Source of the DNA: an uncultured Rickettsiales bacterium
GTDB lineage: Bacteria; Myxococcota_A; UBA796; UBA9615
Assembly: GCA_964512225.1 (NCBI GenBank)
Contig: CAZEKB010000033.1
Location: forward strand, 424 to 64,423
Length of the DNA: 64,000 nt
Reading direction: 5' to 3'
Each line of letters starts with the position of its first letter. Positions within the stretch are counted from its first letter, which is position 1. The notes under the pieces are model-generated. The model had not been told where the DNA came from and did not search any database. It saw only the letters and a program-made list of their open reading frames with translations. This document shows, in pieces, positions 1-64,000 of this stretch. The position numbers and the translations under genes are program-made.

Positions 1-1
1 T

Positions 2-247
2 CCGGGCCGTGAGTCGTACGCCGCGCTGGGGATGAGGCGGAAGTTCGGTCTCATGAAGTCCCTCGGCCGCGGCGCCCGCGCGTCGAAGGCGGGCTTCCGC
101 CAGGGCAAGACCGCGGGCGACGTGTGGCAGCAGGGCGGCGTGGTCCTCTTCGCCCGGGGCGGCGACGTGCTGTGGAACCACATCGACGACGGGGCCGGAC
201 ACGCCTCCGACATCGACGCCTTCCGCGCCGCCGTCGCCGCCCTCTAG
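2..247 (+). CDS. Peroxiredoxin-like AhpC/TSA family protein, 3' part only (5' end outside window)
   Basis: C-terminal ...GFRQGKTAGDVWQQGGVVLF...LWNH.D..AG.. matches the PRXL2/AhpC-TSA_2 tail; frame is open to the window edge. Confidence 0.7.
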   Translation, partial: PGRESYAALGMRRKFGLMKSLGRGARASKAGFRQGKTAGDVWQQGGVVLFARGGDVLWNHIDDGAGHASDIDAFRAAVAAL

Positions 248-308
248 CAAGGAGCCGAGGAAGGCCTCCCCTCGAACCTGGAGGGCTCGCCTCGTCGCGG
301 CTCCGCTC

Positions 309-384
309 GCCGCGCTCGCTCCCCGAGGCCGCGCTCGCTCCCCGACGCCGCGCTCGCTCCCCGACGCCGCGCTCGCTCCCCGAC
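309..384. repeat. Tandem repeat, 4 x 19 bp (GCCGCGCTCGCTCCCCGAC)
   Basis: Units at 309, 328, 347 and 366; the first ends in G instead of C; intergenic. Confidence 0.9.
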
Positions 385-448
385 GCCCCGCGGGGCGACC
401 TCCAGGCGGGTCGGCTCCTCCGTGGGTCCCGAGACCGATCCCGGCAGG

Positions 449-493
449 CGGCAAGAACTCGGTCGTTTCACCGAACCGTGCCGGTTCTTGCCG
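449..493. repeat. 45-bp palindromic element, copy 1
   Basis: CGGCAAGAAC (449-458) and GTTCTTGCCG (484-493) are perfect inverted repeats; inner TCGGT/ACCGA hairpin; near-copy at 1900-1944. Confidence 0.8.
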
Positions 494-546
494 GTTGGGC
501 GAAATAGGGCCGCTGCGATCAAGCCGCTCCCTTCGATCGCCTCCGC

Positions 547-1038
547 ATGCTCGCGGAGTCGATTCGCGGCGGTCGCGAGGGTTGCTTCCCCGACTTCAAC
601 ACGGGCCCGCATCGCCGGCTGCCATGCGACCATCGGTCCGTGGCATCCCTGACGCCCGAGCACCTCTCCGACTTCTGGCCGGACCGCGATTGGGACAATC
701 GGAAGCTCTGGAGCCTGGAGCTGCCCACAAGCTGCTTGCCCCTTGATGACCTGACCTGGGTCCTCGACCTACCGGTGTGGTCGAGTCGGCCCCCCTCGCC
801 GCTCTTCGACCTCGTTCCTCGTACGGTTCTGGAGTCACCCCAGATGCATGCGGAGCACGCTCTGCGAATCCAGCGGGCGAATCTCGAACATCCACTTCTC
901 GTGCATCGATTTCGGGGCCGATGGGTGGTGCTCGATGGGATCCATCGGCTTGCGAAGCTGGTGCAAGCTGGTGCCGGCGTGGTCACGGTGCAGCGCGTCG
1001 GGGCCGGACACCTCGCGGTTGCCGTCCGGGACCACTGA
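547..1038 (+). CDS. ParB/sulfiredoxin-like N-terminal domain protein
   Basis: PLLV...WVVLDGIHRLAK (DGxHR motif); true start may be downstream. Confidence 0.6.
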   Translation: MLAESIRGGREGCFPDFNTGPHRRLPCDHRSVASLTPEHLSDFWPDRDWDNRKLWSLELPTSCLPLDDLTWVLDLPVWSSRPPSPLFDLVPRTVLESPQMHAEHALRIQRANLEHPLLVHRFRGRWVVLDGIHRLAKLVQAGAGVVTVQRVGAGHLAVAVRDH

Positions 1039-1073
1039 TGGAAAGGAGGACCTTCGGGGCCTACAATGGCTCC

Positions 1074-1283
1074 ATGACGGCCGGCTTCGATGCCATGAGC
1101 ACCGCCGAGAGAATCCTGCACGTTCAGGATCTGTGGGACCGCATCGCCGAGAGCCCGGAGGACGTGCCCGTCTCCGAGGGCCTCAAACGCGAACTCGACC
1201 GCCGGTTGGCGGCGCACGAAGCCGATCCCGGCTCGGCGCTCCCCTGGGAACAGGTCAAGGCCGAGCTGAGCAAGACTCGGTGA
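1074..1283 (+). CDS. Addiction module antitoxin component (TIGR02574-like)
   Basis: MS.AERI..VQDLWD.I......P......ELDRR..........PWE.VK pattern; GTGA overlap with the following toxin gene. Confidence 0.85.
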   Translation: MTAGFDAMSTAERILHVQDLWDRIAESPEDVPVSEGLKRELDRRLAAHEADPGSALPWEQVKAELSKTR

Positions 1284-1581
1284 GTCGCCGAATCGTCCTC
1301 CGCCCCGAGGCGGGGGAGGAGCTCGCCGAAGCGCGAGGTTGGTGCGAGGAGCAGCGCCCGGGGCTGGGAGACGAGATGGTCGCCTGCGTCGAGGCTGCGC
1401 TCCAAGCCGCTTCCCGCACGCCCGCCGCCCTCCAGACGGTCCATGGTCCGGTCCGTCGCGTCCTCGTGCGCCGGTTTACGGAGTCTTCTTCTTCGAGACC
1501 GCTTCGACCATCGTGGTTCTGGCCATCTCTCACGCGCATAGGGAACCCGCGTACTGGGAGCGTCGCCTTCGCGAGGAGTAG
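1280..1581 (+). pseudogene. ParE/RelE-family toxin, frameshifted near 1477
   Basis: The N-terminal half (RPEA.EEL.EA..W.EEQRPGLG...VRRVLVRRF) and C-terminal half (YGVFF...IVVLAISH..REP.YW) are in different frames; the usual RRFPY junction is broken. Confidence 0.8.
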
Positions 1582-1899
1582 CTCCGCGAGATGGGCGCGA
1601 GGGGGAGCAAAGAGTGTCCTCCGGCACTTGGTTCAAGATCCGGCGGGAGCGCTGATGCGGCCTTCGGATGGGCCCATGACCGAGGCGCCGGAGCCACAGC
1701 GGCGGCTGTGTCTCCACGGCTCCATCCATGTCGGGCCCTACTTCGCCCAACAGGCGGCTTTCGCAAGCTCGGACTGGGGCGGGGACCGATGGGCGTCGCC
1801 GCAATGAGATTCTCCTGCGGCTCCCTCGTGGCGCATCAAGGCGCCCCACTCCGAGACACCCGCGGCAAGCGCGGGCGTCGCAAGCCGATTGGAGTTCTG

Positions 1900-1944
1900 C
1901 GGCAAGAACTCGGCCGTTTCGCCGAACCGGGCCGGTTTCTTCCG
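1900..1944. repeat. 45-bp palindromic element, copy 2
   Basis: CGGCAAGAACTCGGCCGTTTCGCCGAACCGGGCCGGTTTCTTCCG aligns in direct orientation with 449-493. Confidence 0.8.
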
Positions 1945-1975
1945 GGTCGCCCCTCCAGCAAGCGGGCCGCGACGA

Positions 1976-2656
1976 CTAGCCCGGGTCGTCCACCACCGAC
2001 CGCACCGTCGCCATCAGCTCGTCCGGGTCCCCCAGGGCGAACGCCTTCTTCCACACCCCGGTCCGGTCGTTGCCCACGAGCAGGACCGTCGGGTGGTCCT
2101 CCTTGTTCGGCGTGTACTGCCCGAGCTTCTCGAGCACCCCCGTCACCGCCTCGGCCTCGCCCGTGACGAACGTCCACCCGTCGCCGGCGCCGTACTTGCG
2201 GCCGAACTCCGCCAAGCGCTCCGGCGTGTCGACCGTCGGGTCGAGCGTGATCGATACGAACGAGACCTCCTCGCCCATGCGGTCTCCGAAGCCCTTCGCG
2301 ATCTTCGCCAGCTGCGCCGTGGCGGGCGGGCAGGTCGTCGCGCAGGTCGTGAAGAACGGGTGGATCACCACCGCGCGGCCCTGGATGAGGTCCGTGTAGA
2401 ACCGCACGACCTCGCCCCGCTGGTTCCGCAGCTCGGCGTCCGTGAAGTACTCGCGCCCCGCCGCGCGCCGCTGCTCGTCGTCGTCGGCCGCGTCCGGGGC
2501 CGCGTCCGAGGCCGCGTCCGGGGCCGCGTCCCCGCGGGGCGTGTCCTCGGCGGCCACGTCCGGTCGCGCGTCCCCCACGTCCTCCTTCACCGGCGTCGAC
2601 GTCCCGCAGCCGATGTGGAGGGCGACGAGCGGGGCGAGGACGATGGCGCGGAGCAT
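1976..2656 (-). CDS. SCO1/SenC family lipoprotein
   Basis: FFTTCATTCP (CxxxC), SITLDP..DTPERL, conserved His in EDHPT; lipobox-like N-terminus with DAAP repeats. Confidence 0.9.
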   Translation of the reverse strand: MLRAIVLAPLVALHIGCGTSTPVKEDVGDARPDVAAEDTPRGDAAPDAASDAAPDAADDDEQRRAAGREYFTDAELRNQRGEVVRFYTDLIQGRAVVIHPFFTTCATTCPPATAQLAKIAKGFGDRMGEEVSFVSITLDPTVDTPERLAEFGRKYGAGDGWTFVTGEAEAVTGVLEKLGQYTPNKEDHPTVLLVGNDRTGVWKKAFALGDPDELMATVRSVVDDPG

Positions 2657-2682
2657 CCGCCGACGATACCCGCCCGCGCCGC

Positions 2683-3714
2683 TCAGTCCGCCTCGCCGTC
2701 GAAGTACGACCGCGGCGCGAAGGCCGCCGTCCTGCCCAGCGCGCGCACGTGCACGCGGCCCGTATCGGGGAAGATGCAGACGTCGTCGGGCACGTCCGTC
2801 CCCATCACCAGCAGCACGGCGTCCGGCGCGTCCGGGGGGTTCACGACGTGGTGCGCCACCCCGTCCGCCGGCCGCCAACGCACCACGTCGCCCGGCTGCA
2901 GCCGCGCCTCCTCCAGCGTCGCGTCCTCGAACCGCGGGACCCGCTTCTCCACCGTCCCCCGGAGCTGCTGCAGCAGCGGTGCGCCCTCGAGCACGTACAG
3001 CAGCTCCTCGTCGCCGGTGTGCGCGTGCAGCGGCCCCGTCCGCCCCCCCGGAGGCAGTCGGTCGCGGTTCACGAACACCGCGTAGGCCCCCGCTTCCCGC
3101 GCGAGCGGCATGCCGAACCCGTTCCCGCCCAGGTCCCGCTCGACCATGCGCGACGGCGACGCGACGTGCTTCGGTCGGTCGTCGTCGTCCAACACCACCA
3201 CCCTGCGCCCGGACGCCCGCTCCGCCGCCTCGGCCAGCACCACGTCCGCCGCCGTCGCCCCGAAGATCCCCACCTTCTGGAGCGGCCGCAGCATCGTCTT
3301 GCCGCTGTCCGGGTACTGGCAGATCTCCCCCCAGCGGTCCTCGGACACCGCCAGGAACCGCGCCGGCACCTCCCCCCGGTTGTAGAACCCGTGCGCGATC
3401 CCCGTGTTCGACGGGTACGCGACCAGCTCGCCCGGGTGCAGCGCGAACTCGATGTAGTCCCGCGCCCCCGGATGCAGCTCCCGCACCACCAGCTCGCCGT
3501 CGAGCACCACGAAGTGCTCCTCCTCGAACCGGTGCGAGTGCAGCGGGCACGACCGGGCCCCCGCGGGGACCTCCACGATCCCCGCCCCGAGCAGCGCCTT
3601 CTCCCCCGGGATCAGGGCGCGCCGCCGGGCCGCGAACGGCGGCGGCAGGGGCCAGGCGTGGGGCTCGTCCAGGTCCGCCGTGCGGAGGACGTTGACCGGC
3701 AGCGGGCGCGTCAT
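2683..3714 (-). CDS. Tandem cupin-domain protein
   Basis: Two cupin motifs, LHSH..EEE..VVL.G...H and LHAH...EE..YVLEG...H; ATG at 3714 overlaps the upstream stop. Confidence 0.85.
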   Translation of the reverse strand: MTRPLPVNVLRTADLDEPHAWPLPPPFAARRRALIPGEKALLGAGIVEVPAGARSCPLHSHRFEEEHFVVLDGELVVRELHPGARDYIEFALHPGELVAYPSNTGIAHGFYNRGEVPARFLAVSEDRWGEICQYPDSGKTMLRPLQKVGIFGATAADVVLAEAAERASGRRVVVLDDDDRPKHVASPSRMVERDLGGNGFGMPLAREAGAYAVFVNRDRLPPGGRTGPLHAHTGDEELLYVLEGAPLLQQLRGTVEKRVPRFEDATLEEARLQPGDVVRWRPADGVAHHVVNPPDAPDAVLLVMGTDVPDDVCIFPDTGRVHVRALGRTAAFAPRSYFDGEAD

Positions 3715-4286
3715 CGGCCGATCACGATCCGAGGCTCGCAGTCGAACGCTTCGAGGTACTGGAAGGCGCAGGCCTCGAAGTCCCACTGCAGCGCGCGCAT
3801 GGCCGCGTCGAGGACCTCGAGCTCGGGCGGCGGGGAGCCCCACTCGTACTCCGTGCGGAAGCTCACCTCGCCGAGGTCGAACTGGAAGTACCCACCCCCG
3901 CCGTCGGCGCAGTCGGGGCAGCCGTAGACGGGCGCCAGGTCGCCGATGGGCGTCTCCTCCATCGCCGCCTCGAGCGCGTCGTCCCCCGCCCGGTTGAGCC
4001 CCGGGGCCTCGGACCGCCAGTAGACGATCCCGTCCCAGCCGGAGAGCGTGTACGTGACGGGCCCGTCGGCCGTCAGCACCATGTCCCCCAGGCACTCGCC
4101 GCCGCACTCGCCGAACCACCACCCCCAGGACATGCCCGGGGACGGCACGACGTCGTCGTCGTCGTCGGTGGCGTCGTCGTCGTCGGTGGCGTCGTCGTCG
4201 TCGGGGGGCAGACCTTCGCCGCGGTCCGGGGGACACCCGACGAGCAGGGCGAGGGCGAGGGCGGACGGGACGAGGAGGCGCGTCAT
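3711..4286 (-). CDS. Hypothetical lipoprotein with Asp-rich linker
   Basis: LLVGC lipobox, (DDDDAT)n, Cys pairs including YGCPDCADGG. Confidence 0.75.
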   Translation of the reverse strand: MTRLLVPSALALALLVGCPPDRGEGLPPDDDDATDDDDATDDDDDVVPSPGMSWGWWFGECGGECLGDMVLTADGPVTYTLSGWDGIVYWRSEAPGLNRAGDDALEAAMEETPIGDLAPVYGCPDCADGGGGYFQFDLGEVSFRTEYEWGSPPPELEVLDAAMRALQWDFEACAFQYLEAFDCEPRIVIGR

Positions 4287-4296
4287 GACGCCCGGA

Positions 4297-5616
<1,320 letters not shown>

Positions 5617-5644
5617 GCCGTCGTCATACCATTCGTCGGCCGAC

Positions 5645-5668
5645 TAGTAACTCTGTTTAGAGTTACTA
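5645..5668. promoter_or_regulatory. Perfect AT-rich inverted repeat (putative operator)
   Basis: TAGTAACTCT-GTTT-AGAGTTACTA between divergent genes. Confidence 0.65.
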
Positions 5669-5729
5669 AGCTGATTATCTGCAATCCCCGAGCGGGACGG
5701 CCGTACCTCCCCCACACTCGGAGACCACG

Positions 5730-6242
5730 ATGACGATCACGCGCCGCACCTCCTGGACCCTCTGGCTGCTCCTCACGGCCTTCGCCGTGTTTCACGCGTG
5801 GTCCGGGCTGCAGGGCCTGCCCCCCTACCTGGCGACGCACTTCGACGGCGCGGGCACCCCCAACGGGTGGATGAGCCCCACCTTCTTCTCGTGGTTCATG
5901 GCGGGGATGTGGACGATCATGACGCTGGCCTTCTGGGGGCCGCGCTTCCTGCTCCCGCGCATCTCGACGCAGTGGTTCAACCTCCCGCACAAGGAGTACT
6001 GGCTCGCCCCCGAACGTCGCGAGGCCGCGCTCGACCGCATCTCGGTCCGGCTCGAGGCCTTCGGGCTGGCCACCCTCGCGGGGATGGTGCTCGTCACCGA
6101 GGTGCTGTTCCAGGTGAACCGCACCGGCGACCCCATGCTCCCGGGCGCCTTCGGGACGGGGTTCGTCGTGTACATCGCCGGCTCCCTGATCTGGGGAGTC
6201 GCCTTCATGCGAGCGTTTCGGCTCCCCCCCGGCGCCCGCTGA
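5730..6242 (+). CDS. DUF1648-like membrane protein
   Basis: LP..LATHF...G.PNGWM motif; several hydrophobic helices; NLP.KEYWLAPERR. Confidence 0.8.
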   Translation: MTITRRTSWTLWLLLTAFAVFHAWSGLQGLPPYLATHFDGAGTPNGWMSPTFFSWFMAGMWTIMTLAFWGPRFLLPRISTQWFNLPHKEYWLAPERREAALDRISVRLEAFGLATLAGMVLVTEVLFQVNRTGDPMLPGAFGTGFVVYIAGSLIWGVAFMRAFRLPPGAR

Positions 6243-6453
6243 ACCCGCGTCGGGTCGGGGCCGGCTCACCCGCGTCGTGACCCCTCGGCCCGACCATCGC
6301 TCCACAACATCCGTGCAGCAGTCACGGTGGGTTGCCTGAGAGCCTGCGAAGAGGTGGTGGAGGGGGTAGGCGCGCGCTCAGTCCCGTGCCACATAGACCT
6401 CGCTTGCCGCGAACGGCCCGCTGCCGAACGCCCGAGCGTGGAGTTTCAAGATC

Positions 6454-8589
6454 ATGACGCGTATCCGCCTTACCGGTTCCCTCGCCCTGCTCTTCGCCCT
6501 GGTGGGCTGCGAGCAGACCATCTCCACCCCCACCGAAGTCCCGGACGACGATGACGCCGCCGCGGTGGACGACGATGACGACGACGCGGTCGGCGACGAC
6601 GACGACGCCGGCCCCGAGGTGGTGGACGACGACGACGACGACGGGGGCGACGACGACGACGCCGCGACCGACGACGACGACGACGACACCGACGCCGCCT
6701 GCGCGGCCGTCGCTCCCCTGATCTGCGGGAGCTCCGTCGACGGCGATACGACGTCGGCCCAGGCCACCGCCCAGATCGACGCCTACAGCTGCAGCTCCTG
6801 GGACGAGTCGGGCCCCGAGCTCATCTACAGCTTCTACGCGGGTCAGGACGTCGAGCTCACGGTCGGCTTCGGCGCGATCCAGGAGGGCGTGGACCTCGAC
6901 CTCTGGGTCCTGGCCGACGACCCCACCGTCGGGTGCTCGGGCGACGCGTGCATCGGCTACGGCGACAGCTCCGTGACGGTCGCGGCCCAGGCGGGCGACC
7001 AGCTCTACCTCGTGGTCGACGGCTACTCGGGCGCCGCGGGCACCTTCACCCTCGACGTGGTCTGCGACACGGGCGTGAACCCCGGCGACGACGACGACGA
7101 CGACTGGGGTGACGACGACGACGCGGTGGGCGACGACGACGACGCGGTGGGCGACGACGACGACGCGGTCGCCGTCCCCTCGGGCGACGTGATCATCACC
7201 GAGATCATGAACAACCCCGCGGGGGCCGACGAGACGGTCCTCATGGAGTGGTTCGAGGTGAAGAACACGACCTCGCAGACCATCAACCTCGCGGGCTGGA
7301 CCATCAGCGACAACGGTGCCGACACGCACGTGATCAGCAGCGCGCTCGTGGGCCCGGGGGGCTACCTCGTCCTCGGGCAGAGCACCGATACGACGCTCAA
7401 CGGCGGCGCGACCGTCAACTACAGCTACGGGGCCGACATCGTGCTCGCCAACGGCGACGACGAGATCATCCTCACGGACCCCGCGGGCGCGGTCGTCGAC
7501 GAGGTCGCCTACGACGACGGCCTCGGCTGGCCGGACGTCGCCAACCAGGCCAAGAGCCTCGACGTCACCGCGCTCACGAGCGCCCTGAACGACGACCCCT
7601 CCAACTGGTGCGACAGCCCCGCCGCGACCTACGGCGCGGGCGGCAACGGCACGCCCTTCGGCGCGAACCCGAGCTGCTCGGCGGCCCCCGCGGTCGACAA
7701 CGACAACGACGGCTTCACCGTCCCTGCCGACTGCGACGACGCCGACGCCTCGGTGTTCCCCGGCGCGGTCGAGGTCGCCAACGGCGTGGACGACGACTGC
7801 GACGGCCAGGTGGACGAGGGCCTCGGCGGCGGCACGCTGACCTGCGCGCAGCCCGAGACCGAGCCCAACGACGCCTGGACCCAGTCCGACTCCATGGTCC
7901 CCAACAGCGTCGCGTGCGGCGCGATGGCCTCCCCCGGCGACGTGGACACCTTCGCCATCACCGCGGCCGCCTGGGAGCAGATCACGATCGACATCGACGC
8001 CGCGAGCAACGGCAGCAACCTCGACAGCGTCATCCAGCTCCTCGACGACGCCGGGAACCTGATCGCCGACAACGACGACCAGGCCGCGGGGAACCTCGAC
8101 TCCTACCTGCAGGTGACCGTCGGCGCGGCCGGCACCTACTACGTCACCGTGACCGACTTCTCGGGGGGCGGCGGCGTCAACTACGGGTACGACGTCATCG
8201 TATCCACGGCGCCCGGCTGCAACGCGGTCGAGCTCGAGCCGAACGACACGGCGGTCGACGCCGACCCCACGACCGTCGGCGGCCTCGCCTGCGGGAGCGT
8301 CGACAGCGCCCTCATCTTCACGGACTACGACTACTTCTCGTTCAGCGCGCTGGAGGGTCAGACCATCGACTTCGACGTCGCGGCGCTGTCCATCGGCTCG
8401 ACGCTCGCGGCCGAGCTCGCCATCTTCGACGCGGCGGGCAACGAGCTGGCGTCCGACAACGACAACAACCCGCTGTTCGACCCGTCGATCACCCACACGT
8501 TCGCGGCCGCGGGGACCTACACGGTCCGCATCACCAACGACCTGTACCTGGTGAACGACTCGGGGCCCTACGTCATCGACATCCAGTAG
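6454..8589 (+). CDS. Large surface lipoprotein (PPC-like, lamin-tail and putative metal-binding-motif domains)
   Basis: LVGC lipobox; poly-Asp tracts; VIITEIM.NP (lamin tail); DNDNDGF....DCDD....PGA.E..NG.DDDCDG; E.EPND (PPC-like) repeats. Confidence 0.85.
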   Translation: MTRIRLTGSLALLFALVGCEQTISTPTEVPDDDDAAAVDDDDDDAVGDDDDAGPEVVDDDDDDGGDDDDAATDDDDDDTDAACAAVAPLICGSSVDGDTTSAQATAQIDAYSCSSWDESGPELIYSFYAGQDVELTVGFGAIQEGVDLDLWVLADDPTVGCSGDACIGYGDSSVTVAAQAGDQLYLVVDGYSGAAGTFTLDVVCDTGVNPGDDDDDDWGDDDDAVGDDDDAVGDDDDAVAVPSGDVIITEIMNNPAGADETVLMEWFEVKNTTSQTINLAGWTISDNGADTHVISSALVGPGGYLVLGQSTDTTLNGGATVNYSYGADIVLANGDDEIILTDPAGAVVDEVAYDDGLGWPDVANQAKSLDVTALTSALNDDPSNWCDSPAATYGAGGNGTPFGANPSCSAAPAVDNDNDGFTVPADCDDADASVFPGAVEVANGVDDDCDGQVDEGLGGGTLTCAQPETEPNDAWTQSDSMVPNSVACGAMASPGDVDTFAITAAAWEQITIDIDAASNGSNLDSVIQLLDDAGNLIADNDDQAAGNLDSYLQVTVGAAGTYYVTVTDFSGGGGVNYGYDVIVSTAPGCNAVELEPNDTAVDADPTTVGGLACGSVDSALIFTDYDYFSFSALEGQTIDFDVAALSIGSTLAAELAIFDAAGNELASDNDNNPLFDPSITHTFAAAGTYTVRITNDLYLVNDSGPYVIDIQ

Positions 8590-8611
8590 CCGGCAGGCGG
8601 GAGCCCGGGGC

Positions 8612-9349
8612 TCAGGAGGGGTAGGGGAGCCGGTCGAGGGTGTCGGGGAGGGGGACCGCGATCCACCCTTCGCGGGCCGCGGCCTCGCGCTCTCGGCGCG
8701 GGGGCGGGTGGGTGCGACCCAGGACCGCGGCCCGGGCGACCAGCGACGCCACGAGGGCGTCGAGCTCATCGTCGTCGTCGGCGCACACGTCGGGCACGTC
8801 GAGCCAGGGGGCGGCCGCCCGCAGGGTCTCCACGAGGGCGCCGCGCTCCTCGGCTCGGGCGGGCCCCTTGTACCGGCTCGATACCCCGAACCACACGCCC
8901 AGGGCGGCGGCCGGGTAGGTCTCGAACACCCGCGGATCCGCCGCGCGGTCGAGGACGCCGAGGCGACCGAGCAGGCCCGCACAGCGCAGCCCCGGCATCG
9001 CGATCTGGTCGGTGGAGACGCTCAGGGGTGGGCGCCCGGTGAAGCCCTCGGCCCACACCCACAGGTCGGTGCGCCGCAGGCGGAGGCTCCGCCGCACGTC
9101 GGCGTCCTCCCAGTCCGGGGCCACGGGCCGACCGGAGTGGTGCGCGGTCACGAAGTCCACGAACGTCGCGGGCCAGCCGAAGGGGGCGTCGATGCCCACG
9201 GAGTCGGCGGCGTCGGCGAGGTCGAGCAGGGCGTCGTCGTCGAGGTTGCGCTCGATGCGCTCCACGGTCGCCCGCCCCTCGCGCCACCGCAGGAGGCACG
9301 CCGCGGTGTCGCGGGGCCGGGAGGCGAGGTCGATGCCGAGGGTGAGCAC
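8612..9349 (-). CDS. DUF429 family (RNase H-like) protein
   Basis: LGIDLA, VGIDAPFGWP, R.TD, ETYPAAAL, D..DALVA motifs; GTG start inferred. Confidence 0.85.
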   Translation of the reverse strand: MLTLGIDLASRPRDTAACLLRWREGRATVERIERNLDDDALLDLADAADSVGIDAPFGWPATFVDFVTAHHSGRPVAPDWEDADVRRSLRLRRTDLWVWAEGFTGRPPLSVSTDQIAMPGLRCAGLLGRLGVLDRAADPRVFETYPAAALGVWFGVSSRYKGPARAEERGALVETLRAAAPWLDVPDVCADDDDELDALVASLVARAAVLGRTHPPPRREREAAAREGWIAVPLPDTLDRLPYPS

Positions 9350-9404
9350 GCCCCAGGCTCCCACGCCCCCGGGGGGCGGTCCATCGGGCCGGTAGGATCG
9401 AGCC

Positions 9405-11033
9405 GTGCTGCGCACCCTCCTGGCTTCGCTCGTCGCGCTGGCGCCGGCCTCCGCGGCGGCCGTCACCATGACCCTCGTGGCGGAGGATTCGCCGTACCCG
9501 GGCGTGGTGTATCGGCAGTACCGCACGTCGAACCCGGGGACCGACACCTGGGTCACGCTCGTCGATCTCTGCGCCGACCGCGTGGAGGTCACGGCCACGC
9601 GCCCTACGACCTCGCGCCGGAGCACCGGGTCCTGGGCGGCGGACGTGGGCGTGCAGGTGGCGACCAACGGGGACTTCTACCGGACGTCCCCCGTGCTGCG
9701 TGTCTACGGCGACGCCGCGGGCGGGGGCGTCCCGTGGCCGCTCGAGCAGACCGGCGCCGACCCGCAGTACGCCTTCGAGTGGTTCTACGAGCGCTACGGC
9801 TGGATCGCGTTCGGACCCGACTGGGTCGAGTTCACGCACACCGGCTGGGTGAAGGACCACGCCGCCGACTTCGGGGGCCTGGACGAGGGGTGGCGCAACG
9901 ACGTCGCCCGGCCGCCGCTGCCCGCGGGCACGCTCGCCCTCGTCTCGGGCTTCCCCGAGCTCGTCGTCGAGGGCGCGCCGATCGAGTGTCCGTCGGCCAC
10001 CGACGACTCGTGCTTCCCGGACCGCACCGACATGCGCTCGCGCCACCCCCGCACGGCCATGGGCCTCACCCAGGACCGGACCACGTTCATCCTCGTGACC
10101 GTGGACGGACGCACCGGGTCGTCCGCGGGCATGTTCGGCCTCGAGCTCGTGGACGTGCTCCACCAGCTCGGGGCGTGGACGGCCTTCAACGTCGACGGCG
10201 GCGGCAGCAGCCAGATGTGGCTGGAGGACCGCGGCTACGCCAACAACTACGGCGGCAACAACGGCGGAGGCGCCCGCGCCGTCGCCAACCACTGGGGGGT
10301 CTTCGCGGGCACGCAAGGCGCGCGCCCCGTCCGCCCCGCTCACTGCGCGGACCAGCCGCCGTGCACCACCCTGCCCCCGGAGGGGGGGATCCTCGACGAG
10401 GCGGGGGCGTGCTTCCGCAGCTTCGGGCCCCCCCAGTACTGGCGCGAGGAGGCCGCGGGGTGGGACGGGCGGCTCCTGTGGACCAACGCGTTCCAGGCGG
10501 ACCACCCGAGCAACTGGGCGTGGTGGACGATCGACCCGGCCGACGCGGGGGAGTACCTCGTGGAGGTCTTCGTCGAGCCCGACTTCGCGGCGTACGGAGC
10601 CGCGGCGTACACCGTGCGCGCCGACGCCGGGGACACCGAGGTCGTGGTCGACCTGGGCGCGGCGGACGGGTGGACGAGCCTCGGCGCCTTCGACTTCGCC
10701 GCGGGCGGGGGCCAGTGGGTGTCGATTCGGGACGACTCGCCGACCGCCGTGCCCGCGGACCAGCACATCCCCGCCGACGCCGTCCGTCTCACGCGGCTCG
10801 ACCTCCCGGACCCCGGCGACGACGACGACGCGAGCGACGACGACGACGCGGGGGACGACGACGACGCGAGCGACGACGACGACTCGGGGGGCGGCCCGAT
10901 CGAACCCGGGACGCCGGTCTCGACCCGCCCGCCCGAAGACGGCTGCGCCTGCGACCGCACCCCCACCTGGACGGCCCTCCCGCTCGCGGTGCTCCTCGTC
11001 CCGCGCCGCCGGCGCCGGGATTGCGGCCGCTAA
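9405..11033 (+). CDS. Secreted phosphodiester glycosidase (DUF2233/NAGPA-like) with golvesin-like domain and MYXO-CTERM-like tail
   Basis: A.NGDF, HPRTAMG, VTVDGR, NVDGGGSS; C-terminal GC.C-hydrophobic-RRRR. Confidence 0.85.
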   Translation: MLRTLLASLVALAPASAAAVTMTLVAEDSPYPGVVYRQYRTSNPGTDTWVTLVDLCADRVEVTATRPTTSRRSTGSWAADVGVQVATNGDFYRTSPVLRVYGDAAGGGVPWPLEQTGADPQYAFEWFYERYGWIAFGPDWVEFTHTGWVKDHAADFGGLDEGWRNDVARPPLPAGTLALVSGFPELVVEGAPIECPSATDDSCFPDRTDMRSRHPRTAMGLTQDRTTFILVTVDGRTGSSAGMFGLELVDVLHQLGAWTAFNVDGGGSSQMWLEDRGYANNYGGNNGGGARAVANHWGVFAGTQGARPVRPAHCADQPPCTTLPPEGGILDEAGACFRSFGPPQYWREEAAGWDGRLLWTNAFQADHPSNWAWWTIDPADAGEYLVEVFVEPDFAAYGAAAYTVRADAGDTEVVVDLGAADGWTSLGAFDFAAGGGQWVSIRDDSPTAVPADQHIPADAVRLTRLDLPDPGDDDDASDDDDAGDDDDASDDDDSGGGPIEPGTPVSTRPPEDGCACDRTPTWTALPLAVLLVPRRRRRDCGR

Positions 11034-11118
11034 CAATACTATTCTGCAAAGAACATATGGATTGAGCATCCAATAGTTCCGGCCCATGCTCCGAGTACCC
11101 ACCCGAACCGGAGCTGTC

Positions 11119-12207
11119 ATGCGTCCCTCTCGTCTCCTCATCGCCTTCGCCCTCACCGCCGCCGCCTGCGCCGGCGCGGACACCGACGCGCCGGTCGTCT
11201 CCAACGAGCCCGTCGCGGGCGGAGCCGACCTCGGCGTCTGCGGGGGCGGCGACCTCGTCACCGTCGCCACGGTCGAGAACCGCCACGGGGAGGTCCTCGC
11301 CGCCCACGTGGGCGCCTCGGGCATGGTCGGTGTCGCGTCGGAGGACCAGACGCTCAAGTTCTGGGACGCCCGCACCGGGGAGCTCGCCGGGGCGGTCGAG
11401 GGCTTCATGTACATGCCCGCCTTCGAGGTCGGGTCCGACCTCACCGCGGTCGCCGTCGACCGGACGGGGGCCCTCGCCGCGAGCGGGGAGTCCACCGGCC
11501 GGGTCGCCGTCTGGCGCGTGGAGAACTCCGAGCTGGTGCAGGCCTTCGGGGACGCCGAGGCGCCGGTCCTGGCCGTCGCGTTCGCCCCCGGCGGCGGGCA
11601 GGTCGCGAGCGCCGACGCGAGCTTCGGCGGCGCCGTGGGCATCCGGGACATCGACTCGGGCACCACGATCGCCGCGGGCGACGGCAACCTGTGGGAGGTC
11701 GCTCACCTCGCCTTCTCGCCCGAGGGCGAGTCCGTCGCCGTCACCGGGCACATCTACGGATCGCCCGCCGTCGACGTGATCTCGTCGGCGTTCCCCACCG
11801 CGTCGATGGGCCTGTGGGAGAGCCTGGACCTGCAGATCGAGCACGGCCGTATCGGGGCCCGGGCGGCCGCCTGGAGCCCCGACGGGAGCCGCGTCGTGGT
11901 CGTGGGCGACCGGTTCGCCGCCGTGCTCGACGTGGAGCGCCGCTCTTCGTCGTTCATCGAGGAGGCAACCGCGCTCGCGCTGTTCGACGACCACGATCCC
12001 GTGGACGTCTCGGTGGACCCCACGGGCGCCTGGATCACGACCGTCGGGGCCGAGGGCGACCTGCGCTTCCACACGCTCGAAGACCTCGCTCCGCTGGGCG
12101 GCACGGCCCTCGGGGAGCCCGTCGCGGTGGGGCTCGCCGCCGAGGCGTCGCGGGTGGCGGCCGTCCACCGGGACGGCACCGTCGAGCTCCTCGCCTGCGC
12201 GGAGTGA
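11119..12207 (+). CDS. WD40-repeat lipoprotein
   Basis: SEDQTLKFWD, V.AVAF.PGG, LAFSPEG, AAWSPDG repeats; AAAC lipobox. Confidence 0.8.
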   Translation: MRPSRLLIAFALTAAACAGADTDAPVVSNEPVAGGADLGVCGGGDLVTVATVENRHGEVLAAHVGASGMVGVASEDQTLKFWDARTGELAGAVEGFMYMPAFEVGSDLTAVAVDRTGALAASGESTGRVAVWRVENSELVQAFGDAEAPVLAVAFAPGGGQVASADASFGGAVGIRDIDSGTTIAAGDGNLWEVAHLAFSPEGESVAVTGHIYGSPAVDVISSAFPTASMGLWESLDLQIEHGRIGARAAAWSPDGSRVVVVGDRFAAVLDVERRSSSFIEEATALALFDDHDPVDVSVDPTGAWITTVGAEGDLRFHTLEDLAPLGGTALGEPVAVGLAAEASRVAAVHRDGTVELLACAE

Positions 12208-12210
12208 CCC

Positions 12211-14868
12211 TCAGCGGTCTCCGCAGACGTAGCTCGTCCAGCCCGGCGTCGACTGGGTGCAGGTGACGTCGTCCCAGTCGCCGCCGTTGGCGTCCAGCAC
12301 CGCGCACTGGTTGCCGCCGCCGCCGCCGTCGGGCTGCCCGGGACCCCAGTTGGTGTAGGACACGCCGGAGCCGTCGGACCACGCGAACGTGCCCGGGGTC
12401 GATTGGTCGGTGAAGCCGATCCACGGGTCCTGGTTCAAGCCCCCGGCGGCCGTGACCAGGCTGATGACGAACGCCTCCTCTCCGGCCGTGAGGACCGACG
12501 CCAGGCCCTGGTACCCGGCGGTCTGGCAGGCCGTCTCGCCCTCGGACCACCCCCCGTTGTCCTCGCAGAACACGAAGTACGCGCCCGTGAGGTCGCCCGC
12601 TTCGCAGTCGAGGCCGTCGCAGTCGGTGTCCGCTCCCCCCAGGGTGTCCCCGGACAGCGGCGCGACCCCGGGATCGGCGTCGTCGCAGTCGCCGTAGTCC
12701 GCGACGTACCCCGCGGGCTGCGCGCACGCCACGACCGAGTTGTAGAAGTCGCCGAAGCCGTCGCCGTCGCCGTCGAAGTACCAGGTCGAGGCGAGGCACA
12801 CCGTCGCGGAGGCCGTGGCCGAGGGCCCGAAGTCCATCCCGTCGGTGGGCGTCGCGGTGCACTCCCACAGGTCGGCGTCCGCGGTCGCGGAGGCGGGCAC
12901 GGCGTCGGACACGTAGGCCGTGACCGTGCCGTTGAGCGTCCACTCGAAGTCGTACGTCACGGTCTGCAGGTCGAGATCCGTGGACGGCGTCGTGATCGTG
13001 CAGAGCAGGTCGTCGCCGACGTCCGGCGTGGCGGGCGCGATCGCGACCCCGGGGGCCGTGGGCGGCGTGTTGGCGACGGCCAGGGGAGCGGACGCGACGG
13101 GAACGCCCACGAGCGTGCCGTCCGACGGGGTGACGATGCACACGACGTCGTCGCCGAGGTCGAACCCCGGCGGCTGAATGCCCGAGTGCACCGGACCCGT
13201 CTGGATCGACGGCGCGCCGCTGATCTCCCAGGTGTACTCGAGGGTGATCGCGTCCCCGTCGGCGTCCGTCGTGGTGCCGGGCGCGCACGTCGCGTTCGAG
13301 TCGGTGTACAGCAGCGCCGGGCCGACGCTCGGGGTGGTCGTCACGGGGGCCGAGTTCAGGACGGTCACGGTCGCGGTGGCGGGCAGCGAGCTGACGAAGC
13401 CGTCGGACGCGGTGACGGTAACGGTCCACGTCTCGTCCCGGGCGGTGCTGGTGGCGGGCACGGTCATGGAGCCGGTGAGGCCGGCTTGCGCCGCCCCGTC
13501 GACGTCCCAGGTCCAGATGTAGGAGATCGCCCCGCCCTCCGGACCGGTGGACTCCACGAGCAGGCTCGCCACGAGGTCGTCGACGGTGGTCGGCGCGGCG
13601 GGCTCCAAGCCGACGGTCGGGGGTGACGGCGCGCCGTCGACGGTGATGGTGATCGCCGCCTCGCCGAGGTACCCGTCGTCGTCTACGGCGCTCAGCGTGA
13701 TCCGATGCTCGCCCAGGGACAGCGCGGGCGCGCTCAGGCTCACGGCCCCCTGGGCGTCCGCCCGGGACGACCCGAGCCAGCCGTCGAGGTCGCTCTCCCA
13801 GTTCACCGCGAGGTCGCCCGGCGGGTCCTCGTAGTCCGACACCGTCCCTTCGAACAGGACGCCCGCGAGGTCCGCCACGAAGGCCCCGTCCGCCGGGCTC
13901 GTGATGGCCACGTCCGGCACTCCGATCACGGCGATGTCCGCCGAATCCACGCACTCGACGCCCACTTCATCGATCACGGTCATGAGGACGGTGTCCGACC
14001 CCGCCGGAAGATCGGTCGTGAGCAGGCTCACCGCGCCCCCCCCGCTGGGGGTGCTCGTGCCCAGGTCGACCCCCGACCCGGTCGACCAGTGCACGGTCAG
14101 GCGGTCCGAGGACACGTCCTCGTCCGTGGCCGTCCCCCGGAGCTCGACCTCGGTGAACTGGAGGATCTCGGCGCCGTCCTCCGGGGCCGTCAGCTCGCAC
14201 TCCGGCGGGTGGTTGGGGCCGCCCACGGCGAGCGTGATCGTCTGCTCCACGCGGTTGCCCGCCGTGTCCGCTGCCGAGACCACGAGGACGTAGCTGCCCA
14301 TGGCCAGCGTCTCGGCGAAGGCCTGCGCTCCCCCGTCGTCGGGCGGGCCGCTGTGCAGGAGGGTGTCGTCCAGTCGCCACTCCAGCAGGAGGTCTTCCGC
14401 CGCGTCCTCGGGATCCGAGGCGACCGCGGAGAACAGCACCGGGAAGTCGTCGTGGAAGACGCCGTCGGGGCCGGGCGACAGGACCTCGAGCTCCGGCGGC
14501 AGGTCCGCGACGACGGTCACCGAGACCGTGTCCGTGCCGGAGACGCGCAGGGGGTCGACGGCCCGCAGCGTGATGTCGTGGACGCCGGCGGGCAGCGCGA
14601 CCGTGACCTGGGAGCCGCGATCGACCGGCGCGCCGGTCGCCAGCGTCCCGTCCAGCGACGACGACCAGGTGAGGTCGAGCGCTCCGGTGTTCCCGCCGGG
14701 ATCCCGGACGACCGCCCGGAAGACGATCGCGATCCCTTCGGCGTGGACCGAGCCCGACTCGGGCTCGACGATCGAGACGTTCGGGGGAGCGTTGATGATG
14801 CCGACGGCCCCGTCGGAGCAGGCGAGCGCGGGGAGGAGGAGGAGGAAGAGGAGGGGTTGGCGGCGCAT
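12211..14868 (-). CDS. Surface lipoprotein with Ig/PKD-like repeats and a C-terminal C-type lectin domain
   Basis: ALAC lipobox; repeated NxPP...I..P, D.ED....L...W.S..DG.L modules; WY.D.DGDGFG; WIGF.D....G.F.WSDG...Y.NW...QP, W.D..C. Confidence 0.85.
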   Translation of the reverse strand: MRRQPLLFLLLLPALACSDGAVGIINAPPNVSIVEPESGSVHAEGIAIVFRAVVRDPGGNTGALDLTWSSSLDGTLATGAPVDRGSQVTVALPAGVHDITLRAVDPLRVSGTDTVSVTVVADLPPELEVLSPGPDGVFHDDFPVLFSAVASDPEDAAEDLLLEWRLDDTLLHSGPPDDGGAQAFAETLAMGSYVLVVSAADTAGNRVEQTITLAVGGPNHPPECELTAPEDGAEILQFTEVELRGTATDEDVSSDRLTVHWSTGSGVDLGTSTPSGGGAVSLLTTDLPAGSDTVLMTVIDEVGVECVDSADIAVIGVPDVAITSPADGAFVADLAGVLFEGTVSDYEDPPGDLAVNWESDLDGWLGSSRADAQGAVSLSAPALSLGEHRITLSAVDDDGYLGEAAITITVDGAPSPPTVGLEPAAPTTVDDLVASLLVESTGPEGGAISYIWTWDVDGAAQAGLTGSMTVPATSTARDETWTVTVTASDGFVSSLPATATVTVLNSAPVTTTPSVGPALLYTDSNATCAPGTTTDADGDAITLEYTWEISGAPSIQTGPVHSGIQPPGFDLGDDVVCIVTPSDGTLVGVPVASAPLAVANTPPTAPGVAIAPATPDVGDDLLCTITTPSTDLDLQTVTYDFEWTLNGTVTAYVSDAVPASATADADLWECTATPTDGMDFGPSATASATVCLASTWYFDGDGDGFGDFYNSVVACAQPAGYVADYGDCDDADPGVAPLSGDTLGGADTDCDGLDCEAGDLTGAYFVFCEDNGGWSEGETACQTAGYQGLASVLTAGEEAFVISLVTAAGGLNQDPWIGFTDQSTPGTFAWSDGSGVSYTNWGPGQPDGGGGGNQCAVLDANGGDWDDVTCTQSTPGWTSYVCGDR

Positions 14869-15052
14869 GCAGGTCCCGTTGTCGGCGCGCGCCGGGCGCG
14901 CGGGATCGAGGCTAGAACGCCGCGCCTCCCCGAGCCGGAGACGGGATGTGCGAATCTCCACCTGGTGAGGTCGCGGCGTTTTCCCATCGATGCGCGTTCG
15001 AACCCCGACGGCCGGGCCGCCGCGCCCCGGGTTCGCCCCGGGGTCTTCGGCG

Positions 15053-15640
15053 GTGGCGTGGAGGCCCGTTGACCGACCGCCCGGACGCCTGGTGGTGAAG
15101 CTGCGCGAAGACCGGGGCATGCAGTCGGCGCGGATCGGCGGCGGCGGCGGCCCGGCGGCGGCCTGGGGCGCGCTGTGGGGCGACGGCTTCGTGACCATCG
15201 AGTCCTGGACCGCGGTCCGCAACCCGCGTCCCCCGCTGCGTGGGCTGTACGTCGCGGGCTCCCTCGGGATCGGGGTCGGGCCCTCGCTCCGCGACCTCGA
15301 CCGGCTCGTGCGACGCGGCCGGGGCATCTTCCAGGCGGGCGCCGAGGTCGGGCTCAGCCGCGACATCCGTCGGCTGCGCCTGCGCGCGGGGTGGGCGTTC
15401 CGACTCACGCTCCTGCCCCCCGCCAAGGCCGACGGCGCCGCGCCCGCCGCCCCCGACGAGGCGGGCTGGTTCTTCGGCAGCATGGGCCCCGTCGGCGCGG
15501 TCGGCGTGGTCCTCGACGGCCGCGGCGCGTTCGTGGTGACGGGTTCTCTGCAGGGCGCGCCCCTCGACACCACCGGAGCCGGGGTGGTGCCGGTGCTCCC
15601 CTTCGGGACGATCACCGCCGGTCTCGAGCTCGGCTTCTGA
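15053..15640 (+). CDS. Hypothetical protein, possibly outer-membrane beta-barrel-like
   Basis: Amphipathic strands, terminal Phe (LELGF), stop overlaps the next ATG; start uncertain. Confidence 0.5.
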   Translation: MAWRPVDRPPGRLVVKLREDRGMQSARIGGGGGPAAAWGALWGDGFVTIESWTAVRNPRPPLRGLYVAGSLGIGVGPSLRDLDRLVRRGRGIFQAGAEVGLSRDIRRLRLRAGWAFRLTLLPPAKADGAAPAAPDEAGWFFGSMGPVGAVGVVLDGRGAFVVTGSLQGAPLDTTGAGVVPVLPFGTITAGLELGF

Positions 15641-16527
15641 TGGGGCGGGGGGCCTGCCTCGCGGCCGCGTGGCTGCTGGCGCCCGGCGCGGCGGCCGCCG
15701 CGACGGGCGGGCCCGACGCGTTCGGCTACACCTTCATCGACTCCGTGGAGCCCGACGGGCCGGAGTTCGGCTGGGCGCAGACGAGCGGGCAGGTGAACGT
15801 GCCCACCGGCGGCATGGTGTCGGTCCCGCTCCCGTTCGGGTTCGAGTTCTACGGCACGGAGTACAGCTCGGTCGGCGTCGGCGACGACGGCGTCCTCGTC
15901 TTCGCGGGCGACTACCCGGGCGCGCTCCAGCAGTGCCTCCCGGACCTCGACGGGGCTGTCGTCCTGCCCTTGTGGGACCTCCTCGACTCCGCGCTGGGCG
16001 ACGTGCGAACCCGCAACCTCGCCAACGAGGACCCCGCCTACTTCGTCGTGCACTACGACGAGGTCGGGCACGGCCTCAGCGAGCAGGACGTCTCCGTCCA
16101 GGTGCGCCTCTACGAGACGGGTGTGATCGAGTTCCACTACCTCGTCGTCGTCGCCGCGGGCGGGGGTGGAACCTCGACCGTGGGCATCGAGGACGGGGCC
16201 GAGGGCGCGCTGCAGTACGCCTGCGACCAGCCCTTGTTGGGCGACGGGTCCGCGGTCCGGTTCATCCCTCCGGGGGTGGTCGTCGGAGACGACGACGACG
16301 ACGACTCGGGCGACGACGACGACGACTCGGGCGACGACGACGACTCGGGCGACGACGACGACGCGGCCGACGACGACGACTCGGGCGACGTGGTCTTGGA
16401 CCCGACGGCCGAGGACGGCTGCCAGTCCGAGTGTCGGGGGTTGGGAGTGCGCTTCGGCGCGTTGCCGCTCTTCGCCGTGCTCGGCGTCGGGCTCAGTCGT
16501 CGTCGAGGCGTGCCCCGTCGGGCCTGA
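15640..16527 (+). CDS. Secreted nidogen-like domain protein with Asp-rich linker and MYXO-CTERM-like tail
   Basis: GGPDAFGY..IDS, V.LPF.F.FYG..Y, LWD.L; (GDDDDDS)n; GC...C-hydrophobic-RRR. Confidence 0.75.
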   Translation: MGRGACLAAAWLLAPGAAAAATGGPDAFGYTFIDSVEPDGPEFGWAQTSGQVNVPTGGMVSVPLPFGFEFYGTEYSSVGVGDDGVLVFAGDYPGALQQCLPDLDGAVVLPLWDLLDSALGDVRTRNLANEDPAYFVVHYDEVGHGLSEQDVSVQVRLYETGVIEFHYLVVVAAGGGGTSTVGIEDGAEGALQYACDQPLLGDGSAVRFIPPGVVVGDDDDDDSGDDDDDSGDDDDSGDDDDAADDDDSGDVVLDPTAEDGCQSECRGLGVRFGALPLFAVLGVGLSRRRGVPRRA

Positions 16528-16844
16528 CGGGCGGCCGGGCCTGCGTCACGGCCCCTCCGGCGAGGGTGATCGGCTCGGCCGGTGTCGGTCGGGGACCCCG
16601 AGGCCGCGACGGGCGCCGCCTCCCGGGGGTAGTCTCCCGGCGCGACAAGGGGAGCAGCGGCTCGCGGCCGACGACGTCGGCCCCCACGTACAGGCTGGGG
16701 AGCAGCAGCGGGGGCAGCGCCGCGGGGTCGTCGTGACGATCCTGCATACCCTGAGAACGCCGGTGGAGCCGCCGGCGGAGAGGTCTCGCGGCAAAAAGAT
16801 CCAGCGGCCTCCGGCGGGGGACTCCGCCGAGCAAAAAGGGCGGC

Positions 16845-17987
16845 ATGATGCGGCCCATGTCCGTCCCTCTCGTCGTCGTCGTGCTGGCCGCGCTCGGCGC
16901 GGGGCTCGCCGGCTACGCCGTGCGGGGGCTCCAGCACCGACGGTGGGGGTCCCCCGATCACGGGGAGCTCGAGCGCCTCGGGGTGGAGCTCGCCGCGTCG
17001 CGCGACCGCTTCCGCACCATCGTCGAGACCATGACCGCGGGCGTCGTGGCTCGGGACGTGGACGGGGGCCTGCTCGCCGTCAACTCGGCCGCTCGGCGGC
17101 TGCTCGGCGTCGAGGACCGGGAGGGGGCGCCGGCGTCGGCCAAGCTGCTCGAGCGGCTCCCGCTGCTGGCGTCCACCGCGTCCGAGGGGGAGCTCGCGCT
17201 CGACTACGGCCCCGGTCCGCCGCGCACGGTCTCGGTGCTCGCGGGGACATCCCCCGACGGCGCGCGCGTCGTCGTCCTGCACGACATCACGGAGCAGCGG
17301 CGGACGGAGCGGATCCGCCGCGACTTCGTGGCCAACGCGTCTCACGAGCTGCGTACGCCGGTCGCGGTTCTGCAGGCCAACGCGGAGACCCTGCTGGACG
17401 GCGCGCTGGAGGATCCGGCCGCGGCCCGCGGCTTCGTGGAGGGCATGGACCGCCACGCCCGTCGCCTGTCGGCCCTGCTCGGGGACCTGCTCGACCTCTC
17501 TCGCATCGAGGCGGGCAGCTACGCGGTGGAGGCCCAGGCTCTGGACGTCGCCGCGGCCTTCGAGCGCGCCCGCGACGCCCTCGCCCGGCGCGCGGGGGAC
17601 GAGGGCGTGGCCGTGGAGGTGGACGTGTCCGACGGTCTCCTCGTCAAGGGCGACCTCCAGGCCCTGGACCAGGTGCTCGTGAACCTCATCGACAACGCGC
17701 TGAAGTACTCGCCCGCCGACACCATCGTGAGGCTCGTCGGGCGCGCTTCGGGGCCTCGGGTGCGGCTCGAGGTGCGCGACGCCGGCCCCGGCATCGCCGA
17801 GGAGCAGCGGGCCCGCCTCTTCGAGCGCTTCTACCGCGTGGATCCCGGGCGCGACCGGAGCATGGGCGGGACCGGGCTCGGCCTCGCGATCGTCAAGCAC
17901 CTGTCCTCGGTCATGGGCGGCACCGTCGGCATGGAGCCCAACGCGCCCCGGGGGTCGGTGTTCTGGGTGTCGTTGCCTGCGCCGTGA
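16845..17987 (+). CDS. PhoR-like sensor histidine kinase
   Basis: TM helix, PAS-like region, RRDFVANASHELRTP (H box), NLIDNA, D.GPGI, FERFYRVD..R.R..GGTGLGLAIVKH. Confidence 0.9.
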   Translation: MMRPMSVPLVVVVLAALGAGLAGYAVRGLQHRRWGSPDHGELERLGVELAASRDRFRTIVETMTAGVVARDVDGGLLAVNSAARRLLGVEDREGAPASAKLLERLPLLASTASEGELALDYGPGPPRTVSVLAGTSPDGARVVVLHDITEQRRTERIRRDFVANASHELRTPVAVLQANAETLLDGALEDPAAARGFVEGMDRHARRLSALLGDLLDLSRIEAGSYAVEAQALDVAAAFERARDALARRAGDEGVAVEVDVSDGLLVKGDLQALDQVLVNLIDNALKYSPADTIVRLVGRASGPRVRLEVRDAGPGIAEEQRARLFERFYRVDPGRDRSMGGTGLGLAIVKHLSSVMGGTVGMEPNAPRGSVFWVSLPAP

Positions 17988-18003
17988 CCGCTAGAGTCCG
18001 GGA

Positions 18004-19209
18004 ATGAAGATCGCCCTGGTCGCCCTCGCCGCGTCGCTCATCCCCGCCTCCGCGTCCGCGGCCGACTGCTTCCGGCAGACCAAGGTCGAGATCGGTCCCT
18101 ACAGCCCCACCGTCTTCGAGCCGTCCCCCGACGGCAGCGTGTGGCGCATCGCCGACGACCGGCAGCCCGGCGCCGTGATCCTCCACGGCCACCAGAGCGC
18201 GACGATCGAGCGCGACGCTCACCGGGCCGAGGTGGCCTGGTCGGCGCCACCGCAGGTGTGGTGCACCGACGGCGAGGTCGAGCTCCGCGCCACGTTCTCG
18301 GGCGACCACGGCGGCATGGTCTACGACAGCAACCCCGTCTCCTCGATCGTCGCCACGGTGGAGCCCACGCCGCCGATCCCCCTCACCGGGTACGGCGGCA
18401 CGAAGTCGTTCTTCCACAACGGAGGCAGCGGCCCGACGACCATGGACGGCGTCGTGCGCGTCGTGCCGCGGGGCGGGAGCAACCCCTGGTGGATGCGCGC
18501 CCGGGTGGACATGGGCAACGGCCAGTGGGTCGGCGTGACCTGGCACTACGAGCCCGTTACGGACGCGAGCGGGACGTCCGCGCCCTCGCCGCCCCCGGGG
18601 CTGGGGGCCGGGACCGGCGGCGTGGTCGCGGGGGCCGTCGCGGCCCAGGACGACGACGCGCACGATCACGACGACCGGGACGACGATCGGGACGACGACG
18701 ACGACCGCGACGACGACGACGACGACGACGACCGCAGCTACCTCGGCGACGTGAACGCGGGCTGGTTCCACGTCGGGGGCGGCTTCGGGTTCGCCCTGAG
18801 CCCCTTCGCCGAGGTCCTCCTCCCCGGCGGGAGGTTCACCCTCGGCCTCGGCGCCTATACCTTCATGCTGTACGGGGGCGGCGGCTTCGACATCGACTTC
18901 CAGCCGAACACGCCGTTCCGGTTCCTCGGGCAGGCCTACGTCGGCGTCGCGATCCCGATCCCCGTCTTCCACCCGATGTTCGGCTTCAAGATCGCGGGCG
19001 GCCCGTCGGTCCTGCTGAACGCCGAGGTCGCGCTCCCCTACCCGACGGTGTCCGTGGGCGGGCAGGCGGGGTTCATCGTCCGCAAGTTCGACGGGGGGCC
19101 CGGCTTCCGGTTCATGGTGGAGCCCGCCTACGTGGAGACGGGCTACTACCTCCCCGGCGAGGGCGAGGGCGGCTTCGAGATCTGGTTCACGTTCGCCGCG
19201 GTGATGTAG
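18004..19209 (+). CDS. Hypothetical secreted protein (N-terminal domain, Asp/Arg-rich linker, beta-barrel-like C-terminus)
   Basis: Signal peptide; DDRDDD tract; aromatic and Gly-rich amphipathic C-terminus. Confidence 0.7.
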   Translation: MKIALVALAASLIPASASAADCFRQTKVEIGPYSPTVFEPSPDGSVWRIADDRQPGAVILHGHQSATIERDAHRAEVAWSAPPQVWCTDGEVELRATFSGDHGGMVYDSNPVSSIVATVEPTPPIPLTGYGGTKSFFHNGGSGPTTMDGVVRVVPRGGSNPWWMRARVDMGNGQWVGVTWHYEPVTDASGTSAPSPPPGLGAGTGGVVAGAVAAQDDDAHDHDDRDDDRDDDDDRDDDDDDDDRSYLGDVNAGWFHVGGGFGFALSPFAEVLLPGGRFTLGLGAYTFMLYGGGGFDIDFQPNTPFRFLGQAYVGVAIPIPVFHPMFGFKIAGGPSVLLNAEVALPYPTVSVGGQAGFIVRKFDGGPGFRFMVEPAYVETGYYLPGEGEGGFEIWFTFAAVM

Positions 19210-19215
19210 CCCCGC

Positions 19216-20418
19216 TCAGAAGTCCAGCTGGAACTGCGTGCGGACCTGCACCGCGGTCTCGTCGCCGTCGGTGGTCTCGGTGATGACGGCGCCCGCGTCC
19301 GTCGCCCACTTCACGTTGTCCCCGAAGAAGTACACGGTCACGCCGCCCAGGAGCTCCGTCGTGTCGTTGTCCGCGCCCGGGGGGAGCAGGCGCGCGAACC
19401 GGAACACCGGCTGCACCATCCCCTTGATCGTGTAGCCGACCGAGGCGTGCACGCCGATGTTGCTGAGCGCGAGGTCGGTGAACTCCTCGCCGTCTTGGTC
19501 GGCGCGGACGTACACGGCGCCGTTGTGGGCGAAGCCCTTCGCCTTCACCGACCAGTCGACGTTGCCGCCCATGGAGGCGTCGTCGTCGTCGTCCGCGTCG
19601 AAGTTGATCCAGACGCCGCCGCCGACGCCCACGCCCGGCTCCGAGGTCTCGTGGTCGGACTCGGCGTACCCGTCGTGGCCGGGGGTGTGGACCCCGACGC
19701 GGGCGTTGAACAGCGGGTTGGGGAGGTCCGGGACGTTGCTGAACTTGCCCGAGTCGATCGTGCCCGCGCCGGTGAGCGGCGCGACCGTGACGTCGCCGGA
19801 CAGGCTCCCGGAGTCGCCGGTCCCGTTCCAGATGCCGACCGCGTACTCGATCGGCGCGGTCTTGTAGTCGCTCATGAGCATGATGCCGACGTCGCGGTCG
19901 AGGCCGAACGCCCCGTTCGTGATGCTGCGGTCGACCAGCTGCTGCTTGGTGCTGGACGCCAGCCCTTGGCGCGAGTTCGGCACCTTGAACTGCCCGAGGC
20001 GGACGATCGCCATCTCGTCGGCGCGCACGTCCACGTACGCGTCCTTGAGGTTCACGCCGCCCTTGCCGAAGTCGATCTGGAACTTGTACTTCAGGATCTC
20101 GTCGAAGGCGTGACCGCTGAACTTGAAGCGCACCCGCGGCAGGCTGAAGTTCGCCCCGTGCTCGCCCGCGTCGTTCACGTAGGTGAAGCGGAACTGCGCC
20201 CGGCCGCCGAGCTTGATCCCGAACCTGCCGTCCGGCGACGTGATGAAGAAGCCCTTCTCGAACCCGACCTTGGGAGGCGGCAGGGGCGCGGGGGCCTCCT
20301 CGGGCACGACCTCCACGGGCGGTCCCTCGTCGGGCTGCGGCGTGGGCTCGTCGGCCAGGGCGGGGGCTGCCAGGGCGGCCGTGAGCAGGACGGTGAGCGG
20401 CGTTCGGGCGAGCTTCAT
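19216..20418 (-). CDS. Phosphate-selective porin OprO/OprP family
   Basis: GF..TS.DG.F.I.LGGR.QFR, F...R.R....G, LKDAY, GQFKVP.SR..L.SS..Q..VDRS, RDVG; terminal Phe. Confidence 0.85.
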   Translation of the reverse strand: MKLARTPLTVLLTAALAAPALADEPTPQPDEGPPVEVVPEEAPAPLPPPKVGFEKGFFITSPDGRFGIKLGGRAQFRFTYVNDAGEHGANFSLPRVRFKFSGHAFDEILKYKFQIDFGKGGVNLKDAYVDVRADEMAIVRLGQFKVPNSRQGLASSTKQQLVDRSITNGAFGLDRDVGIMLMSDYKTAPIEYAVGIWNGTGDSGSLSGDVTVAPLTGAGTIDSGKFSNVPDLPNPLFNARVGVHTPGHDGYAESDHETSEPGVGVGGGVWINFDADDDDDASMGGNVDWSVKAKGFAHNGAVYVRADQDGEEFTDLALSNIGVHASVGYTIKGMVQPVFRFARLLPPGADNDTTELLGGVTVYFFGDNVKWATDAGAVITETTDGDETAVQVRTQFQLDF

Positions 20419-20440
20419 GGGCGAAGGGTGCGGGACGGAT

Positions 20441-20458
20441 GTGTCATCTCTGTGACGG
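20441..20458 (-). promoter_or_regulatory. Candidate Pho box
   Basis: Minus strand reads CCGTCAC-AGAG-ATGACAC, a degenerate CTGTCA(T/C)-N4-CTGTCA(T/C), just upstream of the porin start. Confidence 0.4.
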
Positions 20459-20561
20459 AGGGGGGACGATTTGGTCGTCACGCCGTACTTCGCGGCGACG
20501 CGCTCCTTCCTCGAGGACACGGCGCCCGCCTGCCTCGACCGAGATGCTCTAGGCTCCGGGC

Positions 20562-21272
20562 ATGCGCCGTCTCCCCTGTCTCGTCCCGATCCTCCTGGCC
20601 GGCTGCGTCGGCACCGTGTCCGTGGACGGCGACGCCGACTCCTTCGGGGCCGCGTCCTCCGGCTCCCTGCTGAAGGTGGACCTCTTCGACGACCACCTCG
20701 AGCTGTTCATGGTGTCGAGCAAGCCCGGCCTCTGCTCGAACATCCAGGACGCATACCCCGAGGCCATGGACGCGGTCGACCGGTGGGGTCTGGCGATCTT
20801 CGACGACGACGCCTGCGACACCCTGTGGGTCGACCTCGAGGAGGCCTGGGACTCGATGTTCCGGGGTGGCGCGAACTACCTCGTGATCAACCACGCCGAC
20901 GACCTCGGCGGCTTCGATCCGCCGGACGCGGGGACCCACGAGGTCGGCGACGGCGAGTGGGGCGTCACCCTCCACTACTTCGACGACAACCCCTACACCG
21001 TCCTGTCCGAAGGCGACGCGGGCTGCGACGTGCGGGACGAGGGCGAGCTCGTCACCCGCTACGTCGCGGACAGCGGCTCGCTCGAGGTCGCGGGGTCGGA
21101 CGACGACGGCTGGCGACTGGAGCTGGACGCGGCCCTCGAGGACGAGGGCGGCGACGACGCGGGCGACGCCGTCGGCAGCTTCGCGATGACGCCCTGCGAG
21201 GTCGATCTCTCGGACACGACCGCCGCGGAGTGGTTCACCGGGGGCGCGGCCACCCCCTGGCTGCTGGACTGA
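20562..21272 (+). CDS. Hypothetical lipoprotein
   Basis: LLAGC lipobox; acidic; codon usage typical of this genome. Confidence 0.7.
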   Translation: MRRLPCLVPILLAGCVGTVSVDGDADSFGAASSGSLLKVDLFDDHLELFMVSSKPGLCSNIQDAYPEAMDAVDRWGLAIFDDDACDTLWVDLEEAWDSMFRGGANYLVINHADDLGGFDPPDAGTHEVGDGEWGVTLHYFDDNPYTVLSEGDAGCDVRDEGELVTRYVADSGSLEVAGSDDDGWRLELDAALEDEGGDDAGDAVGSFAMTPCEVDLSDTTAAEWFTGGAATPWLLD

Positions 21273-21274
21273 CC

Positions 21275-21880
21275 GTGGCGCGCATCTCGCCCGCCCTCGC
21301 GATGACGGCGTTCATCTTCTTCTTCGCGGGGGCCTGCCCCGTCCCCGACGACGTCCCGGGGCCCCCGCCGGGGAACGAGGACGACTCCGCGGACGACGAC
21401 GACTCCGCGCCGTTGGACGACGACGACGCCGGGGGCGGAGACTGTCCGCTCGTGGACGTCGACGGCGAGACCGAGGACGTGCCCTGCGACTGGGAGAACG
21501 GGGGCGGCGACGTCTGGCAGGTGGTGGTGCCCGAGGGCTCCCGCCTGGACCTCACGATCGACACCGTGGCCGCGGACACGGCCTTCGATCCCCGCTTCGT
21601 CGTCCTCGACGCGATCGGCGGATACGTCACCACCGGCGACGACGAGTGCACCTGCGCCTTCGTCCCCCCCGGCGATTACGGCTGCCCCGTGGCCGATCAC
21701 ACCGCGCTCGACTTCACCGAGGCGCTGACGATCCACGTCGGGGCCTTCGTGGCCGAGGGGTGCGCGGGCGGTACGACGGGGACCTACGCGATCCGGGCGA
21801 CCGTCGACGACGAGGCCGTCGAGCTCCGGCTGATCCGGGACGACGAGCCCAACTACTACAACGATCGCTGGGAACGCTGA
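21275..21880 (+). CDS. Hypothetical lipoprotein with PPC-like domain
   Basis: AGAC lipobox; DDDDS linker; DTAFDP...V.D; GTG start inferred. Confidence 0.7.
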   Translation: MARISPALAMTAFIFFFAGACPVPDDVPGPPPGNEDDSADDDDSAPLDDDDAGGGDCPLVDVDGETEDVPCDWENGGGDVWQVVVPEGSRLDLTIDTVAADTAFDPRFVVLDAIGGYVTTGDDECTCAFVPPGDYGCPVADHTALDFTEALTIHVGAFVAEGCAGGTTGTYAIRATVDDEAVELRLIRDDEPNYYNDRWER

Positions 21881-21945
21881 GGTCGGATTACGAGACCGAC
21901 GCGGTGTACGTGTCCGAGATGCGGTGGCCGCCCGCGCCGCTGGGT

Positions 21946-24339
21946 ATGCTCCGCGGCGTGTTCGTCCGTTCCGCGTTCGCGCTGCTGCTCGCCATCGCCG
22001 CGGTCGGCTGCCCCGCCCCCGACCCCGGGGATCCGACCCCGCCCCTCGACGACGACGACGCGGTGGACGACGACGACGCCGGTCCCGTGCTCGAGGACTG
22101 CCCTCCCCCGGACGTCGTGGACCCGCCCCTCGACCCGGCCGACTGCAACGGAGACGGCGACCCGGACGCGGAGCAGCTCGCGGCGGGCGAGGCCTTCGAC
22201 TGCGACGGCGACGGGGTGCTCGACGAGTGCGAGGTGCTCGACGACGCCTGCGTCTCGTACGGGGCGCGCCGGTTCGTGGAGTACGACGCGGGCAACCTGC
22301 CGATCGTCCTGAGCGCCCCCCACGGCGGCCTGGTGGAGCCCGAGGACATCCCCGACCGGGCCGCGGCCACCGGAGCCCGCGACATCAATACGATCCAGCT
22401 CGCCCGGGCGATCGACGCGGCCCTCTTCGCGCGCACCGGCCGTCACGCTCACCTGATCGTGTGCCAGCTCCACCGCGACAAGATCGACTGCAATCGGTCG
22501 CTCGAGACGGCGCAGGACGGTCACCCCGAGACCGAGGCGGCCTGGTTCGAGTACCACGCGTTCATCGACGCCGCGAAGCGCGCCGCCGTCGCGCAGTACG
22601 GTCGGGCCCTGTACATCGACCTGCACGGCCTCGCGGCGAGCCGCGACAAGAACGAGATCGGCTACCTGCTCTACAAGGCGCAGCTCTACGAGCCCGACGA
22701 TCGGCTGGCGCACCCGGCCTACGTCCCGCGCGCGAGCATCCGCACCGCGGCCGAGGAGGGCGGCGACCTCGTCGAGCTCCTGCGCGGGATCACGTCCCTC
22801 GGCGCGGGGCTCCAGGCCGCCGGCTTCGACGCGGTCCCGAGCCCGGCGCACCCGGATCCCGGCTACGACGACGACGGGGAGCCGGGCAACTACTTCAACG
22901 GCGGCTACAACACGGGGCGCCACGGCTCGCGCGCCGGCGGGCCCGTGGACGGCCTGCAGATCGAGACGGTCTGGGGCGGCGTGCGGGACACCGAGGCGTC
23001 GCGCGCGGCCTTCGGGGGGGCGCTCGCGGACGCCGTCCTGGCGTGGCTCCCGACCCACCTGGCGGTCGACCCCGAGGCCGACGATCTCGTGAGCCTCGGG
23101 CCCGTCCGGGGGTGGGCGTCCGAGCGCGGCGGGACCGCCGAGATCGCGGTGCGTCGCCACGGTCGCCTGCAGCCCGCGACCGTCCAGCTGGGCTGGGGCG
23201 GCGACCTGACCGACCCGCCCTCCTCGGTGCCCTTCGCGGCGGGCGAGTCCGAGGTGGTCCTGGAGGTGGGCACGCCCGAAGACGGGGTCGAGGAGGGGCC
23301 CCGGGAGGCGCTCGTCGAGGTGCTCCCCGGCGCGGGCTACAACGTGGACCCCGAGGGCAGGAGCCGCACCATCCCCGTCGTCGACGCCGACCGGGCGGGC
23401 CTGTGGGTCGAGCCCTTCGCGGAGCTGCTCCCCGAAGGCACCGTCGGGGACGCCCGCTTCCGCCGGGACACCTGCGGGGACGTCGCCGAGGTGACGGTGG
23501 AGCACGACGGCGGGGCCGACCTCGACGTGACCGAGTCCGTCGTCTTCGACGCCGCGACGAGCGCGGGCTCCGTCGCGATCGCCGCAGTCGAGGACGGGGA
23601 AGGGGAGGCGGCCGAGCGCCCCACCGTGACCCTTCGGTTCGGGGAGCAGGCGATCGAGATCCCCCTGCGGGTGGTGGACGACGCTCCCGCCGTGCGCGGG
23701 CGCTGGGACGGCCGGATCGACGGGGCGCTCCTCCTGTCGTCGGCGCCCACGAACGTCGCCGCCGCGGTCCTGCCGACCGTCGCGGACGGCCCCCGCGCCG
23801 AGGAGGACGGGCCGTCGGGGACCTACCTGTCGTTCGACGGCGAAGACGACGTGGTGCTCGTGGACGACATCGCCCTCGACGGTCCCTTCACCGTCGCCTT
23901 CGCCTTCCGCGCGCACCCGGACCTGCCGGACCGCTTCGGGTACCTCTACGGTCACGGCAACGTGAACGGGCCGAACCACCTGAACGTCTACCTGCGCACG
24001 AACGGAGGGGTCCGAACCTCCCTGCGCGGGGCGGACGAGGCCTCCGACTTCGACGCCCTGGACGTGGCGGGGACCTTCCGCGACGCGCAGTGGCACCACT
24101 ACGCTGTCGTCGTGGATCCGGCCGCGCCCTCCGCGGTCGTGTACCTGGACGGAGTCGAGTCCGCCTCCGCCGCCCGGGGTGCCGCCCCGTTCGACCCGCC
24201 TCACCCGATCTTCCTGGGCGGTCGCTGGGACATGAACCCGGACCGCGACTACATCGGCGATCTGGACGACATCCTCGTCGTCCGTTCCGCCCTCACCGCG
24301 GCGGAGGTCTCGGCCCTCGCCACCCCCTTCGTCCCCTGA
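21946..24339 (+). CDS. Lipoprotein with N-formylglutamate amidohydrolase-like, Calx-beta-like and LamG domains
   Basis: PIVLSAPHGG, CNR, IDLHG, GLQIE; C-terminal FDG.DD.V, WHHYAVV, VYLDG, G.LDD; start uncertain (21919/21946). Confidence 0.8.
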   Translation: MLRGVFVRSAFALLLAIAAVGCPAPDPGDPTPPLDDDDAVDDDDAGPVLEDCPPPDVVDPPLDPADCNGDGDPDAEQLAAGEAFDCDGDGVLDECEVLDDACVSYGARRFVEYDAGNLPIVLSAPHGGLVEPEDIPDRAAATGARDINTIQLARAIDAALFARTGRHAHLIVCQLHRDKIDCNRSLETAQDGHPETEAAWFEYHAFIDAAKRAAVAQYGRALYIDLHGLAASRDKNEIGYLLYKAQLYEPDDRLAHPAYVPRASIRTAAEEGGDLVELLRGITSLGAGLQAAGFDAVPSPAHPDPGYDDDGEPGNYFNGGYNTGRHGSRAGGPVDGLQIETVWGGVRDTEASRAAFGGALADAVLAWLPTHLAVDPEADDLVSLGPVRGWASERGGTAEIAVRRHGRLQPATVQLGWGGDLTDPPSSVPFAAGESEVVLEVGTPEDGVEEGPREALVEVLPGAGYNVDPEGRSRTIPVVDADRAGLWVEPFAELLPEGTVGDARFRRDTCGDVAEVTVEHDGGADLDVTESVVFDAATSAGSVAIAAVEDGEGEAAERPTVTLRFGEQAIEIPLRVVDDAPAVRGRWDGRIDGALLLSSAPTNVAAAVLPTVADGPRAEEDGPSGTYLSFDGEDDVVLVDDIALDGPFTVAFAFRAHPDLPDRFGYLYGHGNVNGPNHLNVYLRTNGGVRTSLRGADEASDFDALDVAGTFRDAQWHHYAVVVDPAAPSAVVYLDGVESASAARGAAPFDPPHPIFLGGRWDMNPDRDYIGDLDDILVVRSALTAAEVSALATPFVP

Positions 24340-24350
24340 TTGGAGCCCCC

Positions 24351-25073
24351 ATGATCCGCTGCGTCTTCGTCGCCCTGCTGCTGCTCGTGCCCGCCTCCGC
24401 CCTCGCCGGCGGCGGGCCCGGCCCGGACCTCGACCTCGACATCGACCTCGAGCCCCCGACCGAGCAGGCGAACGTGAAGGACGTACAGCGCAAGACCGCG
24501 CAGGCCATGAACCCGCCCCTGAAGATCCTGCCCCTGGCGGCGGGGCTGCCGATGGCGATCGCGGGCATGTCCATCGCCAACACCTCCCCCCTCGCGTACG
24601 CCGACGGGTTCACGACGGTCTCGCCCAGCATGGCGGCGGCGGGCCTGGGCCTCATGGGCGGGTCCCTCGGCATGAACATCCTGCTCAACGGCCTCGCCCG
24701 CACCGCCCGGCTGTTCGGGGGGGGCGAGTGGCAGAAGGACATCGGCTTCTTCGCGGGCGGGATCGGAGCGGCCGCGGCGGGCCTCGCGCTCATCTCGGTC
24801 GGTACGAGCCACCGGCTGTTGATGCCCGACGGGTCGCGGCTCATCGCCAACCCCGGCCCCGTCGCGGGGATCCTCGTCGGGGGGTCCGTCGCCTGGACCG
24901 TCGGCAGCCTGCTCCTGATCGTGGACGCCTTCCGCACCGCCAAGGACAACGAGTCGCTGCTCGCGTCCACCCCCGCGCCGAGCGGCCCGCGGTTCGCGGG
25001 CGCCTGGATCGCGCCCACGGTGACGACGGACGGCGCCGCCGGCGCCGCGGCCTCAGTGGCGTTCGTCTGGTAG
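24351..25073 (+). CDS. Hypothetical exported/membrane protein
   Basis: Signal peptide and several Gly/Ala-rich hydrophobic helices. Confidence 0.65.
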   Translation: MIRCVFVALLLLVPASALAGGGPGPDLDLDIDLEPPTEQANVKDVQRKTAQAMNPPLKILPLAAGLPMAIAGMSIANTSPLAYADGFTTVSPSMAAAGLGLMGGSLGMNILLNGLARTARLFGGGEWQKDIGFFAGGIGAAAAGLALISVGTSHRLLMPDGSRLIANPGPVAGILVGGSVAWTVGSLLLIVDAFRTAKDNESLLASTPAPSGPRFAGAWIAPTVTTDGAAGAAASVAFVW

Positions 25074-26549
25074 CCCCAGGAGCCTCTCCACGTCCAGGTG
25101 GGCGCGGAGGTGGTGCGCGAGCGCGTCGTACTGGGACTGGCGCCACGCGTCGTGGGACTGCGTCGGGGCTTCCAGGGCCGCGTCCGGGCGGATCGAGGTC
25201 AGGTACGCGCGGGCGGCGGCGGGCTCGTCGAACAGCCCGTGCAGGTACGTCCCCGCGACCCGCCCGTCGGGGCTGATCGCCCCGTCCGGTCGCCCCTCGA
25301 TCTCCAGGAGCGGCTGCACGTCGCCCTTCGGCTCCGTCAGCCCCATGTGGATCTCGTAGCCCGTCACCGGGTGCTCCCCCCAGCGGCCCGCCACGCGCTT
25401 CGTCCGCTTGCGGCTCGCCATCGTCGTGCGCACCGGCAGCAGGCCCAGCCCCGCCGTCGCGCCGGGGCCGCCCTCGACCCCGTGGGGGTCGTCGATCCGC
25501 TCGCCCAGGATCTGGTAGCCGCCGCAGATGCCCAGGAGGCGTCCGCCCGCGGCGGCTCGGGCCGCCAGGCGGGTCCGCCACCCCACGCGCTCCATCCACG
25601 CGAGGTCCCCCCTCGTGTTCTTCGTGCCCGGGAGCACGACGAGGTCGTACGGGCTCAGGTCCCGCGGCTCGGCCAGGTAGTGCACGCGGGCCCCGTGGCG
25701 CTCGAGCGCCTCGAAGTCCGTGAAGTTGGCGATGTGGGGCAGGCGGAGGACCCCCACGTGCAGCCGCTCACGGTCCCGCGGGGCGGGCCCGTCCACCACG
25801 GCGTCCGCCTGGAGGCCGTCCTCGGGTTCGATCCGGATGTCCCGGGTCCACGGCACCACGCCCAGGATCGGCAGCCCCGTGCGCCGCTCCAGCCAGGCGC
25901 GGCCGTCCTCGAACAGGCTCGCGTCGCCCCGGAAGCGGTTGATGATCACGCCCTTCACGAGCTCTCGGTCCGCCTCGGGCATGACCTCGAGCGTGCCCAC
26001 GACCTGGGCGAAGACGCCCCCGCGTTGGATGTCGGCGACCAGGATCACCGCGGCGTCGGCGTGGTGCGCCACCGGCATGTTCACGAGGTCGCGGTCCCGC
26101 AGGTTCACCTCGGCGCACGACCCCGCCCCCTCGGCCACCACCAGCGCGTGAGTCGCGCGCAGTCGGTCCAGGGCCTCGAGCACCACCGCGCGGCGGCTCT
26201 CCATCCCCCCGGAGAAGTAGGCCTTCGCGGCCATGTCGCCCACGACCTCCCCGAGCAGCACCACCTGCGCGCCCACGTCCGTGTTCGGCTTCAACAGCAG
26301 CGGGTTCATGTCCACGTGGGGAGGCAGCCGACAGGCTTCGGCCTGCACGATCTGGGCGCGCCCCATCTCGCCCCCGTCGGGCGTGACGCCCGCGTTGTTG
26401 GACATGTTCTGGGCCTTGTAGGGAGCGACGTCCACGCCCGCTTGCAGGAACAGGCGGCACACGCCGGTGGCGATCCAGCTCTTGCCGACGTCGCTGCCGG
26501 TGCCGAAGACGCAGAGGACGGGCGCGAGGCCCTGTTCGGAGGCGCTCAG
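25053..26549 (-). CDS. cobQ: Cobyric acid synthase; start inferred at a CTG overlapping the upstream TGA
   Basis: GTGSDVGKS P-loop lies upstream of the ORF-track GTG; PYKAQNMS, EGAGS.AEVNL, NFTDF, LPGTKNT, GICGGYQ, GYEIH, GTYLHGLF. Confidence 0.92.
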   Translation of the reverse strand: MSASEQGLAPVLCVFGTGSDVGKSWIATGVCRLFLQAGVDVAPYKAQNMSNNAGVTPDGGEMGRAQIVQAEACRLPPHVDMNPLLLKPNTDVGAQVVLLGEVVGDMAAKAYFSGGMESRRAVVLEALDRLRATHALVVAEGAGSCAEVNLRDRDLVNMPVAHHADAAVILVADIQRGGVFAQVVGTLEVMPEADRELVKGVIINRFRGDASLFEDGRAWLERRTGLPILGVVPWTRDIRIEPEDGLQADAVVDGPAPRDRERLHVGVLRLPHIANFTDFEALERHGARVHYLAEPRDLSPYDLVVLPGTKNTRGDLAWMERVGWRTRLAARAAAGGRLLGICGGYQILGERIDDPHGVEGGPGATAGLGLLPVRTTMASRKRTKRVAGRWGEHPVTGYEIHMGLTEPKGDVQPLLEIEGRPDGAISPDGRVAGTYLHGLFDEPAAARAYLTSIRPDAALEAPTQSHDAWRQSQYDALAHHLRAHLDVERLLGLPDERH

Positions 26550-27475
26550 CGGCGGCGACGGATGCCGACGACGCCCAGCAGCGCCAGGAGGAGCGAGCCG
26601 CCCGCGCTGCCGCTCGAGGCGGCCGAGCAGGACGCGCCCCCGAAGGCCGTCGTGGTCTCGGCGGAGAAGCCGTTCGCCTCCACGGCGCCGTCGCCCTCGC
26701 CCACGGGCGCCTCGATCGCGGTGAGGTCGAGGTCACCGGGCATCGGCCACTCGTCGCTGTGGTCGGGGATGTCCGTCTCGAGCAGCTCGTCGGCGAGGTT
26801 GTACGCCTCCCCGTGGCCCACGTTCTCGGCGACCATCTCCAGGTGCCGGTCGAGCACGACGTACATCGGGATGCCGAAGGAGCCGGAGACGAAGCCGCGG
26901 ACGATGTCCTGGTTCGGGTCCTCGAGGACGGGGAAGTCGAGCTCGTAGGTCTCGGCCCACTGGTCCTTGCTGCCGTCGGTCAGCAGCTCCAGGAGCATGA
27001 AGCCGTCGTCACGTCGGTCGTTCCACTCGTCGTTGGCAGTCCGCGCCGCGGACTGACACGAGCCTCACCAATCTGCGCCGACGCCGATGACGACGACGTT
27101 CCCGTAGAACTCGTGCAGCGAGATCTCTTCGTTGTACTGGTCGACCCGCACGAAGTCCTCGAGGATCTGGCCGACGTCCGAGCCCTCGCCCTCCAGATCG
27201 CCGGGCCGCGCGTATCGGGGGTACTCGCCCGCCCGCGGGAAGTCGGCCTCGTCGTCCGGGTCGAAGTAGTTGAGGTACTCCTCCGAGTCCGAGAAGCCGT
27301 CGCCGTCGGTGTCGTCGCTCTCGGGGTCGGTGCCGATGGCGGCCTCGAACCGGTCGACCAGCTCGTCTCCGTCGGTGTCGGTCGTGGACTCGGCGGTCCC
27401 GGTGCAGCCGACCAGCAGGCCGGCGGCCGCGAGGCCGACCAGGGAGCGGAGGTTCAGGCGCGGGATGGGGCTCAT
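26546..27475 (-). CDS. Selenoprotein: redoxin/TlpA-like lipoprotein with UxxC (Sec137), TSP3-like repeats and MYXO-CTERM-like tail
   Basis: ORFs 27065..27511 and 26546..26998 share a frame and join through TGA 27065-27067, giving GADW-U-GSC; hairpin immediately 3'. Confidence 0.85.
27037..27055 (-). promoter_or_regulatory. Putative bacterial SECIS element
   Basis: CAGTCCGC-GGC-GCGGACTG, perfect 8-bp stem starting 9 nt after the UGA. Confidence 0.75.
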
Positions 27476-27584
27476 GCGCGTGATTCTGCCCGGTACGCGC
27501 GCGTTACGCACGCATTACCGAGGACTTACCCGAGAACGCCCGGCCCGAGACCACACTTCGAGGGCGCCCAGCAAGGAGACCCCC

Positions 27585-27869
27585 ATGAAGTTCCTCGTCC
27601 CCCTCTCCGTCCTCTGCTTCTGCCTCGCCGCCCCCGGCCCGGCCTTCGCGAACCCCGACGAGGACGAGCCCGTCGAGGCCCCGGAGTCCCGGGTCCGCTA
27701 CCAGAAGGTCACCGAGATCGACGGCGACGCCCTCGAGCTCACGGGCGCCGTCAAGGGCCCCCGCGGCGACATCATCTCCCTGCGCCGCAGCGCGCAGTTC
27801 CGGCCCCTCGTGCAGCTCCGCGAGCACTTCGACGTGGAGATGAAGGACTCGGCGAACGCGATCCGCTGA
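27585..27869 (+). CDS. CglF/GltF-like small secreted protein
   Basis: Signal peptide, then VRYQKVTEID...L.G....P.G......R...F..LV.LRE.F..EM..S, resembling myxobacterial CglF; good RBS (AAGGAG). Confidence 0.65.
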   Translation: MKFLVPLSVLCFCLAAPGPAFANPDEDEPVEAPESRVRYQKVTEIDGDALELTGAVKGPRGDIISLRRSAQFRPLVQLREHFDVEMKDSANAIR

Positions 27870-28669
27870 GCGGTCGGATATCCTGGGGCATCCCGCACGG
27901 GCCGGAGGAGGCCGGATGCCGAAGGTCAGCGTCTACCGCGGACGCAATCTGCTGTTCGAACATTGGATCGAGAAGGACGAGGTGGTGCTCGGCCGCGGCC
28001 AGGACGTCGACATCCCGCTCGACACGCAGATGGCCTCCCGGCGCCACTGCCGCATCGTCCGCAAGCAGAACTCCTGGATGCTCGAAGAGCTGGGCGCCAA
28101 GAACGGCCTGTTCGTCAACGGCCGGTACTGCAACGTGAAGCGCCTCGCGCACAACGATCGCATCGAGGTCGCCGACCTCATGATCGTGTTCCATCGGCCC
28201 AAGTCCGAGGCTCGCCGCGAGGCCGGCCTGCGCCGGGGCGACGCCAACGCCCAGTTCCGGCTCTCCCAGAAGGAGATCGAGCAGGCCGTGGTCGGCCGCC
28301 CGTCGGGCCCGATCAATCGCTCCGCCTTCTCCGGGGCGGACAACAACGCGCTCACCCAGGGCGTGACCCCGGAGCAGCTGGCCGAGCTCAAGCGCCAGAT
28401 GGAGGCGAAGCGGGACGCTCACCTCGAGTACACCGCCCCCAACGGGCGTCGGCTCCGGCTCGTCCTCAACAAGGACCGGTACGTCATCGGCTTCGAAGAC
28501 GGCTGCGACGTGGAGCTCGGCAAGCGCGTCTGGCCGTGGGGCAGGCGCGCCCTCGAGGTGGTCAAGCTGCCCAGCGGGGGCTTCCAGGCGAAGCGCCTGA
28601 GCCGCTGGGTCGGCATCAAGATCGGCGAAGAGAAGCTCTCCGAGGACTACACCTTGAAGGACAAGGACG

Positions 28670-29821
<1,152 letters not shown>

Positions 29822-29846
29822 GAGCGGCGTTGTACCCTCGGCCGCG

Positions 29847-30917
29847 ATGAATCGGGTCCTCGGCTTTGCGTTCCTGCTGCTCCTCGGCTGTCCGTCGACC
29901 CGGTCGCAGGCTCCGCCCGCGGACGTGCCGGAGTGCATCGCCGAGCCCGTCCAGGCGGTGCTGGAGAGGGGGAGCTTCGATCCGGTCGGGGCGGTCGTGG
30001 CCGCGCTGGAGACGGCGGACGTGGTGGCCGTGGGCGAGTTCCACCGCCTGGTGGGCGAGATCCGCTTCTTCGCCGACGTCGTCGGTCGCGCGTCGGGCAC
30101 CTTCGACGTGGCGATGGAGCTGCTGCCCGCCTCCCGGCAGGCCGACCTCGACGCCCTCGTCACCGCGGAGTCCTTCGACGAGCGGACTTGGTGGTCGATC
30201 GTCGGGGATCGGCATCAGCTCGTGCCCATGGACGCCGCCGAGTACGTCGAGATCCCGCGCGCCGTGTGGCGGGCCAACCGCGCGCGGGGGGACGAGCCCA
30301 TCCGGCTCATCGGGCTGCTCCCCGACTGTCGCCTGGAGAGTCACCCCTCCCGGGAGGCGGTGATCGACTGCTTCCGCGGTCGGGACGACGCCATGGCGGC
30401 GATCGCGCGTCGCGAGGCCCTCGACCGCGGGCGCACCGTGCTCCTGGGCGCCGGTTCGCTGCACATCGCCCCCCTCGCCGCCGGCCTCGGAGACCTCCGC
30501 TTCGTCGGCGTGGTGCTCGCCGGGCCCGTGGATGACAGCGGGCTCGGCTGGGGGAGCACCTGCGGGGGCCTGTTCCGATCGATGCACGGGGCCCTCGGCC
30601 GCCCGTTCGCGGTGCCCGTCTCGGGACTCCGCCTGCCCGCCGACTGCGTCTCGACGGGGGTCGACACCGTGGTCGAGCTGGGGCCGGTCGCCCGCATGCC
30701 TCCCCCGTCGGCCCCGGACGGGCTCGCCTTCACCGCCATCGGCCCCGACGCCCTGCTGTCCTGGGATCGCTTCCGCGGCGAGTTCCTGTCGGAGCCGCCG
30801 CGGGGCGACGCCGAGAATTGGCGGCTGGAGACCGCCCGCGAGCTCCTCCGGTTCACCGACCGCGAGGAGCCGCCCCCCCGGGCCTGTCCGGACGGGCTCG
30901 GCCGAGACGGGGGATGA
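29847..30917 (+). CDS. ChaN/Tiki-like superfamily lipoprotein
   Basis: LLGC lipobox; VVAVGEFH, VAMELLP...Q..LD, RDD.MA, G..H. Confidence 0.6.
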   Translation: MNRVLGFAFLLLLGCPSTRSQAPPADVPECIAEPVQAVLERGSFDPVGAVVAALETADVVAVGEFHRLVGEIRFFADVVGRASGTFDVAMELLPASRQADLDALVTAESFDERTWWSIVGDRHQLVPMDAAEYVEIPRAVWRANRARGDEPIRLIGLLPDCRLESHPSREAVIDCFRGRDDAMAAIARREALDRGRTVLLGAGSLHIAPLAAGLGDLRFVGVVLAGPVDDSGLGWGSTCGGLFRSMHGALGRPFAVPVSGLRLPADCVSTGVDTVVELGPVARMPPPSAPDGLAFTAIGPDALLSWDRFRGEFLSEPPRGDAENWRLETARELLRFTDREEPPPRACPDGLGRDGG

Positions 30918-30924
30918 TGCGAGC

Positions 30925-31770
30925 GTGCCGCCTCGGTTCACCTACACCCGCCCCCCCCTCACCCAGGGCGCGCTGACCCTCGGACAGGTGGGCGCGGCCC
31001 TCGCGCTCGGCGCCGCTCCCGGGGTGGCCGACGCCTGGGCCGCGGCCGTCCGGGAGCTCCCCGAGGTCGTCCTCGTGGTGGTCGTCCCCTGGCTGGGGCA
31101 CGTCGCCCTCTTCTGGGGCGTCTCGCTCGCCTTCGGCTACGTCGACCGCCACGACCGGCCCGCCTTCATCGCGCGGCATCGCATCCAGTCCGGGGGACGG
31201 CAGCGGCCCCCGCGGGGCAAGGTCCTGCGCAACCTGTTCTGGAACCAGGCCGTGTGGTCTCCCGTCATGCTCTTCGCCATGTGGGGGGTCCTTCACCTCC
31301 GGGGCTGGGCGCCGTCTCCGGACCTCCCCTCGCCGGTCCGGTTCCTGGCCGAGCTGGCGGGCATGGGCGCCCTCTCCGTCGTCTGGTTCTACGCCTCGCA
31401 TCGCTTCCTGCATCGGCCCTGGTGGATGAAGCGCGTGCACCGCATCCACCACGAGTTCCGCACCACCGAGGCCATGGCGTCGGAGTACGCGCATTGGTTC
31501 GAGTTCACCACCGCGAACTTCGGGACCCTCGCGTGCGGCGTCGTGCTGCTCGCGCCCTCGCTGCCGGCCATCTACGTCTACACGGTCGTCGCTCTCTCGA
31601 CCGTGCTCGTGCACCACTCGGGCTACGCGGTGCCGTGGGCCAGCTGGGCCGTGCATCACGACTGGCACCACTTCCGCTACAAGGAGTGCTTCGGCACCCT
31701 CGGCGTGATCGACCGACTGCTCGGCACCGACGAGGAGTTCCGGACCTTCAGCGACGGCGAGACCCGCTAG
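30925..31770 (+). CDS. Sterol desaturase / fatty acid hydroxylase family protein
   Basis: His boxes FY..HRFLH, HRIHH, HHSGY, HHDWHH; start uncertain. Confidence 0.9.
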   Translation: MPPRFTYTRPPLTQGALTLGQVGAALALGAAPGVADAWAAAVRELPEVVLVVVVPWLGHVALFWGVSLAFGYVDRHDRPAFIARHRIQSGGRQRPPRGKVLRNLFWNQAVWSPVMLFAMWGVLHLRGWAPSPDLPSPVRFLAELAGMGALSVVWFYASHRFLHRPWWMKRVHRIHHEFRTTEAMASEYAHWFEFTTANFGTLACGVVLLAPSLPAIYVYTVVALSTVLVHHSGYAVPWASWAVHHDWHHFRYKECFGTLGVIDRLLGTDEEFRTFSDGETR

Positions 31771-31781
31771 AGTTCGCGGCC

Positions 31782-32429
31782 ATGGCATTCGAACGACTCT
31801 TCATCGGCATCGCGGGGATGATCGGGGCGGGCAAGTCGACCCTCGCCCACGCCCTCGGCGCTCACCTGGACATCGACGTCTACTGCGAGCCCGTCGAGGA
31901 CAACGAGTACCTCGCCGACTTCTACCGCGACACCGCCCGCTACTCCTTCGCCACGCAGATCTACCTCCTCAATCGCCGCTTCCAGCAGCACCAGGAGATC
32001 ATCTGGAAGGGGCGGTCCGCGGTGCAGGATCGCACCATCTACGAGGACAGCATCTTCGCGAAGATGCTCGTCGAGATCGGGCTCATGGAGGAGCGCGACT
32101 ACCGCACCTATCAGCAGCTGTTCGCGCACATGAGCAATTTCATGTGTCGCCCGAACGTCATCGTCTACCTGGACGTGAGTCCGGAGCGGTCGATGGAGCG
32201 CATCCGCGGGCGGAAGCGCGACGTCGAGTCCGGGATCTCGGTGGACTACCTCCAGGCGCTGTACGCGGGCTACGAGGAGTTCATCAGCGACATCTCGCGC
32301 ACGATCCCCGTCATCCGCGTCGACTACGACCGCTTCCGCTCCGCCGAGGAGATGGCCGACGTGATCCAGCGCGAGTACCTCGACCACAGCTTCCTGAGGG
32401 ACGCGACGCGCTTCGACCCGACCCGCTGA
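31782..32429 (+). CDS. Deoxynucleoside kinase
   Basis: GMIGAGKST P-loop, EPV..N.YL..FY, QDRTIYED. Confidence 0.92.
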   Translation: MAFERLFIGIAGMIGAGKSTLAHALGAHLDIDVYCEPVEDNEYLADFYRDTARYSFATQIYLLNRRFQQHQEIIWKGRSAVQDRTIYEDSIFAKMLVEIGLMEERDYRTYQQLFAHMSNFMCRPNVIVYLDVSPERSMERIRGRKRDVESGISVDYLQALYAGYEEFISDISRTIPVIRVDYDRFRSAEEMADVIQREYLDHSFLRDATRFDPTR

Positions 32430-33332
32430 CTACGACCCGTCGCCTTCGTAGAACCCGATGAGGGTCGTGAGGAAGAGGGTCGCGCCGACCCCGACGGAAG
32501 ACCGCCGGTTCACCAGCTGCGGGTGGTACGTCCACCGCTTCGGGTCTCCGAACCACGTCGCCAACGGGTGCAGCCGCTTCTCGGCGAGGTCCTCGGCGAT
32601 GAGGTGCTCGGGCATCCATCCCCAGCCCGCGCCCGCCAGGATCGCCTGCCGCTTCATGTGGAAGTCCGGCATGAAGACGACGTTCCGGCTCTCCAGGAAG
32701 GACCCCTTCGACCGTTCCCGGAGCTTCGAGGCGGAGTCGCGCACGACCACCTCGGGGTAATGCACTCGCTCGTGCATCTGGTGGATCGTGTTGCAGAGCG
32801 GGTGCTCGTCGATGGCCACGAGCACCATCTCCAGGGGGGGGAGCGCGTAGGCCTCCAGGTCGTCGTCCATGCCGTCCTCGGCCAGGCCGAGCACGAGCGC
32901 GATGTCGGCCCCTCCTTCGAACCGCTCGATCACGTCCTCCTGATAGGCCACCTCGAGGCGAAGGGGCGTGCGGACGTTCGGGTCGCCGAACCGGCGCAGA
33001 CAGCCCAGGACCGGCTCCATGGGCAGCGCCCCGTCCATCACGACCCGCAGCTCGGGCTCCCACCCCATCGCCATGTCGGCCGCGATGCGCTCCATCTGGT
33101 CGACTTGGCGGAGGATCGAGCGGGCGAGGTCGATGAGATCTCTGGCCCCGACCGCGAGCCCCGGGCTGCCGGGCCGTCGGTCGAAGATCGGGGTGCCGAG
33201 CGCCTCCTCGAGCTTGCGGATCGAGTACCCGACGGCCGACGGGACCTTGTTGAGGTGGGGCGCGGCGTTGCGGTACGAGCCCCAGGTCAGGACGGCGTCG
33301 ACGGCTCGGAGCTGATCAAGGGTGAGTGGCAT
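32430..33332 (-). CDS. LysR family transcriptional regulator
   Basis: N-terminal HTH (GSY..AA..L.K.PSAVGY.I.KLE..LG..IFDR); GAGWGWMP. Confidence 0.9.
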   Translation of the reverse strand: MPLTLDQLRAVDAVLTWGSYRNAAPHLNKVPSAVGYSIRKLEEALGTPIFDRRPGSPGLAVGARDLIDLARSILRQVDQMERIAADMAMGWEPELRVVMDGALPMEPVLGCLRRFGDPNVRTPLRLEVAYQEDVIERFEGGADIALVLGLAEDGMDDDLEAYALPPLEMVLVAIDEHPLCNTIHQMHERVHYPEVVVRDSASKLRERSKGSFLESRNVVFMPDFHMKRQAILAGAGWGWMPEHLIAEDLAEKRLHPLATWFGDPKRWTYHPQLVNRRSSVGVGATLFLTTLIGFYEGDGS

Positions 33333-33383
33333 GACCAGTATTATCGGTCATGACGACCTATGATGACCACTATTTTCGGACAT
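33330..33383. promoter_or_regulatory. Tandem LysR-type binding sites
   Basis: ATGACCAGTATTATCGGTCAT (33331-33351) and ATGACCACTATTTTCGGACAT (33363-33383), both with dyad symmetry. Confidence 0.65.
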
Positions 33384-33459
33384 CGAAGCGGGTCGCACCT
33401 CGCGGGGCGGGCGTCTCCCCCTGCGCGCCCACCGACCAGCGCCGATGTAGGCTCGCTCG

Positions 33460-34464
33460 ATGGCCGTCGAGCGCAGCTACCAGGTCCTCGATCCCACCGC
33501 CGTCGACATCGCCGACGCCGCCCGCGAGACATTCGCCGAGGACGTGCTCGTGGGGCTGTCCGAGCGGCCGAAGCGGATCAGCAGCAAGTACTTCTACGAC
33601 GGGGAGGGGAGCCGGCTCTTCCAGCGGATCACGGATCTGGAGGAGTACTACCTGACCCGGGCCGAGGCGGAGATCTTCGAGACCCGGGGGAGCGAGATCG
33701 TGGCGGCGGTCGGGGACCGGCCCCTCAACCTGGTGGATCTCGGCGCCGGGGACGGGCGCAAGACGGTCCTGCTGCTCGAGCGGCTGCTCGCCGCCGGCGT
33801 GCCGGTCCGGTACGTGCCCATCGACATCTCCGAAGCCGCGATGGCGGAGCTCATCGATTCGATGGGCGCGCGGTTCCCGGAGCTGCCCATCTCGGGCTTG
33901 ATCGCCGAGTACTTCGAAGGCGTGCGTTGGATCGGGCGGCAGAGCGAGCGCCACAACCTCGTCCTGTTCCTGGGCTCCAACATCGGCAACCTGAACAAGC
34001 CCCTCGCGCGGGCGTTCCTGCGACGCCTGTGGCGGGCCCTCAACCCGGGCGACCACGCGCTGGTCGGGTTCGACCTCAAGAAGGACATCGAGCTGTTGCT
34101 GGCGGCCTACAACGACGACCAGGGCATCACCGCGGCGTTCAACCTGAACCTGCTGCGGCGCATCAACATCGAGCTCGGCGCCGACTTCGACGTGTCGAAG
34201 TGGCGCTTCTTCTGCACCTACAACGTATTCAGCGGCGCGATGGAGAGCTACCTCGTGAGCCTCCAGGCCCAGACGGTGCACATCGAGGCCCTGCAGTCGC
34301 GGTTCTCTTTCGCGCCGTGGGAGCCGATCCACACGGAGTACTCGTACAAGTACCTCGACTCGGACATCTCCGGGCTCGCGGAGCACGGGGGCTTCGAGGA
34401 CCAGGCTCGCTTCTACGACTCCAACCGCTGGTTCTGCGACGCGCTCTGGCGGGCCAAGAAGTAA
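33460..34464 (+). CDS. egtD: EgtD-like L-histidine N-alpha-methyltransferase
   Basis: KYFYD..GS.LF..IT.L.EYY.TR.E, DLG.G.G.KT, P.DIS, FLGS.IGN, G.DL.K, AYND..G.TA.FN.N.L..IN, IHTE.SYKY. Confidence 0.85.
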   Translation: MAVERSYQVLDPTAVDIADAARETFAEDVLVGLSERPKRISSKYFYDGEGSRLFQRITDLEEYYLTRAEAEIFETRGSEIVAAVGDRPLNLVDLGAGDGRKTVLLLERLLAAGVPVRYVPIDISEAAMAELIDSMGARFPELPISGLIAEYFEGVRWIGRQSERHNLVLFLGSNIGNLNKPLARAFLRRLWRALNPGDHALVGFDLKKDIELLLAAYNDDQGITAAFNLNLLRRINIELGADFDVSKWRFFCTYNVFSGAMESYLVSLQAQTVHIEALQSRFSFAPWEPIHTEYSYKYLDSDISGLAEHGGFEDQARFYDSNRWFCDALWRAKK

Positions 34465-36600
34465 TCAGCGCTGCAGGCGGGCGGCGAGGGCCGCGAGCAC
34501 GCCCGCGGCGACCGGCGGGTGGTCGCCGAGGAGACCGCGGAACGCGGGGCCGGGGAGCACGAGGACGTCGCACGCCGAGGCGGCGCGGACGCTCGCCGCC
34601 CGGGGGGCGGGGGAGAGCACCGCGAGCTCGCCGATGTACGCGCCGGGGCCCGGGCGCTCCACCTCGACCCCGTCGCGTTCGACCACGAAGCTGCCGGACA
34701 GCAGGAGGTAGACGTCGTCGCCGGGATCGCCCTGGGCGCAGAGCACCTGCCCGCCGTCCAGGGTCCGTCGCCGGGCGACGTCCGCCACCCGGGCGAGGTC
34801 GCCGGGGGGGAGGCCGGCGAGGAGGTCGACGCGCCGCAGCGGTAGGACCGGGTCCAGCTCGGGGACGGGCGCTCCCGCGAGCCGGGCGGCGGCGGCGCGG
34901 ACCCATCGGTCGGGGTCGTGCTCGGCGACGGTCGAGAGGTCGACCGGGTCGGGCCCCGGCGGCGGGGGTTCGAAGGGTCGCCCCGCGGTCGCCAGGATCG
35001 CCCGCAGCGCGTCGGCCACCGGCCGCCCGGCGTGGTCGCACGCGTAGGCCAGGAAGTCGTGCTCGGGGGAGGGCCCGTCCGCCGCCGCGGCGGTCGACGC
35101 CAGCGCCGACAGCCGCGCCTCGTGCCCGCCGATGCGCTCGGCGAGCGCCCCTGCCGGGTCCAGGAGCGCGGTGACGGCGGCCTCGTGGGCGGCCTGGTCG
35201 ACGCCGTAGCGCCGTCGGAGGCGCTCGAGGGTGGGCGCGTCGGCGACCTCGACGATCCCCGCCAGCTCGCGCCCGTACTGCTCTCGCTGCAGGGCGGCCT
35301 CCCGCGCGCGTTCGTCGAAGAGGTCCCGGGTGCGGGACTCGAGCTTCGCGATGATCTTGTCGTGCTCGGAGTCCGAGATGCCGAGCCGCCCCCGGATCGA
35401 GGCGAGGAGGACCAGCCCCGCGCGCCCGAGCACGCCCTCGGCGGCGAGCTCCTTCACCGTCTCGGCGTAGGCGTCGAGGCGCTCCTTGCGGGCCCGCGCT
35501 CGCTCGCCGTGGAGGGTCACGAGCTCGGCGGCGCTGCGGCCCTCGATCGCGTCGTCCCAGCGCCACTTGCGGGCGAGGCGCTTGGCGAATCGCTCCTGCA
35601 CGAAGGTATCCTGATCGCGGCCCCAGCGGCGGACGAGGACGAGGGTGGACGCCAGCACCACGGCGAAGGCGCAGGCTCGCTGGACCCACGGGGGGAACGT
35701 GAGGAGCGTGGGCGCCCCGGCGAAGGCGTAGAAGATGTTGAAGGCAACGAACCCCGCGAGCGCGAGGGACCGGTGCAGGACGACCGCCTCCGCCCCGCCC
35801 CGGGCCGACGCCGCCCGCCGGCAGCTCTCGAACAGCCCGAAGCTCAGGCCGCCGCCGACGAGCAAGGCGAGGGGGGCGGAAACGAGGACGGGGACGGTCG
35901 CGGGAGCGGGCATGACCCGCGTCCAGTCGCCGCTGAAGTACCAGTCCCAGTCCCCCGCGTGCAGGAAATAGTGCCCGTAGAAGGCCGCGACCACGCCGGG
36001 GAACGCGTAGTAGACGAGGCGGCGAGCGCGGCTGTCGGGGTCCTTCCAGTAGGCCTGCTCGACGTCGATGTCCGGACACCGGGGCTTGCAGGCGGAGCAG
36101 CTCGCGCACTGGGAGTTGGCCGCTCCGAAGAGGCGGACAGGCTCCGTGTAGAGCTTCTCGATCGTGCCCACGGGGCACAGGTAGTTGCACCAGGTCTTGC
36201 CGCGGTAGGCCGCGCCCACCACCGCGGCCGTGAGAGCCAGCCCCACGAGGACGGCGGCGAGGGCGGGAGCCGAGCCGTTGATGAGGACGAGGCGCAGCAC
36301 GAGGGCCGCCACCAGCAGGCCGGCCTGGACCGCGAGGCCCCAGCGCTGCAGGAACGGGCCCGCCTTGCGGGTCCCGGCTCGGCCGAGGCGGCCCGGGATC
36401 GAGGCGAAGAACGCGAGGGGGCAGATGCGGCGCCAGGCGTGGAAGCCGAGCACCACGATCCCCAGGGGGAGGGCCGCGATCGCCACGGTCCAGAGCCACC
36501 GGCGGCCGTCCCCGTGGCCCAGCACGGCGGCGACGGCCGCGGCGTAGGCGAGGACGAGGATCCCGCGCGCCCCGGCGTCGATCCGGGACGCCGCGGTCAG
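34465..36600 (-). CDS. Membrane protein with 4Fe-4S-binding motifs and C-terminal cyclic-nucleotide-binding domain; start inferred at a CTG overlapping the upstream TGA
   Basis: WRRICP, WCNYLCP.G, CASCSACKPRCP; LC.QGDPGD..Y....G, GELAVL...PRAASV. Confidence 0.8.
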   Translation of the reverse strand: MTAASRIDAGARGILVLAYAAAVAAVLGHGDGRRWLWTVAIAALPLGIVVLGFHAWRRICPLAFFASIPGRLGRAGTRKAGPFLQRWGLAVQAGLLVAALVLRLVLINGSAPALAAVLVGLALTAAVVGAAYRGKTWCNYLCPVGTIEKLYTEPVRLFGAANSQCASCSACKPRCPDIDVEQAYWKDPDSRARRLVYYAFPGVVAAFYGHYFLHAGDWDWYFSGDWTRVMPAPATVPVLVSAPLALLVGGGLSFGLFESCRRAASARGGAEAVVLHRSLALAGFVAFNIFYAFAGAPTLLTFPPWVQRACAFAVVLASTLVLVRRWGRDQDTFVQERFAKRLARKWRWDDAIEGRSAAELVTLHGERARARKERLDAYAETVKELAAEGVLGRAGLVLLASIRGRLGISDSEHDKIIAKLESRTRDLFDERAREAALQREQYGRELAGIVEVADAPTLERLRRRYGVDQAAHEAAVTALLDPAGALAERIGGHEARLSALASTAAAADGPSPEHDFLAYACDHAGRPVADALRAILATAGRPFEPPPPGPDPVDLSTVAEHDPDRWVRAAAARLAGAPVPELDPVLPLRRVDLLAGLPPGDLARVADVARRRTLDGGQVLCAQGDPGDDVYLLLSGSFVVERDGVEVERPGPGAYIGELAVLSPAPRAASVRAASACDVLVLPGPAFRGLLGDHPPVAAGVLAALAARLQR

Positions 36601-37199
36601 GGCTTCATCTTCGCGAGGATGGCGGCGACGGCGTCGAGGGCGGCGGTGTAGTTCGGCTCGTCCGGCTGGTCCGGGACGATCTCCTGGTAGGTGACCGTGC
36701 CGGTGGAGTCGACGACGGAGACGGACCGCGCGAGCAGCCCCGTCTCCTTGATGTAGAGACCCCACGACTTGCCGAAGGCCCCCGACTCGTAGTCGCTGAG
36801 GGGCCGGACCTGGTCGATCCCGTGGGTCTCGCAGGAGCGGTTCCAGGCGGCGGGCAGGTCACGGCTCACCACGACGACCTCGACGCGCTCGTCGAGGTCC
36901 GCCGCCTTCGAGTTGAACTGGCGCGTGGAGAGGGAGCAGGTGGCCGTGTCGATCGAGGGGAGCACGTAGACGACCCGCACGCGGCCGTCCGCGGGGTCCA
37001 CGGTGACGACGTCGCCCGTTTTCGGGTCGCGGGCGGTGATCTTCGGGGCCTTGCTCCCCACGCCGACGGCGGGTCCGACGAGCGTGTACTGCGTGTCGCC
37101 GCGGCGGTGGAGGCCGGTGCGTTCGTCGTCGTCGGCCTGGGCTGCGGGAACGGTCAGCGTCACCAGCGCGGCAGCGACGACGAGAATCCAAGTGCGCAT
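36597..37199 (-). CDS. tpx: Thiol peroxidase (Tpx-type) with signal peptide
   Basis: PSIDT.TCS..TR.FN, VS.DLP.A..R.C, LSDY, G...GL......LLARSV.V.D..G.V.Y...V....EPNY. Confidence 0.85.
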   Translation of the reverse strand: MRTWILVVAAALVTLTVPAAQADDDERTGLHRRGDTQYTLVGPAVGVGSKAPKITARDPKTGDVVTVDPADGRVRVVYVLPSIDTATCSLSTRQFNSKAADLDERVEVVVVSRDLPAAWNRSCETHGIDQVRPLSDYESGAFGKSWGLYIKETGLLARSVSVVDSTGTVTYQEIVPDQPDEPNYTAALDAVAAILAKMKP

Positions 37200-38173
37200 C
37201 GAGATCTCCTCCGTCGGGGAGTGTACCCGGCGGCTCGAACCGCTGCGGCGAGGGCCGACGCGTCGGGGATCCGGCGCTCCACGAGCGGCTCGAGCGCGCC
37301 CCGCACCACCGCCTCCAGGGCGGGGGGGACGGGGACTCCGTCGCGCCCCTCGAGGTCCTCGAAGCGACCGTGGACGGCGGCGAGGAGGAGGGCGGGGAGG
37401 TTCGGAGCCAGGAACGCGCGCGATCCGCACAGCAGCTCGAAGAGGACGGCGCCCAGGCTGAAGACGTCGGCCGGGGGGCCCAGGTCCTCGCGGCCCATCG
37501 CCTGCTCCGGGCTCATGTAGCCGGGGGTGCCGACGGTGAGGCCGTCCATCGTGAGCGGGGTCTCCACGAGCATGGCGCCCCGGCCGTCCGGCGCCTCGCC
37601 CGCGGCGGCGCGCACGCGGGCCACGCCCCAGTCGAGGACGAGCACCTCGCCGAAGGAGCCGAGCATGACGTTGTCGGGCTTGAGGTCCCGGTGGAGGACG
37701 CCCCGATCGTGAGCGTAGGCGACGGCCTCGCACACCCGGGTGAACGCCTCGAGGAGGCGCTCGCGAGTCCAGACGCGGGCGGTCTCGGGATCGCCCGAGC
37801 GGAGGGCGCGCAGCACGTCGCGCAGGGAGCGCCCCGTGATGTGCTTCATGGCGAAGTAGAGGCGGCCGTCGTCCGTGCGGCCGACGTCGTGTACGGGGAC
37901 GATCCCGGGGTGCTCGAGCTGGGAGGTCACCCGCGCCTCGGCGAGGAAGCGCTCCACCGCGTCCTGCTCGTCGAGGACGTGGGCGTGCAGCACCTTGATG
38001 GCGACGGTGCGACGGAGCTCGGGATCCCAGGCCTCCAGAACCACGCCCATGCCCCCCGAGCCGAGCTCCCGGAGGATGCGGTAGCGCCCGAAGCGGGTGC
38101 CGGGGCCCCCTTCGACGGCGTGGAGGTGGATGAGCGTGGAGGCGGCGCTGAGCGAGACGGCGGTGGAGGACAT
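37160..38173 (-). CDS. Hanks-type Ser/Thr protein kinase (kinase domain only)
   Basis: LGSGGMGVV, VAIK, HRDLKPDN, DWG, GTPGYMSPEQ, DVFSLG. Confidence 0.92.
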   Translation of the reverse strand: MSSTAVSLSAASTLIHLHAVEGGPGTRFGRYRILRELGSGGMGVVLEAWDPELRRTVAIKVLHAHVLDEQDAVERFLAEARVTSQLEHPGIVPVHDVGRTDDGRLYFAMKHITGRSLRDVLRALRSGDPETARVWTRERLLEAFTRVCEAVAYAHDRGVLHRDLKPDNVMLGSFGEVLVLDWGVARVRAAAGEAPDGRGAMLVETPLTMDGLTVGTPGYMSPEQAMGREDLGPPADVFSLGAVLFELLCGSRAFLAPNLPALLLAAVHGRFEDLEGRDGVPVPPALEAVVRGALEPLVERRIPDASALAAAVRAAGYTPRRRRSRCALGFSSSLPRW

Positions 38174-38327
38174 GGGCGGGGCTCCGGGAAGGCAGCAGAG
38201 ATGCCCCCCGGGGGAGCAACCCCCGTGCCGGCGGCGCGATGGGGAGGCGTCGTGCGTTCAGGGGAGGGTGGGACGGGGTGTTTCACGCAGGAGGCGGGGT
38301 GTTTCGCTGCTAGGGTCCCCGCGTTTC

Positions 38328-39017
38328 ATGTCGCGACCCGCGTTCAGCTTCTTCATCCCCTTCTTCAACGAGGAGGCGTCCCTGCGGCGCGCCGTGGAGG
38401 AGAGCCTCGCGGCGTTCGCGGAGCTCGACGACATCGAGATCGTGCTCGTGGACGACGGCTCCGCCGACGCGTCGCCCGGGATGGCGGACGCCTACGCGGC
38501 GGAGCACGATCGGGTGCGGGTGGTGCGTCACGCCGTCAACCGGGGCTACGGCCCCGCGGTGTGTACGGGGTTCCGAGAGTCCCGGGGCGCGATCGTCGGC
38601 TACACGGACGCCGACCTGCCGGTGGACCCGCGGCGCTACCTCGAGGGGCTGCAGCGGATGCACGACCTCGACGTGCTGGTGGGACACCCCCGCGGCTACG
38701 TGCAGCGTCGCCACCGCAAGCTCTACACGAAGGGCTACAACGCCCTGATTCGCGCGATGTTCGGCGTGCGGGTCACCAACATCAACTTCAGCTTCAAGCT
38801 GCTGCGCCGCCACGTGATCGACGGGCTCTCGCTGGACGCCGTGTCGGGGTTCGTCGACGCGCAGATCGTGATCGAGGCGCACCGCGGGGGCGCTACGATC
38901 GGGGAGATGCCGGTCGACTACCAGCCGCGCGAGGCGGGGATCTCGCACTTCGACAGCCCCCTGGCGGCCGTCCCGACGGCTCGGGAGGCGCTGTCCTGGT
39001 GGATGAGGACGCGCTGA
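38328..39017 (+). CDS. Glycosyltransferase family 2 (DPM-synthase-like)
   Basis: IPFFNEE, VDDGS.D, NRGYG.A...G, TDADL. Confidence 0.9.
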   Translation: MSRPAFSFFIPFFNEEASLRRAVEESLAAFAELDDIEIVLVDDGSADASPGMADAYAAEHDRVRVVRHAVNRGYGPAVCTGFRESRGAIVGYTDADLPVDPRRYLEGLQRMHDLDVLVGHPRGYVQRRHRKLYTKGYNALIRAMFGVRVTNINFSFKLLRRHVIDGLSLDAVSGFVDAQIVIEAHRGGATIGEMPVDYQPREAGISHFDSPLAAVPTAREALSWWMRTR

Positions 39018-39020
39018 CCC

Positions 39021-40655
39021 GTGCACGTCACCCTCATCAACCCGCCGCAGGTCTTCAGCAGGTTCCAGGTCGCGGCCGGGATCACGCCGCCCCTGGGCGT
39101 GGCGTACCTCGCCGCGTACCTGCGTGAGCACGGGGTCGAGCCGACTGTCGTCGACGCGCTGGGCGAGGCCCCCTCGCGGGTGACCCCGTTCCGGGGCCCG
39201 GCTCTCCTGCGCGGCCTGGATCTCCAGCAGACGGTCGACCGGGTCGACCCGCGGACTCGGCTGATCGGCATCAGCAACCTGTTCTCCTTCGCCTACCCGG
39301 CGGTCGAGGAGCTGGTCGCCGGGCTCAAAGCGCGCCTCTCGGGCGTGCCGATCGTGCTCGGCGGCCCGCACCCCGGGGCGCTGTGGGAGCGCTGCCTGGA
39401 CGACCCGAACGTCGACTACGTGGTCTCCGGGGAGGGCGAGCAGCCGCTGCTGGAGCTGTGCGAGCACCTCGACGGCCGCCGCGGCCTCGACGACCTGGAG
39501 GCGGTGGCGTTCCGCCGCGGCGAGGAGCGGGTGCACGTCCCCCAGAAGCGCACCCTGATCCGCAAGGTCGAGGACATCCCGTGGCCCGCCCGCGACCTGC
39601 TGCCGATGGAGAACTACGTCGCCACGCAGGAGGCGCACGGGCCGGTCACGAGCCGGTGGACGAGCATCCTGAGCTCGCGGGGCTGCCCCTACGGCTGCAC
39701 GTTCTGCGAGAGCCGCAATACCCGCTGGCGTGCGCGGCCGGCGGCGGACGTGGTCGACGAGATCGAGCACTGCGTGGACCGATGGAAGATCCGCGACTTC
39801 CACTTCGAAGACGACAACATGACGATCAGCCGCCGGCGGATCCTGGAGATGGCGGCCGAGCTCGACCGTCGGGGGCTGGGGATCGACTGGCAGACGCCCA
39901 ACGGCATCCGCGCCAGCGTCACGGACGAGGCGACGCTCGAGGCGATGCGGTCGTCGGGGTGCCGGCACATCACGCTCGCTCCCGAGAGCGGGTCGCCTCG
40001 CGTGCTCCGGGACATCGTCCAGAAGGGCAAGGACTTCGAGCTCGACCAGCTGGTGGAGGTGGCCGAGCTCGCCCACGGGATGGGGATGAAGGTGGCCTCC
40101 TACTTCATCCTCGGGCTGCCCGGGGAGCGCGAGGAGGACGTCGAGCTCACGATCGCGTACAGCCGTCGACTCGCGCGGGCGGGGGTGGACGAGGTCGGCT
40201 TCGGGCTGTTCATTCCCCTGCCGGGGACGCCCCTGTGGGACGAGCTCGGCAGCCGCGTCGACGACCTCGATCTGCTCTCGCTGTTGACGGTCGACGACCT
40301 CGACTCGTCGGTGTCGTTCAACGACGACCTCGACGACGACGACCTGCGCAGGCTGCGCCGCAAGGCGTACATGCTCTTCTTCCTGACGCGCCTCCGGCAC
40401 CACCCCCGGGGGTTCCTGCGCATGGCGGCGAACGTGCTGAAGTCGCGCCAGGAGACCAAGACGGACCGCGTGCTGATCAGCCTGCTGGACCGGATCCGAG
40501 GGGACGCGGGAGAGGGCCGCACGCTGCTCGCGTACCCGTACGACGCGGCCCGGACCGTCAAGGTGTTGCTCCAGGCCGAGAGCGGGTACGCGTTCGAGAA
40601 TGGCCCCTTGAAGACGCTTCGCCTCATGTTCCGTCGCCGCCGCGCGCCGCCGTGA
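39021..40655 (+). CDS. B12-binding domain radical SAM protein
   Basis: PPLG.AYLAA, GG.HP, GEGE, SRGCPYGCTFC (CxxxCxxC), F.DDN, ESGS.R.L. Confidence 0.92.
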   Translation: MHVTLINPPQVFSRFQVAAGITPPLGVAYLAAYLREHGVEPTVVDALGEAPSRVTPFRGPALLRGLDLQQTVDRVDPRTRLIGISNLFSFAYPAVEELVAGLKARLSGVPIVLGGPHPGALWERCLDDPNVDYVVSGEGEQPLLELCEHLDGRRGLDDLEAVAFRRGEERVHVPQKRTLIRKVEDIPWPARDLLPMENYVATQEAHGPVTSRWTSILSSRGCPYGCTFCESRNTRWRARPAADVVDEIEHCVDRWKIRDFHFEDDNMTISRRRILEMAAELDRRGLGIDWQTPNGIRASVTDEATLEAMRSSGCRHITLAPESGSPRVLRDIVQKGKDFELDQLVEVAELAHGMGMKVASYFILGLPGEREEDVELTIAYSRRLARAGVDEVGFGLFIPLPGTPLWDELGSRVDDLDLLSLLTVDDLDSSVSFNDDLDDDDLRRLRRKAYMLFFLTRLRHHPRGFLRMAANVLKSRQETKTDRVLISLLDRIRGDAGEGRTLLAYPYDAARTVKVLLQAESGYAFENGPLKTLRLMFRRRRAPP

Positions 40656-41497
40656 AGCGGCTCATCGTGAGCGCCGACGACGTCGGCCTGGTCCCGGGCA
40701 TCACCGCGGGCGCGCTGCGGGCCTTGCGGGACGGGATCGTGACGTCGATCTCGGTGATGACCGCGACGTCGGGGTGGGACGCGACCCGCGCCGCGCTCGT
40801 CGACGCGGGGGTGACCCACGTGGGCGTCCACATGACCCTGTGCGAGGGCCGCCCGGTCCTCGCCGCGGAGCGGATCCCCACGCTCGTGGACCCCTCCGGT
40901 GCGTTTCCGATCGACTTCGGGGCGGTGGTCCGGCGGGTGGCGACGGGGCGGGTCGATCGCGGCGAGCTGACCCGCGAGTGGATCGCCCAGGTGCGGCGGG
41001 CGCAGGAGGCGGGGTTTCGGGTCACGCACGTGGACGGCCACAAGCACGCGCACCTGCTCCCGGGGCTCCCGCGGGTGTGTCGGGCGGTGCTCGAAGCGAC
41101 CGGAGTCCAGGGCCTGCGCCGGCCGCACGAGCCCGGTCCCGGTCCGCGGCGAGGGGTCCGCGCGGCCCTCTCCCTGGCTTCGACCGCCGCGGGGCGGTGC
41201 GGACGGGCCCCGGATCGGTGCGTCGGGATCGGCGTGGCGGGCGGGCTGACGGAGGACCGGCTGCTGGAGCTGCTGGGCAGGCTGCCCGACGGCACCTCGG
41301 AGCTGGTGTCCCACCCCGGGGCAGGCGGGGCGCAGCTCGTGACCGCCATGGAGGCGGACGGGCTGGCCTGGGGGCGCGACTACGGGTTCGGGGACGAGCT
41401 CGCGGCGCTGACGTCGCCCCGGGTGCGGGCGGCGGTGGAGGCGGCGGACATCGAGCTGATCTCCTGGGCGACGTTCCTCGAGGGCGCGCCGGTCTAG
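40652..41497 (+). CDS. ChbG/HpnK (YdjC) family deacetylase
   Basis: LIV.ADD.G, G.VTS.S.M, VGVH.TL.EG, THVDGH.H.H, EL..HPG. Confidence 0.9.
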   Translation: MKRLIVSADDVGLVPGITAGALRALRDGIVTSISVMTATSGWDATRAALVDAGVTHVGVHMTLCEGRPVLAAERIPTLVDPSGAFPIDFGAVVRRVATGRVDRGELTREWIAQVRRAQEAGFRVTHVDGHKHAHLLPGLPRVCRAVLEATGVQGLRRPHEPGPGPRRGVRAALSLASTAAGRCGRAPDRCVGIGVAGGLTEDRLLELLGRLPDGTSELVSHPGAGGAQLVTAMEADGLAWGRDYGFGDELAALTSPRVRAAVEAADIELISWATFLEGAPV

Positions 41498-43578
41498 GGG
41501 ACGACGAAGGGGTCCACGGAGTCGCCCGCGCGCCAGGAGGCCCGGGCGTCGGCGAAGGCCCAGCCCCGGGCGAAGCCGTCCGCGAGGGCCGGCTCCCACC
41601 CCGCGAGGCTCTCGGGAGACCACTGCGTCGTGGGCGCGATCCGGCGCAGCCTGGAGGCCGCCCCGTAGACGATGTTCGGGCCGAACTCCGCCGACGTGAA
41701 GAGCGGGTGGCCGCCGCGGCCGAAGAGGGCCTCGGGCGTCGTCACGCGGGCGAGCTCGGTGTCGACGTGCAGGCGCCCGATGAGCGGGCACAGCGGGCGC
41801 GTCCCCCAGGACGTGGCCGCGCAGGCGGCGCGCACGAACGTCGTGCCGCGGCCTTGGACGGCGTCGAAGGGGAGGCCCTCCTGGAACCCGCGCAGCAGCA
41901 CCTCGCCCCGCTCGGGGCCGAGCGACTCGGCGTTGGCGAACACGCCCGCGACGAGCTCCTCGACGGGGATCTCGGCGTGGCTGTGGGGGGCGTCGCCGAG
42001 GACCCGGCCCATGCCCTGGACCAGGAACGGCACGTCCTTGGGCAGCGGCCGCCCCCAGTGCTCCTCGAACTCGTCGAGGCGGCGGCTCAGGTACGCCGGA
42101 TCCGCCACGAGCTTGGTCGCGTCGGCCGCCCAGTAGCGGCCCGCGGCGCGCCGGTGGGCGGCGCGGCTGATCGGGTCCGGGTGCCCGCACCGGACGTGCC
42201 AGTACATCCCGGGCCCCCGGCCGAGGCCGGGCCCGTAGAAGCCGAGGTAGGAGAAAGGGTCCAGCTCGTCGCGGAGCTGGTCGGGCTCGGCGTAGTGCTC
42301 CGCGTCCAGGGCGGCGGCCCAAGCCCCCGCGCCGACGACCCAGAGCACGCCGAAGGATGCCGCCCGGGTCCACCTCCATCGCCACAGCAGCCCCGCGGCG
42401 CCCGCCAGGCCCAGGGTCCAGGCGAGCTGGATCGGCACGACGTAGCGCGGCGCCGGGACCCCGGGGGCGCCGACCACGACGGGGTCCGCGAGGGTCTGCA
42501 GGATGGTCGGGTCGACCCGGAAGGGGGCCACGACGTAGCTCGCCGCGTAGCCCGCCCCCAGGGCCAGGAGGACCGCGGCCGCCCACCCCGCAGCCCGGGT
42601 CGGGGCCTTCGCGAGTGAGCCGAGGGCCGCCGCCAGGAGGCCGATCCCCACGAGCCACGCCGCCGACCAGGTGCGGCCCGCCCACGCGAACAGCTCGAGG
42701 TGGTGGCGGTCGCCCGCGTCGCCCGCGATCGCGAACAGGTAGGGGCGGAGCGTGACGCCGAGGGCCTCGAGGGTCTTTTCGGCGTACGCGGGGGTCGCCG
42801 ACTCCGCCCGGATCGCCCCCATGACCTCGCGGAATACGAGGCCGAAGCCGCGGTTCGCGAGGGGGCCCCCGTCGGCGGTGAGGAAGAGCGCGTTGGCGGC
42901 CCCCAGGAGTGGGAACCCGAGGAGGCCGACGGCGCATCCGGCGAGGGCCCGCAGGCCGCCGGGCGCGAGGGCGACGAGCAGCGCGGGCCCCGCGGCCACG
43001 GCCGTCCGGATGTACCAGGCCCCGAAGGCGAGGGCCGCCCCCGCGGCGAGACCGCGTCTCCAGGTCGGCGGGCCGCGGCCGGAGACGGCGATGGCGAGGG
43101 GCACGAGGCCGTAGAGGAACCCCGACGAGTGGCCCCCCGCGGGGGTGAGGAGGCCGTCCTTGATCACGAACGGGGACGCCGCGAGCAGCAGGAGGAAGGC
43201 GACGGCGCCGACGGGCCCGGTGAGCCGACGGAGCAGGACGACACCGGCGGCCGCGATCCCCATGGCGTAGGCGAGGCCGTACCACTTCCAGGCGAGGAGG
43301 TGGTCGCCGAAGACGGCGAACCCCAGGGCCGACAGCAGGGCGTCGACCACGCTCGATCCCTGGTAGACGTTCCCCTGGAACCACCTCAGCTGCTGGATGT
43401 GGCCGTGCAGCAGCTCGCGGCCCGCGGTGGGGACGAGCAGGGACTCGTGGTCGTGCAGGTAGGCCGCGTGACCCTCGAGGCGCACGAGGAAGGCGGCCCC
43501 CACCACCGCGACCCCGAGGGCCCAGGCGGCCGCCTCGAGCGCCGCCCGCCGACGCTCAGAAGAGGTGGTCGTGGTCAT
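41494..43578 (-). CDS. Polytopic membrane protein, GT-C/ArnT-like
   Basis: About 10-12 hydrophobic helices, N-terminal loop with DHE and YQG, soluble C-terminal domain. Confidence 0.6.
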   Translation of the reverse strand: MTTTTSSERRRAALEAAAWALGVAVVGAAFLVRLEGHAAYLHDHESLLVPTAGRELLHGHIQQLRWFQGNVYQGSSVVDALLSALGFAVFGDHLLAWKWYGLAYAMGIAAAGVVLLRRLTGPVGAVAFLLLLAASPFVIKDGLLTPAGGHSSGFLYGLVPLAIAVSGRGPPTWRRGLAAGAALAFGAWYIRTAVAAGPALLVALAPGGLRALAGCAVGLLGFPLLGAANALFLTADGGPLANRGFGLVFREVMGAIRAESATPAYAEKTLEALGVTLRPYLFAIAGDAGDRHHLELFAWAGRTWSAAWLVGIGLLAAALGSLAKAPTRAAGWAAAVLLALGAGYAASYVVAPFRVDPTILQTLADPVVVGAPGVPAPRYVVPIQLAWTLGLAGAAGLLWRWRWTRAASFGVLWVVGAGAWAAALDAEHYAEPDQLRDELDPFSYLGFYGPGLGRGPGMYWHVRCGHPDPISRAAHRRAAGRYWAADATKLVADPAYLSRRLDEFEEHWGRPLPKDVPFLVQGMGRVLGDAPHSHAEIPVEELVAGVFANAESLGPERGEVLLRGFQEGLPFDAVQGRGTTFVRAACAATSWGTRPLCPLIGRLHVDTELARVTTPEALFGRGGHPLFTSAEFGPNIVYGAASRLRRIAPTTQWSPESLAGWEPALADGFARGWAFADARASWRAGDSVDPFVVP

Positions 43579-44161
43579 GGTCGTGGGTGCGGAGGTGCCC
43601 GAGCACGTGGAGCAGGGCCCCCGCGAGGGCGCACAGCAGGAGCGCGGTGACGGGTCCCCCCGTGGCCGGGGTGACGGTGGTCGTCGTCCAGAACCCGACG
43701 GCGGTGCAGGCCGCCGTGGCCGCGAGCACCGCCGCCGCGGCGGCGGCTCCGGCGCGGTGCTTCACGATCCGCCAGGTGGCGACCCCCACCGGCAGGGTGT
43801 GGACCAGCACGGCGGCGGCCAGCGGGTGTTCGTGGCCGTGCCCGCCCGGGGCGGCGAGGGCGGCGCCGTCCACGAGCGCGTGGAGCAGGAGGGCGCCGAT
43901 GGCGAGCCACGCGCCGCCGTGGGCGAGGCCCGGGATCCGGTGCAGCAGGGAGGCGAACAGCGCGCCCCCGGCGAGCGCGGGCACGGCGGGCCATCCGATG
44001 GCCTCGAGACCGTAGGGCAGCACGGTGAGGGCCACGACCGCCACGACGACGACGACCACCACGACGTCCACGATCCGCTGCAGGACCGGGTGGCGGTCCC
44101 AGAGGCGATCGAGCAGCGGAGCCGCCGCGAGGGCGAGCAGGGCGAGGAGGAGAGGCAGCAA
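43556..44161 (-). CDS. ZIP/ZupT-like metal transporter
   Basis: LHALVDGAAL and VLVHTLPVG resemble ZIP TM4/TM5 motifs; His-rich loop GHGHEH and tail HDHDHDH. Confidence 0.6.
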   Translation of the reverse strand: MLPLLLALLALAAAPLLDRLWDRHPVLQRIVDVVVVVVVVAVVALTVLPYGLEAIGWPAVPALAGGALFASLLHRIPGLAHGGAWLAIGALLLHALVDGAALAAPGGHGHEHPLAAAVLVHTLPVGVATWRIVKHRAGAAAAAAVLAATAACTAVGFWTTTTVTPATGGPVTALLLCALAGALLHVLGHLRTHDHDHDHLF

Positions 44162-44173
44162 GGGCGCCGGAGT

Positions 44174-45661
44174 CTACTCGACGAGCGGGGGGCGACGGTC
44201 CTTCCAGGGGCGCGCCTCTTCGAGCTGGGCGGCGAGCCGGAACAGGGTGGCCTCGTCGCCGAAGCGGCCCACGAACTGCACGCCCACGGGGAGGCCGTCG
44301 TCGGTCCAGTGCAGGGGCAGCGAGACCCCCGGCTGGCCCGTCTGGTTGAAGAGCTGGGTGTTCGGCGTGGCGGAGAGGGCGTCGGTGCCCATGGTGTCGA
44401 GGGCGAGGTCCAGGAGTCGGGGGAGGGGGAACCGCCCCAGCGCCTTGAGCTGCAGGTCCTTGCTGCCCGACGGGTAGAGCTCGCCGACCTTCGCGGGGGG
44501 GCGGGCGAGGGTGCTCGTCACGAAGACGTCGTGGTCGGCGAAGAAGGCGGCCACGTCGCGGGAGACGCGCTGCATCGTGACCTGCGCGGCGAGCAGCTCG
44601 GGGGCCGTCGTCTTGCGGCCGGCGCAGGCGAGCAGCCACGTCGCGGGCTCGTAGTCGGACGCCCGGGGGCGCTTGCGGCCGGCGTGCTTCGCCGCCTGCT
44701 CCACGAACCAGGCGACGCCGGTGGCGACGGTCAGGAAGTAGGCGCGGACCATCTCCGGCACAGGCACGCTGGGCGCGGCCTGCACCACGTCGTGTCCCAG
44801 CTCCTCGAGCAGCGCCGCGGTCTCCTCGACGGCCGCGCGGCACGCCGGATCGGTGGTGCCGGCGTAGAGCGTGTCGGTCGTGAATGCGATCCGGAGCCGG
44901 CCCGGCGGCGCCCCGACCTCGTCTCGCCAGGGCCGCTCCTTCGCGGGCTGCGCGTAGGGCTCTCCGGGGGTGGCGACGGCCTCCAGATCGAGGAGCAGCG
45001 CGCTGTCCCGCACGGTCCGGGAGACGACGTGCTCCTGGACGAACCCGCCCCACGACTCGCCCGCGAAGGGCGCCTGGGTGACGCGCCCCCGGGTGGGCTT
45101 CAGGCCGACGAGCCCGCAGGCGGAGGCGGGGATGCGGATCGAGCCCCCGCCGTCGCCCGCGTGGGCGATCGGCACCATGCGGGCCGCCACCGCCGCCGCC
45201 GCGCCGCCGGAGCTGCCGCCCGGCGTGTGATCGACGTTCCAGGGGTTGCGGCACGGCCCCCGCAGGGCGGGCTCGGTGATCCCCATGATCCCGAACTCGG
45301 GGGTGTTGGTCTTGCCGAGGATCTGCAGGCCCGCGGCCTCGTAGCGCGCCGCGGTCACCGACGTCGCGTCCGGGATCCAGTCGGCGGTGAGGCGGCAGCT
45401 GTTGCTGGTCGGCGTGCCCGCGATCGCGAGCTTGAGGTCCTTCACCAGGAACGGGACGCCCCGGAGCGGGCCGTCGGGGAGGTCGTCGGCGCGCGCCCGG
45501 GCGCGGTCCTCGAGGTCGTGCACCACGGCGTTGAGGGCCGGGTTGCGGGCCGCGATGCGGTCGACCGCGGCCTGGAGCGCCTCGGTGGGGGAGACCTCGC
45601 CGTCGCGGATGAGCGCGGCGAGGCCGATGGCGTCGAGGTCGTCGTACTCGGGGAGGATCAT
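44174..45661 (-). CDS. Amidase signature family enzyme
   Basis: [48 protein letters not shown]. Confidence 0.93.
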
Positions 45662-46023
45662 GACGCGCGGCCGCTCACGGCGGGCGCCGCGGGGCCCATG
45701 ATCAGCCACACGGCGGCGATCAGCAGCGCGAAGCCGACGAGTTGGCGCGCGCCGAGCGGCTCCCCGAGGACGTAGCGCGAGACCAGCGCGACGCACACCA
45801 CCCCCCCGGCGAGGTGGATCGTCGCCATCTGCGCGCCGGTGAAGAGTCCGTGCCCCATGCGCGTGGCGCTCACGTTCAGCAGGTACTCGGGCAGGACGAG
45901 CAGCCAGCTCGCGGCGAGCGCCACCCAGAACGACCAGTCGTCCTTGAAGCGCAGGTGGCCGAGCCAGGCCATCGCCATCATCGAGCTGGAGAAGAGCAAC
46001 ATCAGGGGGACGAGCACGTGCAT
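45658..46023 (-). CDS. Small DMT-superfamily membrane protein (DUF486-like)
   Basis: S...M..AW.GHL......W......SW....PEY; four TM helices; ATGA overlap with amidase. Confidence 0.8.
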   Translation of the reverse strand: MHVLVPLMLLFSSSMMAMAWLGHLRFKDDWSFWVALAASWLLVLPEYLLNVSATRMGHGLFTGAQMATIHLAGGVVCVALVSRYVLGEPLGARQLVGFALLIAAVWLIMGPAAPAVSGRAS

Positions 46024-46073
46024 GCATCGCGGGGTAGCGCGAGGGGAGGGTGCTCCGCAACTCCACGTCGCAT

Positions 46074-46156
46074 TGAACATGTTCAGAAAGTGGTTGATCC
46101 GCGGGAGGCCCACCCCTAGATTGAACACGTTCAACACCATGGAGTGAACACGTTCA
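46074..46156. promoter_or_regulatory. Three TGAACA(T/C)GTTCA palindromes (putative TetR operators)
   Basis: Copies at 46074-46085, 46122-46133 and 46145-46156; the last abuts the ATG at 46157. Confidence 0.8.
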
Positions 46157-47722
46157 ATGTCGAAGCCGTCGAAGCAGTCCGCCCGTCTCCGCATCCTCGA
46201 AGCCGCGTTCCAGGAGTTCGCCGATCGCGGGTTCGAGGCCACCACGATGCGCGGCGTCGCCAAGCGCGCCGGGTGCTCGCTGGGCCTCGCGTACGCCTAC
46301 TTCCCCTCGAAGCACGGGCTGGGGCTGGCGCTGTACCGACGCGTCGCGGACGAGGTGGAGCGCGAGATCCCCAACCTGCCCGACGGCACGGTCGCGGAGC
46401 GGTTCGGCGCGCTCATGGAGGCGAAGTTCGGGTTCCTCGACGCTCACCGCCCGACGCTGACCGCCCTGATCGCCGCGGGGATCGACCCCACGGGTCCCCT
46501 CGGGGCGCTCTCCGACGCCACGGCCGCGATCCGCTCCCGGAACTCCGCGGCGTTCGCGGCGGCGGTGGCGGGCGCGACGGACGCGCCGAAGGAGTCGAAG
46601 GACCGAGCGGCGCTCGGGCGGCTCGCCTACGGCATCCACCTCCTGCTCATCCTCGTGTGGACCCAGGACGTGGAGGGCAGGCTGGCCCGCGAGGTCCTCG
46701 GGGTGGCGTGCCGCGTCCTCAAGGGCGCCGTCCCGTTGATCCTGCTGCCCCCGATCAAGGGCCCGCTCGACCGCCTCGACGCGGCGTTCGGCGACCGCCT
46801 CACGGCGGCCGTGAGCGCCGACGTGGAGGAGCGCGCCCGCATCGTCGTCACCCGGCTCATGCGGCACCGTCGGGTCCTCCCCAGCGTCGGCCCGGTGGAC
46901 GACGCGGCGATGGCGCCGCACCTCGTCCGCGTCCGCGCGGCGATCGTGGAGGGCCGCCCGCTCGAGCTCGTGCTCCCCGGCTTCCCGGCGAAGTCGCCGA
47001 GCCCGTTCAAGACCCTCGGGCCGCTCCCCGACATGGCGGAGCGGCTCGCGCTCCGGTCGCTTCAGGACCTGTGCGACGAGCTGTCCGAGGCGCACGCCCC
47101 CGGCGTCACGCTCACGCTCTGCTCGGACGGCGGCGTGTTCGCCGACCTCGTGGGCGTGTCCGATGAAGACGTGATCGCCTACGGGGAGCACATCGACGCG
47201 TGGATCGAGGACCTGCCGTCGCTCCGCCGGTTCGATCTCCCCGACGCGTTCGGTCCGATGGCGCCGTCGGACGCCCGGGCGCGTCTGATGGACGGGTGGT
47301 CCGAGGACACGGAGGTGCTGCGCCGCCGCGCCCGGGAGGTGCCCGCCCTGCGCACCCTCCTGGACGGCCTCCAGCGGTTCCTGTTCGAGGATCGTCTCGG
47401 GGTCGACCGGCGGAGCCGCACGCAGATCCGCAAGAGCGCGGGGGCGGACGCGATCGAGCTCCTGCGTCGATCGCGTGCGTGGGGTCGACTCGTCGCGTTC
47501 CAGTTCCCGGACGCCGTGCGCCTCAGCATCCACCCGCAGCCCGCGCTGTCGGACAAGCTCGGCGTGCACCTGGTGCCCACGGCCGATGCGTGGCTGACGC
47601 CGTGGCACGGGGTCGCGCTCCTGGGGGAGGACGGCTTCGAGCTGGTGAAGCGTCGGGACGCCGAGGAGTGCCAGGCCCGCCTCGTCCTGGCCGACGGCCG
47701 CCCGAGCCACTTCGAGCGATGA
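46157..47722 (+). CDS. TetR regulator fused to isonitrile synthase (PvcA/IsnA/Dit1 family)
   Basis: N-terminal TetR HTH (ILEAA...F..RGF..TTMR.VAKRAG.S.G..Y.YFPSK); C-terminal LPGFPAKSP, GPLPD.AE.LAL, CSDG..F.DL, S.AW, RLSIHPQ, K.GV.L, W.TPWH. Confidence 0.88.
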   Translation: MSKPSKQSARLRILEAAFQEFADRGFEATTMRGVAKRAGCSLGLAYAYFPSKHGLGLALYRRVADEVEREIPNLPDGTVAERFGALMEAKFGFLDAHRPTLTALIAAGIDPTGPLGALSDATAAIRSRNSAAFAAAVAGATDAPKESKDRAALGRLAYGIHLLLILVWTQDVEGRLAREVLGVACRVLKGAVPLILLPPIKGPLDRLDAAFGDRLTAAVSADVEERARIVVTRLMRHRRVLPSVGPVDDAAMAPHLVRVRAAIVEGRPLELVLPGFPAKSPSPFKTLGPLPDMAERLALRSLQDLCDELSEAHAPGVTLTLCSDGGVFADLVGVSDEDVIAYGEHIDAWIEDLPSLRRFDLPDAFGPMAPSDARARLMDGWSEDTEVLRRRAREVPALRTLLDGLQRFLFEDRLGVDRRSRTQIRKSAGADAIELLRRSRAWGRLVAFQFPDAVRLSIHPQPALSDKLGVHLVPTADAWLTPWHGVALLGEDGFELVKRRDAEECQARLVLADGRPSHFER

Positions 47723-49407
47723 AGACGAAGCCCCTCCAGCCGTTCGGCGTCGAGGTGACCGTCCCCACGGGCACGACGTGGTCGACCCTGGACCTCCCCG
47801 CGCTCGTGGCGTTGGGGGAGGAGCACCGCGTGGTCGTCGTGCGGGGCGTCGCGCCCCAGGCCCCCGAGCAGCTCGCCCGCGACTGCCGGGACCTCGGCCG
47901 GCTCCAGCCCTGGCGGTTCGGGGCGGTGCACGAGCTGAAGCACGACCCCGAGGCCGACAACTACCTCTACACCGACCACCCCGTGCCCCTGCACTGGGAC
48001 GGCGCGTTCGCCGACGAGGTGCCCCACTGGCTGGTGTTCCGATGCGTCCGCGCGCCGGCCGCGGGGGGCGAGACGACGTTCGTGCACACCCCCCGCGTCC
48101 TCGCCGCGGCGACCGACGAGCAGCGCGCGCGCTGGGGGGCGACGCGGGTTCGGTACACGACGGAGAAGAAGGCCCACTACGGGGGCACGTTCACCGAGGC
48201 GGTCGTGGGCGGACACGCGACCGAGGGCACGCCGGTGCTGCGGTACGCCGAGCCCGTGGACGATCTCAACCCGGTCTCGGCCACGCCCGACGGCCCCGAC
48301 GCGCACCGCCTGCACGCCGAGCTGCGGGACGTCCTGTGCGGCCCCGACGTGCTCCTCGAGCACGCCTGGCGAGACGGGGACCTGGTGATCGCCGACAACC
48401 ACGCGCTGCTGCACGGCCGCCGGGCGTACGACGCGTCGGGTCCCCGGCACCTGCTCCGCGTGAACATCCTCGATCCGCGCCCGGGCTGGCGGGCGAAGCT
48501 GCACGCGTCGTGGCGGCTGCGTCGCCCCGAGTTCCTCGAGGCGGAGATCCCGATCCTCGCGATCCCGGCGCTGCTCGCGGCCCCGGATCTCGCGGCCCTC
48601 GCCACGGCGACGATGCTCGACGTCTTCCTCCTCTTCTTCCTGTGGTTCCACCTCGGCGACCTCGTGAACTGCCTCATGGACCGCGAGGTGGACGTGCACC
48701 GCAAGACGCACCTCAGCGAGGCGGTGCGGACCCTGGGCGTGCGGAACGTGAAGGCCCAGATCGTGGCGACGGCCCTCGCTTCGGCGGCGGTGGCGGCGCA
48801 CCTCGTCCTCGCGCTGGGGCGCATGGATCTGGCCGTGCTCGGCGTCGTCGGCGTGGGGCTGGCGATCCAGTACACGGCCCCCCCGATCCGCATGAAGTCG
48901 CGGGGGCGATGGCAGATCGTCGCGTACATGGGCCTGCTCTTCGTCTTCCCGATGTCGTTCATCGAGATCGCGGTCGCAGGGCACGTATCGGCGACGGGGC
49001 TGCTCGTCTCGGTCGCCTACGCCGCCATGCAGAGCGGGATCCTGCTCGTGAACAACGCCGAGGACCTGGACGAAGACGAGCGGGAGGGCATCTACACGGC
49101 GTCGATCGCCCTGGGGGCCCGGCGGGCGGTGCGCGTGGGGCGCGCGATGGCGGTCGGGGGCGGCTCGGCCCTCGCGATCGTGCTGGCGGCGACGGCGGGG
49201 CCGTGGGGTCTCGGCGCGCTGCCCCTGCTGATGACGACCGTCGCCACCGACCGGTGGCTCGTCCGGCTCCAGCGGCGCGTGGACGGCGCCCCCGAGGCGG
49301 AGGCGCGCGAGGCGATCCGAGCCCAGGGCAAGCACGTCCCCACCCGCATCGAGTCGGGGGCGTGGGCCGCGCTGTTCGCGGCCGGGGTCACCTTCCTCCT
49401 CGGCTGA
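47719..49407 (+). CDS. TauD/TfdA dioxygenase (PvcB/IsnB-like) fused to UbiA-family prenyltransferase
   Basis: LHWDGAF (HxD), GGET.F, H.W..GDLVIADN..LLHGR; then NCLMDREVD and NNAEDLDED Asp-rich motifs with multiple TM helices. Confidence 0.85.
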   Translation: MKTKPLQPFGVEVTVPTGTTWSTLDLPALVALGEEHRVVVVRGVAPQAPEQLARDCRDLGRLQPWRFGAVHELKHDPEADNYLYTDHPVPLHWDGAFADEVPHWLVFRCVRAPAAGGETTFVHTPRVLAAATDEQRARWGATRVRYTTEKKAHYGGTFTEAVVGGHATEGTPVLRYAEPVDDLNPVSATPDGPDAHRLHAELRDVLCGPDVLLEHAWRDGDLVIADNHALLHGRRAYDASGPRHLLRVNILDPRPGWRAKLHASWRLRRPEFLEAEIPILAIPALLAAPDLAALATATMLDVFLLFFLWFHLGDLVNCLMDREVDVHRKTHLSEAVRTLGVRNVKAQIVATALASAAVAAHLVLALGRMDLAVLGVVGVGLAIQYTAPPIRMKSRGRWQIVAYMGLLFVFPMSFIEIAVAGHVSATGLLVSVAYAAMQSGILLVNNAEDLDEDEREGIYTASIALGARRAVRVGRAMAVGGGSALAIVLAATAGPWGLGALPLLMTTVATDRWLVRLQRRVDGAPEAEAREAIRAQGKHVPTRIESGAWAALFAAGVTFLLG

Positions 49408-49434
49408 GGTACAACCCTCAGCTGGGAGCGACTC

Positions 49435-50658
49435 ATGACGTTGGTTCGAATCGCGTGGCGCAACCTCTGGCGGCACCGTCGTCGGACGCTCATCACCGCG
49501 TCCGGGATGGCGATCGCCATGGGGCTCGTCATCTCCATGTCCGCCATGCAGGACGGCATGTTCGACATGATGGCGGACATCATGGTCCGGCAGCAGCTGG
49601 GCCACGCGCAGGTCAACCACCCGGACTGGCCCGGCCGCGAGCAGATGTACGACACGGTCCCCTCGGACCTCGTCTCGAAGTTCAAGGAGCGCCCCGAGAT
49701 CACCGGGGCGTCCGGCCGCATGTTCACGTTCGGGCTCGCGGCGTCGGACGTGACGTCGGTGGGCGCCCGCTACGTCGGCATCGACCCGGTGGCGGATCTC
49801 GCCATCACGGACCGCTCGCAGAGCGTCGTGCGCGGCGAATACCTGTCGCCCGAGGCGAAGGGTGAGGTCGTCATCGGAGAGGCGATGGCCGACGAGCTCG
49901 AGCTCGACCTCGGGGGCGAGCTGATCTTCCTCGGCCAGGCGGCCGACGGATCCATGGCCAACGAGCTGCTGACGGTCGTGGGCACGTACTCCACCGGCAT
50001 CGACCAGATGGACAAGACCGGCGCCTACCTGCACGTCAGCGACCTGCAGCGCATCCTCGCCCTCGAGGATCAGCTCCATCAGATCCTCGTGGTGGGGGAG
50101 GACATGAACCTGTCCGCCGACATCGCGGCCGCGACGTCCGAGGTCGCCGGGGAGGGCGTGCAGGTCCGGTCCTGGGAGGAGGCGGACCCGGCGATGGCCC
50201 AGATGATGGGCATGCGCGACGTCAGCCTGATCTTCATGCTGGTCATCATCTTCAGCGTGGCCGGCCTGGCCGTGCTCAATACCAACCTCATGACCGTCTT
50301 CGAGCGCACCCGCGAGCTCGGCGTGCTGCGAGCCATCGGCCTGACGCGCACCAAGATGATGGCGCTCGTCATCCTCGAGAGCATCCTGCTCACGGCCGTC
50401 GCGAGCGTGCTCGGGATCGCCCTGGGCGGCTTCCTCGACTGGCTCCTCGTGGAGTACGGGTTCCCCTACGAGACGGCCGACGGCAAGGGCTTCAGCTGGC
50501 AGGGCGTGACGTTCCCCACGCGCTTCTACGGGGCCGTGCGGCCGTTCCCGTTCGTCGTCACCACGGTGTTCGTCTTCCTGGTCGCCATCGCGGCGTCGAT
50601 CTGGCCCGCCGCCCGCGCCGCGCTGCTGCGCCCCGTCGAAGCCATGAGGGAGTCCTGA
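49435..50658 (+). CDS. ABC transporter permease (MacB/FtsX/LolE-like)
   Basis: AWRNLWR..RRT; V.ERTRE.GVL.AIG; four-TM topology. Confidence 0.9.
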   Translation: MTLVRIAWRNLWRHRRRTLITASGMAIAMGLVISMSAMQDGMFDMMADIMVRQQLGHAQVNHPDWPGREQMYDTVPSDLVSKFKERPEITGASGRMFTFGLAASDVTSVGARYVGIDPVADLAITDRSQSVVRGEYLSPEAKGEVVIGEAMADELELDLGGELIFLGQAADGSMANELLTVVGTYSTGIDQMDKTGAYLHVSDLQRILALEDQLHQILVVGEDMNLSADIAAATSEVAGEGVQVRSWEEADPAMAQMMGMRDVSLIFMLVIIFSVAGLAVLNTNLMTVFERTRELGVLRAIGLTRTKMMALVILESILLTAVASVLGIALGGFLDWLLVEYGFPYETADGKGFSWQGVTFPTRFYGAVRPFPFVVTTVFVFLVAIAASIWPAARAALLRPVEAMRES

Positions 50659-51887
50659 TGTTCCTGCTGGCGATCCGCAACCTCTGGCGGAACAAGATCC
50701 GCACCGGGATCACGCTCGCGGCCATCAGCGGCGGCCTGACGCTGATCATGATGGGCAACAACCTCAACCACGGCATGTACCAGGACATGATCAAGAAGGG
50801 GATCAGCACGATCGCCGGTCACGTCGTGGTCCAGCCCGAGGGCTGGCAGGACGACCCCGACGCCGTGGATCGGTCGGTCGCCGACGCCGACGCGATCGCC
50901 GAGAAGGTCGCGGGCGCGTGGCCGGGCGCGAAGGTCGTGCAGCGGACCTTCTTCGGGGGGCTGCTCACGTCGCCCACGAGCTCCGCGGGCGTCGGCATCA
51001 CGGCGATCCAGCCCGAGGCCGAGCCGATCGTGTCGGACTGGCACACCAAGGTCTCCGAGGGAGAGTGGCTGAAGGAGGGCGACGCACGCGGGATCCTCAT
51101 CGGCGCGAAGCTCGCCGAGACGCTGGACGTGAAGGTCGGCAAGAAGCTCGTCCTCATGGGCCAGGGCAAGGAGGAGGTCGTCAGCCAGCTGTTCCGCGTC
51201 CGGGGGATCATCAAGACGGGCTCCGCCCAGGCCGACGGCATCCTCGCCATCACGTCCGTGGAGGCCGCCATGACGTTCCTCGAGCAGCCGGGCGCGGTGA
51301 GCCAGATCTCGCTGCACCTGCCCGTGAGCGACGACTCCGACGCCGCCCTCGCCGCGGTGCAGGGGGCGGTGGCGGGGACGGCCGGGATCGAGGTGCTGGG
51401 GTGGAAGGAGGCGGTCGCGGAGATCTACGAGTTCACCCAGACGGACCGCCGCACCAACAACAGCTTCATGTTCATCATCGGGATCATCGTCGCGTTCGGG
51501 ATCGTCAATACGATCCTCATGAGCGTGATGGAGCGCATCCGCGAGTTCGGGGTGATGCTCGCGCTGGGCACGCCGCCCCTGAAGCTGCGGGCGATGATCC
51601 TCGTCGAGGGCCTCGTCATCGGCGTGCTCGGGGCCGCCATCGGGCTGGCCTTCGGCAGCGCGCTCACGTCGTACCTGGTCACCAACGGCATCGACTACAG
51701 CGAGATGATGGGCGAGTCCTTCGACATGGCCGGCGTCTCGATCAGCACCGTCATCAAGGCGCAGTGGGACTGGGTCAGCATGGCCGCTTACTGCGTCGTC
51801 GCGGTGGTCCTCAGCATCCTCTCCACCGTCTACCCGGCATGGAAGGCGGGCGCGCTGCAGCCCGTCGAAGCCATGCGTCACGTCTAG
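50658..51887 (+). CDS. ABC transporter permease (MacB/FtsX/LolE-like)
   Basis: AIRNLWRN..RT; NTILMSV.ERIREFGVM.ALG. Confidence 0.9.
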   Translation: MFLLAIRNLWRNKIRTGITLAAISGGLTLIMMGNNLNHGMYQDMIKKGISTIAGHVVVQPEGWQDDPDAVDRSVADADAIAEKVAGAWPGAKVVQRTFFGGLLTSPTSSAGVGITAIQPEAEPIVSDWHTKVSEGEWLKEGDARGILIGAKLAETLDVKVGKKLVLMGQGKEEVVSQLFRVRGIIKTGSAQADGILAITSVEAAMTFLEQPGAVSQISLHLPVSDDSDAALAAVQGAVAGTAGIEVLGWKEAVAEIYEFTQTDRRTNNSFMFIIGIIVAFGIVNTILMSVMERIREFGVMLALGTPPLKLRAMILVEGLVIGVLGAAIGLAFGSALTSYLVTNGIDYSEMMGESFDMAGVSISTVIKAQWDWVSMAAYCVVAVVLSILSTVYPAWKAGALQPVEAMRHV

Positions 51888-51896
51888 GAGCCGAAG

Positions 51897-52580
51897 ATGG
51901 CCATCGTCGAAGTCCGCGGTCTGACGCGGACCTACCAGCAGGGGACGCTCGACGTCCCCGCCCTGCGCGGCGTCGATCTCGACATCGAGCCCGGCGAGTT
52001 CACCGTCCTCATGGGGCCCAGCGGGTCGGGCAAGACGACGCTGCTGAACCAGATCGGTGCGCTGGACATCCCGGACGCCGGGTCCGTCAAGGTCGAGGGC
52101 CGGGAGCTGTCCGGCCTGTCCAAGGGAGAGCTCGCGAAGCTCCGGCTCGACCGCATCGGGTTCGTCTTCCAGGCCTACAACCTCATCCCCGTGCTCACCG
52201 CGTACGAGAACGCCGAGTTCGTGCTCCTGATGCAGGGCGTGAGCAAGAAGGAGCGGACGGAGCGGGTGATGAAGACCCTGCACACCGTCGGCCTGGAGGG
52301 CATGGAGCACCGGCGCCCGACCGAGCTGTCCGGCGGGCAGCAGCAGCGGGTGGCGGTCGCCCGGGCGATCGCGGGCGGGCCCGCCCTGGTGCTGGCGGAC
52401 GAGCCCACGGCGAACCTCGACAGCGCCACCGGCTACGCGCTCATCGAGACCATGAAGAAGCTGAACGAAGAGGACGGCGTGACCTTCGTCTTCGCCACTC
52501 ACGATCCCAAGGTGATGGAGCACGCGCGTCGGATCGTGCGGCTCGTCGACGGCAGAATCGATGAGGACATCCACAAATGA
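51897..52580 (+). CDS. ABC transporter ATP-binding protein (LolD-like)
   Basis: GPSGSGKTT, GFVFQ.YNL, LSGGQQQRVA.AR, LADEPT.NLD, H-loop ATHD. Confidence 0.95.
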   Translation: MAIVEVRGLTRTYQQGTLDVPALRGVDLDIEPGEFTVLMGPSGSGKTTLLNQIGALDIPDAGSVKVEGRELSGLSKGELAKLRLDRIGFVFQAYNLIPVLTAYENAEFVLLMQGVSKKERTERVMKTLHTVGLEGMEHRRPTELSGGQQQRVAVARAIAGGPALVLADEPTANLDSATGYALIETMKKLNEEDGVTFVFATHDPKVMEHARRIVRLVDGRIDEDIHK

Positions 52581-53326
52581 GAACGCCCGCCCTGATCACC
52601 GCGCTCCTGGTCGCGGCCCCCTCCGCGCTCGCCGAGGAGGGCAAGCCCACGCTCGAGTCCCTCCTCAACGGCGTCGACGACGTCCAGCGCGGGCAGTCCA
52701 GCAAGGCGCGCGTCGCCATGCACGTCAAGACGAAGCGCTGGGAGCGCACGCTCGTGATGGAGAGCTGGTCGCAGGGTGAGGACAAGTCCCTCATCCGCAT
52801 CGTCTCCCCCGCCAAGGAGGCGGGCACCGCGACCCTGATGGTCGACGACAACATCTGGAACTACCTGCCCAAGGTCGATCGCACGATGAAGGTGCCCGCG
52901 TCGATGATGTCGGGCGCGTGGATGGGGTCGCACTTCACCAACAACGACCTCGTGCGCTCGGACCGGCTGGCGGACGTGTTCACCTACGAGCTCGTGGAGG
53001 AGCCCGCGGCGGACGGGGCGGGGCACTGGGTCATCGAGTGCGTGCCCAAGGAGGACGCGGCGATCGTGTGGGGCAAGGTCGTGGTGAAGGTCCGCGGGGA
53101 GGACAGGATCCCCGACGAGATCACGTACTGGGACGAGGACGGCGCCCTCGTGCGCACGATGCAGTTCCTGGACATCCGCGAGGTGAGCGGCCGCAAGGTC
53201 CCCATGAAGATGCGGCTGGTGCCCGCGGATGAGCCCGACGAGTTCACGGAGGTGACGTACCAGGCCCTGGAGTTCGACCCGGACCTGCCCCCGGGCACGT
53301 TCTCGCTGCAGAGCCTGCGGAAGTAG
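52577..53326 (+). CDS. Outer membrane lipoprotein-sorting (LolA-like) protein
   Basis: SLIR...PAKE.GTA.L, W.YLP...R..K......WMGS.F.N.D. Confidence 0.85.
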   Translation: MRTPALITALLVAAPSALAEEGKPTLESLLNGVDDVQRGQSSKARVAMHVKTKRWERTLVMESWSQGEDKSLIRIVSPAKEAGTATLMVDDNIWNYLPKVDRTMKVPASMMSGAWMGSHFTNNDLVRSDRLADVFTYELVEEPAADGAGHWVIECVPKEDAAIVWGKVVVKVRGEDRIPDEITYWDEDGALVRTMQFLDIREVSGRKVPMKMRLVPADEPDEFTEVTYQALEFDPDLPPGTFSLQSLRK

Positions 53327-53330
53327 CCCG

Positions 53331-54656
53331 GTGCGGCTGGTCCCGGGGCTGGTGGCGGCGTGCCTGCTGCTCCCCACGGGCGCCCACGCCGCCCGCGTCG
53401 TCGACACGGATCGGCTCCAGATCGACGTCGGGGGCGACATCAAGGGCTTCTTCGACGCCGTCTTCCCCTACGAGCACCTGATCATGCCCGAGGACCCGAT
53501 CGCGTCGGCGGCGCTCGACTTCCGGTTCAAGTTCTCGGGCGACTACTCGACCTGGCTCAGCTGGGAGCTGCACCACTCGCTGACGGCGCGGTTCCGGCCC
53601 GGAGAGGCCACGACCTTCGGCATCACCCCGGGCACGGGGCAGCCGGTCGCCGACGAGGCGCTGACGATGTCGTACACGGCGGTCGATACGCCGCACTTCG
53701 AGCTGGCGGGGCGCTTCGACCGGCTCAACCTGAGCTTCCACCTGCCCGGCCTCGACATCTCGATCGGGCGGCAGCCGGTGAGCTTCGGGACCGGGCTGTT
53801 CTTCACGCCCATGGACCTGCTCGCGCCGTACACGCCGCAGGTGGTGGACCGGGAGTACAAGCCGGGGGTGGACGCCGCCCGCTTCGACGGCTTCCTGGGC
53901 GCGACCGGGCGGCTGACGGGCGTCGTGGGCGTCATCGAGGAGTTCTCGCTCGAGGGGCTGTTCGTGGCGGGGTACGGCGGGTTCACCGTGGGCGTGACGG
54001 ACCTGAACTTCTTCGCCGCGAAGATCCGCAAGGACCTGGTGGTCGGGGTCGGGACGGCGTCGTCGATCGGGCCCGTCGGGGTGCACGCGGACGTCACGGT
54101 GACCGTCCCGTTCGAGGGCGAGGACACGTGCCCGGGGGCGAACTCCCTGGCCGATGAAGACGAGGCCTGTCCCCCGTTCTTCCGCGGGGTGGTGGGGGCG
54201 GACATCCGGACGGGGTTCGGGATGTCGGTCGCGGGCGAGTTCTACGTGCAGACGGCCGGGGCGACGGACCGGACGCGGTACCTCGAGGTGGCGACGCGGC
54301 CGCGGTTCGCCCGGGGCGAGCTGTGGACGATGGGCACGTTCTACGGCGGGCTGTCGATCACGCAGGAGATCATCCCCATCGTGTTCGTCAACGTATCGCT
54401 GATGACGAACTTCCTGGATCCGAGCTTCTTCGTGGCGCCGGGCCTCACGTGGTCGGTGTCCGAGAACGCGGAGTTCGCCATCGGCGGGTTCTTCACCATC
54501 GGCGCGAGGCCGGACGAGGTCGAACTCGTCGATCTCATCGACCCGGACACGCTCCAGCCGCTCTCCGAGGACGAGCTCTTGGAGGTGATCCGGAGCAACA
54601 GCGAGTTCGGCCTCGCCCCCCACCAGTTCTACGCCCAGCTCAAGTTCTACTTCTAG
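53331..54656 (+). CDS. Hypothetical outer-membrane beta-barrel protein
   Basis: Signal peptide; DRL, GRQ..S.G.G.FF.P.D, RE.KPGVDA.R; terminal YF. Confidence 0.75.
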   Translation: MRLVPGLVAACLLLPTGAHAARVVDTDRLQIDVGGDIKGFFDAVFPYEHLIMPEDPIASAALDFRFKFSGDYSTWLSWELHHSLTARFRPGEATTFGITPGTGQPVADEALTMSYTAVDTPHFELAGRFDRLNLSFHLPGLDISIGRQPVSFGTGLFFTPMDLLAPYTPQVVDREYKPGVDAARFDGFLGATGRLTGVVGVIEEFSLEGLFVAGYGGFTVGVTDLNFFAAKIRKDLVVGVGTASSIGPVGVHADVTVTVPFEGEDTCPGANSLADEDEACPPFFRGVVGADIRTGFGMSVAGEFYVQTAGATDRTRYLEVATRPRFARGELWTMGTFYGGLSITQEIIPIVFVNVSLMTNFLDPSFFVAPGLTWSVSENAEFAIGGFFTIGARPDEVELVDLIDPDTLQPLSEDELLEVIRSNSEFGLAPHQFYAQLKFYF

Positions 54657-54688
54657 GGCCGGCGGCTAGACTCCGCGCGGAGGTTCAC

Positions 54689-54895
54689 ATGGCCGATCGA
54701 GACGTAGAACGCGACTGCCCCACGGACCGCTTCGTGGCCACCTTGCGCCGCGTGGCCGACGCCTTGGAGGCGGGCGAGCCGTGGCGCATCCAGGTGGCGA
54801 ACCAGCGCTTCACCGTGCCCGTGGACGCGACCCTGTCCATCGAGCACGAGGTGAGCGACGGGGCGGAGGAGCTCGAGCTGCAGCTCAAGTGGTGA
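54689..54895 (+). CDS. Amphi-Trp domain protein
   Basis: RDVE......FV..LRR.ADALE.G....IQV...R..VP..A..SIEHE.....EELE.QL.W; RBS GGAGG. Confidence 0.8.
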   Translation: MADRDVERDCPTDRFVATLRRVADALEAGEPWRIQVANQRFTVPVDATLSIEHEVSDGAEELELQLKW

Positions 54896-54919
54896 CCGGC
54901 TCCGCCTGGAGCGGGACGG

Positions 54920-55573
54920 TCAGAACGTGGGCACCGGGGCCGCGAGGAGGGTCCAGATGAAGGCGAAGTGCATCATCGCGCCGCCGAGGACGAACAGGTG
55001 CCAGACCTCGTGGTGCCCGAACGTCGATGGCCAGGGGTCCGGCCACCGCTTCGCGTATACGACCGCTCCCACCGTGTAGACCACGCCGCCGCCGAGCAGC
55101 AGCGACAGGCTCAAGGGAGCGAGGTGGGGGAGCATCCACCAGATGGGCACCAGCGCGATCCACCCCAGGGCGAGGTAGAGCGTGAGCCCCACCCACGTGG
55201 GGGCGTCGATCCATACGAGCTTCACGGCCACACCCAGCAGCGCGATGCCGCCGACGATCGCGATCATCGTGATCCGCGTCGAGCCGTGCAGGAGGTGGAA
55301 CAGGGGCGGCATGTAGCTGCCCGCGATGAGCAGGAAGATCGCGCTGTGATCGAGGCGCCGCAGCCACTTGTTGCCGCGGTCGCCCAGGTCGAGGAAGTGA
55401 TAGATCGTCGATGCACCGAACAGCGCGACCAGCGATCCCCCGTAGATGGACATCGCGGTCACCTTGGACGCGCTGTGGGTGGAGTGGCCGACCAGGGCCA
55501 CGAGCCCCACGACCGCGAGCAGGAACCCTCCGAAGTGGGTCGCAGCGCTCCAGGGTTCCTTGCCGAACTTCAT
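54920..55573 (-). CDS. Hemolysin III / PAQR family membrane protein
   Basis: E......TH, S..YH, RRLDH.AI..LIAGSY.P, Y..G, HE.WHLFV. Confidence 0.92.
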   Translation of the reverse strand: MKFGKEPWSAATHFGGFLLAVVGLVALVGHSTHSASKVTAMSIYGGSLVALFGASTIYHFLDLGDRGNKWLRRLDHSAIFLLIAGSYMPPLFHLLHGSTRITMIAIVGGIALLGVAVKLVWIDAPTWVGLTLYLALGWIALVPIWWMLPHLAPLSLSLLLGGGVVYTVGAVVYAKRWPDPWPSTFGHHEVWHLFVLGGAMMHFAFIWTLLAAPVPTF

Positions 55574-55694
55574 GAGACTCCAGGGGTGTCATAACTGACC
55601 CGCGGGTAACTTAGCTGCCTGGCCGAGGATCGCAACCGGTACACGACAGATCGGTCGCGTCCGTTTCGGCGTGGGACTTGCATGAGACGGAGGC

Positions 55695-57038
55695 GTGCCT
55701 CCGTCACTCCGCATCCTTCCGGTCTTGCTTCTCCTCGTCGGGTGCGGTGTGGCGGAGGCCCCCTCGGCCACCTGGGACGAGGTCCTCGATCCCGCTGCGT
55801 GCGCCGAATGCCACCCCGATCAGTACGCCGAGTGGGCCGGGAGCATGCACGCCTACACCGGCGTGGACCCGATCTTCAAGGCGATGAACGCGAGGGCTCA
55901 GCGCGAGTCGGACGGGGCCCTCGGTGACTACTGTGTGGGCTGCCACTCGCCCATGGCCGTGCGCGAGGGCTGGACGGAGGACGGGACCGACCTCGACGAG
56001 GTCCCCGCCCACCTGCGCGGGGTGACCTGCGTGTTCTGTCACACCGCCCTGTTGGTGCCCGTGGACCACAACAGCTCGCACGTCTTGTCGGGCGAGCCCG
56101 TCATGCGGGGCGCCATCGCCGACCCGGTGCCCAATGCCTTCCACGCCTCGGAGTACGGCATCCTCCAGGACCGCAACGAGCCCGGCTCGTCGGAGCTCTG
56201 CGGGTCCTGCCACTGCGTATTCACCCCGCAGGGCGTGCACGTCGAGCGCACGAACCGGGAGTGGAAGGCCAGCGTATTCAACGACCAGGGGCCCGGCCGA
56301 CTGAGCTGTTCCGGATGCCACATGCGTGGGCGAGACGGCACAGCCGCGGTGGGGCACGACGGTCCCGAGCGCCGGCTGCACGACCACTCGTTCCCGGGCG
56401 TGGACACCGCCCTCACGGCGTTCCCGGGCAAGGAGGACCAGGCCGAGGCGATCCAGCAGGAGCTCGACTTCTCGGTCCAGGGCGAGCTCTGCGTCGGGCC
56501 CGCGACCGGCGGCGTGGAGATCGTGGTGCAGCTCGACAACGTGGGGAGCGGGCACTCCTTCCCCAGCGGCGCCGCCTACGACCGGCGAGTCTGGGTGGAG
56601 GTCGTGGCGTACGACGAAGCGAACGCGGTGCTGTTCGAGTCCGGGGTCGTCGCGGACGGCGAGCCGGTCGTGGACGCGATGGCGGGCGACCCGTACGCCT
56701 GGGAGTTCCGAGACCGGCACTACGACGCGAACGGGGACCCCGTGGACATGTCCTGGAACGCGGTGGAGGTCGAGGGCGCGCTGCTTCCCTTCGCCACCAC
56801 GAACGACCCGTCCGACCCGGCGTACGTGCACGCAGTCCGCCAGGCGTACCCGGTGCGGGGGACGATCCCGGCGCGAGTCACGGCGCGGGTGCGGATCCGC
56901 GCGACGGGGCTCGACATCCTCGACACGCTCATCGCGAACGACGGGCTGGATCCCGCGCTCCGGGACCTCATGCCGACGTGGGATCTCGGCGGCACCGTGC
57001 TCGAGTGGACGGGCCCCGTCGGGAGCTGCGTCCGGTAG
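55695..57038 (+). CDS. Multiheme cytochrome c lipoprotein (c554-like)
   Basis: LVGC lipobox; five CxxCH motifs (CAECH, CVGCH, CVFCH, CGSCH, CSGCH); N.G.GH.FPSG. Confidence 0.88.
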   Translation: MPPSLRILPVLLLLVGCGVAEAPSATWDEVLDPAACAECHPDQYAEWAGSMHAYTGVDPIFKAMNARAQRESDGALGDYCVGCHSPMAVREGWTEDGTDLDEVPAHLRGVTCVFCHTALLVPVDHNSSHVLSGEPVMRGAIADPVPNAFHASEYGILQDRNEPGSSELCGSCHCVFTPQGVHVERTNREWKASVFNDQGPGRLSCSGCHMRGRDGTAAVGHDGPERRLHDHSFPGVDTALTAFPGKEDQAEAIQQELDFSVQGELCVGPATGGVEIVVQLDNVGSGHSFPSGAAYDRRVWVEVVAYDEANAVLFESGVVADGEPVVDAMAGDPYAWEFRDRHYDANGDPVDMSWNAVEVEGALLPFATTNDPSDPAYVHAVRQAYPVRGTIPARVTARVRIRATGLDILDTLIANDGLDPALRDLMPTWDLGGTVLEWTGPVGSCVR

Positions 57039-57050
57039 GCAGGGCCCCGG

Positions 57051-59750
57051 TCAGGCTCCCAGGCGCTCCACGCGCACCGCGCAGACCTTGTACTCGCCCG
57101 TCCCGGTGACGGAGTCGCCCGCGTCGTTGGTGAGGCGGTTGGTGATCGCGTCGGGGAAGTGCAGCGGCATCCACACGCACCCGCGGCGCATGCGCGCGCT
57201 CTCCCAGACCTGCGCCTCGATCGCCCCGCGCCGGGAGACGACCTTCACCGTCTGGCGGTCGCTCAGCCCCAGCCGACGGATGTCGCGCCGGTGCATCTCG
57301 ATGAAGTTGGTGGGTTGCTTCGCCATCGCGCCGTCCGCGCGCAGTGTCTGCGTGCCCGCGTTGTAGTGGTATAGCGTGCGGCCGGTGGACAGGACCAGGG
57401 GGTACTCGTCGTCGGGCAGCTCGTCCGACGGCCGGAACGCCACGCCCTGGAACGGTGCCTTGCCCTTGAGGGGGCCGTCGCCGTGCAGGGTGGGGGTGCC
57501 GGGGTGGTCCGGCGTGGGGCACGGCCACTGCAGACCGCCCTCGGCCTCGATGCGCTCGTGGCTGATCCCGCCGAACTTGTCCGCCAGCGACGCCATCTCC
57601 GCGTAGACCTCGGCCGGGCTCGCGTACCGCGGCATGTCGTACCCGCACGCCCGGGCGAGATCGGCGACGATCTCCCAGTCCGCGCGCGCCTGCCCCGGCG
57701 GCTCCACCGCCTTGCGGACCCGCTGCACCCGCCGGTCGGAGTTCGTGAACACGCCCTCCTTCTCGGCGAAGCAGGCGGCCGGGAGCACGACGTCGGCGAA
57801 CTGCATCGTGACCGTGGGCAGGATGTCCTGCACGACCACGAACTCGCAGAGGTTGAGGCCCATCTCCACCTGGGAGGCGTTGGGCTCGCTCAGGACGATG
57901 TCCTCGCCCATCACGTAGAGGCCCTTGACCTTCCCCTTCGTGAGCTCCTTCATCATGACGTTGAGGTTGAGCCCGTCGTGGGGCGACAGGGGCACACCCC
58001 AGGCCTCCTCGAACTTCGCCCGCGCCGCCGGGTCCGTCACCTTCTGGTAGCCGGGATAGAAGACCGGCGAGGCCCCCGCGTCGTTGGCCCCCTGCACGTT
58101 GTTCTGCCCGCGCAGGGGGTTCATGCCCGCGCTGCGGATGCCCAGGTGGCCCGTCATCAGGACGAGGTTGGCGAGGCTGTAGACGTTGTCCGTGCCGTGC
58201 GTGTGTTCGGTGATCCCCAGCGTGTAGTAGATGCCGGCCTTGCGCGTCGTGGCGTACATGCGCGCGGCCTCGCGGATGTCGTCCGCGGGGCAGCCGGTGA
58301 CCTCCTCGGCCCACTCCGGCGTGGTCTCGGCGACGGCCGCCACGACGTCCTCGAAGTGTTCGGTGTGCTCCGCGATGAAGTCCTTGTCGTGCAGCCCCTC
58401 TTCGATGATCACGTGGGCCATGGCCGTGAGCAGCGCGACGTCCGTGCCCGGCCGCAGCTGCAGGTACACGTCGGCGATCTCGGACAGCCAGATCGCCCGC
58501 GGGTCCGCGACGATCAGCTTGCTGCCGCGCAGCTTCGCCCGCTTCATCTCCATCGCGATGATGGGATGCGCCTCGGTGGTGTTCGAGCCGATGACGAACA
58601 TCAGCTCCGTGTCGCGGATCTCGGGGATCGAGTTGGTCATCGCCCCCGCGCCGAACATGGTCACCAGACCGGCGACCGTCGGAGCGTGTCAGGTGGCCGC
58701 GCACTGGTGGCAGTTGTTGGTCCCGAACGCGGCCCGGGCCAGCTTCTGCACCAGGTAGTTCTCTTCGCCCGTGCACCGCGACGAGCTGATGAAGCCCAGG
58801 GAGTCGGCGCCGTGGCGCTCCGCGACGCCCATGAGGCCGTCCGCCGCCGCGCGGATCGCTTCGTCCCAGGTCGCGGGGACGAGCTCGCCGTTCTTCCGCA
58901 CGAGGGGGGTCGTGAGCCGGTCCTCGTGGTGGATGAACTCGTAGGCGAAGCGGCCCTTCACGCACAGGTTGCCGTCGTTGACCGTCGTGCCCGGGGGCGG
59001 ACTCGTGACGCGGACGACCCGGCCGTCGCGGACGTGCACGTCCATCTGGCAGCCCACGCCGCAGAAGTTGCACGTCGTGCGGACGCGCTCCTCGGCATCG
59101 ATGGCCATGCCCACGAGCTTCTTCTCGGACATCGCCCCGGTGGGGCAGGTGTCGATGCAGCCGCCGCAGAGCTCGCACGTGGAGTCGAGCAGGGATACCT
59201 GATCGGCCGTGGCGATCGTGGTCGACGCGCCTCGGCCCGCGAGCGTGATCGCGGACACGCCCTCGACCTCGTCGCAGTAGCGGACGCAGCGGGCGCAGCT
59301 GATGCAGCTCTCCGGGTCGAAGTGGATGTAGGGGTTCGGGTCCTCCCGGCCCTCGCGCTTCGCGTGGATCGGCGTGTAGGTGGGGCCGGTGCCGTAGGTG
59401 CCCACGTGGGTTCGCACGTCGTTCACGGGCCCGCGCTCGACGGGCAGGCCGTCGACGTCCAGGGGCGCGTCCGCGAGGTAGAGGCTCAGGAGGTTGCGGC
59501 GGTGACGCTGGACGCGCTCGGAGCCGGTCGTGACCTCGAGGCCCTCGCTGACCTTGTAGGCGCACGCGGGCTGCATGCGGCGTTGGTCGCTGACCTCCAC
59601 GAGGCACATGCGGCAGGCGCCCGTGGGGGCCAGGCGCTCGTCGTGGCACAGCGTGGGGATCTCGATCCCGAGCCGCGCGGCGACGTCCTGGACGGTCTCG
59701 CCCGAGCGCGCGGCGACGACGTGACCGTCGATGGTGATCGAGATGCTCAT
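57051..59750 (-). CDS. fdhF: Formate dehydrogenase alpha subunit (Mo/W-bisPGD), selenocysteine at residue 354
   Basis: ORFs 58689..59750 and 57051..58664 share a frame and join through TGA 58689-58691, giving CAAT-U-HAPTVAGL; N-terminal 2Fe-2S and 4Fe-4S motifs; PLRGQNNVQG. Confidence 0.93.
58659..58677 (-). promoter_or_regulatory. Putative SECIS element of fdh
   Basis: GGUCGCCG-GUC-UGGUGACC hairpin (two G-U pairs) starting 11 nt after the UGA, like E. coli fdhF. Confidence 0.75.
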
Positions 59751-59762
59751 CGGCCGACCAGT

Positions 59763-60575
59763 CTACCGCCCGCGGGCCTCTCTGGGATCCCCGGCCTGCA
59801 CCGCGGCGAGCCGCTCCAGGACGACCGGCCACCCCCCCAGCACCGCGTCCGCCGCCTCGAGGCGGGTCGTGGCGGCCGCGCGGTCTCCCCGGCGGAGATC
59901 GAGCTCCGCCAGCTGCAGGTGGAGCCACGCCGCGGGCTCGGCGGGTCGACCGTCGTAGGCGTCGAGGGCGTCGCGGAAGGAGCCCTCGGCGGCGTCGAGG
60001 TCGCCCAGGTCCACGTAGAGCAGCCCGAGCGCGGCGAACGCCCCGGAGGTGGGCGCGGCGGCGACCGACGCGTCGAGGAGGCGGCGCGCGTCGGCGAGGT
60101 CGCCCCGACCCCGCGCCAGGGAGCCGCGCTGCAGGAGCATCGCCGACTGCTCGGGCCGGATCCCCGCGGGCCACGCGGCCACGACGTCGAGGTCGGCGGC
60201 GGCCTCTGCGTGCCGGTGCATCGTCCGGTGCAGGCCCGCGCGCACGAAGAACGGGCCGGACCCGGCGGGGGCCCGGTCGAACGCCTGCTCCAGGAGGTCT
60301 TCGGCGCGCGCCCGGTCCTCGCCCGACCGGGTGAGGCGGGCCCGGCGCAGGACGGCCGCGGCGGCGTGCTCGAGGTCCACCCAGGACGTCGGGTCCGCCT
60401 CCGCGCGGGCGATGGCGGCGGCGACGGCGGCGTCGACGGCGGCCAGCTCGTCTCCGTAGGCCACGGGCGCGCGGGCGGGCGCGGACCAGGGGACGGGGGT
60501 CGCCTCGACGGGCGGCGGGGCCGGACCGCGGCAGCCCGCGCCGACGATCGCGGCCGCGATCAGTGCGAGGCGCAT
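59763..60575 (-). CDS. TPR-repeat lipoprotein
   Basis: GAGC lipobox; helical Ala-rich TPR-like repeats. Confidence 0.75.
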   Translation of the reverse strand: MRLALIAAAIVGAGCRGPAPPPVEATPVPWSAPARAPVAYGDELAAVDAAVAAAIARAEADPTSWVDLEHAAAAVLRRARLTRSGEDRARAEDLLEQAFDRAPAGSGPFFVRAGLHRTMHRHAEAAADLDVVAAWPAGIRPEQSAMLLQRGSLARGRGDLADARRLLDASVAAAPTSGAFAALGLLYVDLGDLDAAEGSFRDALDAYDGRPAEPAAWLHLQLAELDLRRGDRAAATTRLEAADAVLGGWPVVLERLAAVQAGDPREARGR

Positions 60576-60585
60576 CCGCGGGGGA

Positions 60586-61302
<717 letters not shown>

Positions 61303-61304
61303 CG

Positions 61305-61904
61305 CTACTCCCTCCCCGTGGTGGCCCACACGTCGATCGTGCCGGACGCGGGCAGCTCGACGGCGATGACCATGACGTTGCGCCCGGCGAAGAAGTCGCG
61401 CGTGCCGTCGAAGGCGATGGTCGCCGTCGCGAGCGTGTCGGTGAAGCCCTGGTAGTCGAAGAAGAAGGGATCGTCCGCGAGGCCCGCCCAGACCTTGTTG
61501 CCCGAGCCGGTGATCGTGGTCTCCACCGGACCCTCGAGCACGGTGGTCGCGGAGAGGCCGAAGGTCGCCTGCACGCCCCAGTCGCTCGCGCCGTTCTGCC
61601 CGAACCGGACGGACACCGTCTCGTCCGCGACCCCGTCGGCGTTCGTATCGACGTGCACCTCGTAGAGCGCCTCGTCGTCGTAGACGGGGGCCCCGCCATC
61701 GCCCAGCGCCGGGATCAGCGGGTTGAACGTCACGATCGCGGTGAGGGTGCCCGAGTCGACCCACGCGTAGAGGTCGGCGATGTCGGTGACGGGGTCTGCC
61801 TGGGTCCCCGGCGCTTCGGCGTGATCGGCCGCGTCCGGCGTGGAGATGCCGATCGCGGCGGCGCCCAGGAGGGCCGCCGCGGTCGCCGCGAGTCGCACCT
61901 TCAT
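61305..61904 (-). CDS. DUF4331-like secreted protein (N-terminal-type motifs)
   Basis: ADH.EAP.....P..DI.DLYAW, Y..HVD, G..DDPFFFD, D.FAG.NV..I..E. Confidence 0.8.
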   Translation of the reverse strand: MKVRLAATAAALLGAAAIGISTPDAADHAEAPGTQADPVTDIADLYAWVDSGTLTAIVTFNPLIPALGDGGAPVYDDEALYEVHVDTNADGVADETVSVRFGQNGASDWGVQATFGLSATTVLEGPVETTITGSGNKVWAGLADDPFFFDYQGFTDTLATATIAFDGTRDFFAGRNVMVIAVELPASGTIDVWATTGRE

Positions 61905-63430
61905 CCCTGCTCCTCGCTCCGGCGGAACCGCTCGGGGAAGTACTTGATCGCCGACCGGATCGGCAGCGAGGCGACCATGCCGAGGCCGCAGATCGAGCCC
62001 TCGTCCATCTCCCAGTGCAGCTCGTCGACGTTCGCCAGCACCGAGGCGTCGTCGGTGCTCAGGAACTCGTCGGTCACCTTGCGTTGCACCCTGCAGCCGA
62101 CGCGGCACGGCGTGCATTGGCCGCAGGACTCGTCCTCGAAGAACACCTGCTGCCACAGCGCGGCCCGGGCGATGTCGACGGTGTCGTTCAGCACGACGAC
62201 CCCCGCCGAGCCGAGCATCGAGCCCGCGTCCGTCAGGCCCTTGAAGTCCAGCGGTCGGTCCCGCATGGACATGGGCAGGAAGCCCGAGCTCGCGCCCCCG
62301 GGCGAGAACGCCAGGGGGGTGCCGACGTAGCCGCCCGCGGCCTCGACCAGCTCGTCCAACGACACCCCGAGGGGCAGCTCGTAGGTCCCCGGCTTCGCCA
62401 CGTGCCCGGAGACGCAGTACAGCTTGCTCCCCGGCTCCGTCCGCCCCTGCGCCGCGAACGCCTCGCCGCCGCTGCGGACGATGTACGGGACGCACGCGAG
62501 CGTCTCCACGTTGTTCATGAGCGTCGGCTTGCCCCACAGCCCCTCGTCGGTGGGGTAGGGGGGCTTGAGTCGCGGCATGCCGCGACGACCCTCGATCGCC
62601 TCGAGCAGCGCGGTCTCTTCACCGCAGATGTAGGCCCCGTGCCCCGTCACGATCTTCACGTCCAGGTCGTCCAGGAACCCGCGCCCGGTCGCCTCTTCGA
62701 TCGCCCCCTCGAGGGCGCGCTTGCTCGCCGGGAACTCGCCCCGGACGTAGATGAACAGGGTGGTCGCCCCCACGGCGAAGCAGGCGATGACGGCGCCCTC
62801 GAGCATCAGCCCGGGCCGTTCGATCATCACCGCGCGGTCCTTGAAGGTGCCGGGCTCTCCTTCGTCGGCGTTGACCACGACGTACCTGGTGGGCTCGGTG
62901 TGCCGCGCCACCGCGTTCCACTTGAAGCCCGCCGGGAACCCGGCCCCGCCCCGGCCCTGCAGGCCCGAGGCGTCGATCGCCTCGCGCACGGCGCCCGGCC
63001 CCATGGCCCGGGCGGCGGCCAACGCGGGCCAGGTGGGATCGTCGCGGCCGGCGAGGTTCATCGGCAGCGTCGGGTCCGCGGGGGTGAGGGCTCCCGGGGG
63101 GCCGGAGCGGGCGGTGTCCAGGTTCCTGTCGACCGCGACGGGAGCCCGGTCGCACCGGCCGAGGCAGCTCACCTCCTCGCAGGAGAGCCCCTCGGCGCGC
63201 ACCCGGCCGGCGAGGGCGTCGGAGCCCGCCATCTTGCAGGACAGGCCGTGGCAGACGCGCACGTCCACGTCCGGGCGGTCGATGAGCGAGTAGAAGGTGG
63301 CGACGCCGTACACGTCGGCGGCGGGCACGCCCGTCGCGCGGGACACGACCTCGGCCGAGCCCGGCACGTTCCCCCCGTGCTCCTCGAGCAGCTCGAGCAC
63401 CTCGTGTCGTTGGGCACCCTTTCGCTCCAT
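61901..63430 (-). CDS. NuoE/NuoF-like fused NAD(H)-binding subunit of FDH
   Basis: VC.G.SC...CLGRC (2Fe-2S), GRGGAGFP.G.KW, NADEGEPGTFKDR, GAYICGEETALL, ESCGQCTPCR.G...CGLG. Confidence 0.92.
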   Translation of the reverse strand: MERKGAQRHEVLELLEEHGGNVPGSAEVVSRATGVPAADVYGVATFYSLIDRPDVDVRVCHGLSCKMAGSDALAGRVRAEGLSCEEVSCLGRCDRAPVAVDRNLDTARSGPPGALTPADPTLPMNLAGRDDPTWPALAAARAMGPGAVREAIDASGLQGRGGAGFPAGFKWNAVARHTEPTRYVVVNADEGEPGTFKDRAVMIERPGLMLEGAVIACFAVGATTLFIYVRGEFPASKRALEGAIEEATGRGFLDDLDVKIVTGHGAYICGEETALLEAIEGRRGMPRLKPPYPTDEGLWGKPTLMNNVETLACVPYIVRSGGEAFAAQGRTEPGSKLYCVSGHVAKPGTYELPLGVSLDELVEAAGGYVGTPLAFSPGGASSGFLPMSMRDRPLDFKGLTDAGSMLGSAGVVVLNDTVDIARAALWQQVFFEDESCGQCTPCRVGCRVQRKVTDEFLSTDDASVLANVDELHWEMDEGSICGLGMVASLPIRSAIKYFPERFRRSEEQG

Positions 63431-63470
63431 GACGGGAGTGTACAGCCGCGTCCGGACCGTGCTCTAGAGT

Positions 63471-63911
63471 GTGCGGATGCTCGCGTACGTACTGCTCGTC
63501 GACGACAACCCCCTGGACAACCTGCTGCACCGGCGAGCGTTGCTCTCCTCCGGAGTGGTCTCCGGGGACGATCACAGCCTCACCGCGTCCGACGGACGCG
63601 ACGCCTTCGAGCTCCTGGAGCGCGGGCGGGACGAGGGGGCGGCGTGGTTCCCACCGGATCTGATCCTGGTGGACCTGCACATGCCCCGGATGGACGGCGT
63701 CGAGTTCGTCGAGGCGGCCACGCCCCTGCTCAACGGTGAGTCGCGGAAGAGCACGATCGTGCTGATGGTCACCAGCACGCAGGACGCCCAGGACCGCGCC
63801 CGGATCGACACGTCGACGGGGATCCACGAGTACGTCCCGAAGCCGCTGCGCAAGGAGCAGGCGATCGAGCTCGTGCGGCGCCACGCCGCGGCGGTGGGGT
63901 CAGCCGGCTGA
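63471..63911 (+). CDS. Single-domain response regulator
   Basis: LLVDD, DLILVDLHMPRMDG, T and KP conserved. Confidence 0.9.
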   Translation: MRMLAYVLLVDDNPLDNLLHRRALLSSGVVSGDDHSLTASDGRDAFELLERGRDEGAAWFPPDLILVDLHMPRMDGVEFVEAATPLLNGESRKSTIVLMVTSTQDAQDRARIDTSTGIHEYVPKPLRKEQAIELVRRHAAAVGSAG

Positions 63912-64000
63912 GTCGAGCGCCAGCGCCGTCCGGAGCGCGGCCGCGGATCGTCTCTGCAGGTCGATCAGGTCTCGCACGTCGGCCGGGGCGGGCACCTCGC
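63900..64000 (-). CDS. 3' end of an unidentified CDS running off the window
   Basis: Open frame EVPAPADVRDLIDLQRRSAAALRTALALDSAG* converging on the response regulator. Confidence 0.35.
   Translation of the reverse strand, partial: EVPAPADVRDLIDLQRRSAAALRTALALDSAG

Follow-up and report, generated by a model that had tools for sequence, protein, structure and literature searches.

In the window, by which we mean the whole 64-kb stretch of DNA analysed here, one gene most probably encodes an exported, lipid-anchored thiol-disulfide oxidoreductase with a selenocysteine (Sec) in its active site, predicted by sequence comparison to be made as a precursor of 309 residues. Public gene calls cut this gene in two at the TGA that we read as the Sec codon, across all family members called, and because the calls split there, domain-based annotation misses the redox domain. 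The GC content of the window (72%) and its gene content are a poor fit to the label 'uncultured Rickettsiales' of the metagenome-assembled genome. The features discussed below are as follows.

26546..27475, minus strand: Sec redoxin gene, 309 codons plus a stop TGA at 26546-26548, one frame read from 27475 to 26546
27404..27475, minus strand: lipoprotein signal peptide (residues 1-23) and lipobox Cys24, L-V-G-C, as predicted by signal pattern
27257..27379, minus strand: two bacterial TSP3 repeats (DxDxDG, Ca2+-binding type), residues 33-73, Pfam PF18884
27065..27067, minus strand: predicted Sec codon TGA, residue 137; TGA in nine orthologues, Cys in distant homologues
27037..27055, minus strand: predicted bSECIS upper hairpin CAGUCCGC-GGC-GCGGACUG, a perfect 8 bp with a 3-nt loop
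26813..27181, minus strand: ResA/TlpA/CcmG-type thioredoxin-fold domain, residues 99-221, active site W-U137-G-S-C140
26738..26770, minus strand: post-domain motif I-P-D-H-S-D-E-W-P-M-P, residues 236-246, invariant in close orthologues
26549..26644, minus strand: MYXO-CTERM-like tag, residues 278-309, with F-G-G-A-S-C283, a Gly/Ser spacer, a hydrophobic helix and RRRR
27585..27869, plus strand: divergently transcribed small secreted protein of 94 aa, adjoining the Sec redoxin gene
57051..59750, minus strand: FdsA-type formate dehydrogenase (FDH) alpha subunit, Sec-type, TGA at 58691..58689

A TGA codon at the active site of a redoxin

The frame opens with an ATG at 27475 (a GTG at 27511 is an alternative upstream start), and its sole internal in-frame TGA (27067..27065), codon 137, stands in the context GADW-TGA-GSC. 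GC3 in the same frame is 0.94 upstream of this TGA and 0.99 downstream, and full-length orthologous frames were found in nine lineages. The initial annotation had placed W-U-G-S-C exactly where thioredoxin-fold proteins have WCxxC, and the alignments with ResA/TlpA-type structures agree: in phmmer searches against PDB, the TGA falls on the first, nucleophilic Cys of WCGVC in 2ls5 (E 8e-6) and of WCKPC in ResA (4nmu, E 2e-5). Pfam AhpC-TSA runs across the TGA (residues 101-207, E 7e-12, 45.7 bits against a cutoff of 26), the match to Pfam Redoxin is marginal (E 6e-6, 26.5 bits against a cutoff of 26.6), and a G-I-P loop of the cis-Pro type is conserved in the alignment. Searched with Foldseek, the AF2 model of a Cys homologue (P0016) matched ResA, DsbE, the C-domain of DipZ and Etrx2, with a TM of about 0.8 to ResA. 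The likeness to ResA and TlpA holds at the level of the fold class only: the window protein scores 32.9 bits with the ResA model NF002854 (cutoff 170) and its relatives at most 36 bits with the TlpA model NF047696 (cutoff 230), and since these scores are far under both cutoffs, we do not consider the redoxin an orthologue of either.

The TGA is kept at the same codon in 9/9 distinct orthologues (roughly 45-80% identity), and both halves of the gene are under purifying selection across these nine lineages. Homologues with Cys at this position, to which the initial annotation had looked as a check, do exist: L017-L020 and P0015-P0050 carry WCGPC, WCMPC or WCAPC (WC[GAM]PC) in the TGA column, share the architecture of lipobox, TSP3 repeats and redoxin domain, and have 'EWPLP' as the counterpart of the post-domain motif. 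Such Cys forms are the majority of family members. A second Sec clade (L021, L022, L023 and L046) has TGA at the same column, followed by a different hairpin, which has GGU in its loop and also shows compensatory pairs. The metagenome scan returned 80 loci, of which about ten were useful and ~70 were irrelevant repeat proteins, because the scan patterns fell within the TSP3 repeats; an exhaustive HMMER search with residues 138-262, the part 3' of the TGA, indicates a small subfamily, with 39 representatives at E≤1e-3 among 1.84 billion. In every Sec-clade locus with that flank covered, the 94-aa secreted protein, which matched no Pfam family, lies beside the Sec redoxin.

Two ORFs stand here in all public gene calls, one for a TSP3 lipoprotein of 136 aa and one for a MYXO-CTERM protein of 150 aa, which are the two fragments that the initial annotation expected of standard pipelines. 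Were the TGA a true stop, these would be two independent genes, or the locus a decaying pseudogene; the genuine stop codons of the window are most often TGA, and Sec machinery genes were not seen in the DNA scanned. We nevertheless consider a true stop extremely unlikely, given that the TGA lies inside the active-site motif of one thioredoxin fold spanned by both Pfam and PDB alignments, that nine lineages retain it even at identities of roughly 45-50%, and that full-length Cys homologues exist. Between the TGA and the downstream ATG of the public calls lie 22 codons that are also conserved at the protein level, with substitutions of the coding type, and the called C-terminal fragment bears an export-dependent sorting tag with no signal peptide of its own, and is therefore sensible only within one polypeptide.

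Two curated selenoprotein families were considered for the Sec-containing protein and rejected. The UGSC-containing selenoprotein family (NF041046) has an identical U-G-S-C, but it gave no match at E≤1 and none in the orthologues. The ResA-like WAxxUGC selenoprotein (NF041054)/UGC-containing TlpA differs in its motif (W-U-G-S-C here) and gave no HMM match, the best relative (P0023) reaching 22.5 bits with NF041054 against a cutoff of 300. None of the curated NCBIfam selenoprotein models captures the subfamily.

The hairpin after the UGA and the decoding of Sec

The perfect 8-bp hairpin described earlier is present at 27055..27037, starting 9 nt past the UGA, with its loop starting 17 nt past it. 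It is invariant in eight orthologues, and across orthologues 98% of its cells are paired, including two compensatory (double-sided) pairs in L103. This lineage is the most divergent orthologue and the only one supplying both compensatory changes. Synonymous positions in the hairpin are frozen, as codons of invariant amino acids are identical in 8/9 cases there compared with 57/131 gene-wide (44%; p=0.0056). The sole ACT and the sole TGT codon of the gene both fall in the conserved stretch after the UGA; in the genes of the window, ACT is used 4/341 times and TGT 3/74 times. A lower stem proposed by RNAfold (positions 5-12 with 35-43) was rejected owing to disruptive substitutions in L097, L100 and L101, and because it is broken in these lineages our claim is limited to the upper 8-bp helix.

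The bSECIS consensus asks for a loop of 3-9 nt with a G in its first two positions, an upper stem of 4-16 bp, a UGA-to-loop distance of 16-37 nt and an MFE ≤ -7.5 kcal/mol (PMC13188914). The redoxin hairpin falls within all four constraints as quoted there, with an MFE of about -22 kcal/mol. The z-scores of folding MFE against shuffled sequences were not significant for either the redoxin (-0.6) or the FDH hairpin (-0.3), and this test was dropped as uninformative because of the 72% GC. A window-wide count of hairpins at TGA triplets was used in its place: a perfect hairpin of at least 8 bp obeying the bSECIS loop and spacing rules follows 5/1,024 TGA triplets (0.5%). Rfam searches, of the whole window at the gathering threshold and of 26900-27200 at a permissive one, gave no SECIS family, only noise. 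The GU dinucleotide is critical in SECIS elements of the E. coli type; the FDH hairpin of the window has it, whereas the GGC loop of the redoxin hairpin lacks it.

The Sec-type FDH that the initial annotation took as a sign of Sec decoding was located at 59750→57051 by a scan for in-frame TGA and GC3; the segment 41494-44161 had also been considered for this role and was rejected. The FDH TGA is aligned with the catalytic Cys/Sec of 7qv7, 9t1s and 1aa6, and an E. coli-like hairpin, GGUCGCC-GGUCU-GGUGACC, lies at 58677..58659 with its GGUCU loop 18 nt past the UGA. This gene is likewise split in two by public gene calls. We found no selA, selB, selD or tRNA-Sec in the 64-kb window, in the 10 kb to its right or in related loci. 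When some 45 ORFs of the window were scanned with Pfam, no sel genes appeared, and neither the window nor any of ten loci yielded a tRNA. Since a Sec-type FDH is encoded in the same window, Sec decoding is very likely available, and, judging from the FDH only, the Sec machinery would be present in the host. For the redoxin, SelB·GTP·Sec-tRNASec would bind the hairpin apex (C-GGC-G, 17 nt past the UGA) and insert Sec, as for FDH.

The UGA might also be recoded without Sec, through near-cognate read-through stimulated by the hairpin (inserting Trp, Cys or some other residue) or by some other mechanism, and the GGC loop without the canonical GU of the E. coli type, the lack of an Rfam match and the fact that the Sec machinery was not directly observed in the DNA scanned are compatible with this. 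Against it, the hairpin fits the published bSECIS consensus (PMC13188914), the second clade has UGA in the same column with a GGU-loop hairpin, and a bona fide Sec-type FDH is found in the same window. The site is that of a redox-active Cys, where Sec/Cys pairs are a hallmark of selenoproteins and Trp in the place of the nucleophile would inactivate the CxxC site. Recoding to a residue other than Sec thus seems very improbable, and insertion of Sec is the reading that we retain.

Sorting signals and predicted location

At the N terminus, the lipobox and the DTDGD repeats of the initial annotation both withstood closer analysis. The lipoprotein signal was assessed by a sequence-pattern test ([LVI][ASTVI][GAS]C after a hydrophobic core, with a basic n-region, here R6 and R10) and is present in 26/27 family members, with the Cys column conserved in the alignment. 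TSP3_bac (PF18884) matches two stretches, DTDGDE and DTDGDG, with 31.2 bits against a cutoff of 25, and in the AF2 model of the Cys homologue P0016 the TSP3 segment is confidently ordered and packed with the redoxin fold as one unit. This packing bears on the possibility that the UGA is mainly a switch dependent on Se, by which low Se would yield a 136-residue TSP3 lipoprotein with a function of its own and Sec-tRNA the full-length redoxin. Sec insertion in bacteria does compete with RF2 termination, and the N-terminal fragment would be a complete lipoprotein with two Ca-binding repeats; however, its end would fall inside a β-α unit of the fold, and most family members are Cys forms, in which a truncated product is impossible. 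A switch as the main role of the UGA is therefore considered unlikely, and we continue with a single full-length redoxin.

For the MYXO-CTERM-like tail, the three-part layout (F-G-G-A-S-C283, then SLLLALLGVVGI, then a C-terminal RRRR) was recovered, while its HMM support is borderline: the window protein scores 20.7 bits with TIGR03901 (cutoff 20), and most orthologues stay under the cutoff (L001 16.7, L009 18.7, L005 19.1). With TIGR03382, L005 reaches 16.7 (cutoff 15.85); L103 has no MYXO-CTERM HMM match. The Sec clade keeps the tripartite tag, as do L017, P0016, P0018, P0023 and P0024 (to about 37% identity), and it is missing in the clade-2 Sec homologues and many Cys homologues. Among five further exported or surface-type proteins of the window, none matched a MYXO-CTERM model at E≤1e-3 in NCBIfam; one of these five, a trypsin-like protease, has a tail that resembles MYXO-CTERM by eye. 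No CPBP protease (myxosortase) was detected among the window ORFs scanned, and no genes for DsbD/CcdA, MsrAB2 or a substrate, for cytochrome c maturation or for cox were seen nearby. In Myxococcus xanthus, 35/35 MYXO-CTERM proteins carry signal peptides, and tags of this type direct T2SS-dependent surface display (PMC11980579).

Under the mechanism that we propose, the precursor would be exported through the Sec translocon, lipidated at Cys24 and cut by signal peptidase II. The two Ca2+-type TSP3 repeats and the thioredoxin fold would form a compact extracytoplasmic thiol-disulfide (selenylsulfide) oxidoreductase, in which Sec137 attacks and Cys140 resolves. The C-terminal Cys283–helix–RRRR tag may receive a lipid and be cut by a myxosortase-type protease, by which the protein would either gain a second lipid anchor or come to be displayed at the cell surface through type II secretion. 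A surface location or double anchoring of the Sec redoxin is what we infer from these signals. In its strongest form, which we advance tentatively and consider rather doubtful, the mature protein would be a cell-surface selenoenzyme with lipids at both ends, at Cys24 (Lgt/Lsp) and at Cys283 (myxosortase), and the first case of a selenoprotein handled by a C-terminal sorting system; no report of a selenoprotein client of MYXO-CTERM/myxosortase was found in the literature searched.

It is quite possible, though short of probable, that the selenoprotein is instead periplasmic, tethered to the membrane and fed by DsbD/CcdA, its C-terminal helix being a plain inner-membrane anchor or removed unlipidated. 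The structural relatives of the fold (ResA, DsbE/CcmG, the DipZ C-domain and TlpA) are all on the periplasmic side and need an inner-membrane electron donor, and the borderline MYXO-CTERM scores and the lack of the tail in clade-2 Sec homologues and many Cys homologues point in the same direction. Conversely, the conservation of the Cys/helix/Arg tag to relatives at about 37% identity, the surface display directed by such tags in M. xanthus (PMC11980579) and the presence among the structural matches of Etrx2, a surface-exposed thioredoxin lipoprotein, argue for a surface location.

Relation to known redoxins and implications

Sec-containing Prx-like and TlpA-like UxxC redoxins have been known since 2004-2005 (PMC1088965, PMC13188914), and lipoprotein selenoproteins have already been described (10.1101/2022.07.06.499078). 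The window protein belongs to this known class of bacterial selenoproteins, and the combination of a lipobox with a C-terminal tag is its sole unusual feature. With the Prx-like and TlpA-like members it shares the thioredoxin fold (PF00578/Redoxin, ResA/TlpA), U-x-x-C with an N-terminal nucleophilic Sec, widespread Cys homologues, a bSECIS just 3' of the UGA and an origin mostly in environmental-metagenome sequences; the published descriptions, to which this comparison is confined, contain no reference to a lipobox, to TSP3 repeats or to a C-terminal tag. ResA, CcmG (DsbE) and TlpA (PDB 4nmu, 1su9, 3gl3) agree with it in the fold, the place of WCxxC and the cis-Pro loop, and like it (as predicted here) they are extracytoplasmic and tethered to the membrane, but the window protein has Sec for Cys, and an N-terminal lipid anchor plus TSP3 repeats for the signal-anchor helix. 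Etrx1 and Etrx2, surface-exposed proteins of Streptococcus pneumoniae (PDB 4hqz, 2yp6) that partner with MsrAB2/CcdA, are structural matches and likewise lipoproteins with a TlpA-like thioredoxin fold outside the cytoplasmic membrane (predicted here), although they are Gram-positive, Cys-type and without TSP3 repeats or a C-terminal sorting tag.

Clients of myxosortase (MrtX), such as TraA of M. xanthus, have an N-terminal signal peptide and, at the C terminus, a tag of three parts (invariant Cys, transmembrane helix, Arg cluster), as does the window protein, and TSP3 repeats also occur in some M. xanthus MYXO-CTERM clients (PMC11980579). The window protein differs from these clients in its borderline HMM score and in its signal peptide, and because the latter is of the lipoprotein type, both protein ends could be lipidated. 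Its hairpin resembles the E. coli fdhF-type SECIS and the bSECISearch consensus (PMC13188914) in being located within coding sequence a little 3' of the UGA, with the loop 17 nt downstream, an N1-G-G-N-N2 loop pattern and a GC-rich upper stem, and differs from the fdhF type in its GGC (or C-GGC-G) loop without U, the absence of the bulged U and the lack of an Rfam family.

The annotation error is well documented here, as the family and the neighbouring formate dehydrogenase are split at the Sec codon in every public call, and a curated model of the subfamily would fix dozens of metagenomic entries. Because Sec and Cys alternate and two SECIS solutions occur at one codon within one small family, this family is well suited as a natural example for work on Cys/Sec exchange and on how SECIS elements evolve in coding sequence. 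For an uncultivated, high-GC, myxobacteria-like marine lineage, our predictions point to the use of Sec in an exported envelope protein. If both sorting signals operate, the protein would provide a tractable test of lipoprotein and myxosortase/T2SS sorting on one polypeptide. If the doubly lipidated, surface-exposed form proves true, Sec would allow a redox site like that of ResA to function at the outer surface of a Gram-negative cell, remote from the electrons supplied by DsbD/CcdA, with surface disulfides of prey or partners, or metal(loid) species in oxic seawater, as possible targets.

The redoxin gene and its internal TGA

Read on the minus strand, 27475->26546 of the window translates to 309 sense codons with a single internal TGA at 27067..27065 (codon 137; …VVVIGVGADW-TGA-GSCQSAARTANDE…), giving the WCxxC-like W-U-G-S-C (U, selenocysteine or Sec) proposed in the initial annotation. 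The two ORFs returned by the ORF finder, 27065..27511 and 26546..26998, share one frame and have GC3 values of 0.94 and 0.99, respectively; GC3 exceeds 0.9 in all real genes of the window. In domain searches with U replaced by C, Pfam AhpC-TSA spanned residues 101-207 across the TGA (E 7e-12), TSP3_bac matched two stretches (31.2 bits, cutoff 25), and the top named relative in NCBIfam was the ResA subfamily, with a score well short of its cutoff.

When 5.8 billion proteins were searched by a word index, homologues appeared only as split calls, with N-terminal fragments of 135-138 aa and C-terminal fragments of 150-155 aa; the prediction that standard pipelines would annotate two fragments was thus borne out. 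Comparison of the underlying DNA placed a TGA at the same codon in 9/9 distinct orthologues, namely the window gene and loci L001 (identical to L013, from a metagenome-assembled genome, MAG), L005, L009, L097, L098, L100, L101 and L103, hereafter the Sec clade. At the protein level, all the others except L103 are 64-80% identical to the window; for L103, the called C-terminal fragment (P0013) reaches 44%. The 22 'intergenic' codons of the split calls are conserved as protein. Moreover, the called C-terminal 'gene' carries an export tag without a signal peptide, which argues that the two fragments form one polypeptide; an N-terminal signal peptide was found in 35/35 M. xanthus MYXO-CTERM clients (PMC11980579). 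On these comparisons, the split pair is a single gene. That the TGA is a true stop, or the locus a pseudogene, is extremely improbable, given the conservation of the TGA, of both halves and of the intervening codons in nine lineages, and because termination would cut the fold through its active site.

Sec/Cys exchange at the active site

In alignments to solved structures, the UGA falls on the first Cys of WCGVC (2ls5) and of WCKPC (ResA, 4nmu). We ran AlphaFold2 on a Cys homologue (P0016, from the HMMER search; sharing 41% identity with the window protein across the aligned part) with a 16-sequence family alignment. The model has pLDDT >90 from about residue 20 to 250, so that the TSP3 repeats and the redoxin fold are predicted to form one compact unit, not a floppy linker; a disordered spacer rich in Gly and Ser leads from there to a terminal helix. 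At a TM of about 0.8 relative to the targets, Foldseek matched it in the PDB to ResA, DsbE/CcmG and the DipZ C-terminal domain, to TlpA-like proteins of Geobacter and Bacteroides, and to Etrx2, a thioredoxin lipoprotein from the pneumococcal surface. The family retains both the second Cys (C140) and a loop of the cis-Pro type, G-I-P. Just past the redoxin domain lies a strongly conserved motif, IPDHSDEWPMP (residues 236-246; window 26738-26770, minus strand), at which Cys forms carry 'EWPLP'. By these alignments, the UGA stands where a ResA/TlpA-type active site has its nucleophile.

A metagenome scan and an exhaustive HMMER search added more distant members to the family, which is small: of 1.84 billion cluster representatives covered by the HMMER search, 39 matched at E <= 1e-3. 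The distant relatives share the architecture of lipobox, TSP3 repeats and redoxin. The initial annotation had named Cys homologues as a check, and they were found: L017, L018, L019, L020 and P0015-P0050 have Cys at the UGA column (WCGPC, WCMPC or WCAPC). The Cys-type relatives in L017 are tandem paralogues (1505-2404 and 2504-3562); only the downstream one ends in a MYXO-CTERM-like tail, the upstream one having no C-terminal tag. A second, more distant group (clade 2) has TGA at the same column, as W-U-A-G-C, W-U-S-G-C and W-U-G-A-C:

Clade 2 loci (locus:position)
L021:2813, locus GC 0.58
L022:2777, locus GC 0.44
L023:2727, locus GC 0.44
L046:2780, locus GC 0.64

By sequence, this alternation of TGA and Cys at an active-site column is a classical selenoprotein-family signature. 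Since most family members are Cys forms, unable to make a truncated product, it is unlikely that UGA137 acts as a switch that, depending on selenium, gives a truncated lipoprotein with a function of its own.

Sec decoding and the hairpin downstream of UGA137

A scan for in-frame TGA codons with coding GC3 on both sides gave a second real candidate at 58691..58689 (minus strand), in the Sec-type formate dehydrogenase (FDH) already suspected in this window:

59750->57051, minus strand: FdsA-type NAD-linked molybdopterin formate dehydrogenase alpha subunit, in-frame TGA at the catalytic position
63430->61901, minus strand: FdsB-like subunit
55695-57038, plus strand: multihaem cytochrome (c554/MtrC-like), beside the FDH cluster

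Three genes separate fdsB from fdsA, encoding a DUF4331 protein, an unnamed protein and a TPR protein. The TGA (…CHQCAAT-U-HAPTVAGL…) falls opposite the catalytic Cys of T. kivui FdhF (7qv7) and the non-standard residue X in 9t1s, and lies within the match to E. coli FdhH (1aa6); public gene calls cut the protein into 353 + 535 aa. It is followed by a hairpin, GGUCGCC-GGUCU-GGUGACC, with the loop 18 nt past the UGA, which closely resembles the E. coli fdhF element (GGUC loop, same distance). Given this FDH, the genome very probably has Sec machinery. Neither the window nor ten related loci yielded a tRNA, and SelA, SelB and SelD domains were absent from about 45 window ORFs and from the 10 kb past the right edge. 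TGA is the commonest ordinary stop codon in the window, which excludes general UGA reassignment, and non-Sec read-through of UGA137 is very unlikely, fitting poorly with a redox-active position and a Sec-FDH in the same stretch of DNA.

The perfect 8-bp hairpin noted 3' of UGA137 is present at 27055..27037 (minus strand) as CAGUCCGC-GGC-GCGGACUG, beginning 9 nt past the UGA with its loop 17 nt past it. The consensus for bacterial Sec insertion elements (bSECIS), as given in a 2026 review (PMC13188914), comprises an upper stem of 4-16 bp capped by an apical loop of 3-9 nt, an MFE <= -7.5 kcal/mol, a G at loop position 1 or 2 (mostly N1-G-[G/U]-N-N2, with N1 and N2 paired) and a UGA-to-loop distance of 16-37 nt. 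With C20-[G21 G22 C23]-G24, an 8-bp stem, 17-nt spacing and about -22 kcal/mol, the window hairpin agrees with all four constraints. The MFE of the region is unremarkable for a 72% GC sequence (z = -0.6); since the bona fide-looking FDH element also scores null (z = -0.3), this test is powerless here. A comparable hairpin (perfect, >=8 bp, 3-9 nt loop, G in the first two loop positions, 16-37 nt spacing) follows 5 of the 1,024 TGA triplets in the window (0.5%, both strands), and the comparative evidence argues much more strongly against chance than this count.

The core TGTCAGTCCGCGGCGCGGACTGC is nucleotide-invariant in 8 of the nine orthologues. Over residues 138-147, 8/9 amino acid-invariant degenerate codons are identical in all sequences, against 57/131 gene-wide (hypergeometric p = 0.0056), and residues 138-146 form the longest identical-codon run of the whole gene. 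Inside this run fall the gene's only ACT and only TGT codons, which account for 4/341 Thr and 3/74 Cys codons in the confident window genes; stem A14 pairs with the U of the ACU codon. In L103, the most divergent orthologue (W-U-S-S-C), the GGC loop and its distance from the UGA are unchanged, and the stem has two double-sided changes, A14-U30->G-C and C18-G26->U-A. Pairing holds in 98.4% of cells over the eight aligned sequences, and 13/500 column shuffles reached the observed covariation, a supportive but modest result because both changes come from one lineage. The lower stem added by RNAfold was rejected, as it has disruptive changes in L097, L100 and L101. The clade 2 hairpin differs from that of the Sec clade (7 bp, loop AGGUG or GGUCG, 20 nt past the UGA) and has its own compensatory changes, U-A->G-C and G-C->C-G. 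Taken together, the comparisons identify the UGA137 hairpin as a conserved bSECIS-type element. Unlike the FDH element and the E. coli type, its loop has no U, and no Rfam family matched it in Rfam scans, so that we can only infer SelB binding.

Sorting signals, genomic setting and known selenoproteins

At the N-terminus, MSPIPRLNLRSLVGLAAAGLLVG-C24 conforms to the pattern of a lipoprotein signal, and the lipobox Cys is conserved in 26/27 family members. In the C-terminal tag, FGGASC283 is followed by a Gly/Ser spacer, then a hydrophobic helix and finally RRRR. The tag scores 20.7 against the MYXO-CTERM cutoff of 20 in the window protein and 16.7-19.1 in orthologues; L005 also passes TIGR03382. 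With the TSP3 repeats, TGA and hairpin also located, every element listed in the initial annotation is present where it was placed. All Sec-clade members carry the tag, as do the Cys relatives L017, P0016, P0018, P0023 and P0024; it is absent from many other relatives and from clade 2, whose proteins have several extra conserved Cys. Co-occurrence of lipobox and tag in relatives only about 37% identical suggests that both are used, and the protein may be doubly lipidated and displayed at the surface. A periplasmic location is a live, if less favoured, possibility, since all structural relatives that have been characterised are reductases of the periplasmic side and draw on an electron donor in the inner membrane. 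Genes for DsbD/CcdA, cytochrome c maturation or Msr were not found near the Sec redoxin. In the proposed mechanism, SelB-mediated insertion of Sec137 would be followed by export via the Sec translocon, Lgt/LspA processing at Cys24 and myxosortase processing of the C-terminal tag; the selenolate would attack a substrate disulfide (or sulfenate), and Cys140 would resolve the mixed selenylsulfide.

Conserved neighbours are a divergent small secreted protein, an FHA-domain protein, a trypsin-like protease and cobyric acid synthase. These and other features of the window are as follows:

27585-27869, plus strand: small secreted protein, 94 aa, motif RRxxQFRPL[VI]xLR, divergent from the Sec redoxin
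28670-30163, minus strand: trypsin-like protease adjoining the FHA gene, with a Cys-rich, hydrophobic, basic stretch at its C-terminus, tag-like by eye
33460-34464, plus strand: EgtD-like histidine-specific methyltransferase (ergothioneine-type)
46157-49407, plus strand: TetR-PvcA/DIT1-like protein beside a TauD-family dioxygenase-UbiA prenyltransferase fusion; looks like an isonitrile or prenylated natural-product cluster
49435-53326, plus strand: two MacB/LolC-E-like permeases, ABC ATPase and LolA-like protein in one cluster, possibly for lipoprotein or lipid trafficking

The 94-aa protein, which matched no Pfam family, is syntenic in every Sec-clade locus with that flank covered and absent beside the Cys-type L017. 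The protease tail had no MYXO-CTERM HMM match at E<=1e-3, and its ORF extends past the tag. The only named genome with an orthologue is the MAG CAZUHI01 (L013, contig CAZUHI010000028.1), labelled 'uncultured Rickettsiales bacterium'. This label fits poorly with 72% GC, MYXO-CTERM-like tags, FHA/Ser-Thr kinase genes and many lectin/PKD/LTD surface proteins; a marine myxobacteria-like lineage appears more plausible.

Publications of 2004-2005 reported Prx-like proteins that contain Sec and bear a thioredoxin-like UxxC motif, as well as UxxC selenoproteins called 'thiol-disulfide isomerase-like' (PMC1088965; PMC13188914). Current tables list them beside a TlpA family containing UGC and a 'UGSC-containing protein' family (PMC13188914). 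The latter (NF041046) shares the tetrapeptide U-G-S-C and gave no match to the window protein, nor did the WAxxUGC model NF041054. Exported and lipoprotein selenoproteins have already been described in the SAO system (10.1101/2022.07.06.499078). No literature match joined selenoproteins with Myxococcota, and 'lipobox' was absent from the ten best-ranked matches on selenoproteins and lipobox, both weak evidence given the library searched. We assess the window protein as an uncurated member of the UxxC thioredoxin-fold selenoproteins. It would work like its known counterparts and is distinctive, against the published descriptions of those families, for having a lipoprotein signal and a MYXO-CTERM-like tag together with a TSP3 module. 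The window gene is a solid re-annotation that would not surprise specialists, and the Sec redoxin family offers a useful natural case of Sec/Cys exchange and SECIS evolution.

Follow-up and report, generated by a model that had tools for sequence, protein, structure and literature searches.

Can a single polypeptide catalyse the first step of a biosynthetic pathway and also control the genes of that pathway? This question is raised by a TetR-IsnA fusion gene (46157..47722, + strand; 521 aa, ATG start) located within the window, by which we mean the whole 64-kb stretch of DNA that was analysed. The encoded protein joins a TetR module (aa 1-215; 46157..46801, +) to a PvcA/IsnA-type isonitrile synthase domain (aa 236-521; 46862..47719, +). 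Isonitriles serve as metal-binding and antibiotic warheads, and enzymes that double as repressors, or trigger enzymes, are represented by BirA, PutA and NadR. We consider it probable that the fusion is a bifunctional enzyme-repressor in which a working isonitrile synthase is coupled to a TetR that represses its own gene row.

The original prediction described one uninterrupted ORF, and this was borne out by several observations. Translation of the gene reveals no internal stops, and a frame plot gives a third-position GC of 0.91-0.99 in a single frame from 46240 to approximately 47560, with no sign of a frameshift. Database comparison identified the identical fusion protein on 16 contigs, for which the four listed records represent four samples (JGI 3300007511, ENA ERZ23498660, SRR8062322 and SRR8062323). 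A hidden stop or frameshift is thus ruled out. These results also weigh against the ORF being an artefact in which adjacent tetR and isnA genes were joined through a sequencing or assembly error, as does the domain-architecture search proposed with the original prediction, which found both Pfam domains in a single protein in at least 89 of the best 120 homologues. The same architecture is present in the 62 full-length fusion loci from species-representative genomes that we used for locus comparisons, among them loci from cultured Hymenobacter species and from one complete Abditibacteriota genome (AP024152), and a single-chain AlphaFold2 model of the fusion is confident across the domain boundary (pLDDT 95.7, pTM 0.93). 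Sequence-level checks turned up no point in favour of an artefact, and we give this explanation practically no chance of being correct.

We find the synthase half to be a full-length member of its enzyme family. DIT1_PvcA (Pfam accession PF05141) matches aa 259-506 with an E-value of 6e-60 (203 bits vs a cutoff of 26.4; profile positions 1-269 of 273), and a sequence search matches the C-terminal half to PvcA (PDB 3E59, E 9e-63). Foldseek superimposes it on PvcA 3E59 and PIsnA 9DH4/9DHM with a TM score of ~0.9 and an rmsd of 2.0-2.3 Å. Among 15 stand-alone IsnA enzymes, 77 positions are near-invariant (shared by 14 or more of them); the window protein keeps 72 of these and differs at the other five only by conservative substitutions (A>G, N>S, A>V, T>I and V>L). 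Degenerate catalytic residues had been named as one possible weak point of the original prediction, and at the level of sequence a degenerate enzyme is ruled out by these 72 intact positions. The NCBIfam PvcA equivalog model (NF045653) scores 209.5 bits vs a cutoff of 600, and by its sequence the domain is a PF05141 family member rather than a PvcA orthologue. It would be expected to convert tyrosine (or tryptophan) and ribulose-5-phosphate to an alpha-isocyano acid.

The N-terminal half has the characteristics of a TetR-family regulator: a helix-turn-helix (HTH), an all-alpha ligand domain and palindromic sites at its own promoter. TetR_N (Pfam accession PF00440) matches aa 13-58 (E 3e-14; 53 bits vs a cutoff of 24), and aa 7-176 match PDB 3C07 in a sequence search (E 6.5e-13). 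Foldseek gives TM scores of 0.81-0.86 to the whole TetR regulator 3C07 and of 0.7-0.77 to FadR and KstR. Ten helices are found within aa 6-215 of the AlphaFold2 model, with a1-a3 (aa 6-48) forming the HTH and a4-a10 the all-helical ligand-binding/dimerisation domain. The recognition helix reads SLGLAYAYF and lies in the region G-C-S-L-G-L-A-Y-A-Y-F-P-S-K. Pfam, AlphaFold2 and Foldseek thus agree with the predicted combination of a TetR-like N-half and a PvcA/IsnA C-half. Within the family, the N-half groups with stand-alone TetRs of one subfamily, which are 35-48% identical to it across the HTH and ligand domain, among them P0124 (44% identity over aa 4-195).

Candidate operators for this regulator lie directly upstream of the fusion gene, in a 133-bp intergenic region bordered on the other side by a divergent gene for a small DMT_6 (Pfam accession PF04342) membrane protein (45658..46023, −), the short start of which is kept in the related locus L002. 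An amidase gene (44174-45661) comes after the DMT_6 gene; both are based on gene calls and Pfam on identical contigs. The palindrome TGAACnnGTTCA has three copies in the window, all at most 83 bp upstream of the fusion's start codon. A search for TGAACNNGTTCA with at most one mismatch returned three matches in 64 kb, all inside the intergenic region, vs 0.44 expected, and 0 of 100 shuffles reached three. The distal predicted operator O1 (TGAACATGTTCA, 46074..46085) is located at −83 from the start codon and is conserved in L002. Predicted operator O2 (TGAACACGTTCA, 46122..46133) is located at −35, is conserved at the same offset in L001 and L002, and overlaps the putative −10 element and transcription start. 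Predicted operator O3 (TGAACACGTTCA, 46145..46156) is located at −12, where it lies over the 5′ leader and directly against the ATG, and is invariant in the window, L001 and L002. O2 and O3 are 23 bp apart, a distance that is equal in relatives and at a stand-alone TetR locus, L088, whose two sites are likewise separated by 23 bp.

The promoter itself can be placed provisionally. A putative sigma-70-like promoter (46094..46122, +) consists of a −35 hexamer TTGATC (46094-46099), a 17-nt spacer and a −10 hexamer TAGATT (46117-46122). This is a by-eye reading with a consensus score of 8/12, one below the threshold of a sigma-70 scan that at threshold gave no match in the fusion's upstream intergenic region. 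At the aligned positions L002 carries the hexamers TTGACT and TACGAT, a comparison of hexamers only in which spacing is not counted. Dimers of the N-half probably bind the three palindromes and, by occupying the 5′ leader and the region of the likely −10 and transcription start, would repress rather than activate the downstream genes, possibly together with the divergent DMT_6 and amidase genes. Three palindromes on the gene's own promoter, kept in relatives and in stand-alone TetRs, give strong comparative support to the original suggestion that the protein may repress its own operon.

The presumed target is a tightly packed row of seven genes headed by the fusion. The stop codon of the fusion overlaps the start (ATGA) of a gene (47719..49407, +) for a second fusion protein, in which an IsnB/PvcB-type Fe(II)/2-oxoglutarate dioxygenase (aa 3-248) precedes a membrane prenyltransferase of the UbiA family (aa 278-522). 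This second protein matches TauD (2.8e-37) and UbiA (1.5e-21) in Pfam and PvcB 3EAT (E 6e-40), and contains the HWD and LLHGR motifs as well as both Asp-rich UbiA motifs (NCLMDREVD and EDLDED). It is followed by two MacB-type permeases with MacB_PCD and FtsX domains (49435..51887, +; 49435-50658 and 50658-51887), a pair that among the loci compared is found beside the fusion only in the window and L002. An ABC transporter ATPase (51897..52580, +; ABC_tran 3e-34) and a LolA-like lipid/lipoprotein carrier (52577..53326, +; LolA_like 6.6e-48) come next. The translation of the last gene (53331..54656, +) is 441 aa long, has a signal peptide and ends in ...KFYF; the gene is syntenic in L002, and its product has no Pfam or NCBIfam match and is probably an outer-membrane barrel. 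A terminator scan gave no match at the end of the row, and an Rfam scan gave none in the entire 64-kb window. If the row is one operon, as we presume, repression by the N-half would extend from the fusion through IsnB-UbiA and the two permeases to the ATPase, the LolA-like carrier and the barrel.

This gene order points to a product. A vinyl isonitrile of the phenol or indole type is the predicted product of an IsnA/IsnB pair (PMC11350588). Since the fusion is followed by an IsnB dioxygenase and a UbiA prenyltransferase, the predicted product is a prenylated vinyl-isonitrile phenol, that is, a lipid-like prenylated 4-hydroxystyryl isonitrile, and the MacB/LolA-like/barrel set is its likely exporter. 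The rhabduscin IsnA/IsnB, paerucumarin PvcA-D and hapalindole AmbI1-3 systems share the IsnA and IsnB pair. Tailoring in known vinyl-isonitrile pathways relies on a glycosyltransferase, PvcC/D or soluble ABBA prenyltransferases, whereas the enzyme in the window is an integral-membrane UbiA-type prenyltransferase fused to IsnB. In the literature searched we found no paper on a prenylated vinyl isonitrile, and the membrane-anchored form would, if the prediction is true, represent a new chemotype.

We identified the TetR plus PvcA/IsnA architecture in more than 100 homologues or protein clusters from at least six phyla, so the impression that such a fusion is rare did not hold. IsnB and UbiA are encoded downstream of the fusion in 57/62 loci, and the resulting cassette occurs in Myxococcota, Acidobacteriota, Planctomycetota, Bacteroidota, Abditibacteriota and Dormiibacterota. 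Many soil and aquatic phyla possess a conserved, uncharacterised set of three enzymes: an isonitrile synthase, a decarboxylating dioxygenase and a UbiA prenyltransferase. Both this three-part cassette and the IsnB-UbiA fusion had been missed in the original prediction. Acidobacteriota and Abditibacteriota have a Coq4-like gene inserted in the cassette, and, in formal terms, the predicted prenylated vinyl-isonitrile phenols parallel the polyprenyl-hydroxybenzoate intermediates on the way to quinones. Split tetR and isnA arrangements were not encountered: the UbiA-linked, IsnA-only loci L060 and L077 lack a detectable relative of the N-domain nearby, and none of the stand-alone TetR relatives examined adjoins an IsnA gene.

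A comparison of these loci revealed that the operator and the recognition helix vary together. In related fusion loci the same palindrome lies at most 85 bp upstream of the start codon, and it is found upstream of the fusion gene in 16/16 related loci with the same recognition-helix motif (S-x-G-L). These 16 loci contain 21 sites (≤1 mismatch) in 16 × 120 bp of upstream sequence vs 13 in the remaining 271 kb, a background of ~4.5 sites per 100 kb. When up to two mismatches are allowed, a site accompanies 17/17 proteins that have the S-x-G-L helix and 1/43 proteins that do not (0/43 at ≤1 mismatch). A rough neighbour-joining tree built from the synthase domain shows the pattern between adjacent branches: the window, L001 and L002 have both helix and site where neighbouring L003-L005 have neither, and L041 has both where neighbouring L055 has neither. 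The palindrome is also present in all four readable promoters of stand-alone TetRs from the subfamily of the N-half (two sites each in L081, L083 and L088, one in L082). A shared upstream palindrome was not found in Hymenobacter, Acidobacteriota, Planctomycetota or Nannocystis-type loci by a search whose positive control recovered the motif, and the recognition helix in these four clades lacks S-x-G.

That most other clades have neither the palindrome nor S-x-G suggests that the reason for the architecture's persistence across phyla may not be DNA binding. One explanation is that the TetR-like half serves the enzyme chiefly as a scaffold or a ligand-binding module, with DNA binding a dispensable relic of its ancestry. 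Such a module could bind a pathway ligand of hydrophobic or phosphorylated character, bring about dimerisation of the synthase or pass product to membrane-bound IsnB-UbiA, and the main user of the palindromes in the window would perhaps be a separate TetR paralogue. Consistent with this, ligand-domain motifs are kept in every phylum, whereas most clades have a degenerate HTH and no operator, and in the Acidobacteriota fusions the HTH is the least conserved region. The co-occurrence of the TetR domain with UbiA is also near-perfect: UbiA is linked to 57 of the 62 fusion loci vs 2/18 stand-alone IsnA loci. The nearest structural neighbours of the N-half in Foldseek (FadR, KstR and FasR) bind acyl-CoA or other lipids, and the pTM of the single-chain model suggests rigid packing between the TetR and synthase domains. 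Against it, the HTH in the window's clade is canonical by its Pfam match and is as conserved as the enzyme domain (identity 0.58 for the HTH and 0.57 for the enzyme domain vs 0.41 for the ligand domain). Operator and S-x-G helix are moreover lost together, which is expected only if the fused HTH reads the operators. We therefore think it unlikely that the N-half of the window protein is mainly such a module, though O1-O3 could also be used by a stand-alone TetR paralogue encoded at another place in the genome.

A broader proposal, which we put forward tentatively and with some doubt, accommodates both kinds of clade. The cassette would be self-contained across phyla and would make undescribed membrane-anchored prenylated vinyl-isonitrile phenols, the TetR-derived domain would be integral to the enzyme and would sense or carry a lipid or phosphorylated ligand, and autorepression would be limited to clades in which both the S-x-G helix and the operator are retained.

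Under the favoured enzyme-repressor reading, the strength of repression would follow the level of the pathway's first enzyme, and repression would presumably be relieved by a small molecule in the TetR ligand domain; alternatively, occupancy of the synthase domain may be relayed through the modelled interdomain packing. It had been suggested that the enzyme may sense its own product. ActR, SimR and LanK are cluster-situated TetRs that sense pathway products or intermediates, a precedent that favours a pathway metabolite as inducer. Polar residues conserved in the ligand domain (R82, D110, R126, D142, Y158 and H161) are shared with stand-alone TetR relatives that lie beside unrelated genes (for a fatty-acid desaturase and methyltransferase; PqqD and unknown proteins; DUF2071), and thus no observation singles out the isonitrile product as the ligand. 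Alternatively, the protein could autoregulate in response to a signal that the whole TetR subfamily senses, for example a lipid, an acyl-CoA-like molecule or a stress metabolite; the fusion would then hard-wire one portable unit, the regulator, to another, the biosynthetic cassette. The unrelated genomic surroundings of the cassette in different phyla fit such a self-contained mobile unit, and we regard a subfamily-wide signal of this kind as a serious possibility.

Assuming the enzyme-repressor reading, we compared the fusion with known regulators and enzymes. Like ActR, SimR and LanK, the N-half has a canonical HTH, a helical ligand domain, palindromes over its own promoter and exporter genes in its presumed target row. 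Those regulators are separate ~200-aa proteins, whereas the window's is covalently joined to the first biosynthetic enzyme, and its nearest relatives are stand-alone TetRs of unknown function with the same operator. The trigger-enzyme concept (Commichau and Stulke, 2008, as cited in PMC6524683) offers a second parallel, in that the fusion combines a catalytic and a DNA-binding domain in one polypeptide that apparently controls its own pathway. The DNA-binding folds of BirA, PutA and NadR are of the winged-helix, RHH or Xre types and that of the fusion is TetR, and these three enzymes belong to central metabolism whereas the fusion belongs to secondary metabolism. As the TetR module has its own ligand pocket, the signal need not be the enzyme's substrate. 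If true, this would be a natural TetR covalently fused to the first enzyme of a pathway under its control, a one-gene biosensor-plus-catalyst in which repressor dose equals enzyme dose. Clades that keep and clades that lose the operator and canonical HTH constitute a natural experiment in the conversion of a regulator domain to an enzyme accessory domain.

The suggestion that the fusion is undescribed has so far stood, and our literature searches turned up neither a TetR-IsnA fusion nor an isonitrile IsnA-IsnB-UbiA cassette. The fusion resembles PvcA/IsnA enzymes in its full-length domain, fold, near-invariant residues and directly downstream IsnB/PvcB-type dioxygenase; described members are stand-alone or fused to TauD or NRPS-like domains, whereas the window's has a 215-aa N-terminal TetR. 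A survey tree of PF05141 colours TauD dioxygenase and NRPS-like as the only extra domains and never mentions TetR (PMC5974471). Homologues of the fusion carry automatic annotations such as 'Dit1/AcrR family transcriptional regulator'.

Translation of the gene at 46157-47722 (+) from its ATG start gives 521 codons with no internal stop. Third-position GC in this GC-rich window (approximately 70-77%) stays at 0.91-0.99 in a single frame from 46240 to approximately 47560, with the frame changing at the next gene, and nothing therefore points to a frameshift between the protein's two halves. Pfam places TetR_N at residues 13-58 (E = 3e-14) and DIT1_PvcA, at full length, at residues 259-506 (E = 6e-60). 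In NCBIfam the protein comes closest to the model for PvcA tyrosine isonitrile synthase, but at 209 bits it lies far under the equivalog cutoff of 600. An AlphaFold2 model based on an alignment of 116 homologues presents the protein, with very high confidence, as a single unit (pLDDT 95.7, pTM 0.93), with ten helices (residues 6-215), a linker helix (221-235) and then an alpha/beta domain. In Foldseek comparisons, the C-terminal half matches PvcA (3E59) and PIsnA with bound L-tyrosine or isonitrile product (9DH4, 9DHM) at a TM of approximately 0.9, while the N-terminal half matches complete TetR regulators, best 3C07 (TM 0.81-0.86), followed by FadR, KstR and FasR, which bind acyl-CoA and lipids. 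The original prediction of an uninterrupted 521-aa reading frame with a TetR-like N-terminal half and a PvcA/IsnA-type C-terminal half was thus borne out. A degenerate synthase half was ruled out by sequence comparison, as 72 of the 77 positions common to 14 or more of the 15 stand-alone IsnA enzymes compared (from Streptomyces, Burkholderia and others) are kept and the remaining five are conservative changes.

Further sequences show the fusion to be genuine and to occur widely. A protein identical to it is encoded on 16 contigs, and the four records displayed each stem from a different sample. In a search of 5.8 billion proteins, almost all of the 120 best matches are 500-550 aa long, cover 93-100% of the query and are 39-85% identical to it, and the predicted pairing of TetR_N with DIT1_PvcA recurs within one protein in 89 of these 120, whose source names include Myxococcales, Sandaracinus, Planctomycetes, Pyrinomonadaceae and Sericytochromatia. 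Among the best 80 loci on one-genome-per-species contigs, 62 encode a full-length fusion, with representatives in Myxococcota (Nannocystis, Byssovorax, Polyangiaceae, Archangium and Sandaracinaceae), Acidobacteriota, Planctomycetota and Bacteroidota, including several cultured Hymenobacter strains. The fusion is also present in the complete genome of Abditibacteriota IAD-21, one Dormiibacterota MAG and one Actinomycetes MAG. The two closest relatives, L001 (77% identical) and L002 (93% identical, with synteny along the entire cluster), are MAGs filed under 'uncultured Rickettsiales'; DNA so GC-rich and with MacB and LolA-like genes makes this label implausible, and a binning or taxonomy error is the probable cause. 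Nannocystis and Byssovorax are the next nearest relatives, which suggests that the DNA comes from a diderm bacterium similar to Myxococcota.

A full-text literature search returned no paper on a TetR-IsnA fusion or an IsnA-IsnB-UbiA cassette. The claim that no regulator-synthase fusion of this kind has been described therefore stands for the literature searched, but the architecture is not rare, and many homologues have been auto-labelled 'Dit1/AcrR family transcriptional regulator' by JGI. The fusion is real, widely distributed and so far recognised by automatic annotation only, and is directly testable in the cultured Hymenobacter strains. A tree-of-life survey of PF05141 located its bacterial members chiefly in Proteobacteria, Cyanobacteria and Actinobacteria; the only extra domains coloured on the survey's tree are TauD and NRPS-like ones, and TetR is never mentioned (PMC5974471). 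Taken separately, each half of the fusion is an ordinary member of its family. ActR and SimR are cluster-situated TetRs, and BirA, PutA and NadR are examples of trigger enzymes. The fusion resembles the former and would belong in concept with the latter, which are catalytically active proteins with a second role in gene regulation (PMC6524683).

The fusion stop codon and the start of the following gene share bases (ATGA at 47719-47722). That gene joins two enzymes in 562 aa (47719-49407, +). Its dioxygenase part is a soluble, Fe(II)/2-oxoglutarate-dependent enzyme of the IsnB/PvcB type (TauD, 2.8e-37; PvcB 3EAT, 6e-40) and its other part is a UbiA-family integral-membrane prenyltransferase (1.5e-21) with both Asp-rich motifs kept, a combination that makes this gene itself an unusual fusion. 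IsnB followed by UbiA lies 3' of the fusion in 57 of the 62 full-length loci, which is every one with enough downstream DNA (four of the other five stop at a contig edge); the two are fused in 35 and separate adjacent genes in 22. Among stand-alone IsnA loci, 16 of 18 lack UbiA, and IsnB is present in most of these 16. The genes on either side of the cassette vary from phylum to phylum, and the three-enzyme cassette therefore behaves as a self-contained unit. Acidobacteriota and Abditibacteriota carry an extra gene of approximately 145 aa between TetR-IsnA and IsnB (L040, 11596-12030; L042, 11565-12014) with a match to Coq4 (PF05019), at 26.8 bits versus a cutoff of 22.9 in L042 and sub-threshold in L040; the insertion also applies to other loci from these phyla with a 440-510 bp gap between IsnA and IsnB. 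The Coq4 match is a hint that a prenylated aromatic may be processed in a quinone-like way.

Tightly packed behind IsnB-UbiA in the window are two MacB-type permeases, an ABC ATPase, a LolA-like protein and a 441-aa protein, the last two at 52577-54656 (+). This export set was found, among the related loci, only in the window and the 93%-identical L002. The family-less 441-aa protein that ends the gene row has a signal peptide and a C-terminal KFYF and, from these sequence features, looks like an outer-membrane barrel. Together with the LolA-like carrier and the MacB-type transporter, it resembles a dedicated route by which a hydrophobic molecule could reach the outer membrane. A small DMT_6 membrane protein (45658-46023) is divergently encoded upstream of the fusion, with an amidase beyond it. 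A gene for a B12-binding Radical_SAM enzyme, shared with L002, lies a few kb upstream (39021-40655, +), and two proteins without a family match (694 and 201 aa) are encoded between it and the amidase.

The 133-bp intergenic region ahead of the fusion contains three candidate operator palindromes: O1 (TGAACATGTTCA) at 46074, O2 (TGAACACGTTCA) at 46122 and, 23 bp from O2 and abutting the ATG, O3 (TGAACACGTTCA) at 46145. At up to one mismatch these are the sole matches in the 64-kb window, versus 0.44 expected. L001 has three sites and L002 has four (-83, -58, -35 and -12) to the window's three, and operator number therefore varies among close relatives. The -58 operator of L001 and L002 has been lost from the window (46094-46116 in their alignment, A3). 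In relatives further removed (43-49% identity), an extended motif, AAGTGAACnnGTTCACTT, is located no more than 70 bp from the start. Across 16 loci, 21 sites fall within the 120 bp upstream of the fusion versus 13 in the remaining 271 kb, and the site background in other loci is 4.5 per 100 kb. A candidate promoter recognised by eye (-35 TTGATC at 46094, 17-nt spacer, -10 TAGATT at 46117) overlaps O2, which would place O3 on the 5' leader; its position is tentative because it falls one match short of the promoter scan threshold. Two sister loci have a perfect TGAACCnGTTCA palindrome within the fusion coding sequence (L008 at +824, L010 at +818), which may represent an internal operator or have arisen by chance.

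The presence of these sites tracks the recognition helix of the TetR half. All 17 loci with the S-x-G-L helix motif, including the window, have a site at up to two mismatches (14 at up to one), versus one of the 43 loci that lack the motif, in an AT-rich region (none at up to one mismatch). On a rough tree, helix motif and site change together in adjoining branches: both are present in L041 and absent from L055, and both are present in the window, L001 and L002 and absent from L003-L005. A search with residues 1-235 against 1.84 billion representatives places the N-terminal half in a subfamily of stand-alone TetRs of approximately 200-250 aa, which account for approximately 125 of the best 150 matches and align across the HTH and ligand domain at 35-48% identity (44% for P0124). 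The same palindrome is present in all four stand-alone TetR loci with a readable promoter, and the motif therefore belongs to the HTH subfamily and not to isonitrile genes. L081 and L083 have two sites and L082 one upstream of the TetR start; L088 has two perfect sites, 23 bp apart, ahead of its operon's first gene. The L088 operon (600-2788) has a lipid-related context, with the subfamily TetR between a fatty-acid desaturase and a methyltransferase.

The proposal that the fusion represses its own operon is, on this sequence evidence, well supported for the window's clade by the palindromes and helix co-variation. This support does not extend to other clades: no shared upstream palindrome was found in Hymenobacter, Acidobacteriota, Planctomycetota or Nannocystis-type loci, although the method recovered the motif in its positive control, and of the three parts of the Acidobacteriota proteins the HTH is conserved least (0.37; ligand domain 0.45, enzyme 0.62). 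Within the clade of the window, the HTH is as conserved as the enzyme (0.58 versus 0.57). What the family as a whole has in common is thus a TetR ligand domain fused to IsnA and associated with UbiA. Six polar residues (R82, D110, R126, D142, Y158 and H161) are invariant in the ligand domain and also present in the stand-alone relatives; they are therefore subfamily hallmarks and not evidence for an isonitrile product as ligand. The genes beside those relatives are unrelated (fatty-acid desaturase with methyltransferase, PqqD, DUF2071). Overall, we regard autoregulation by the fusion as likely and responsiveness to some ligand as somewhat favoured, while a pathway metabolite as that ligand seems doubtful.

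The fusion may act as an enzyme-repressor, with TetR-type dimers on O1-O3 silencing their own gene row, presumably one operon, so that repressor dose would equal the dose of the first pathway enzyme. Release could be triggered by a ligand or by the catalytic state of the synthase half. IsnA would convert tyrosine or tryptophan and ribulose-5-phosphate to an alpha-isocyano acid, which IsnB would turn into a vinyl isonitrile by oxidative decarboxylation (after PMC11350588). The conserved fusion with IsnB suggests that the UbiA domain would then prenylate the phenol at the membrane. In the window's clade, the MacB/LolA-like/barrel set could carry the lipid outward. In Hymenobacter lapidiphilus (L031), an FAD-dependent monooxygenase/reductase-like gene (FAD_binding_3, DAO; 13498-14679) lies directly 3' of IsnB-UbiA and may provide a further tailoring step. 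A 695-aa protein on a 3-kb metagenomic contig (P0096; PF02668 and PF05141, N-terminal half matching query residues 7-224) may be a triple TetR-IsnA-IsnB fusion; P0132 (736 aa) resembles it, but has garbled stretches that suggest frameshift errors.

Follow-up and report, generated by a model that had tools for sequence, protein, structure and literature searches.

A recurrent two-gene cassette uniting isonitrile synthase, Fe(II)/2OG oxygenase and UbiA prenyltransferase domains as a candidate route to a membrane-retained prenylated isonitrile

Introduction

The closest described relatives of the locus presented here are the IsnA/IsnB pair of the rhabduscin pathway (Photorhabdus/Xenorhabdus) and the PvcA/PvcB pair of the paerucumarin pathway (Pseudomonas aeruginosa), in which a PvcA-homologous isonitrile synthase is followed by a TauD-fold Fe/2OG oxygenase and the product is tailored by glycosylation or by PvcC/D oxidation, respectively. 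To our knowledge, the products of all characterised PvcA/IsnA-type pathways are either aryl isonitriles that are soluble or glycosylated, or the hapalindole alkaloids of cyanobacteria, which are made with soluble prenyltransferases. In the latter group (hapalindole, ambiguine and welwitindolinone; AmbI1-3/WelI1-3), an IsnA/IsnB-type module is likewise combined with prenyl transfer to the aryl vinyl isonitrile (PMC4236562). These pathways use geranyl or dimethylallyl donors and are encoded in large cyanobacterial clusters. Isonitrile lipopeptides of Mycobacterium and Streptomyces arise by ScoE-type chemistry from a glycine adduct on an acyl chain, and lipophilic isonitriles have been linked to copper and other metal handling (SF2768 chalkophore, PMC13500777). 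Membrane prenyltransferases such as ChlG/BchG, MenA and homogentisate phytyltransferase share a nine-TM UbiA fold with two cytoplasmic Asp-rich motifs. In secondary metabolism the superfamily is represented by the myxobacterial enzyme AuaA of the aurachin pathway. Another such aromatic prenyltransferase is CnqPT1 (PMC4044012).

Here we describe a cassette of two genes, 3.25 kb in total, within a 64,000-nucleotide stretch of DNA from an uncultured bacterium (the window). The cassette shares with IsnA/IsnB and PvcA/PvcB the order of synthase and oxygenase, and its oxygenase has the iron triad, 2OG arginine and carboxylate anchors of PIsnB/PvcB unchanged. Unlike these pairs, the synthase carries an N-terminal TetR domain, the oxygenase continues into a nine-helix UbiA domain, the inferred tailoring step is prenylation, and two selectivity positions are Ala/Ala rather than K/N or L/C. 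The combination of an isonitrile module with prenyl transfer recalls the hapalindole-type pathways, but the prenyltransferase is membrane-embedded and fused to the oxygenase. Pfam and NCBIfam detected no soluble aromatic prenyltransferase domain in either gene. The predicted product would be lipophilic, as in the isonitrile lipopeptides, although through unrelated enzymology: here the synthase is PvcA-type and the lipid would come from a prenyl diphosphate.

Results

The sequence-only reading had proposed a two-gene, four-domain layout, with a synthase gene coupled through ATGA to an oxygenase fused in frame to a UbiA prenyltransferase. Each element was recovered: Pfam identifies TetR_N, DIT1_PvcA, TauD and UbiA, the TGA of gene 1 (47720-47722) overlaps the ATG of gene 2 at 47719, and the two domains of gene 2 lie above cut-off in one uninterrupted protein (Table 1).

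Table 1. Features of the cassette and its surroundings (positions in the window)
Feature	Position	Strand	Details and basis
Operator region, three palindromes TGAACA(N)GTTCA	46074..46156	.	46074-46085, 46122-46133, 46145-46156
Gene 1, TetR-PvcA fusion	46157..47722	+	521 aa; Pfam, PDB matches, homologues
TetR-family regulator domain of gene 1	46175-46720	+	aa ~7-188; HTH aa 13-58
PvcA/IsnA-type isonitrile synthase domain of gene 1	46886-47713	+	aa 244-519; Pfam, 3e59
Gene 2, oxygenase-UbiA fusion	47719..49407	+	562 aa, uninterrupted; Pfam, homologues, AF2
PvcB/IsnB-type Fe(II)/2OG oxygenase domain	47725..48471	+	aa 3-251; PDB search, Foldseek
Fe ligands of oxygenase (HxD...H)	47992-47994, 47998-48000, 48412-48414	+	H92, D94, H232
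UbiA domain	48526..49401	+	aa 270-561, nine predicted TM helices; Pfam, hydropathy, AF2, Foldseek
UbiA motif 1	48667-48705	+	N317-C-L-M-D321-R-E-V-D325-V-H-R-K329; conserved in all loci
UbiA motif 2	49051-49077	+	N445-x-x-E-D449-x-x-E452-D453; conserved in all loci
Flanking genes, possibly co-transcribed	49435..54656	+	Pfam; not in conserved cassette

Within gene 1, TetR_N is found at aa 13-58 (E 3e-14) and a PDB search aligns TetR structures to aa 7-188 (3c07 over aa 7-176), so that at the level of sequence the regulator half meets the TetR layout of an N-terminal HTH and a C-terminal ligand-binding helical domain. The remainder matches DIT1_PvcA (PF05141; aa 259-506, E 6e-60, 203 bits) and the PvcA structure 3e59 (E 9e-63). 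The L-tyrosine isonitrile synthase model NF045653 gives 209.5 bits, below its cut-off of 600; gene 1 is, by homology, a PvcA/IsnA family member whose substrate the equivalog score does not assign. More than 100 homologues share its TetR plus PvcA architecture.

Gene 2 matches TauD (PF02668) at aa 3-248 (E 2.8e-37, 129.5 bits, cut-off 27) and UbiA (PF01040) at aa 278-522 (E 1.5e-21, 77.3 bits, cut-off 34.2), and its AF2 model has a pLDDT of 93.3 and a pTM of 0.89. Homologues of 552-607 aa share its starting methionine and cover 96-100% of the query, which confirms the short ATG start. A longer GTG open reading frame from 47200 was rejected as the start of the gene, since homologues begin at the ATG methionine.

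The reading of the N-terminal half as a PvcB/IsnB-like HxD...H oxygenase is well supported. PIsnB (7tcl, E 4e-41) and PvcB (3eat, E 1.6e-40) are the top two matches in a PDB sequence search, a family-profile search returns them at 6e-70 and 2e-64, and the structural top three in Foldseek are 7tcl (TM 0.84), 4ylm and 3eat; ScoE is a remote fold match only. Mapping against the active-site residues of PIsnB (PMC9467999) aligns H92/D94/H232 with H101/D103/H250, identifies R243 as the 2OG arginine, and places R247, W65 and G95 at the substrate-carboxylate anchors R265, W74 and G104. All seven residues are invariant in a set of 39 homologues sharing 42-85% identity with the window protein. By fold, residues and synthase neighbour the domain qualifies as a member of the PvcB/IsnB-type isonitrile desaturases, with desaturase activity itself inferred.

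Product outcome is less legible. Two predictor positions distinguish vinyl isonitrile formers (K/R with N/H) from isocyanoacrylate formers (L with C; PMC9467999), and in gene 2 they are Ala98 and Ala177. The residue at 98 differs between family members, and that at 177 is almost always Ala. Matching neither class, the pair leaves a decarboxylating, vinyl outcome uncallable. The aromatic pocket is also altered, with M105-Y106-K107 of PIsnB replaced by A96-F97-A98, and G95-A96-F97 is invariant in the family. An Ala-Phe-Ala mutant of PIsnB was reported to lose binding of, and stabilisation by, tyrosine isonitrile (PMC9467999); as the pocket of gene 2 equals that mutant, either the case for tyrosine is weakened or a bulkier substrate is implied.

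The C-terminal half had been read as a UbiA domain of several TM segments carrying two Asp-rich motifs. The AF2 model agrees, showing nine long helices (pLDDT about 90) that match the hydropathy profile. Foldseek aligns it over its full length to AfUbiA, DGGGPS, ApUbiA, UBIAD1 and Rv3806c (TM 0.6-0.7). The Asp-motif positions are invariant in the 39 homologues (E448 nearly so), as are K329 and about 30 further positions over the same range of identity to the window protein (42-85%). Motif 1 departs from known UbiA enzymes in having Cys, Thr or Ala in place of the first canonical Asp (N-C/T/A-x-x-D-x-x-x-D versus N-D-x-x-D-x-x-x-D), and the loop that follows is KTHLSEAV rather than the usual RP(L/I)PSG. 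In the topology predicted from helix parity and hydropathy, the N-terminal oxygenase shares the cytoplasmic side with both motifs. The domain meets the description of a UbiA-superfamily membrane prenyltransferase, and prenyl transfer is inferred.

Its specificity is harder to read. A family profile matches chlorophyll a synthase only weakly (9e-11, 45 bits), the best curated model is PRK12875 (52 bits against a cut-off of 205), and the ChlG, BchG and MenA models, whose cut-offs are 212-313 bits, reach 42-47. In NCBIfam the 4-HB polyprenyltransferase and heme O synthase models gave no match, and the domain falls below the cut-off of every curated equivalog (4-HB, MenA, ChlG/BchG, HPT, DGGGPS, heme O). 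With scores this far under the cut-offs, homology does not reveal the acceptor, the donor or the regiochemistry. Of 16 UbiA domains scanned across the family, every one matches chlorophyll and bacteriochlorophyll synthase models, and 12 also match those for MenA and homogentisate phytyltransferase. Chlorophyll synthase, MenA and homogentisate phytyltransferase use C20 or long-chain donors.

A conserved operator, which the sequence-only reading had not mentioned, lies at the front of the operon. The palindrome TGAACAnGTTCA has three matches in the 64 kb, where 0.11 would be expected by chance; all three lie just 5' of the operon, the third abutting the TetR-PvcA start codon. Of 37 loci, 11 keep it ahead of the orthologous gene, distant relatives included, at a density of 3.66 sites/kb upstream versus 0.002/kb elsewhere (>1000-fold enrichment). 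This restriction to the operon front and its retention in distant relatives indicate that the operon is probably autoregulated by the TetR domain fused to the synthase; the operator is observed and DNA binding is inferred. Regulator-enzyme fusions such as PutA and BirA are known as trigger enzymes. The gene 1 protein resembles these in joining a DNA-binding domain to a pathway enzyme, with an operator at the promoter of that pathway, and differs in that its regulator is a TetR-family domain on an isonitrile synthase.

That the cassette belongs to a widespread family had likewise gone unremarked. The oxygenase-UbiA fusion occurs in at least 120 full-length homologues, including a 99%-identical copy, and such recurrence of both domains is far beyond chance. 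Where the source of a homologue is named, it is a Myxococcota MAG. In 49 loci with both TauD and UbiA halves, 41 have them fused and 8 have them as separate adjacent genes (one Acidobacteriota (Pyrinomonadaceae) MAG, one Planctomycetes MAG and six metagenome loci). Wherever the locus extends far enough, the TetR-PvcA gene lies immediately upstream; the exception is one lineage (L017/L019), whose fusion gene has no adjacent PvcA. In loci where PvcA and TauD occur without UbiA, the TetR extension is missing too, which argues that the four domains travel together. In Archangium, in Sandaracinus (where it is carried in a MAG) and in the lineage of the window, the cassette is kept amid unrelated flanks. 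The cassette recurs in Myxococcota, Acidobacteriota and Planctomycetota, and possibly in Sericytochromatia. All carriers seen are uncultured and come from metagenome assemblies, many soil and sediment bacteria among them, which may explain why the cassette was missed.

Accessory genes vary between loci. In 7 loci a flavoprotein gene comes immediately 3' of the fusion; against TIGR02032, the geranylgeranyl reductase family, the two that were scanned reach 105 and 96 bits, and they also match MenJ, BchP and DGGGPL-reductase. One locus (L009) has an HpxO/3-hydroxybenzoate-6-monooxygenase-like class-A hydroxylase after UbiA, and three further loci contain relatives at other positions (26-32% identity). 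A small HDLHH-motif protein with weak Coq4 similarity occurs in 13 loci, and a gene with a YceI polyisoprenoid-binding domain in another (L008). By their putative functions these genes fit a prenylated phenolic lipid. Geranylgeranyl-reductase-like, phenol hydroxylase and Coq4-like genes are absent from the window, and no prenyl diphosphate synthase gene was found among its ORFs scanned (~25-64 kb). Downstream of gene 2, after a 27-nt gap in which no terminator was found, Pfam identifies two MacB/FtsX permeases, an ABC ATPase, a LolA-like protein and a 441-aa protein without a family match. Synteny of these genes is seen only in the 85% relative, there with a MarR gene between.

Discussion

Our analysis favours, with moderate confidence, a TetR-autoregulated two-gene operon that makes a membrane-retained prenylated aromatic isonitrile, most likely from tyrosine, the chemistry being inferred throughout. 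Homology suggests that the PvcA/IsnA domain would convert an aromatic L-amino acid, tyrosine being the best candidate, to an alpha-isocyano acid with ribulose-5-phosphate as carbon donor. The cytoplasmic oxygenase would hold this acid by its carboxylate through R247, W65 and G95 and desaturate the side chain, giving a vinyl isonitrile if decarboxylation occurs or an isocyanoacrylate if it does not. The UbiA domain, whose Mg2+/diphosphate motifs are predicted to face the cytoplasm, would then move a prenyl group, probably ~C20 or longer, from a prenyl diphosphate to the aromatic product and leave it lipid-anchored, with the fusion setting the oxygenase next to the membrane active site. On the regulatory side, the TetR domain is inferred to bind the TGAACAnGTTCA operators overlapping the operon start and may be released by a ligand of unknown identity, probably hydrophobic. 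In other lineages this core may be extended by the geranylgeranyl-reductase-like enzyme, phenol hydroxylase and Coq4-like protein. The joining of two isonitrile enzymes to a membrane prenyltransferase makes a lipid-anchored isonitrile probable. Of the earlier proposal of a prenylated vinyl isonitrile route, the architecture stands, the product remains inferred, the vinyl group cannot be called from Ala98/Ala177, and tyrosine versus tryptophan is unresolved. The link between oxygenase and prenyltransferase is strengthened by their adjacency in other phyla, the upstream TetR-PvcA gene and the prenyl-lipid and phenol tailoring genes. Our literature search found no description of an isonitrile synthase/oxygenase-UbiA cassette.

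Several other readings deserve weight. The same pathway could start from tryptophan and yield an indolyl (vinyl) isonitrile carrying a prenyl group, the counterpart, with a membrane enzyme, of the early hapalindole-type steps; we regard this as unlikely but by no means negligible. The enlarged A96-F97-A98 pocket points this way, as does the loss of stabilisation by tyrosine isonitrile in the corresponding PIsnB mutant. Sandaracinus species also make prenyl indoles, the indiacens, whose biosynthetic genes are unknown. Their existence is mentioned in PMC9306752. Against tryptophan, the tyrosine enzyme PvcA is the nearest relative of the synthase domain (no tryptophan-specific references were compared), and the sole curated isonitrile synthase model matched is the L-tyrosine one, albeit below cut-off; the phenol-type hydroxylase and Coq4-like genes suit a phenolic ring, and acceptors of the UbiA family are typically phenolic. 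It is improbable, in our assessment, that the oxygenase is PvcB-like and retains the carboxylate, with UbiA esterifying it with a C20 prenyl alcohol unit or O-prenylating the phenol and no ring C-prenylation taking place. The closest solved or curated UbiA relatives are indeed carboxylate esterifiers, the chlorophyll/bacteriochlorophyll synthases, a ChlP/BchP-like reductase following the gene in 7 loci mirrors the ChlG and ChlP pair, and decarboxylation is not predictable here; yet the ChlG similarity is weak, MenA and homogentisate phytyltransferase models score nearly as well, and relatives of the reductase also act on menaquinone and archaeal lipids.

We consider it very improbable that the UbiA half leaves the isonitrile untouched, serving only as a membrane anchor for the oxygenase or prenylating an unrelated acceptor such as a quinone precursor, with an ordinary soluble aryl vinyl isonitrile, or the N-formyl product of its hydration, as the outcome. 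There is no direct chemistry to exclude this, motif 1 lacks its first canonical Asp, and isonitriles readily hydrate to formamides (PMC9467999 supplement). The invariance of both Asp-rich motifs, K329 and some 30 more UbiA positions is nevertheless more than an anchor would need. The UbiA gene also stays adjacent where it is unfused, genes for a prenyl-chain reductase co-occur, and the TetR extension is likewise missing from classical isnA/isnB loci that have no UbiA.

By wiring PvcA/IsnA chemistry to a membrane UbiA enzyme, the preferred pathway to a prenylated aromatic isonitrile predicts an unseen class of lipid-anchored isonitriles. The TetR-enzyme fusion with its clear, conserved operator is also a tidy model for regulators joined to biosynthetic enzymes and might supply a ligand-responsive switch. 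Isonitriles bind metals strongly, as in chalkophores and enzyme inhibitors, and a membrane-resident one could therefore matter for metal homeostasis, predation or respiration. More speculatively, and rather doubtfully, the product may be a geranylgeranyl- or polyprenyl-anchored aryl isonitrile membrane lipid for the producer's own use rather than a secreted antibiotic, with the TetR-synthase as a product-sensing trigger enzyme. If so, the TetR-synthase would switch between operator DNA and the membrane oxygenase-prenyltransferase on its lipid product, quinone-pathway-like enzymes would further hydroxylate or reduce this lipid in some lineages, and it could serve membrane-level copper/iron handling or modulate respiratory haem-copper enzymes.

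Two coupled genes carry four domains

The sequence-only reading had described two translationally coupled genes that together encode four domains, and translation, Pfam and an ATGA overlap of the gene 2 start (ATG, 47719) with the gene 1 stop (TGA) show that description to be accurate. The fusion of an oxygenase to a UbiA domain, coupled to the synthase gene, is thereby confirmed, with both gene 2 domains scoring well over the curated Pfam thresholds.

Coordinates of the operon and of other features discussed (positions in the window unless a locus or protein is named; L-numbers are loci fetched from related genomes and metagenomes for comparison)
Feature	Location	Strand	Basis or remark
Gene 1, 521 aa, TetR_N helix-turn-helix + DIT1_PvcA	46157-47722	+	Pfam
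TetR_N	gene 1 aa 13-58	+	Pfam
DIT1_PvcA isonitrile synthase domain	gene 1 aa 259-506	+	Pfam, E 6e-60
Gene 2, 562 aa, uninterrupted	47719-49407	+	translation
TauD/TfdA Fe(II)/2-oxoglutarate oxygenase domain	gene 2 aa 3-248	+	Pfam, E 2.8e-37
UbiA prenyltransferase domain	gene 2 aa 278-522	+	Pfam, E 1.5e-21
TGAACA(N)GTTCA palindrome copies	starts 46074, 46122, 46145		last abuts gene 1 ATG
Junction of fusion gene and transporter	49405-49437		
Corresponding junction in L004, holding the MarR-like (HTH_MmpR5) gene, 159 aa	L004 11689-12289		
TauD-UbiA fusion gene without PvcA	L017 3343-5100		
~150-aa HDLHHV protein	L002 11725-12177; L008 9599-10087; L023 2653-3102		also in L013, L024, L027, L041, L044, L045, L047, L056, L067
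LysR regulator	32430-33347		divergent from EgtD-like gene
EgtD-like histidine-specific SAM methyltransferase	33451-34464	+	Methyltransf_33, E 3.5e-100
Glycosyltransferase family 2, B12-binding radical SAM and YdjC-like genes	38085-41497	+	in a row
694-aa multi-pass membrane protein	region 38085-43578	-	no family match
201-aa membrane protein	43556-44161	-	His-rich tail
Formate-dehydrogenase-like molybdopterin oxidoreductase	57051-59762	-	in-frame TGA at 58689-58691
NuoF-like subunit gene	61901-63463	-	

The oxygenase half resembles PvcB and IsnB

Judged from sequence and model together, the oxygenase is PvcB/IsnB-like. Its best two PDB sequence matches are Photorhabdus IsnB (PIsnB; 7tcl, E 4e-41) and Pseudomonas aeruginosa PvcB (3eat, E 1.6e-40), with the third-ranked match 33 orders of magnitude weaker, and a 39-member family profile finds the same two structures at 6e-70 and 2e-64, respectively. 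The AlphaFold2 model of the full gene 2 protein is confident (pLDDT 93.3, pTM 0.89), and among its structural matches Foldseek ranks 7tcl first (TM 0.84 over the target), ahead of 4ylm and 3eat. Active-site residues, mapped via the PIsnB-substrate structure paper (PMC9467999), identify H92, D94 and H232 as counterparts of the PIsnB iron ligands H101, D103 and H250, R247 as that of R265, which anchors the substrate carboxylate, W65 as that of the stacking W74, and G95 as that of G104; all of these residues, together with R243, are invariant in the 39-sequence alignment. Because the iron and carboxylate-anchor residues are invariant, the domain appears to be built, like PIsnB and PvcB, to bind an alpha-isocyano acid. 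The aromatic pocket triplet of PIsnB, M105-Y106-K107, is replaced by A96-F97-A98, which implies a pocket that is larger than, or shaped differently from, that of PIsnB; an Ala-Phe-Ala substitution of this pocket in PIsnB abolished stabilisation by tyrosine isonitrile (PMC9467999).

The UbiA half is a predicted membrane prenyltransferase

Hydropathy of the gene 2 protein places a series of membrane segments over residues 275-560 and none before residue 270, and AlphaFold2 predicts nine long helices in the UbiA half. Since the full-length Foldseek list consisted mostly of oxygenase matches, this half was modelled and searched separately; the resulting model (pLDDT 89.8) has full-length matches, at TM 0.6-0.7, to all solved UbiA-superfamily proteins, namely AfUbiA, DGGGPS, ApUbiA, UBIAD1 and the Rv3806c phosphoribosyltransferase. 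Two motifs, N317-x3-D321-x3-D325-x3-K329 and N445-x2-E-D449-x2-E452-D453, are retained throughout the 39-sequence alignment and at all related loci. Given a cytoplasmic soluble domain, helix parity in the model would place both on the cytoplasmic side, an inference that agrees with the solved UbiA enzymes. N317 is followed by Cys, Thr or Ala and never by the canonical Asp, and a special catalytic role for Cys318 was rejected because one clade has Thr or Ala there.

UbiA domains of 16 family members all matched the chlorophyll/bacteriochlorophyll synthase and 'PRK12875 prenyltransferase' models, 12 matched those of MenA and homogentisate phytyltransferase, and none matched those of 4-hydroxybenzoate polyprenyltransferase or heme O synthase. 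Every score among these 16 fell far under its cut-off, so that no curated subfamily membership can be assigned; by profile, the best solved relative is chlorophyll a synthase (9e-11).

The cassette is kept together across lineages

Among 5.8 billion proteins searched, the gene 2 protein has at least 120 relatives, nearly all of them full-length (552-607 aa), and both domains are present in all those listed but one truncated match. The source-named relatives are all MAGs (Archangium, Polyangia, Polyangiaceae, Sandaracinaceae, Sandaracinus, Minicystis and 'Myxococcales'), while the more than 1,000 relatives of the TetR-PvcA protein include MAGs of Pyrinomonadaceae (Acidobacteriota), Planctomycetes and Candidatus Sericytochromatia; these taxon names are the source names in the matches to the two proteins only. 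The 'uncultured Rickettsiales bacterium' label of the two closest genome records (L006 and L007) looks unreliable, given a window G+C of ~72% and the fact that the named homologues of both genes all come from Myxococcota or from other phyla of soil and sediment.

The gene pair is kept amid unrelated flanks in an Archangium MAG, a Sandaracinus MAG and L004, the locus whose gene 2 protein is 85% identical to the window's. Oxygenase and UbiA are separate neighbouring genes 3' of a long PvcA in one Pyrinomonadaceae and one Planctomycetes contig. Across the window and 69 fetched loci, both halves occur in 49, fused in 41 and separate in 8, a count biased towards fusions by search patterns derived from the fusion alignment. 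The TetR-PvcA gene lies directly upstream in every two-half locus with enough DNA, except in the lineage of L017 and L019, and the TetR extension is missing from PvcA+TauD loci without UbiA (e.g. L049, L053, L058 and L063). That the four domains form one pathway rests mainly on gene fusion, conserved adjacency and the co-variation of all four.

In the L017/L019 lineage the fusion gene stands alone, with no PvcA within 3.4-4.5 kb and with DUF3108, diacylglycerol kinase and one unknown gene upstream; either the synthase is encoded elsewhere in the genome or, in this lineage, the enzyme acts on a different substrate. A different fusion, reminiscent of fungal XanB-type enzymes, is found in P0216, an ENA metagenome protein of 695 aa that unites isonitrile synthase and TauD oxygenase in one polypeptide (PF02668+PF05141).

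A putative operator and a built-in regulator

The 135-bp region between gene 1 and a divergent DMT_6 (DUF486) gene contains three copies of the palindrome TGAACA(N)GTTCA, with no further copy in the 64-kb window, for which shuffles give 0.11. Relatives with 85%, 74% and 71% identity have four, three and four copies, Archangium one and the non-fused lineage L047 two; the Sandaracinus version is degenerate, and none is recognisable in the Acidobacteriota and Planctomycetes loci. Over 37 loci, the 220 nt upstream hold 3.66 palindromes per kb versus 0.002 per kb elsewhere. The N-terminal domain of gene 1 aligns with full TetR structures, including the lipid-sensing KstR, FadR and DarR. From these sequence features, and without DNA-binding or ligand data, we infer that a putative repressor is built into the synthase itself.

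Accessory genes in related loci

A flavoprotein directly follows the fusion gene in seven loci, and the two examples scanned find their best curated match in geranylgeranyl reductases as a family (105 and 96 bits, short of the 158.8 cut-off); MenJ, BchP/ChlP and archaeal lipid reductases are matched too. The UbiA gene of L009 is followed, with overlapping codons, by a class-A aromatic hydroxylase that resembles HpxO, 3-hydroxybenzoate 6-monooxygenase and salicylate monooxygenase; relatives of the hydroxylase (26-32% identical) occur in L020, L038 and L043, not always directly adjacent. Thirteen loci encode a small protein (~150 aa) that has a single hydrophobic segment and the signature PNPG...HDLHHV...GE.E...ELRTG; in many lineages its gene lies between or after the isonitrile and UbiA genes, or in their vicinity. 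The protein resembles the zinc-motif region of Coq4 (C-terminal half) just under the Pfam threshold and has no NCBIfam match. L008 additionally carries YceI (polyisoprenoid-binding fold), MarR and pirin genes. None of these accessory genes (flavoprotein, hydroxylase, Coq4-like, YceI, MarR and pirin) occurs in the 64-kb window, and no prenyl diphosphate synthase gene was found among the window ORFs scanned (about 25-64 kb). Judged by family resemblance, the accessory genes together suggest a phenol-type ring and a prenyl chain of sufficient length to serve as a reductase substrate.

Other genes of the window

The downstream MacB-like ABC, LolA-like and 441-aa genes were rejected as conserved cluster members, since their synteny is found only in L004 and a MarR-like gene lies between them and the fusion gene there. 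In the window this gene of ~600 bp is absent, the transporter begins 27 nt past the fusion-gene stop and no terminator-like site lies between, so that read-through from the isonitrile operon into the transporter, LolA-like and 441-aa genes is possible.

The 201-aa membrane protein, encoded 2 kb upstream of the operon, ends in a His-rich tail (HLRTHDHDHDHLF); its orthologue gives a faint ZIP metal-transporter match. Conservation of this protein is limited to the close relative, and it might bear on the pathway should the product handle metals. The order of the YdjC-like gene and the following 694-aa membrane protein is conserved in L004, which covers only those two genes of that region. The EgtD-like methyltransferase is a marker of ergothioneine-type betaine synthesis. 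The molybdopterin oxidoreductase has 2Fe-2S, 4Fe-4S, Molybdop_Fe4S4, Molybdopterin and Molydop_binding domains, and its TGA, in the context CHQCAAT-TGA-HAPTVAGL, looks like a selenocysteine codon rather than a break in the gene.

Proposed pathway and significance

In the pathway we propose, the PvcA domain would convert tyrosine (or tryptophan) into an alpha-isocyano acid, the cytoplasmic oxygenase domain would desaturate this acid with or without loss of CO2, and the fused UbiA domain would prenylate the oxygenase product at the membrane; the final metabolite may be partly present as its N-formyl hydration product. Tyrosine and a C20-or-longer prenyl donor are favoured, both as inferences, because the accessory genes point to a reducible prenyl chain and a phenol-type ring. 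A tryptophan-derived version remains a rival.

Another rival has the carboxylate retained and esterified in the manner of chlorophyll synthase, or else has O-prenylation. Empirical predictor positions separate decarboxylating enzymes (K/R and N/H) from carboxylate-retaining ones (L and C; PMC9467999), but under this K107/N188 rule gene 2 has Ala98 and Ala177 and fits neither class, so the decarboxylation outcome cannot be forecast. That the UbiA half is a mere anchor, or serves another pathway, is unlikely, its catalytic motifs being conserved.

The isonitrile module is of the PvcA/PvcB-IsnA/IsnB kind, and its predicted tailoring differs from that of known systems: rhabduscin is glycosylated, paerucumarin is processed by PvcC/D, and the hapalindole family relies on soluble prenyltransferases (PMC4236562) rather than a membrane UbiA enzyme. 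UbiA-type enzymes do occur in secondary metabolism, e.g. CnqPT1 (PMC4044012); none linked to isonitriles was found in the literature searched, which included Myxococcota gene-cluster surveys and a network study of isonitrile synthases in bacteria. Neither the PvcA/PvcB+UbiA cassette nor a TetR-isonitrile synthase fusion is described in the full-text literature searched, an absence of evidence only, as most subscription journals lay outside it; two reviews of Myxococcota gene clusters nowhere mention isonitriles. Neither the Ubi-297/ebo operon (PMC9235831) nor the papers on sandacrabin and indiacen offered a parallel, being unrelated or uninformative.

In summary, the prenylated-isonitrile pathway put forward in the sequence-only reading is supported to the extent that sequence analysis allows: the cassette is widespread and uncharacterised, and would encode an isonitrile route that includes a membrane prenyltransferase and its own regulator. 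With its chemistry still inferred, it is for now one more orphan gene-cluster family; however, 3.25 kb of DNA suffices for a direct test, and the product class would be new.
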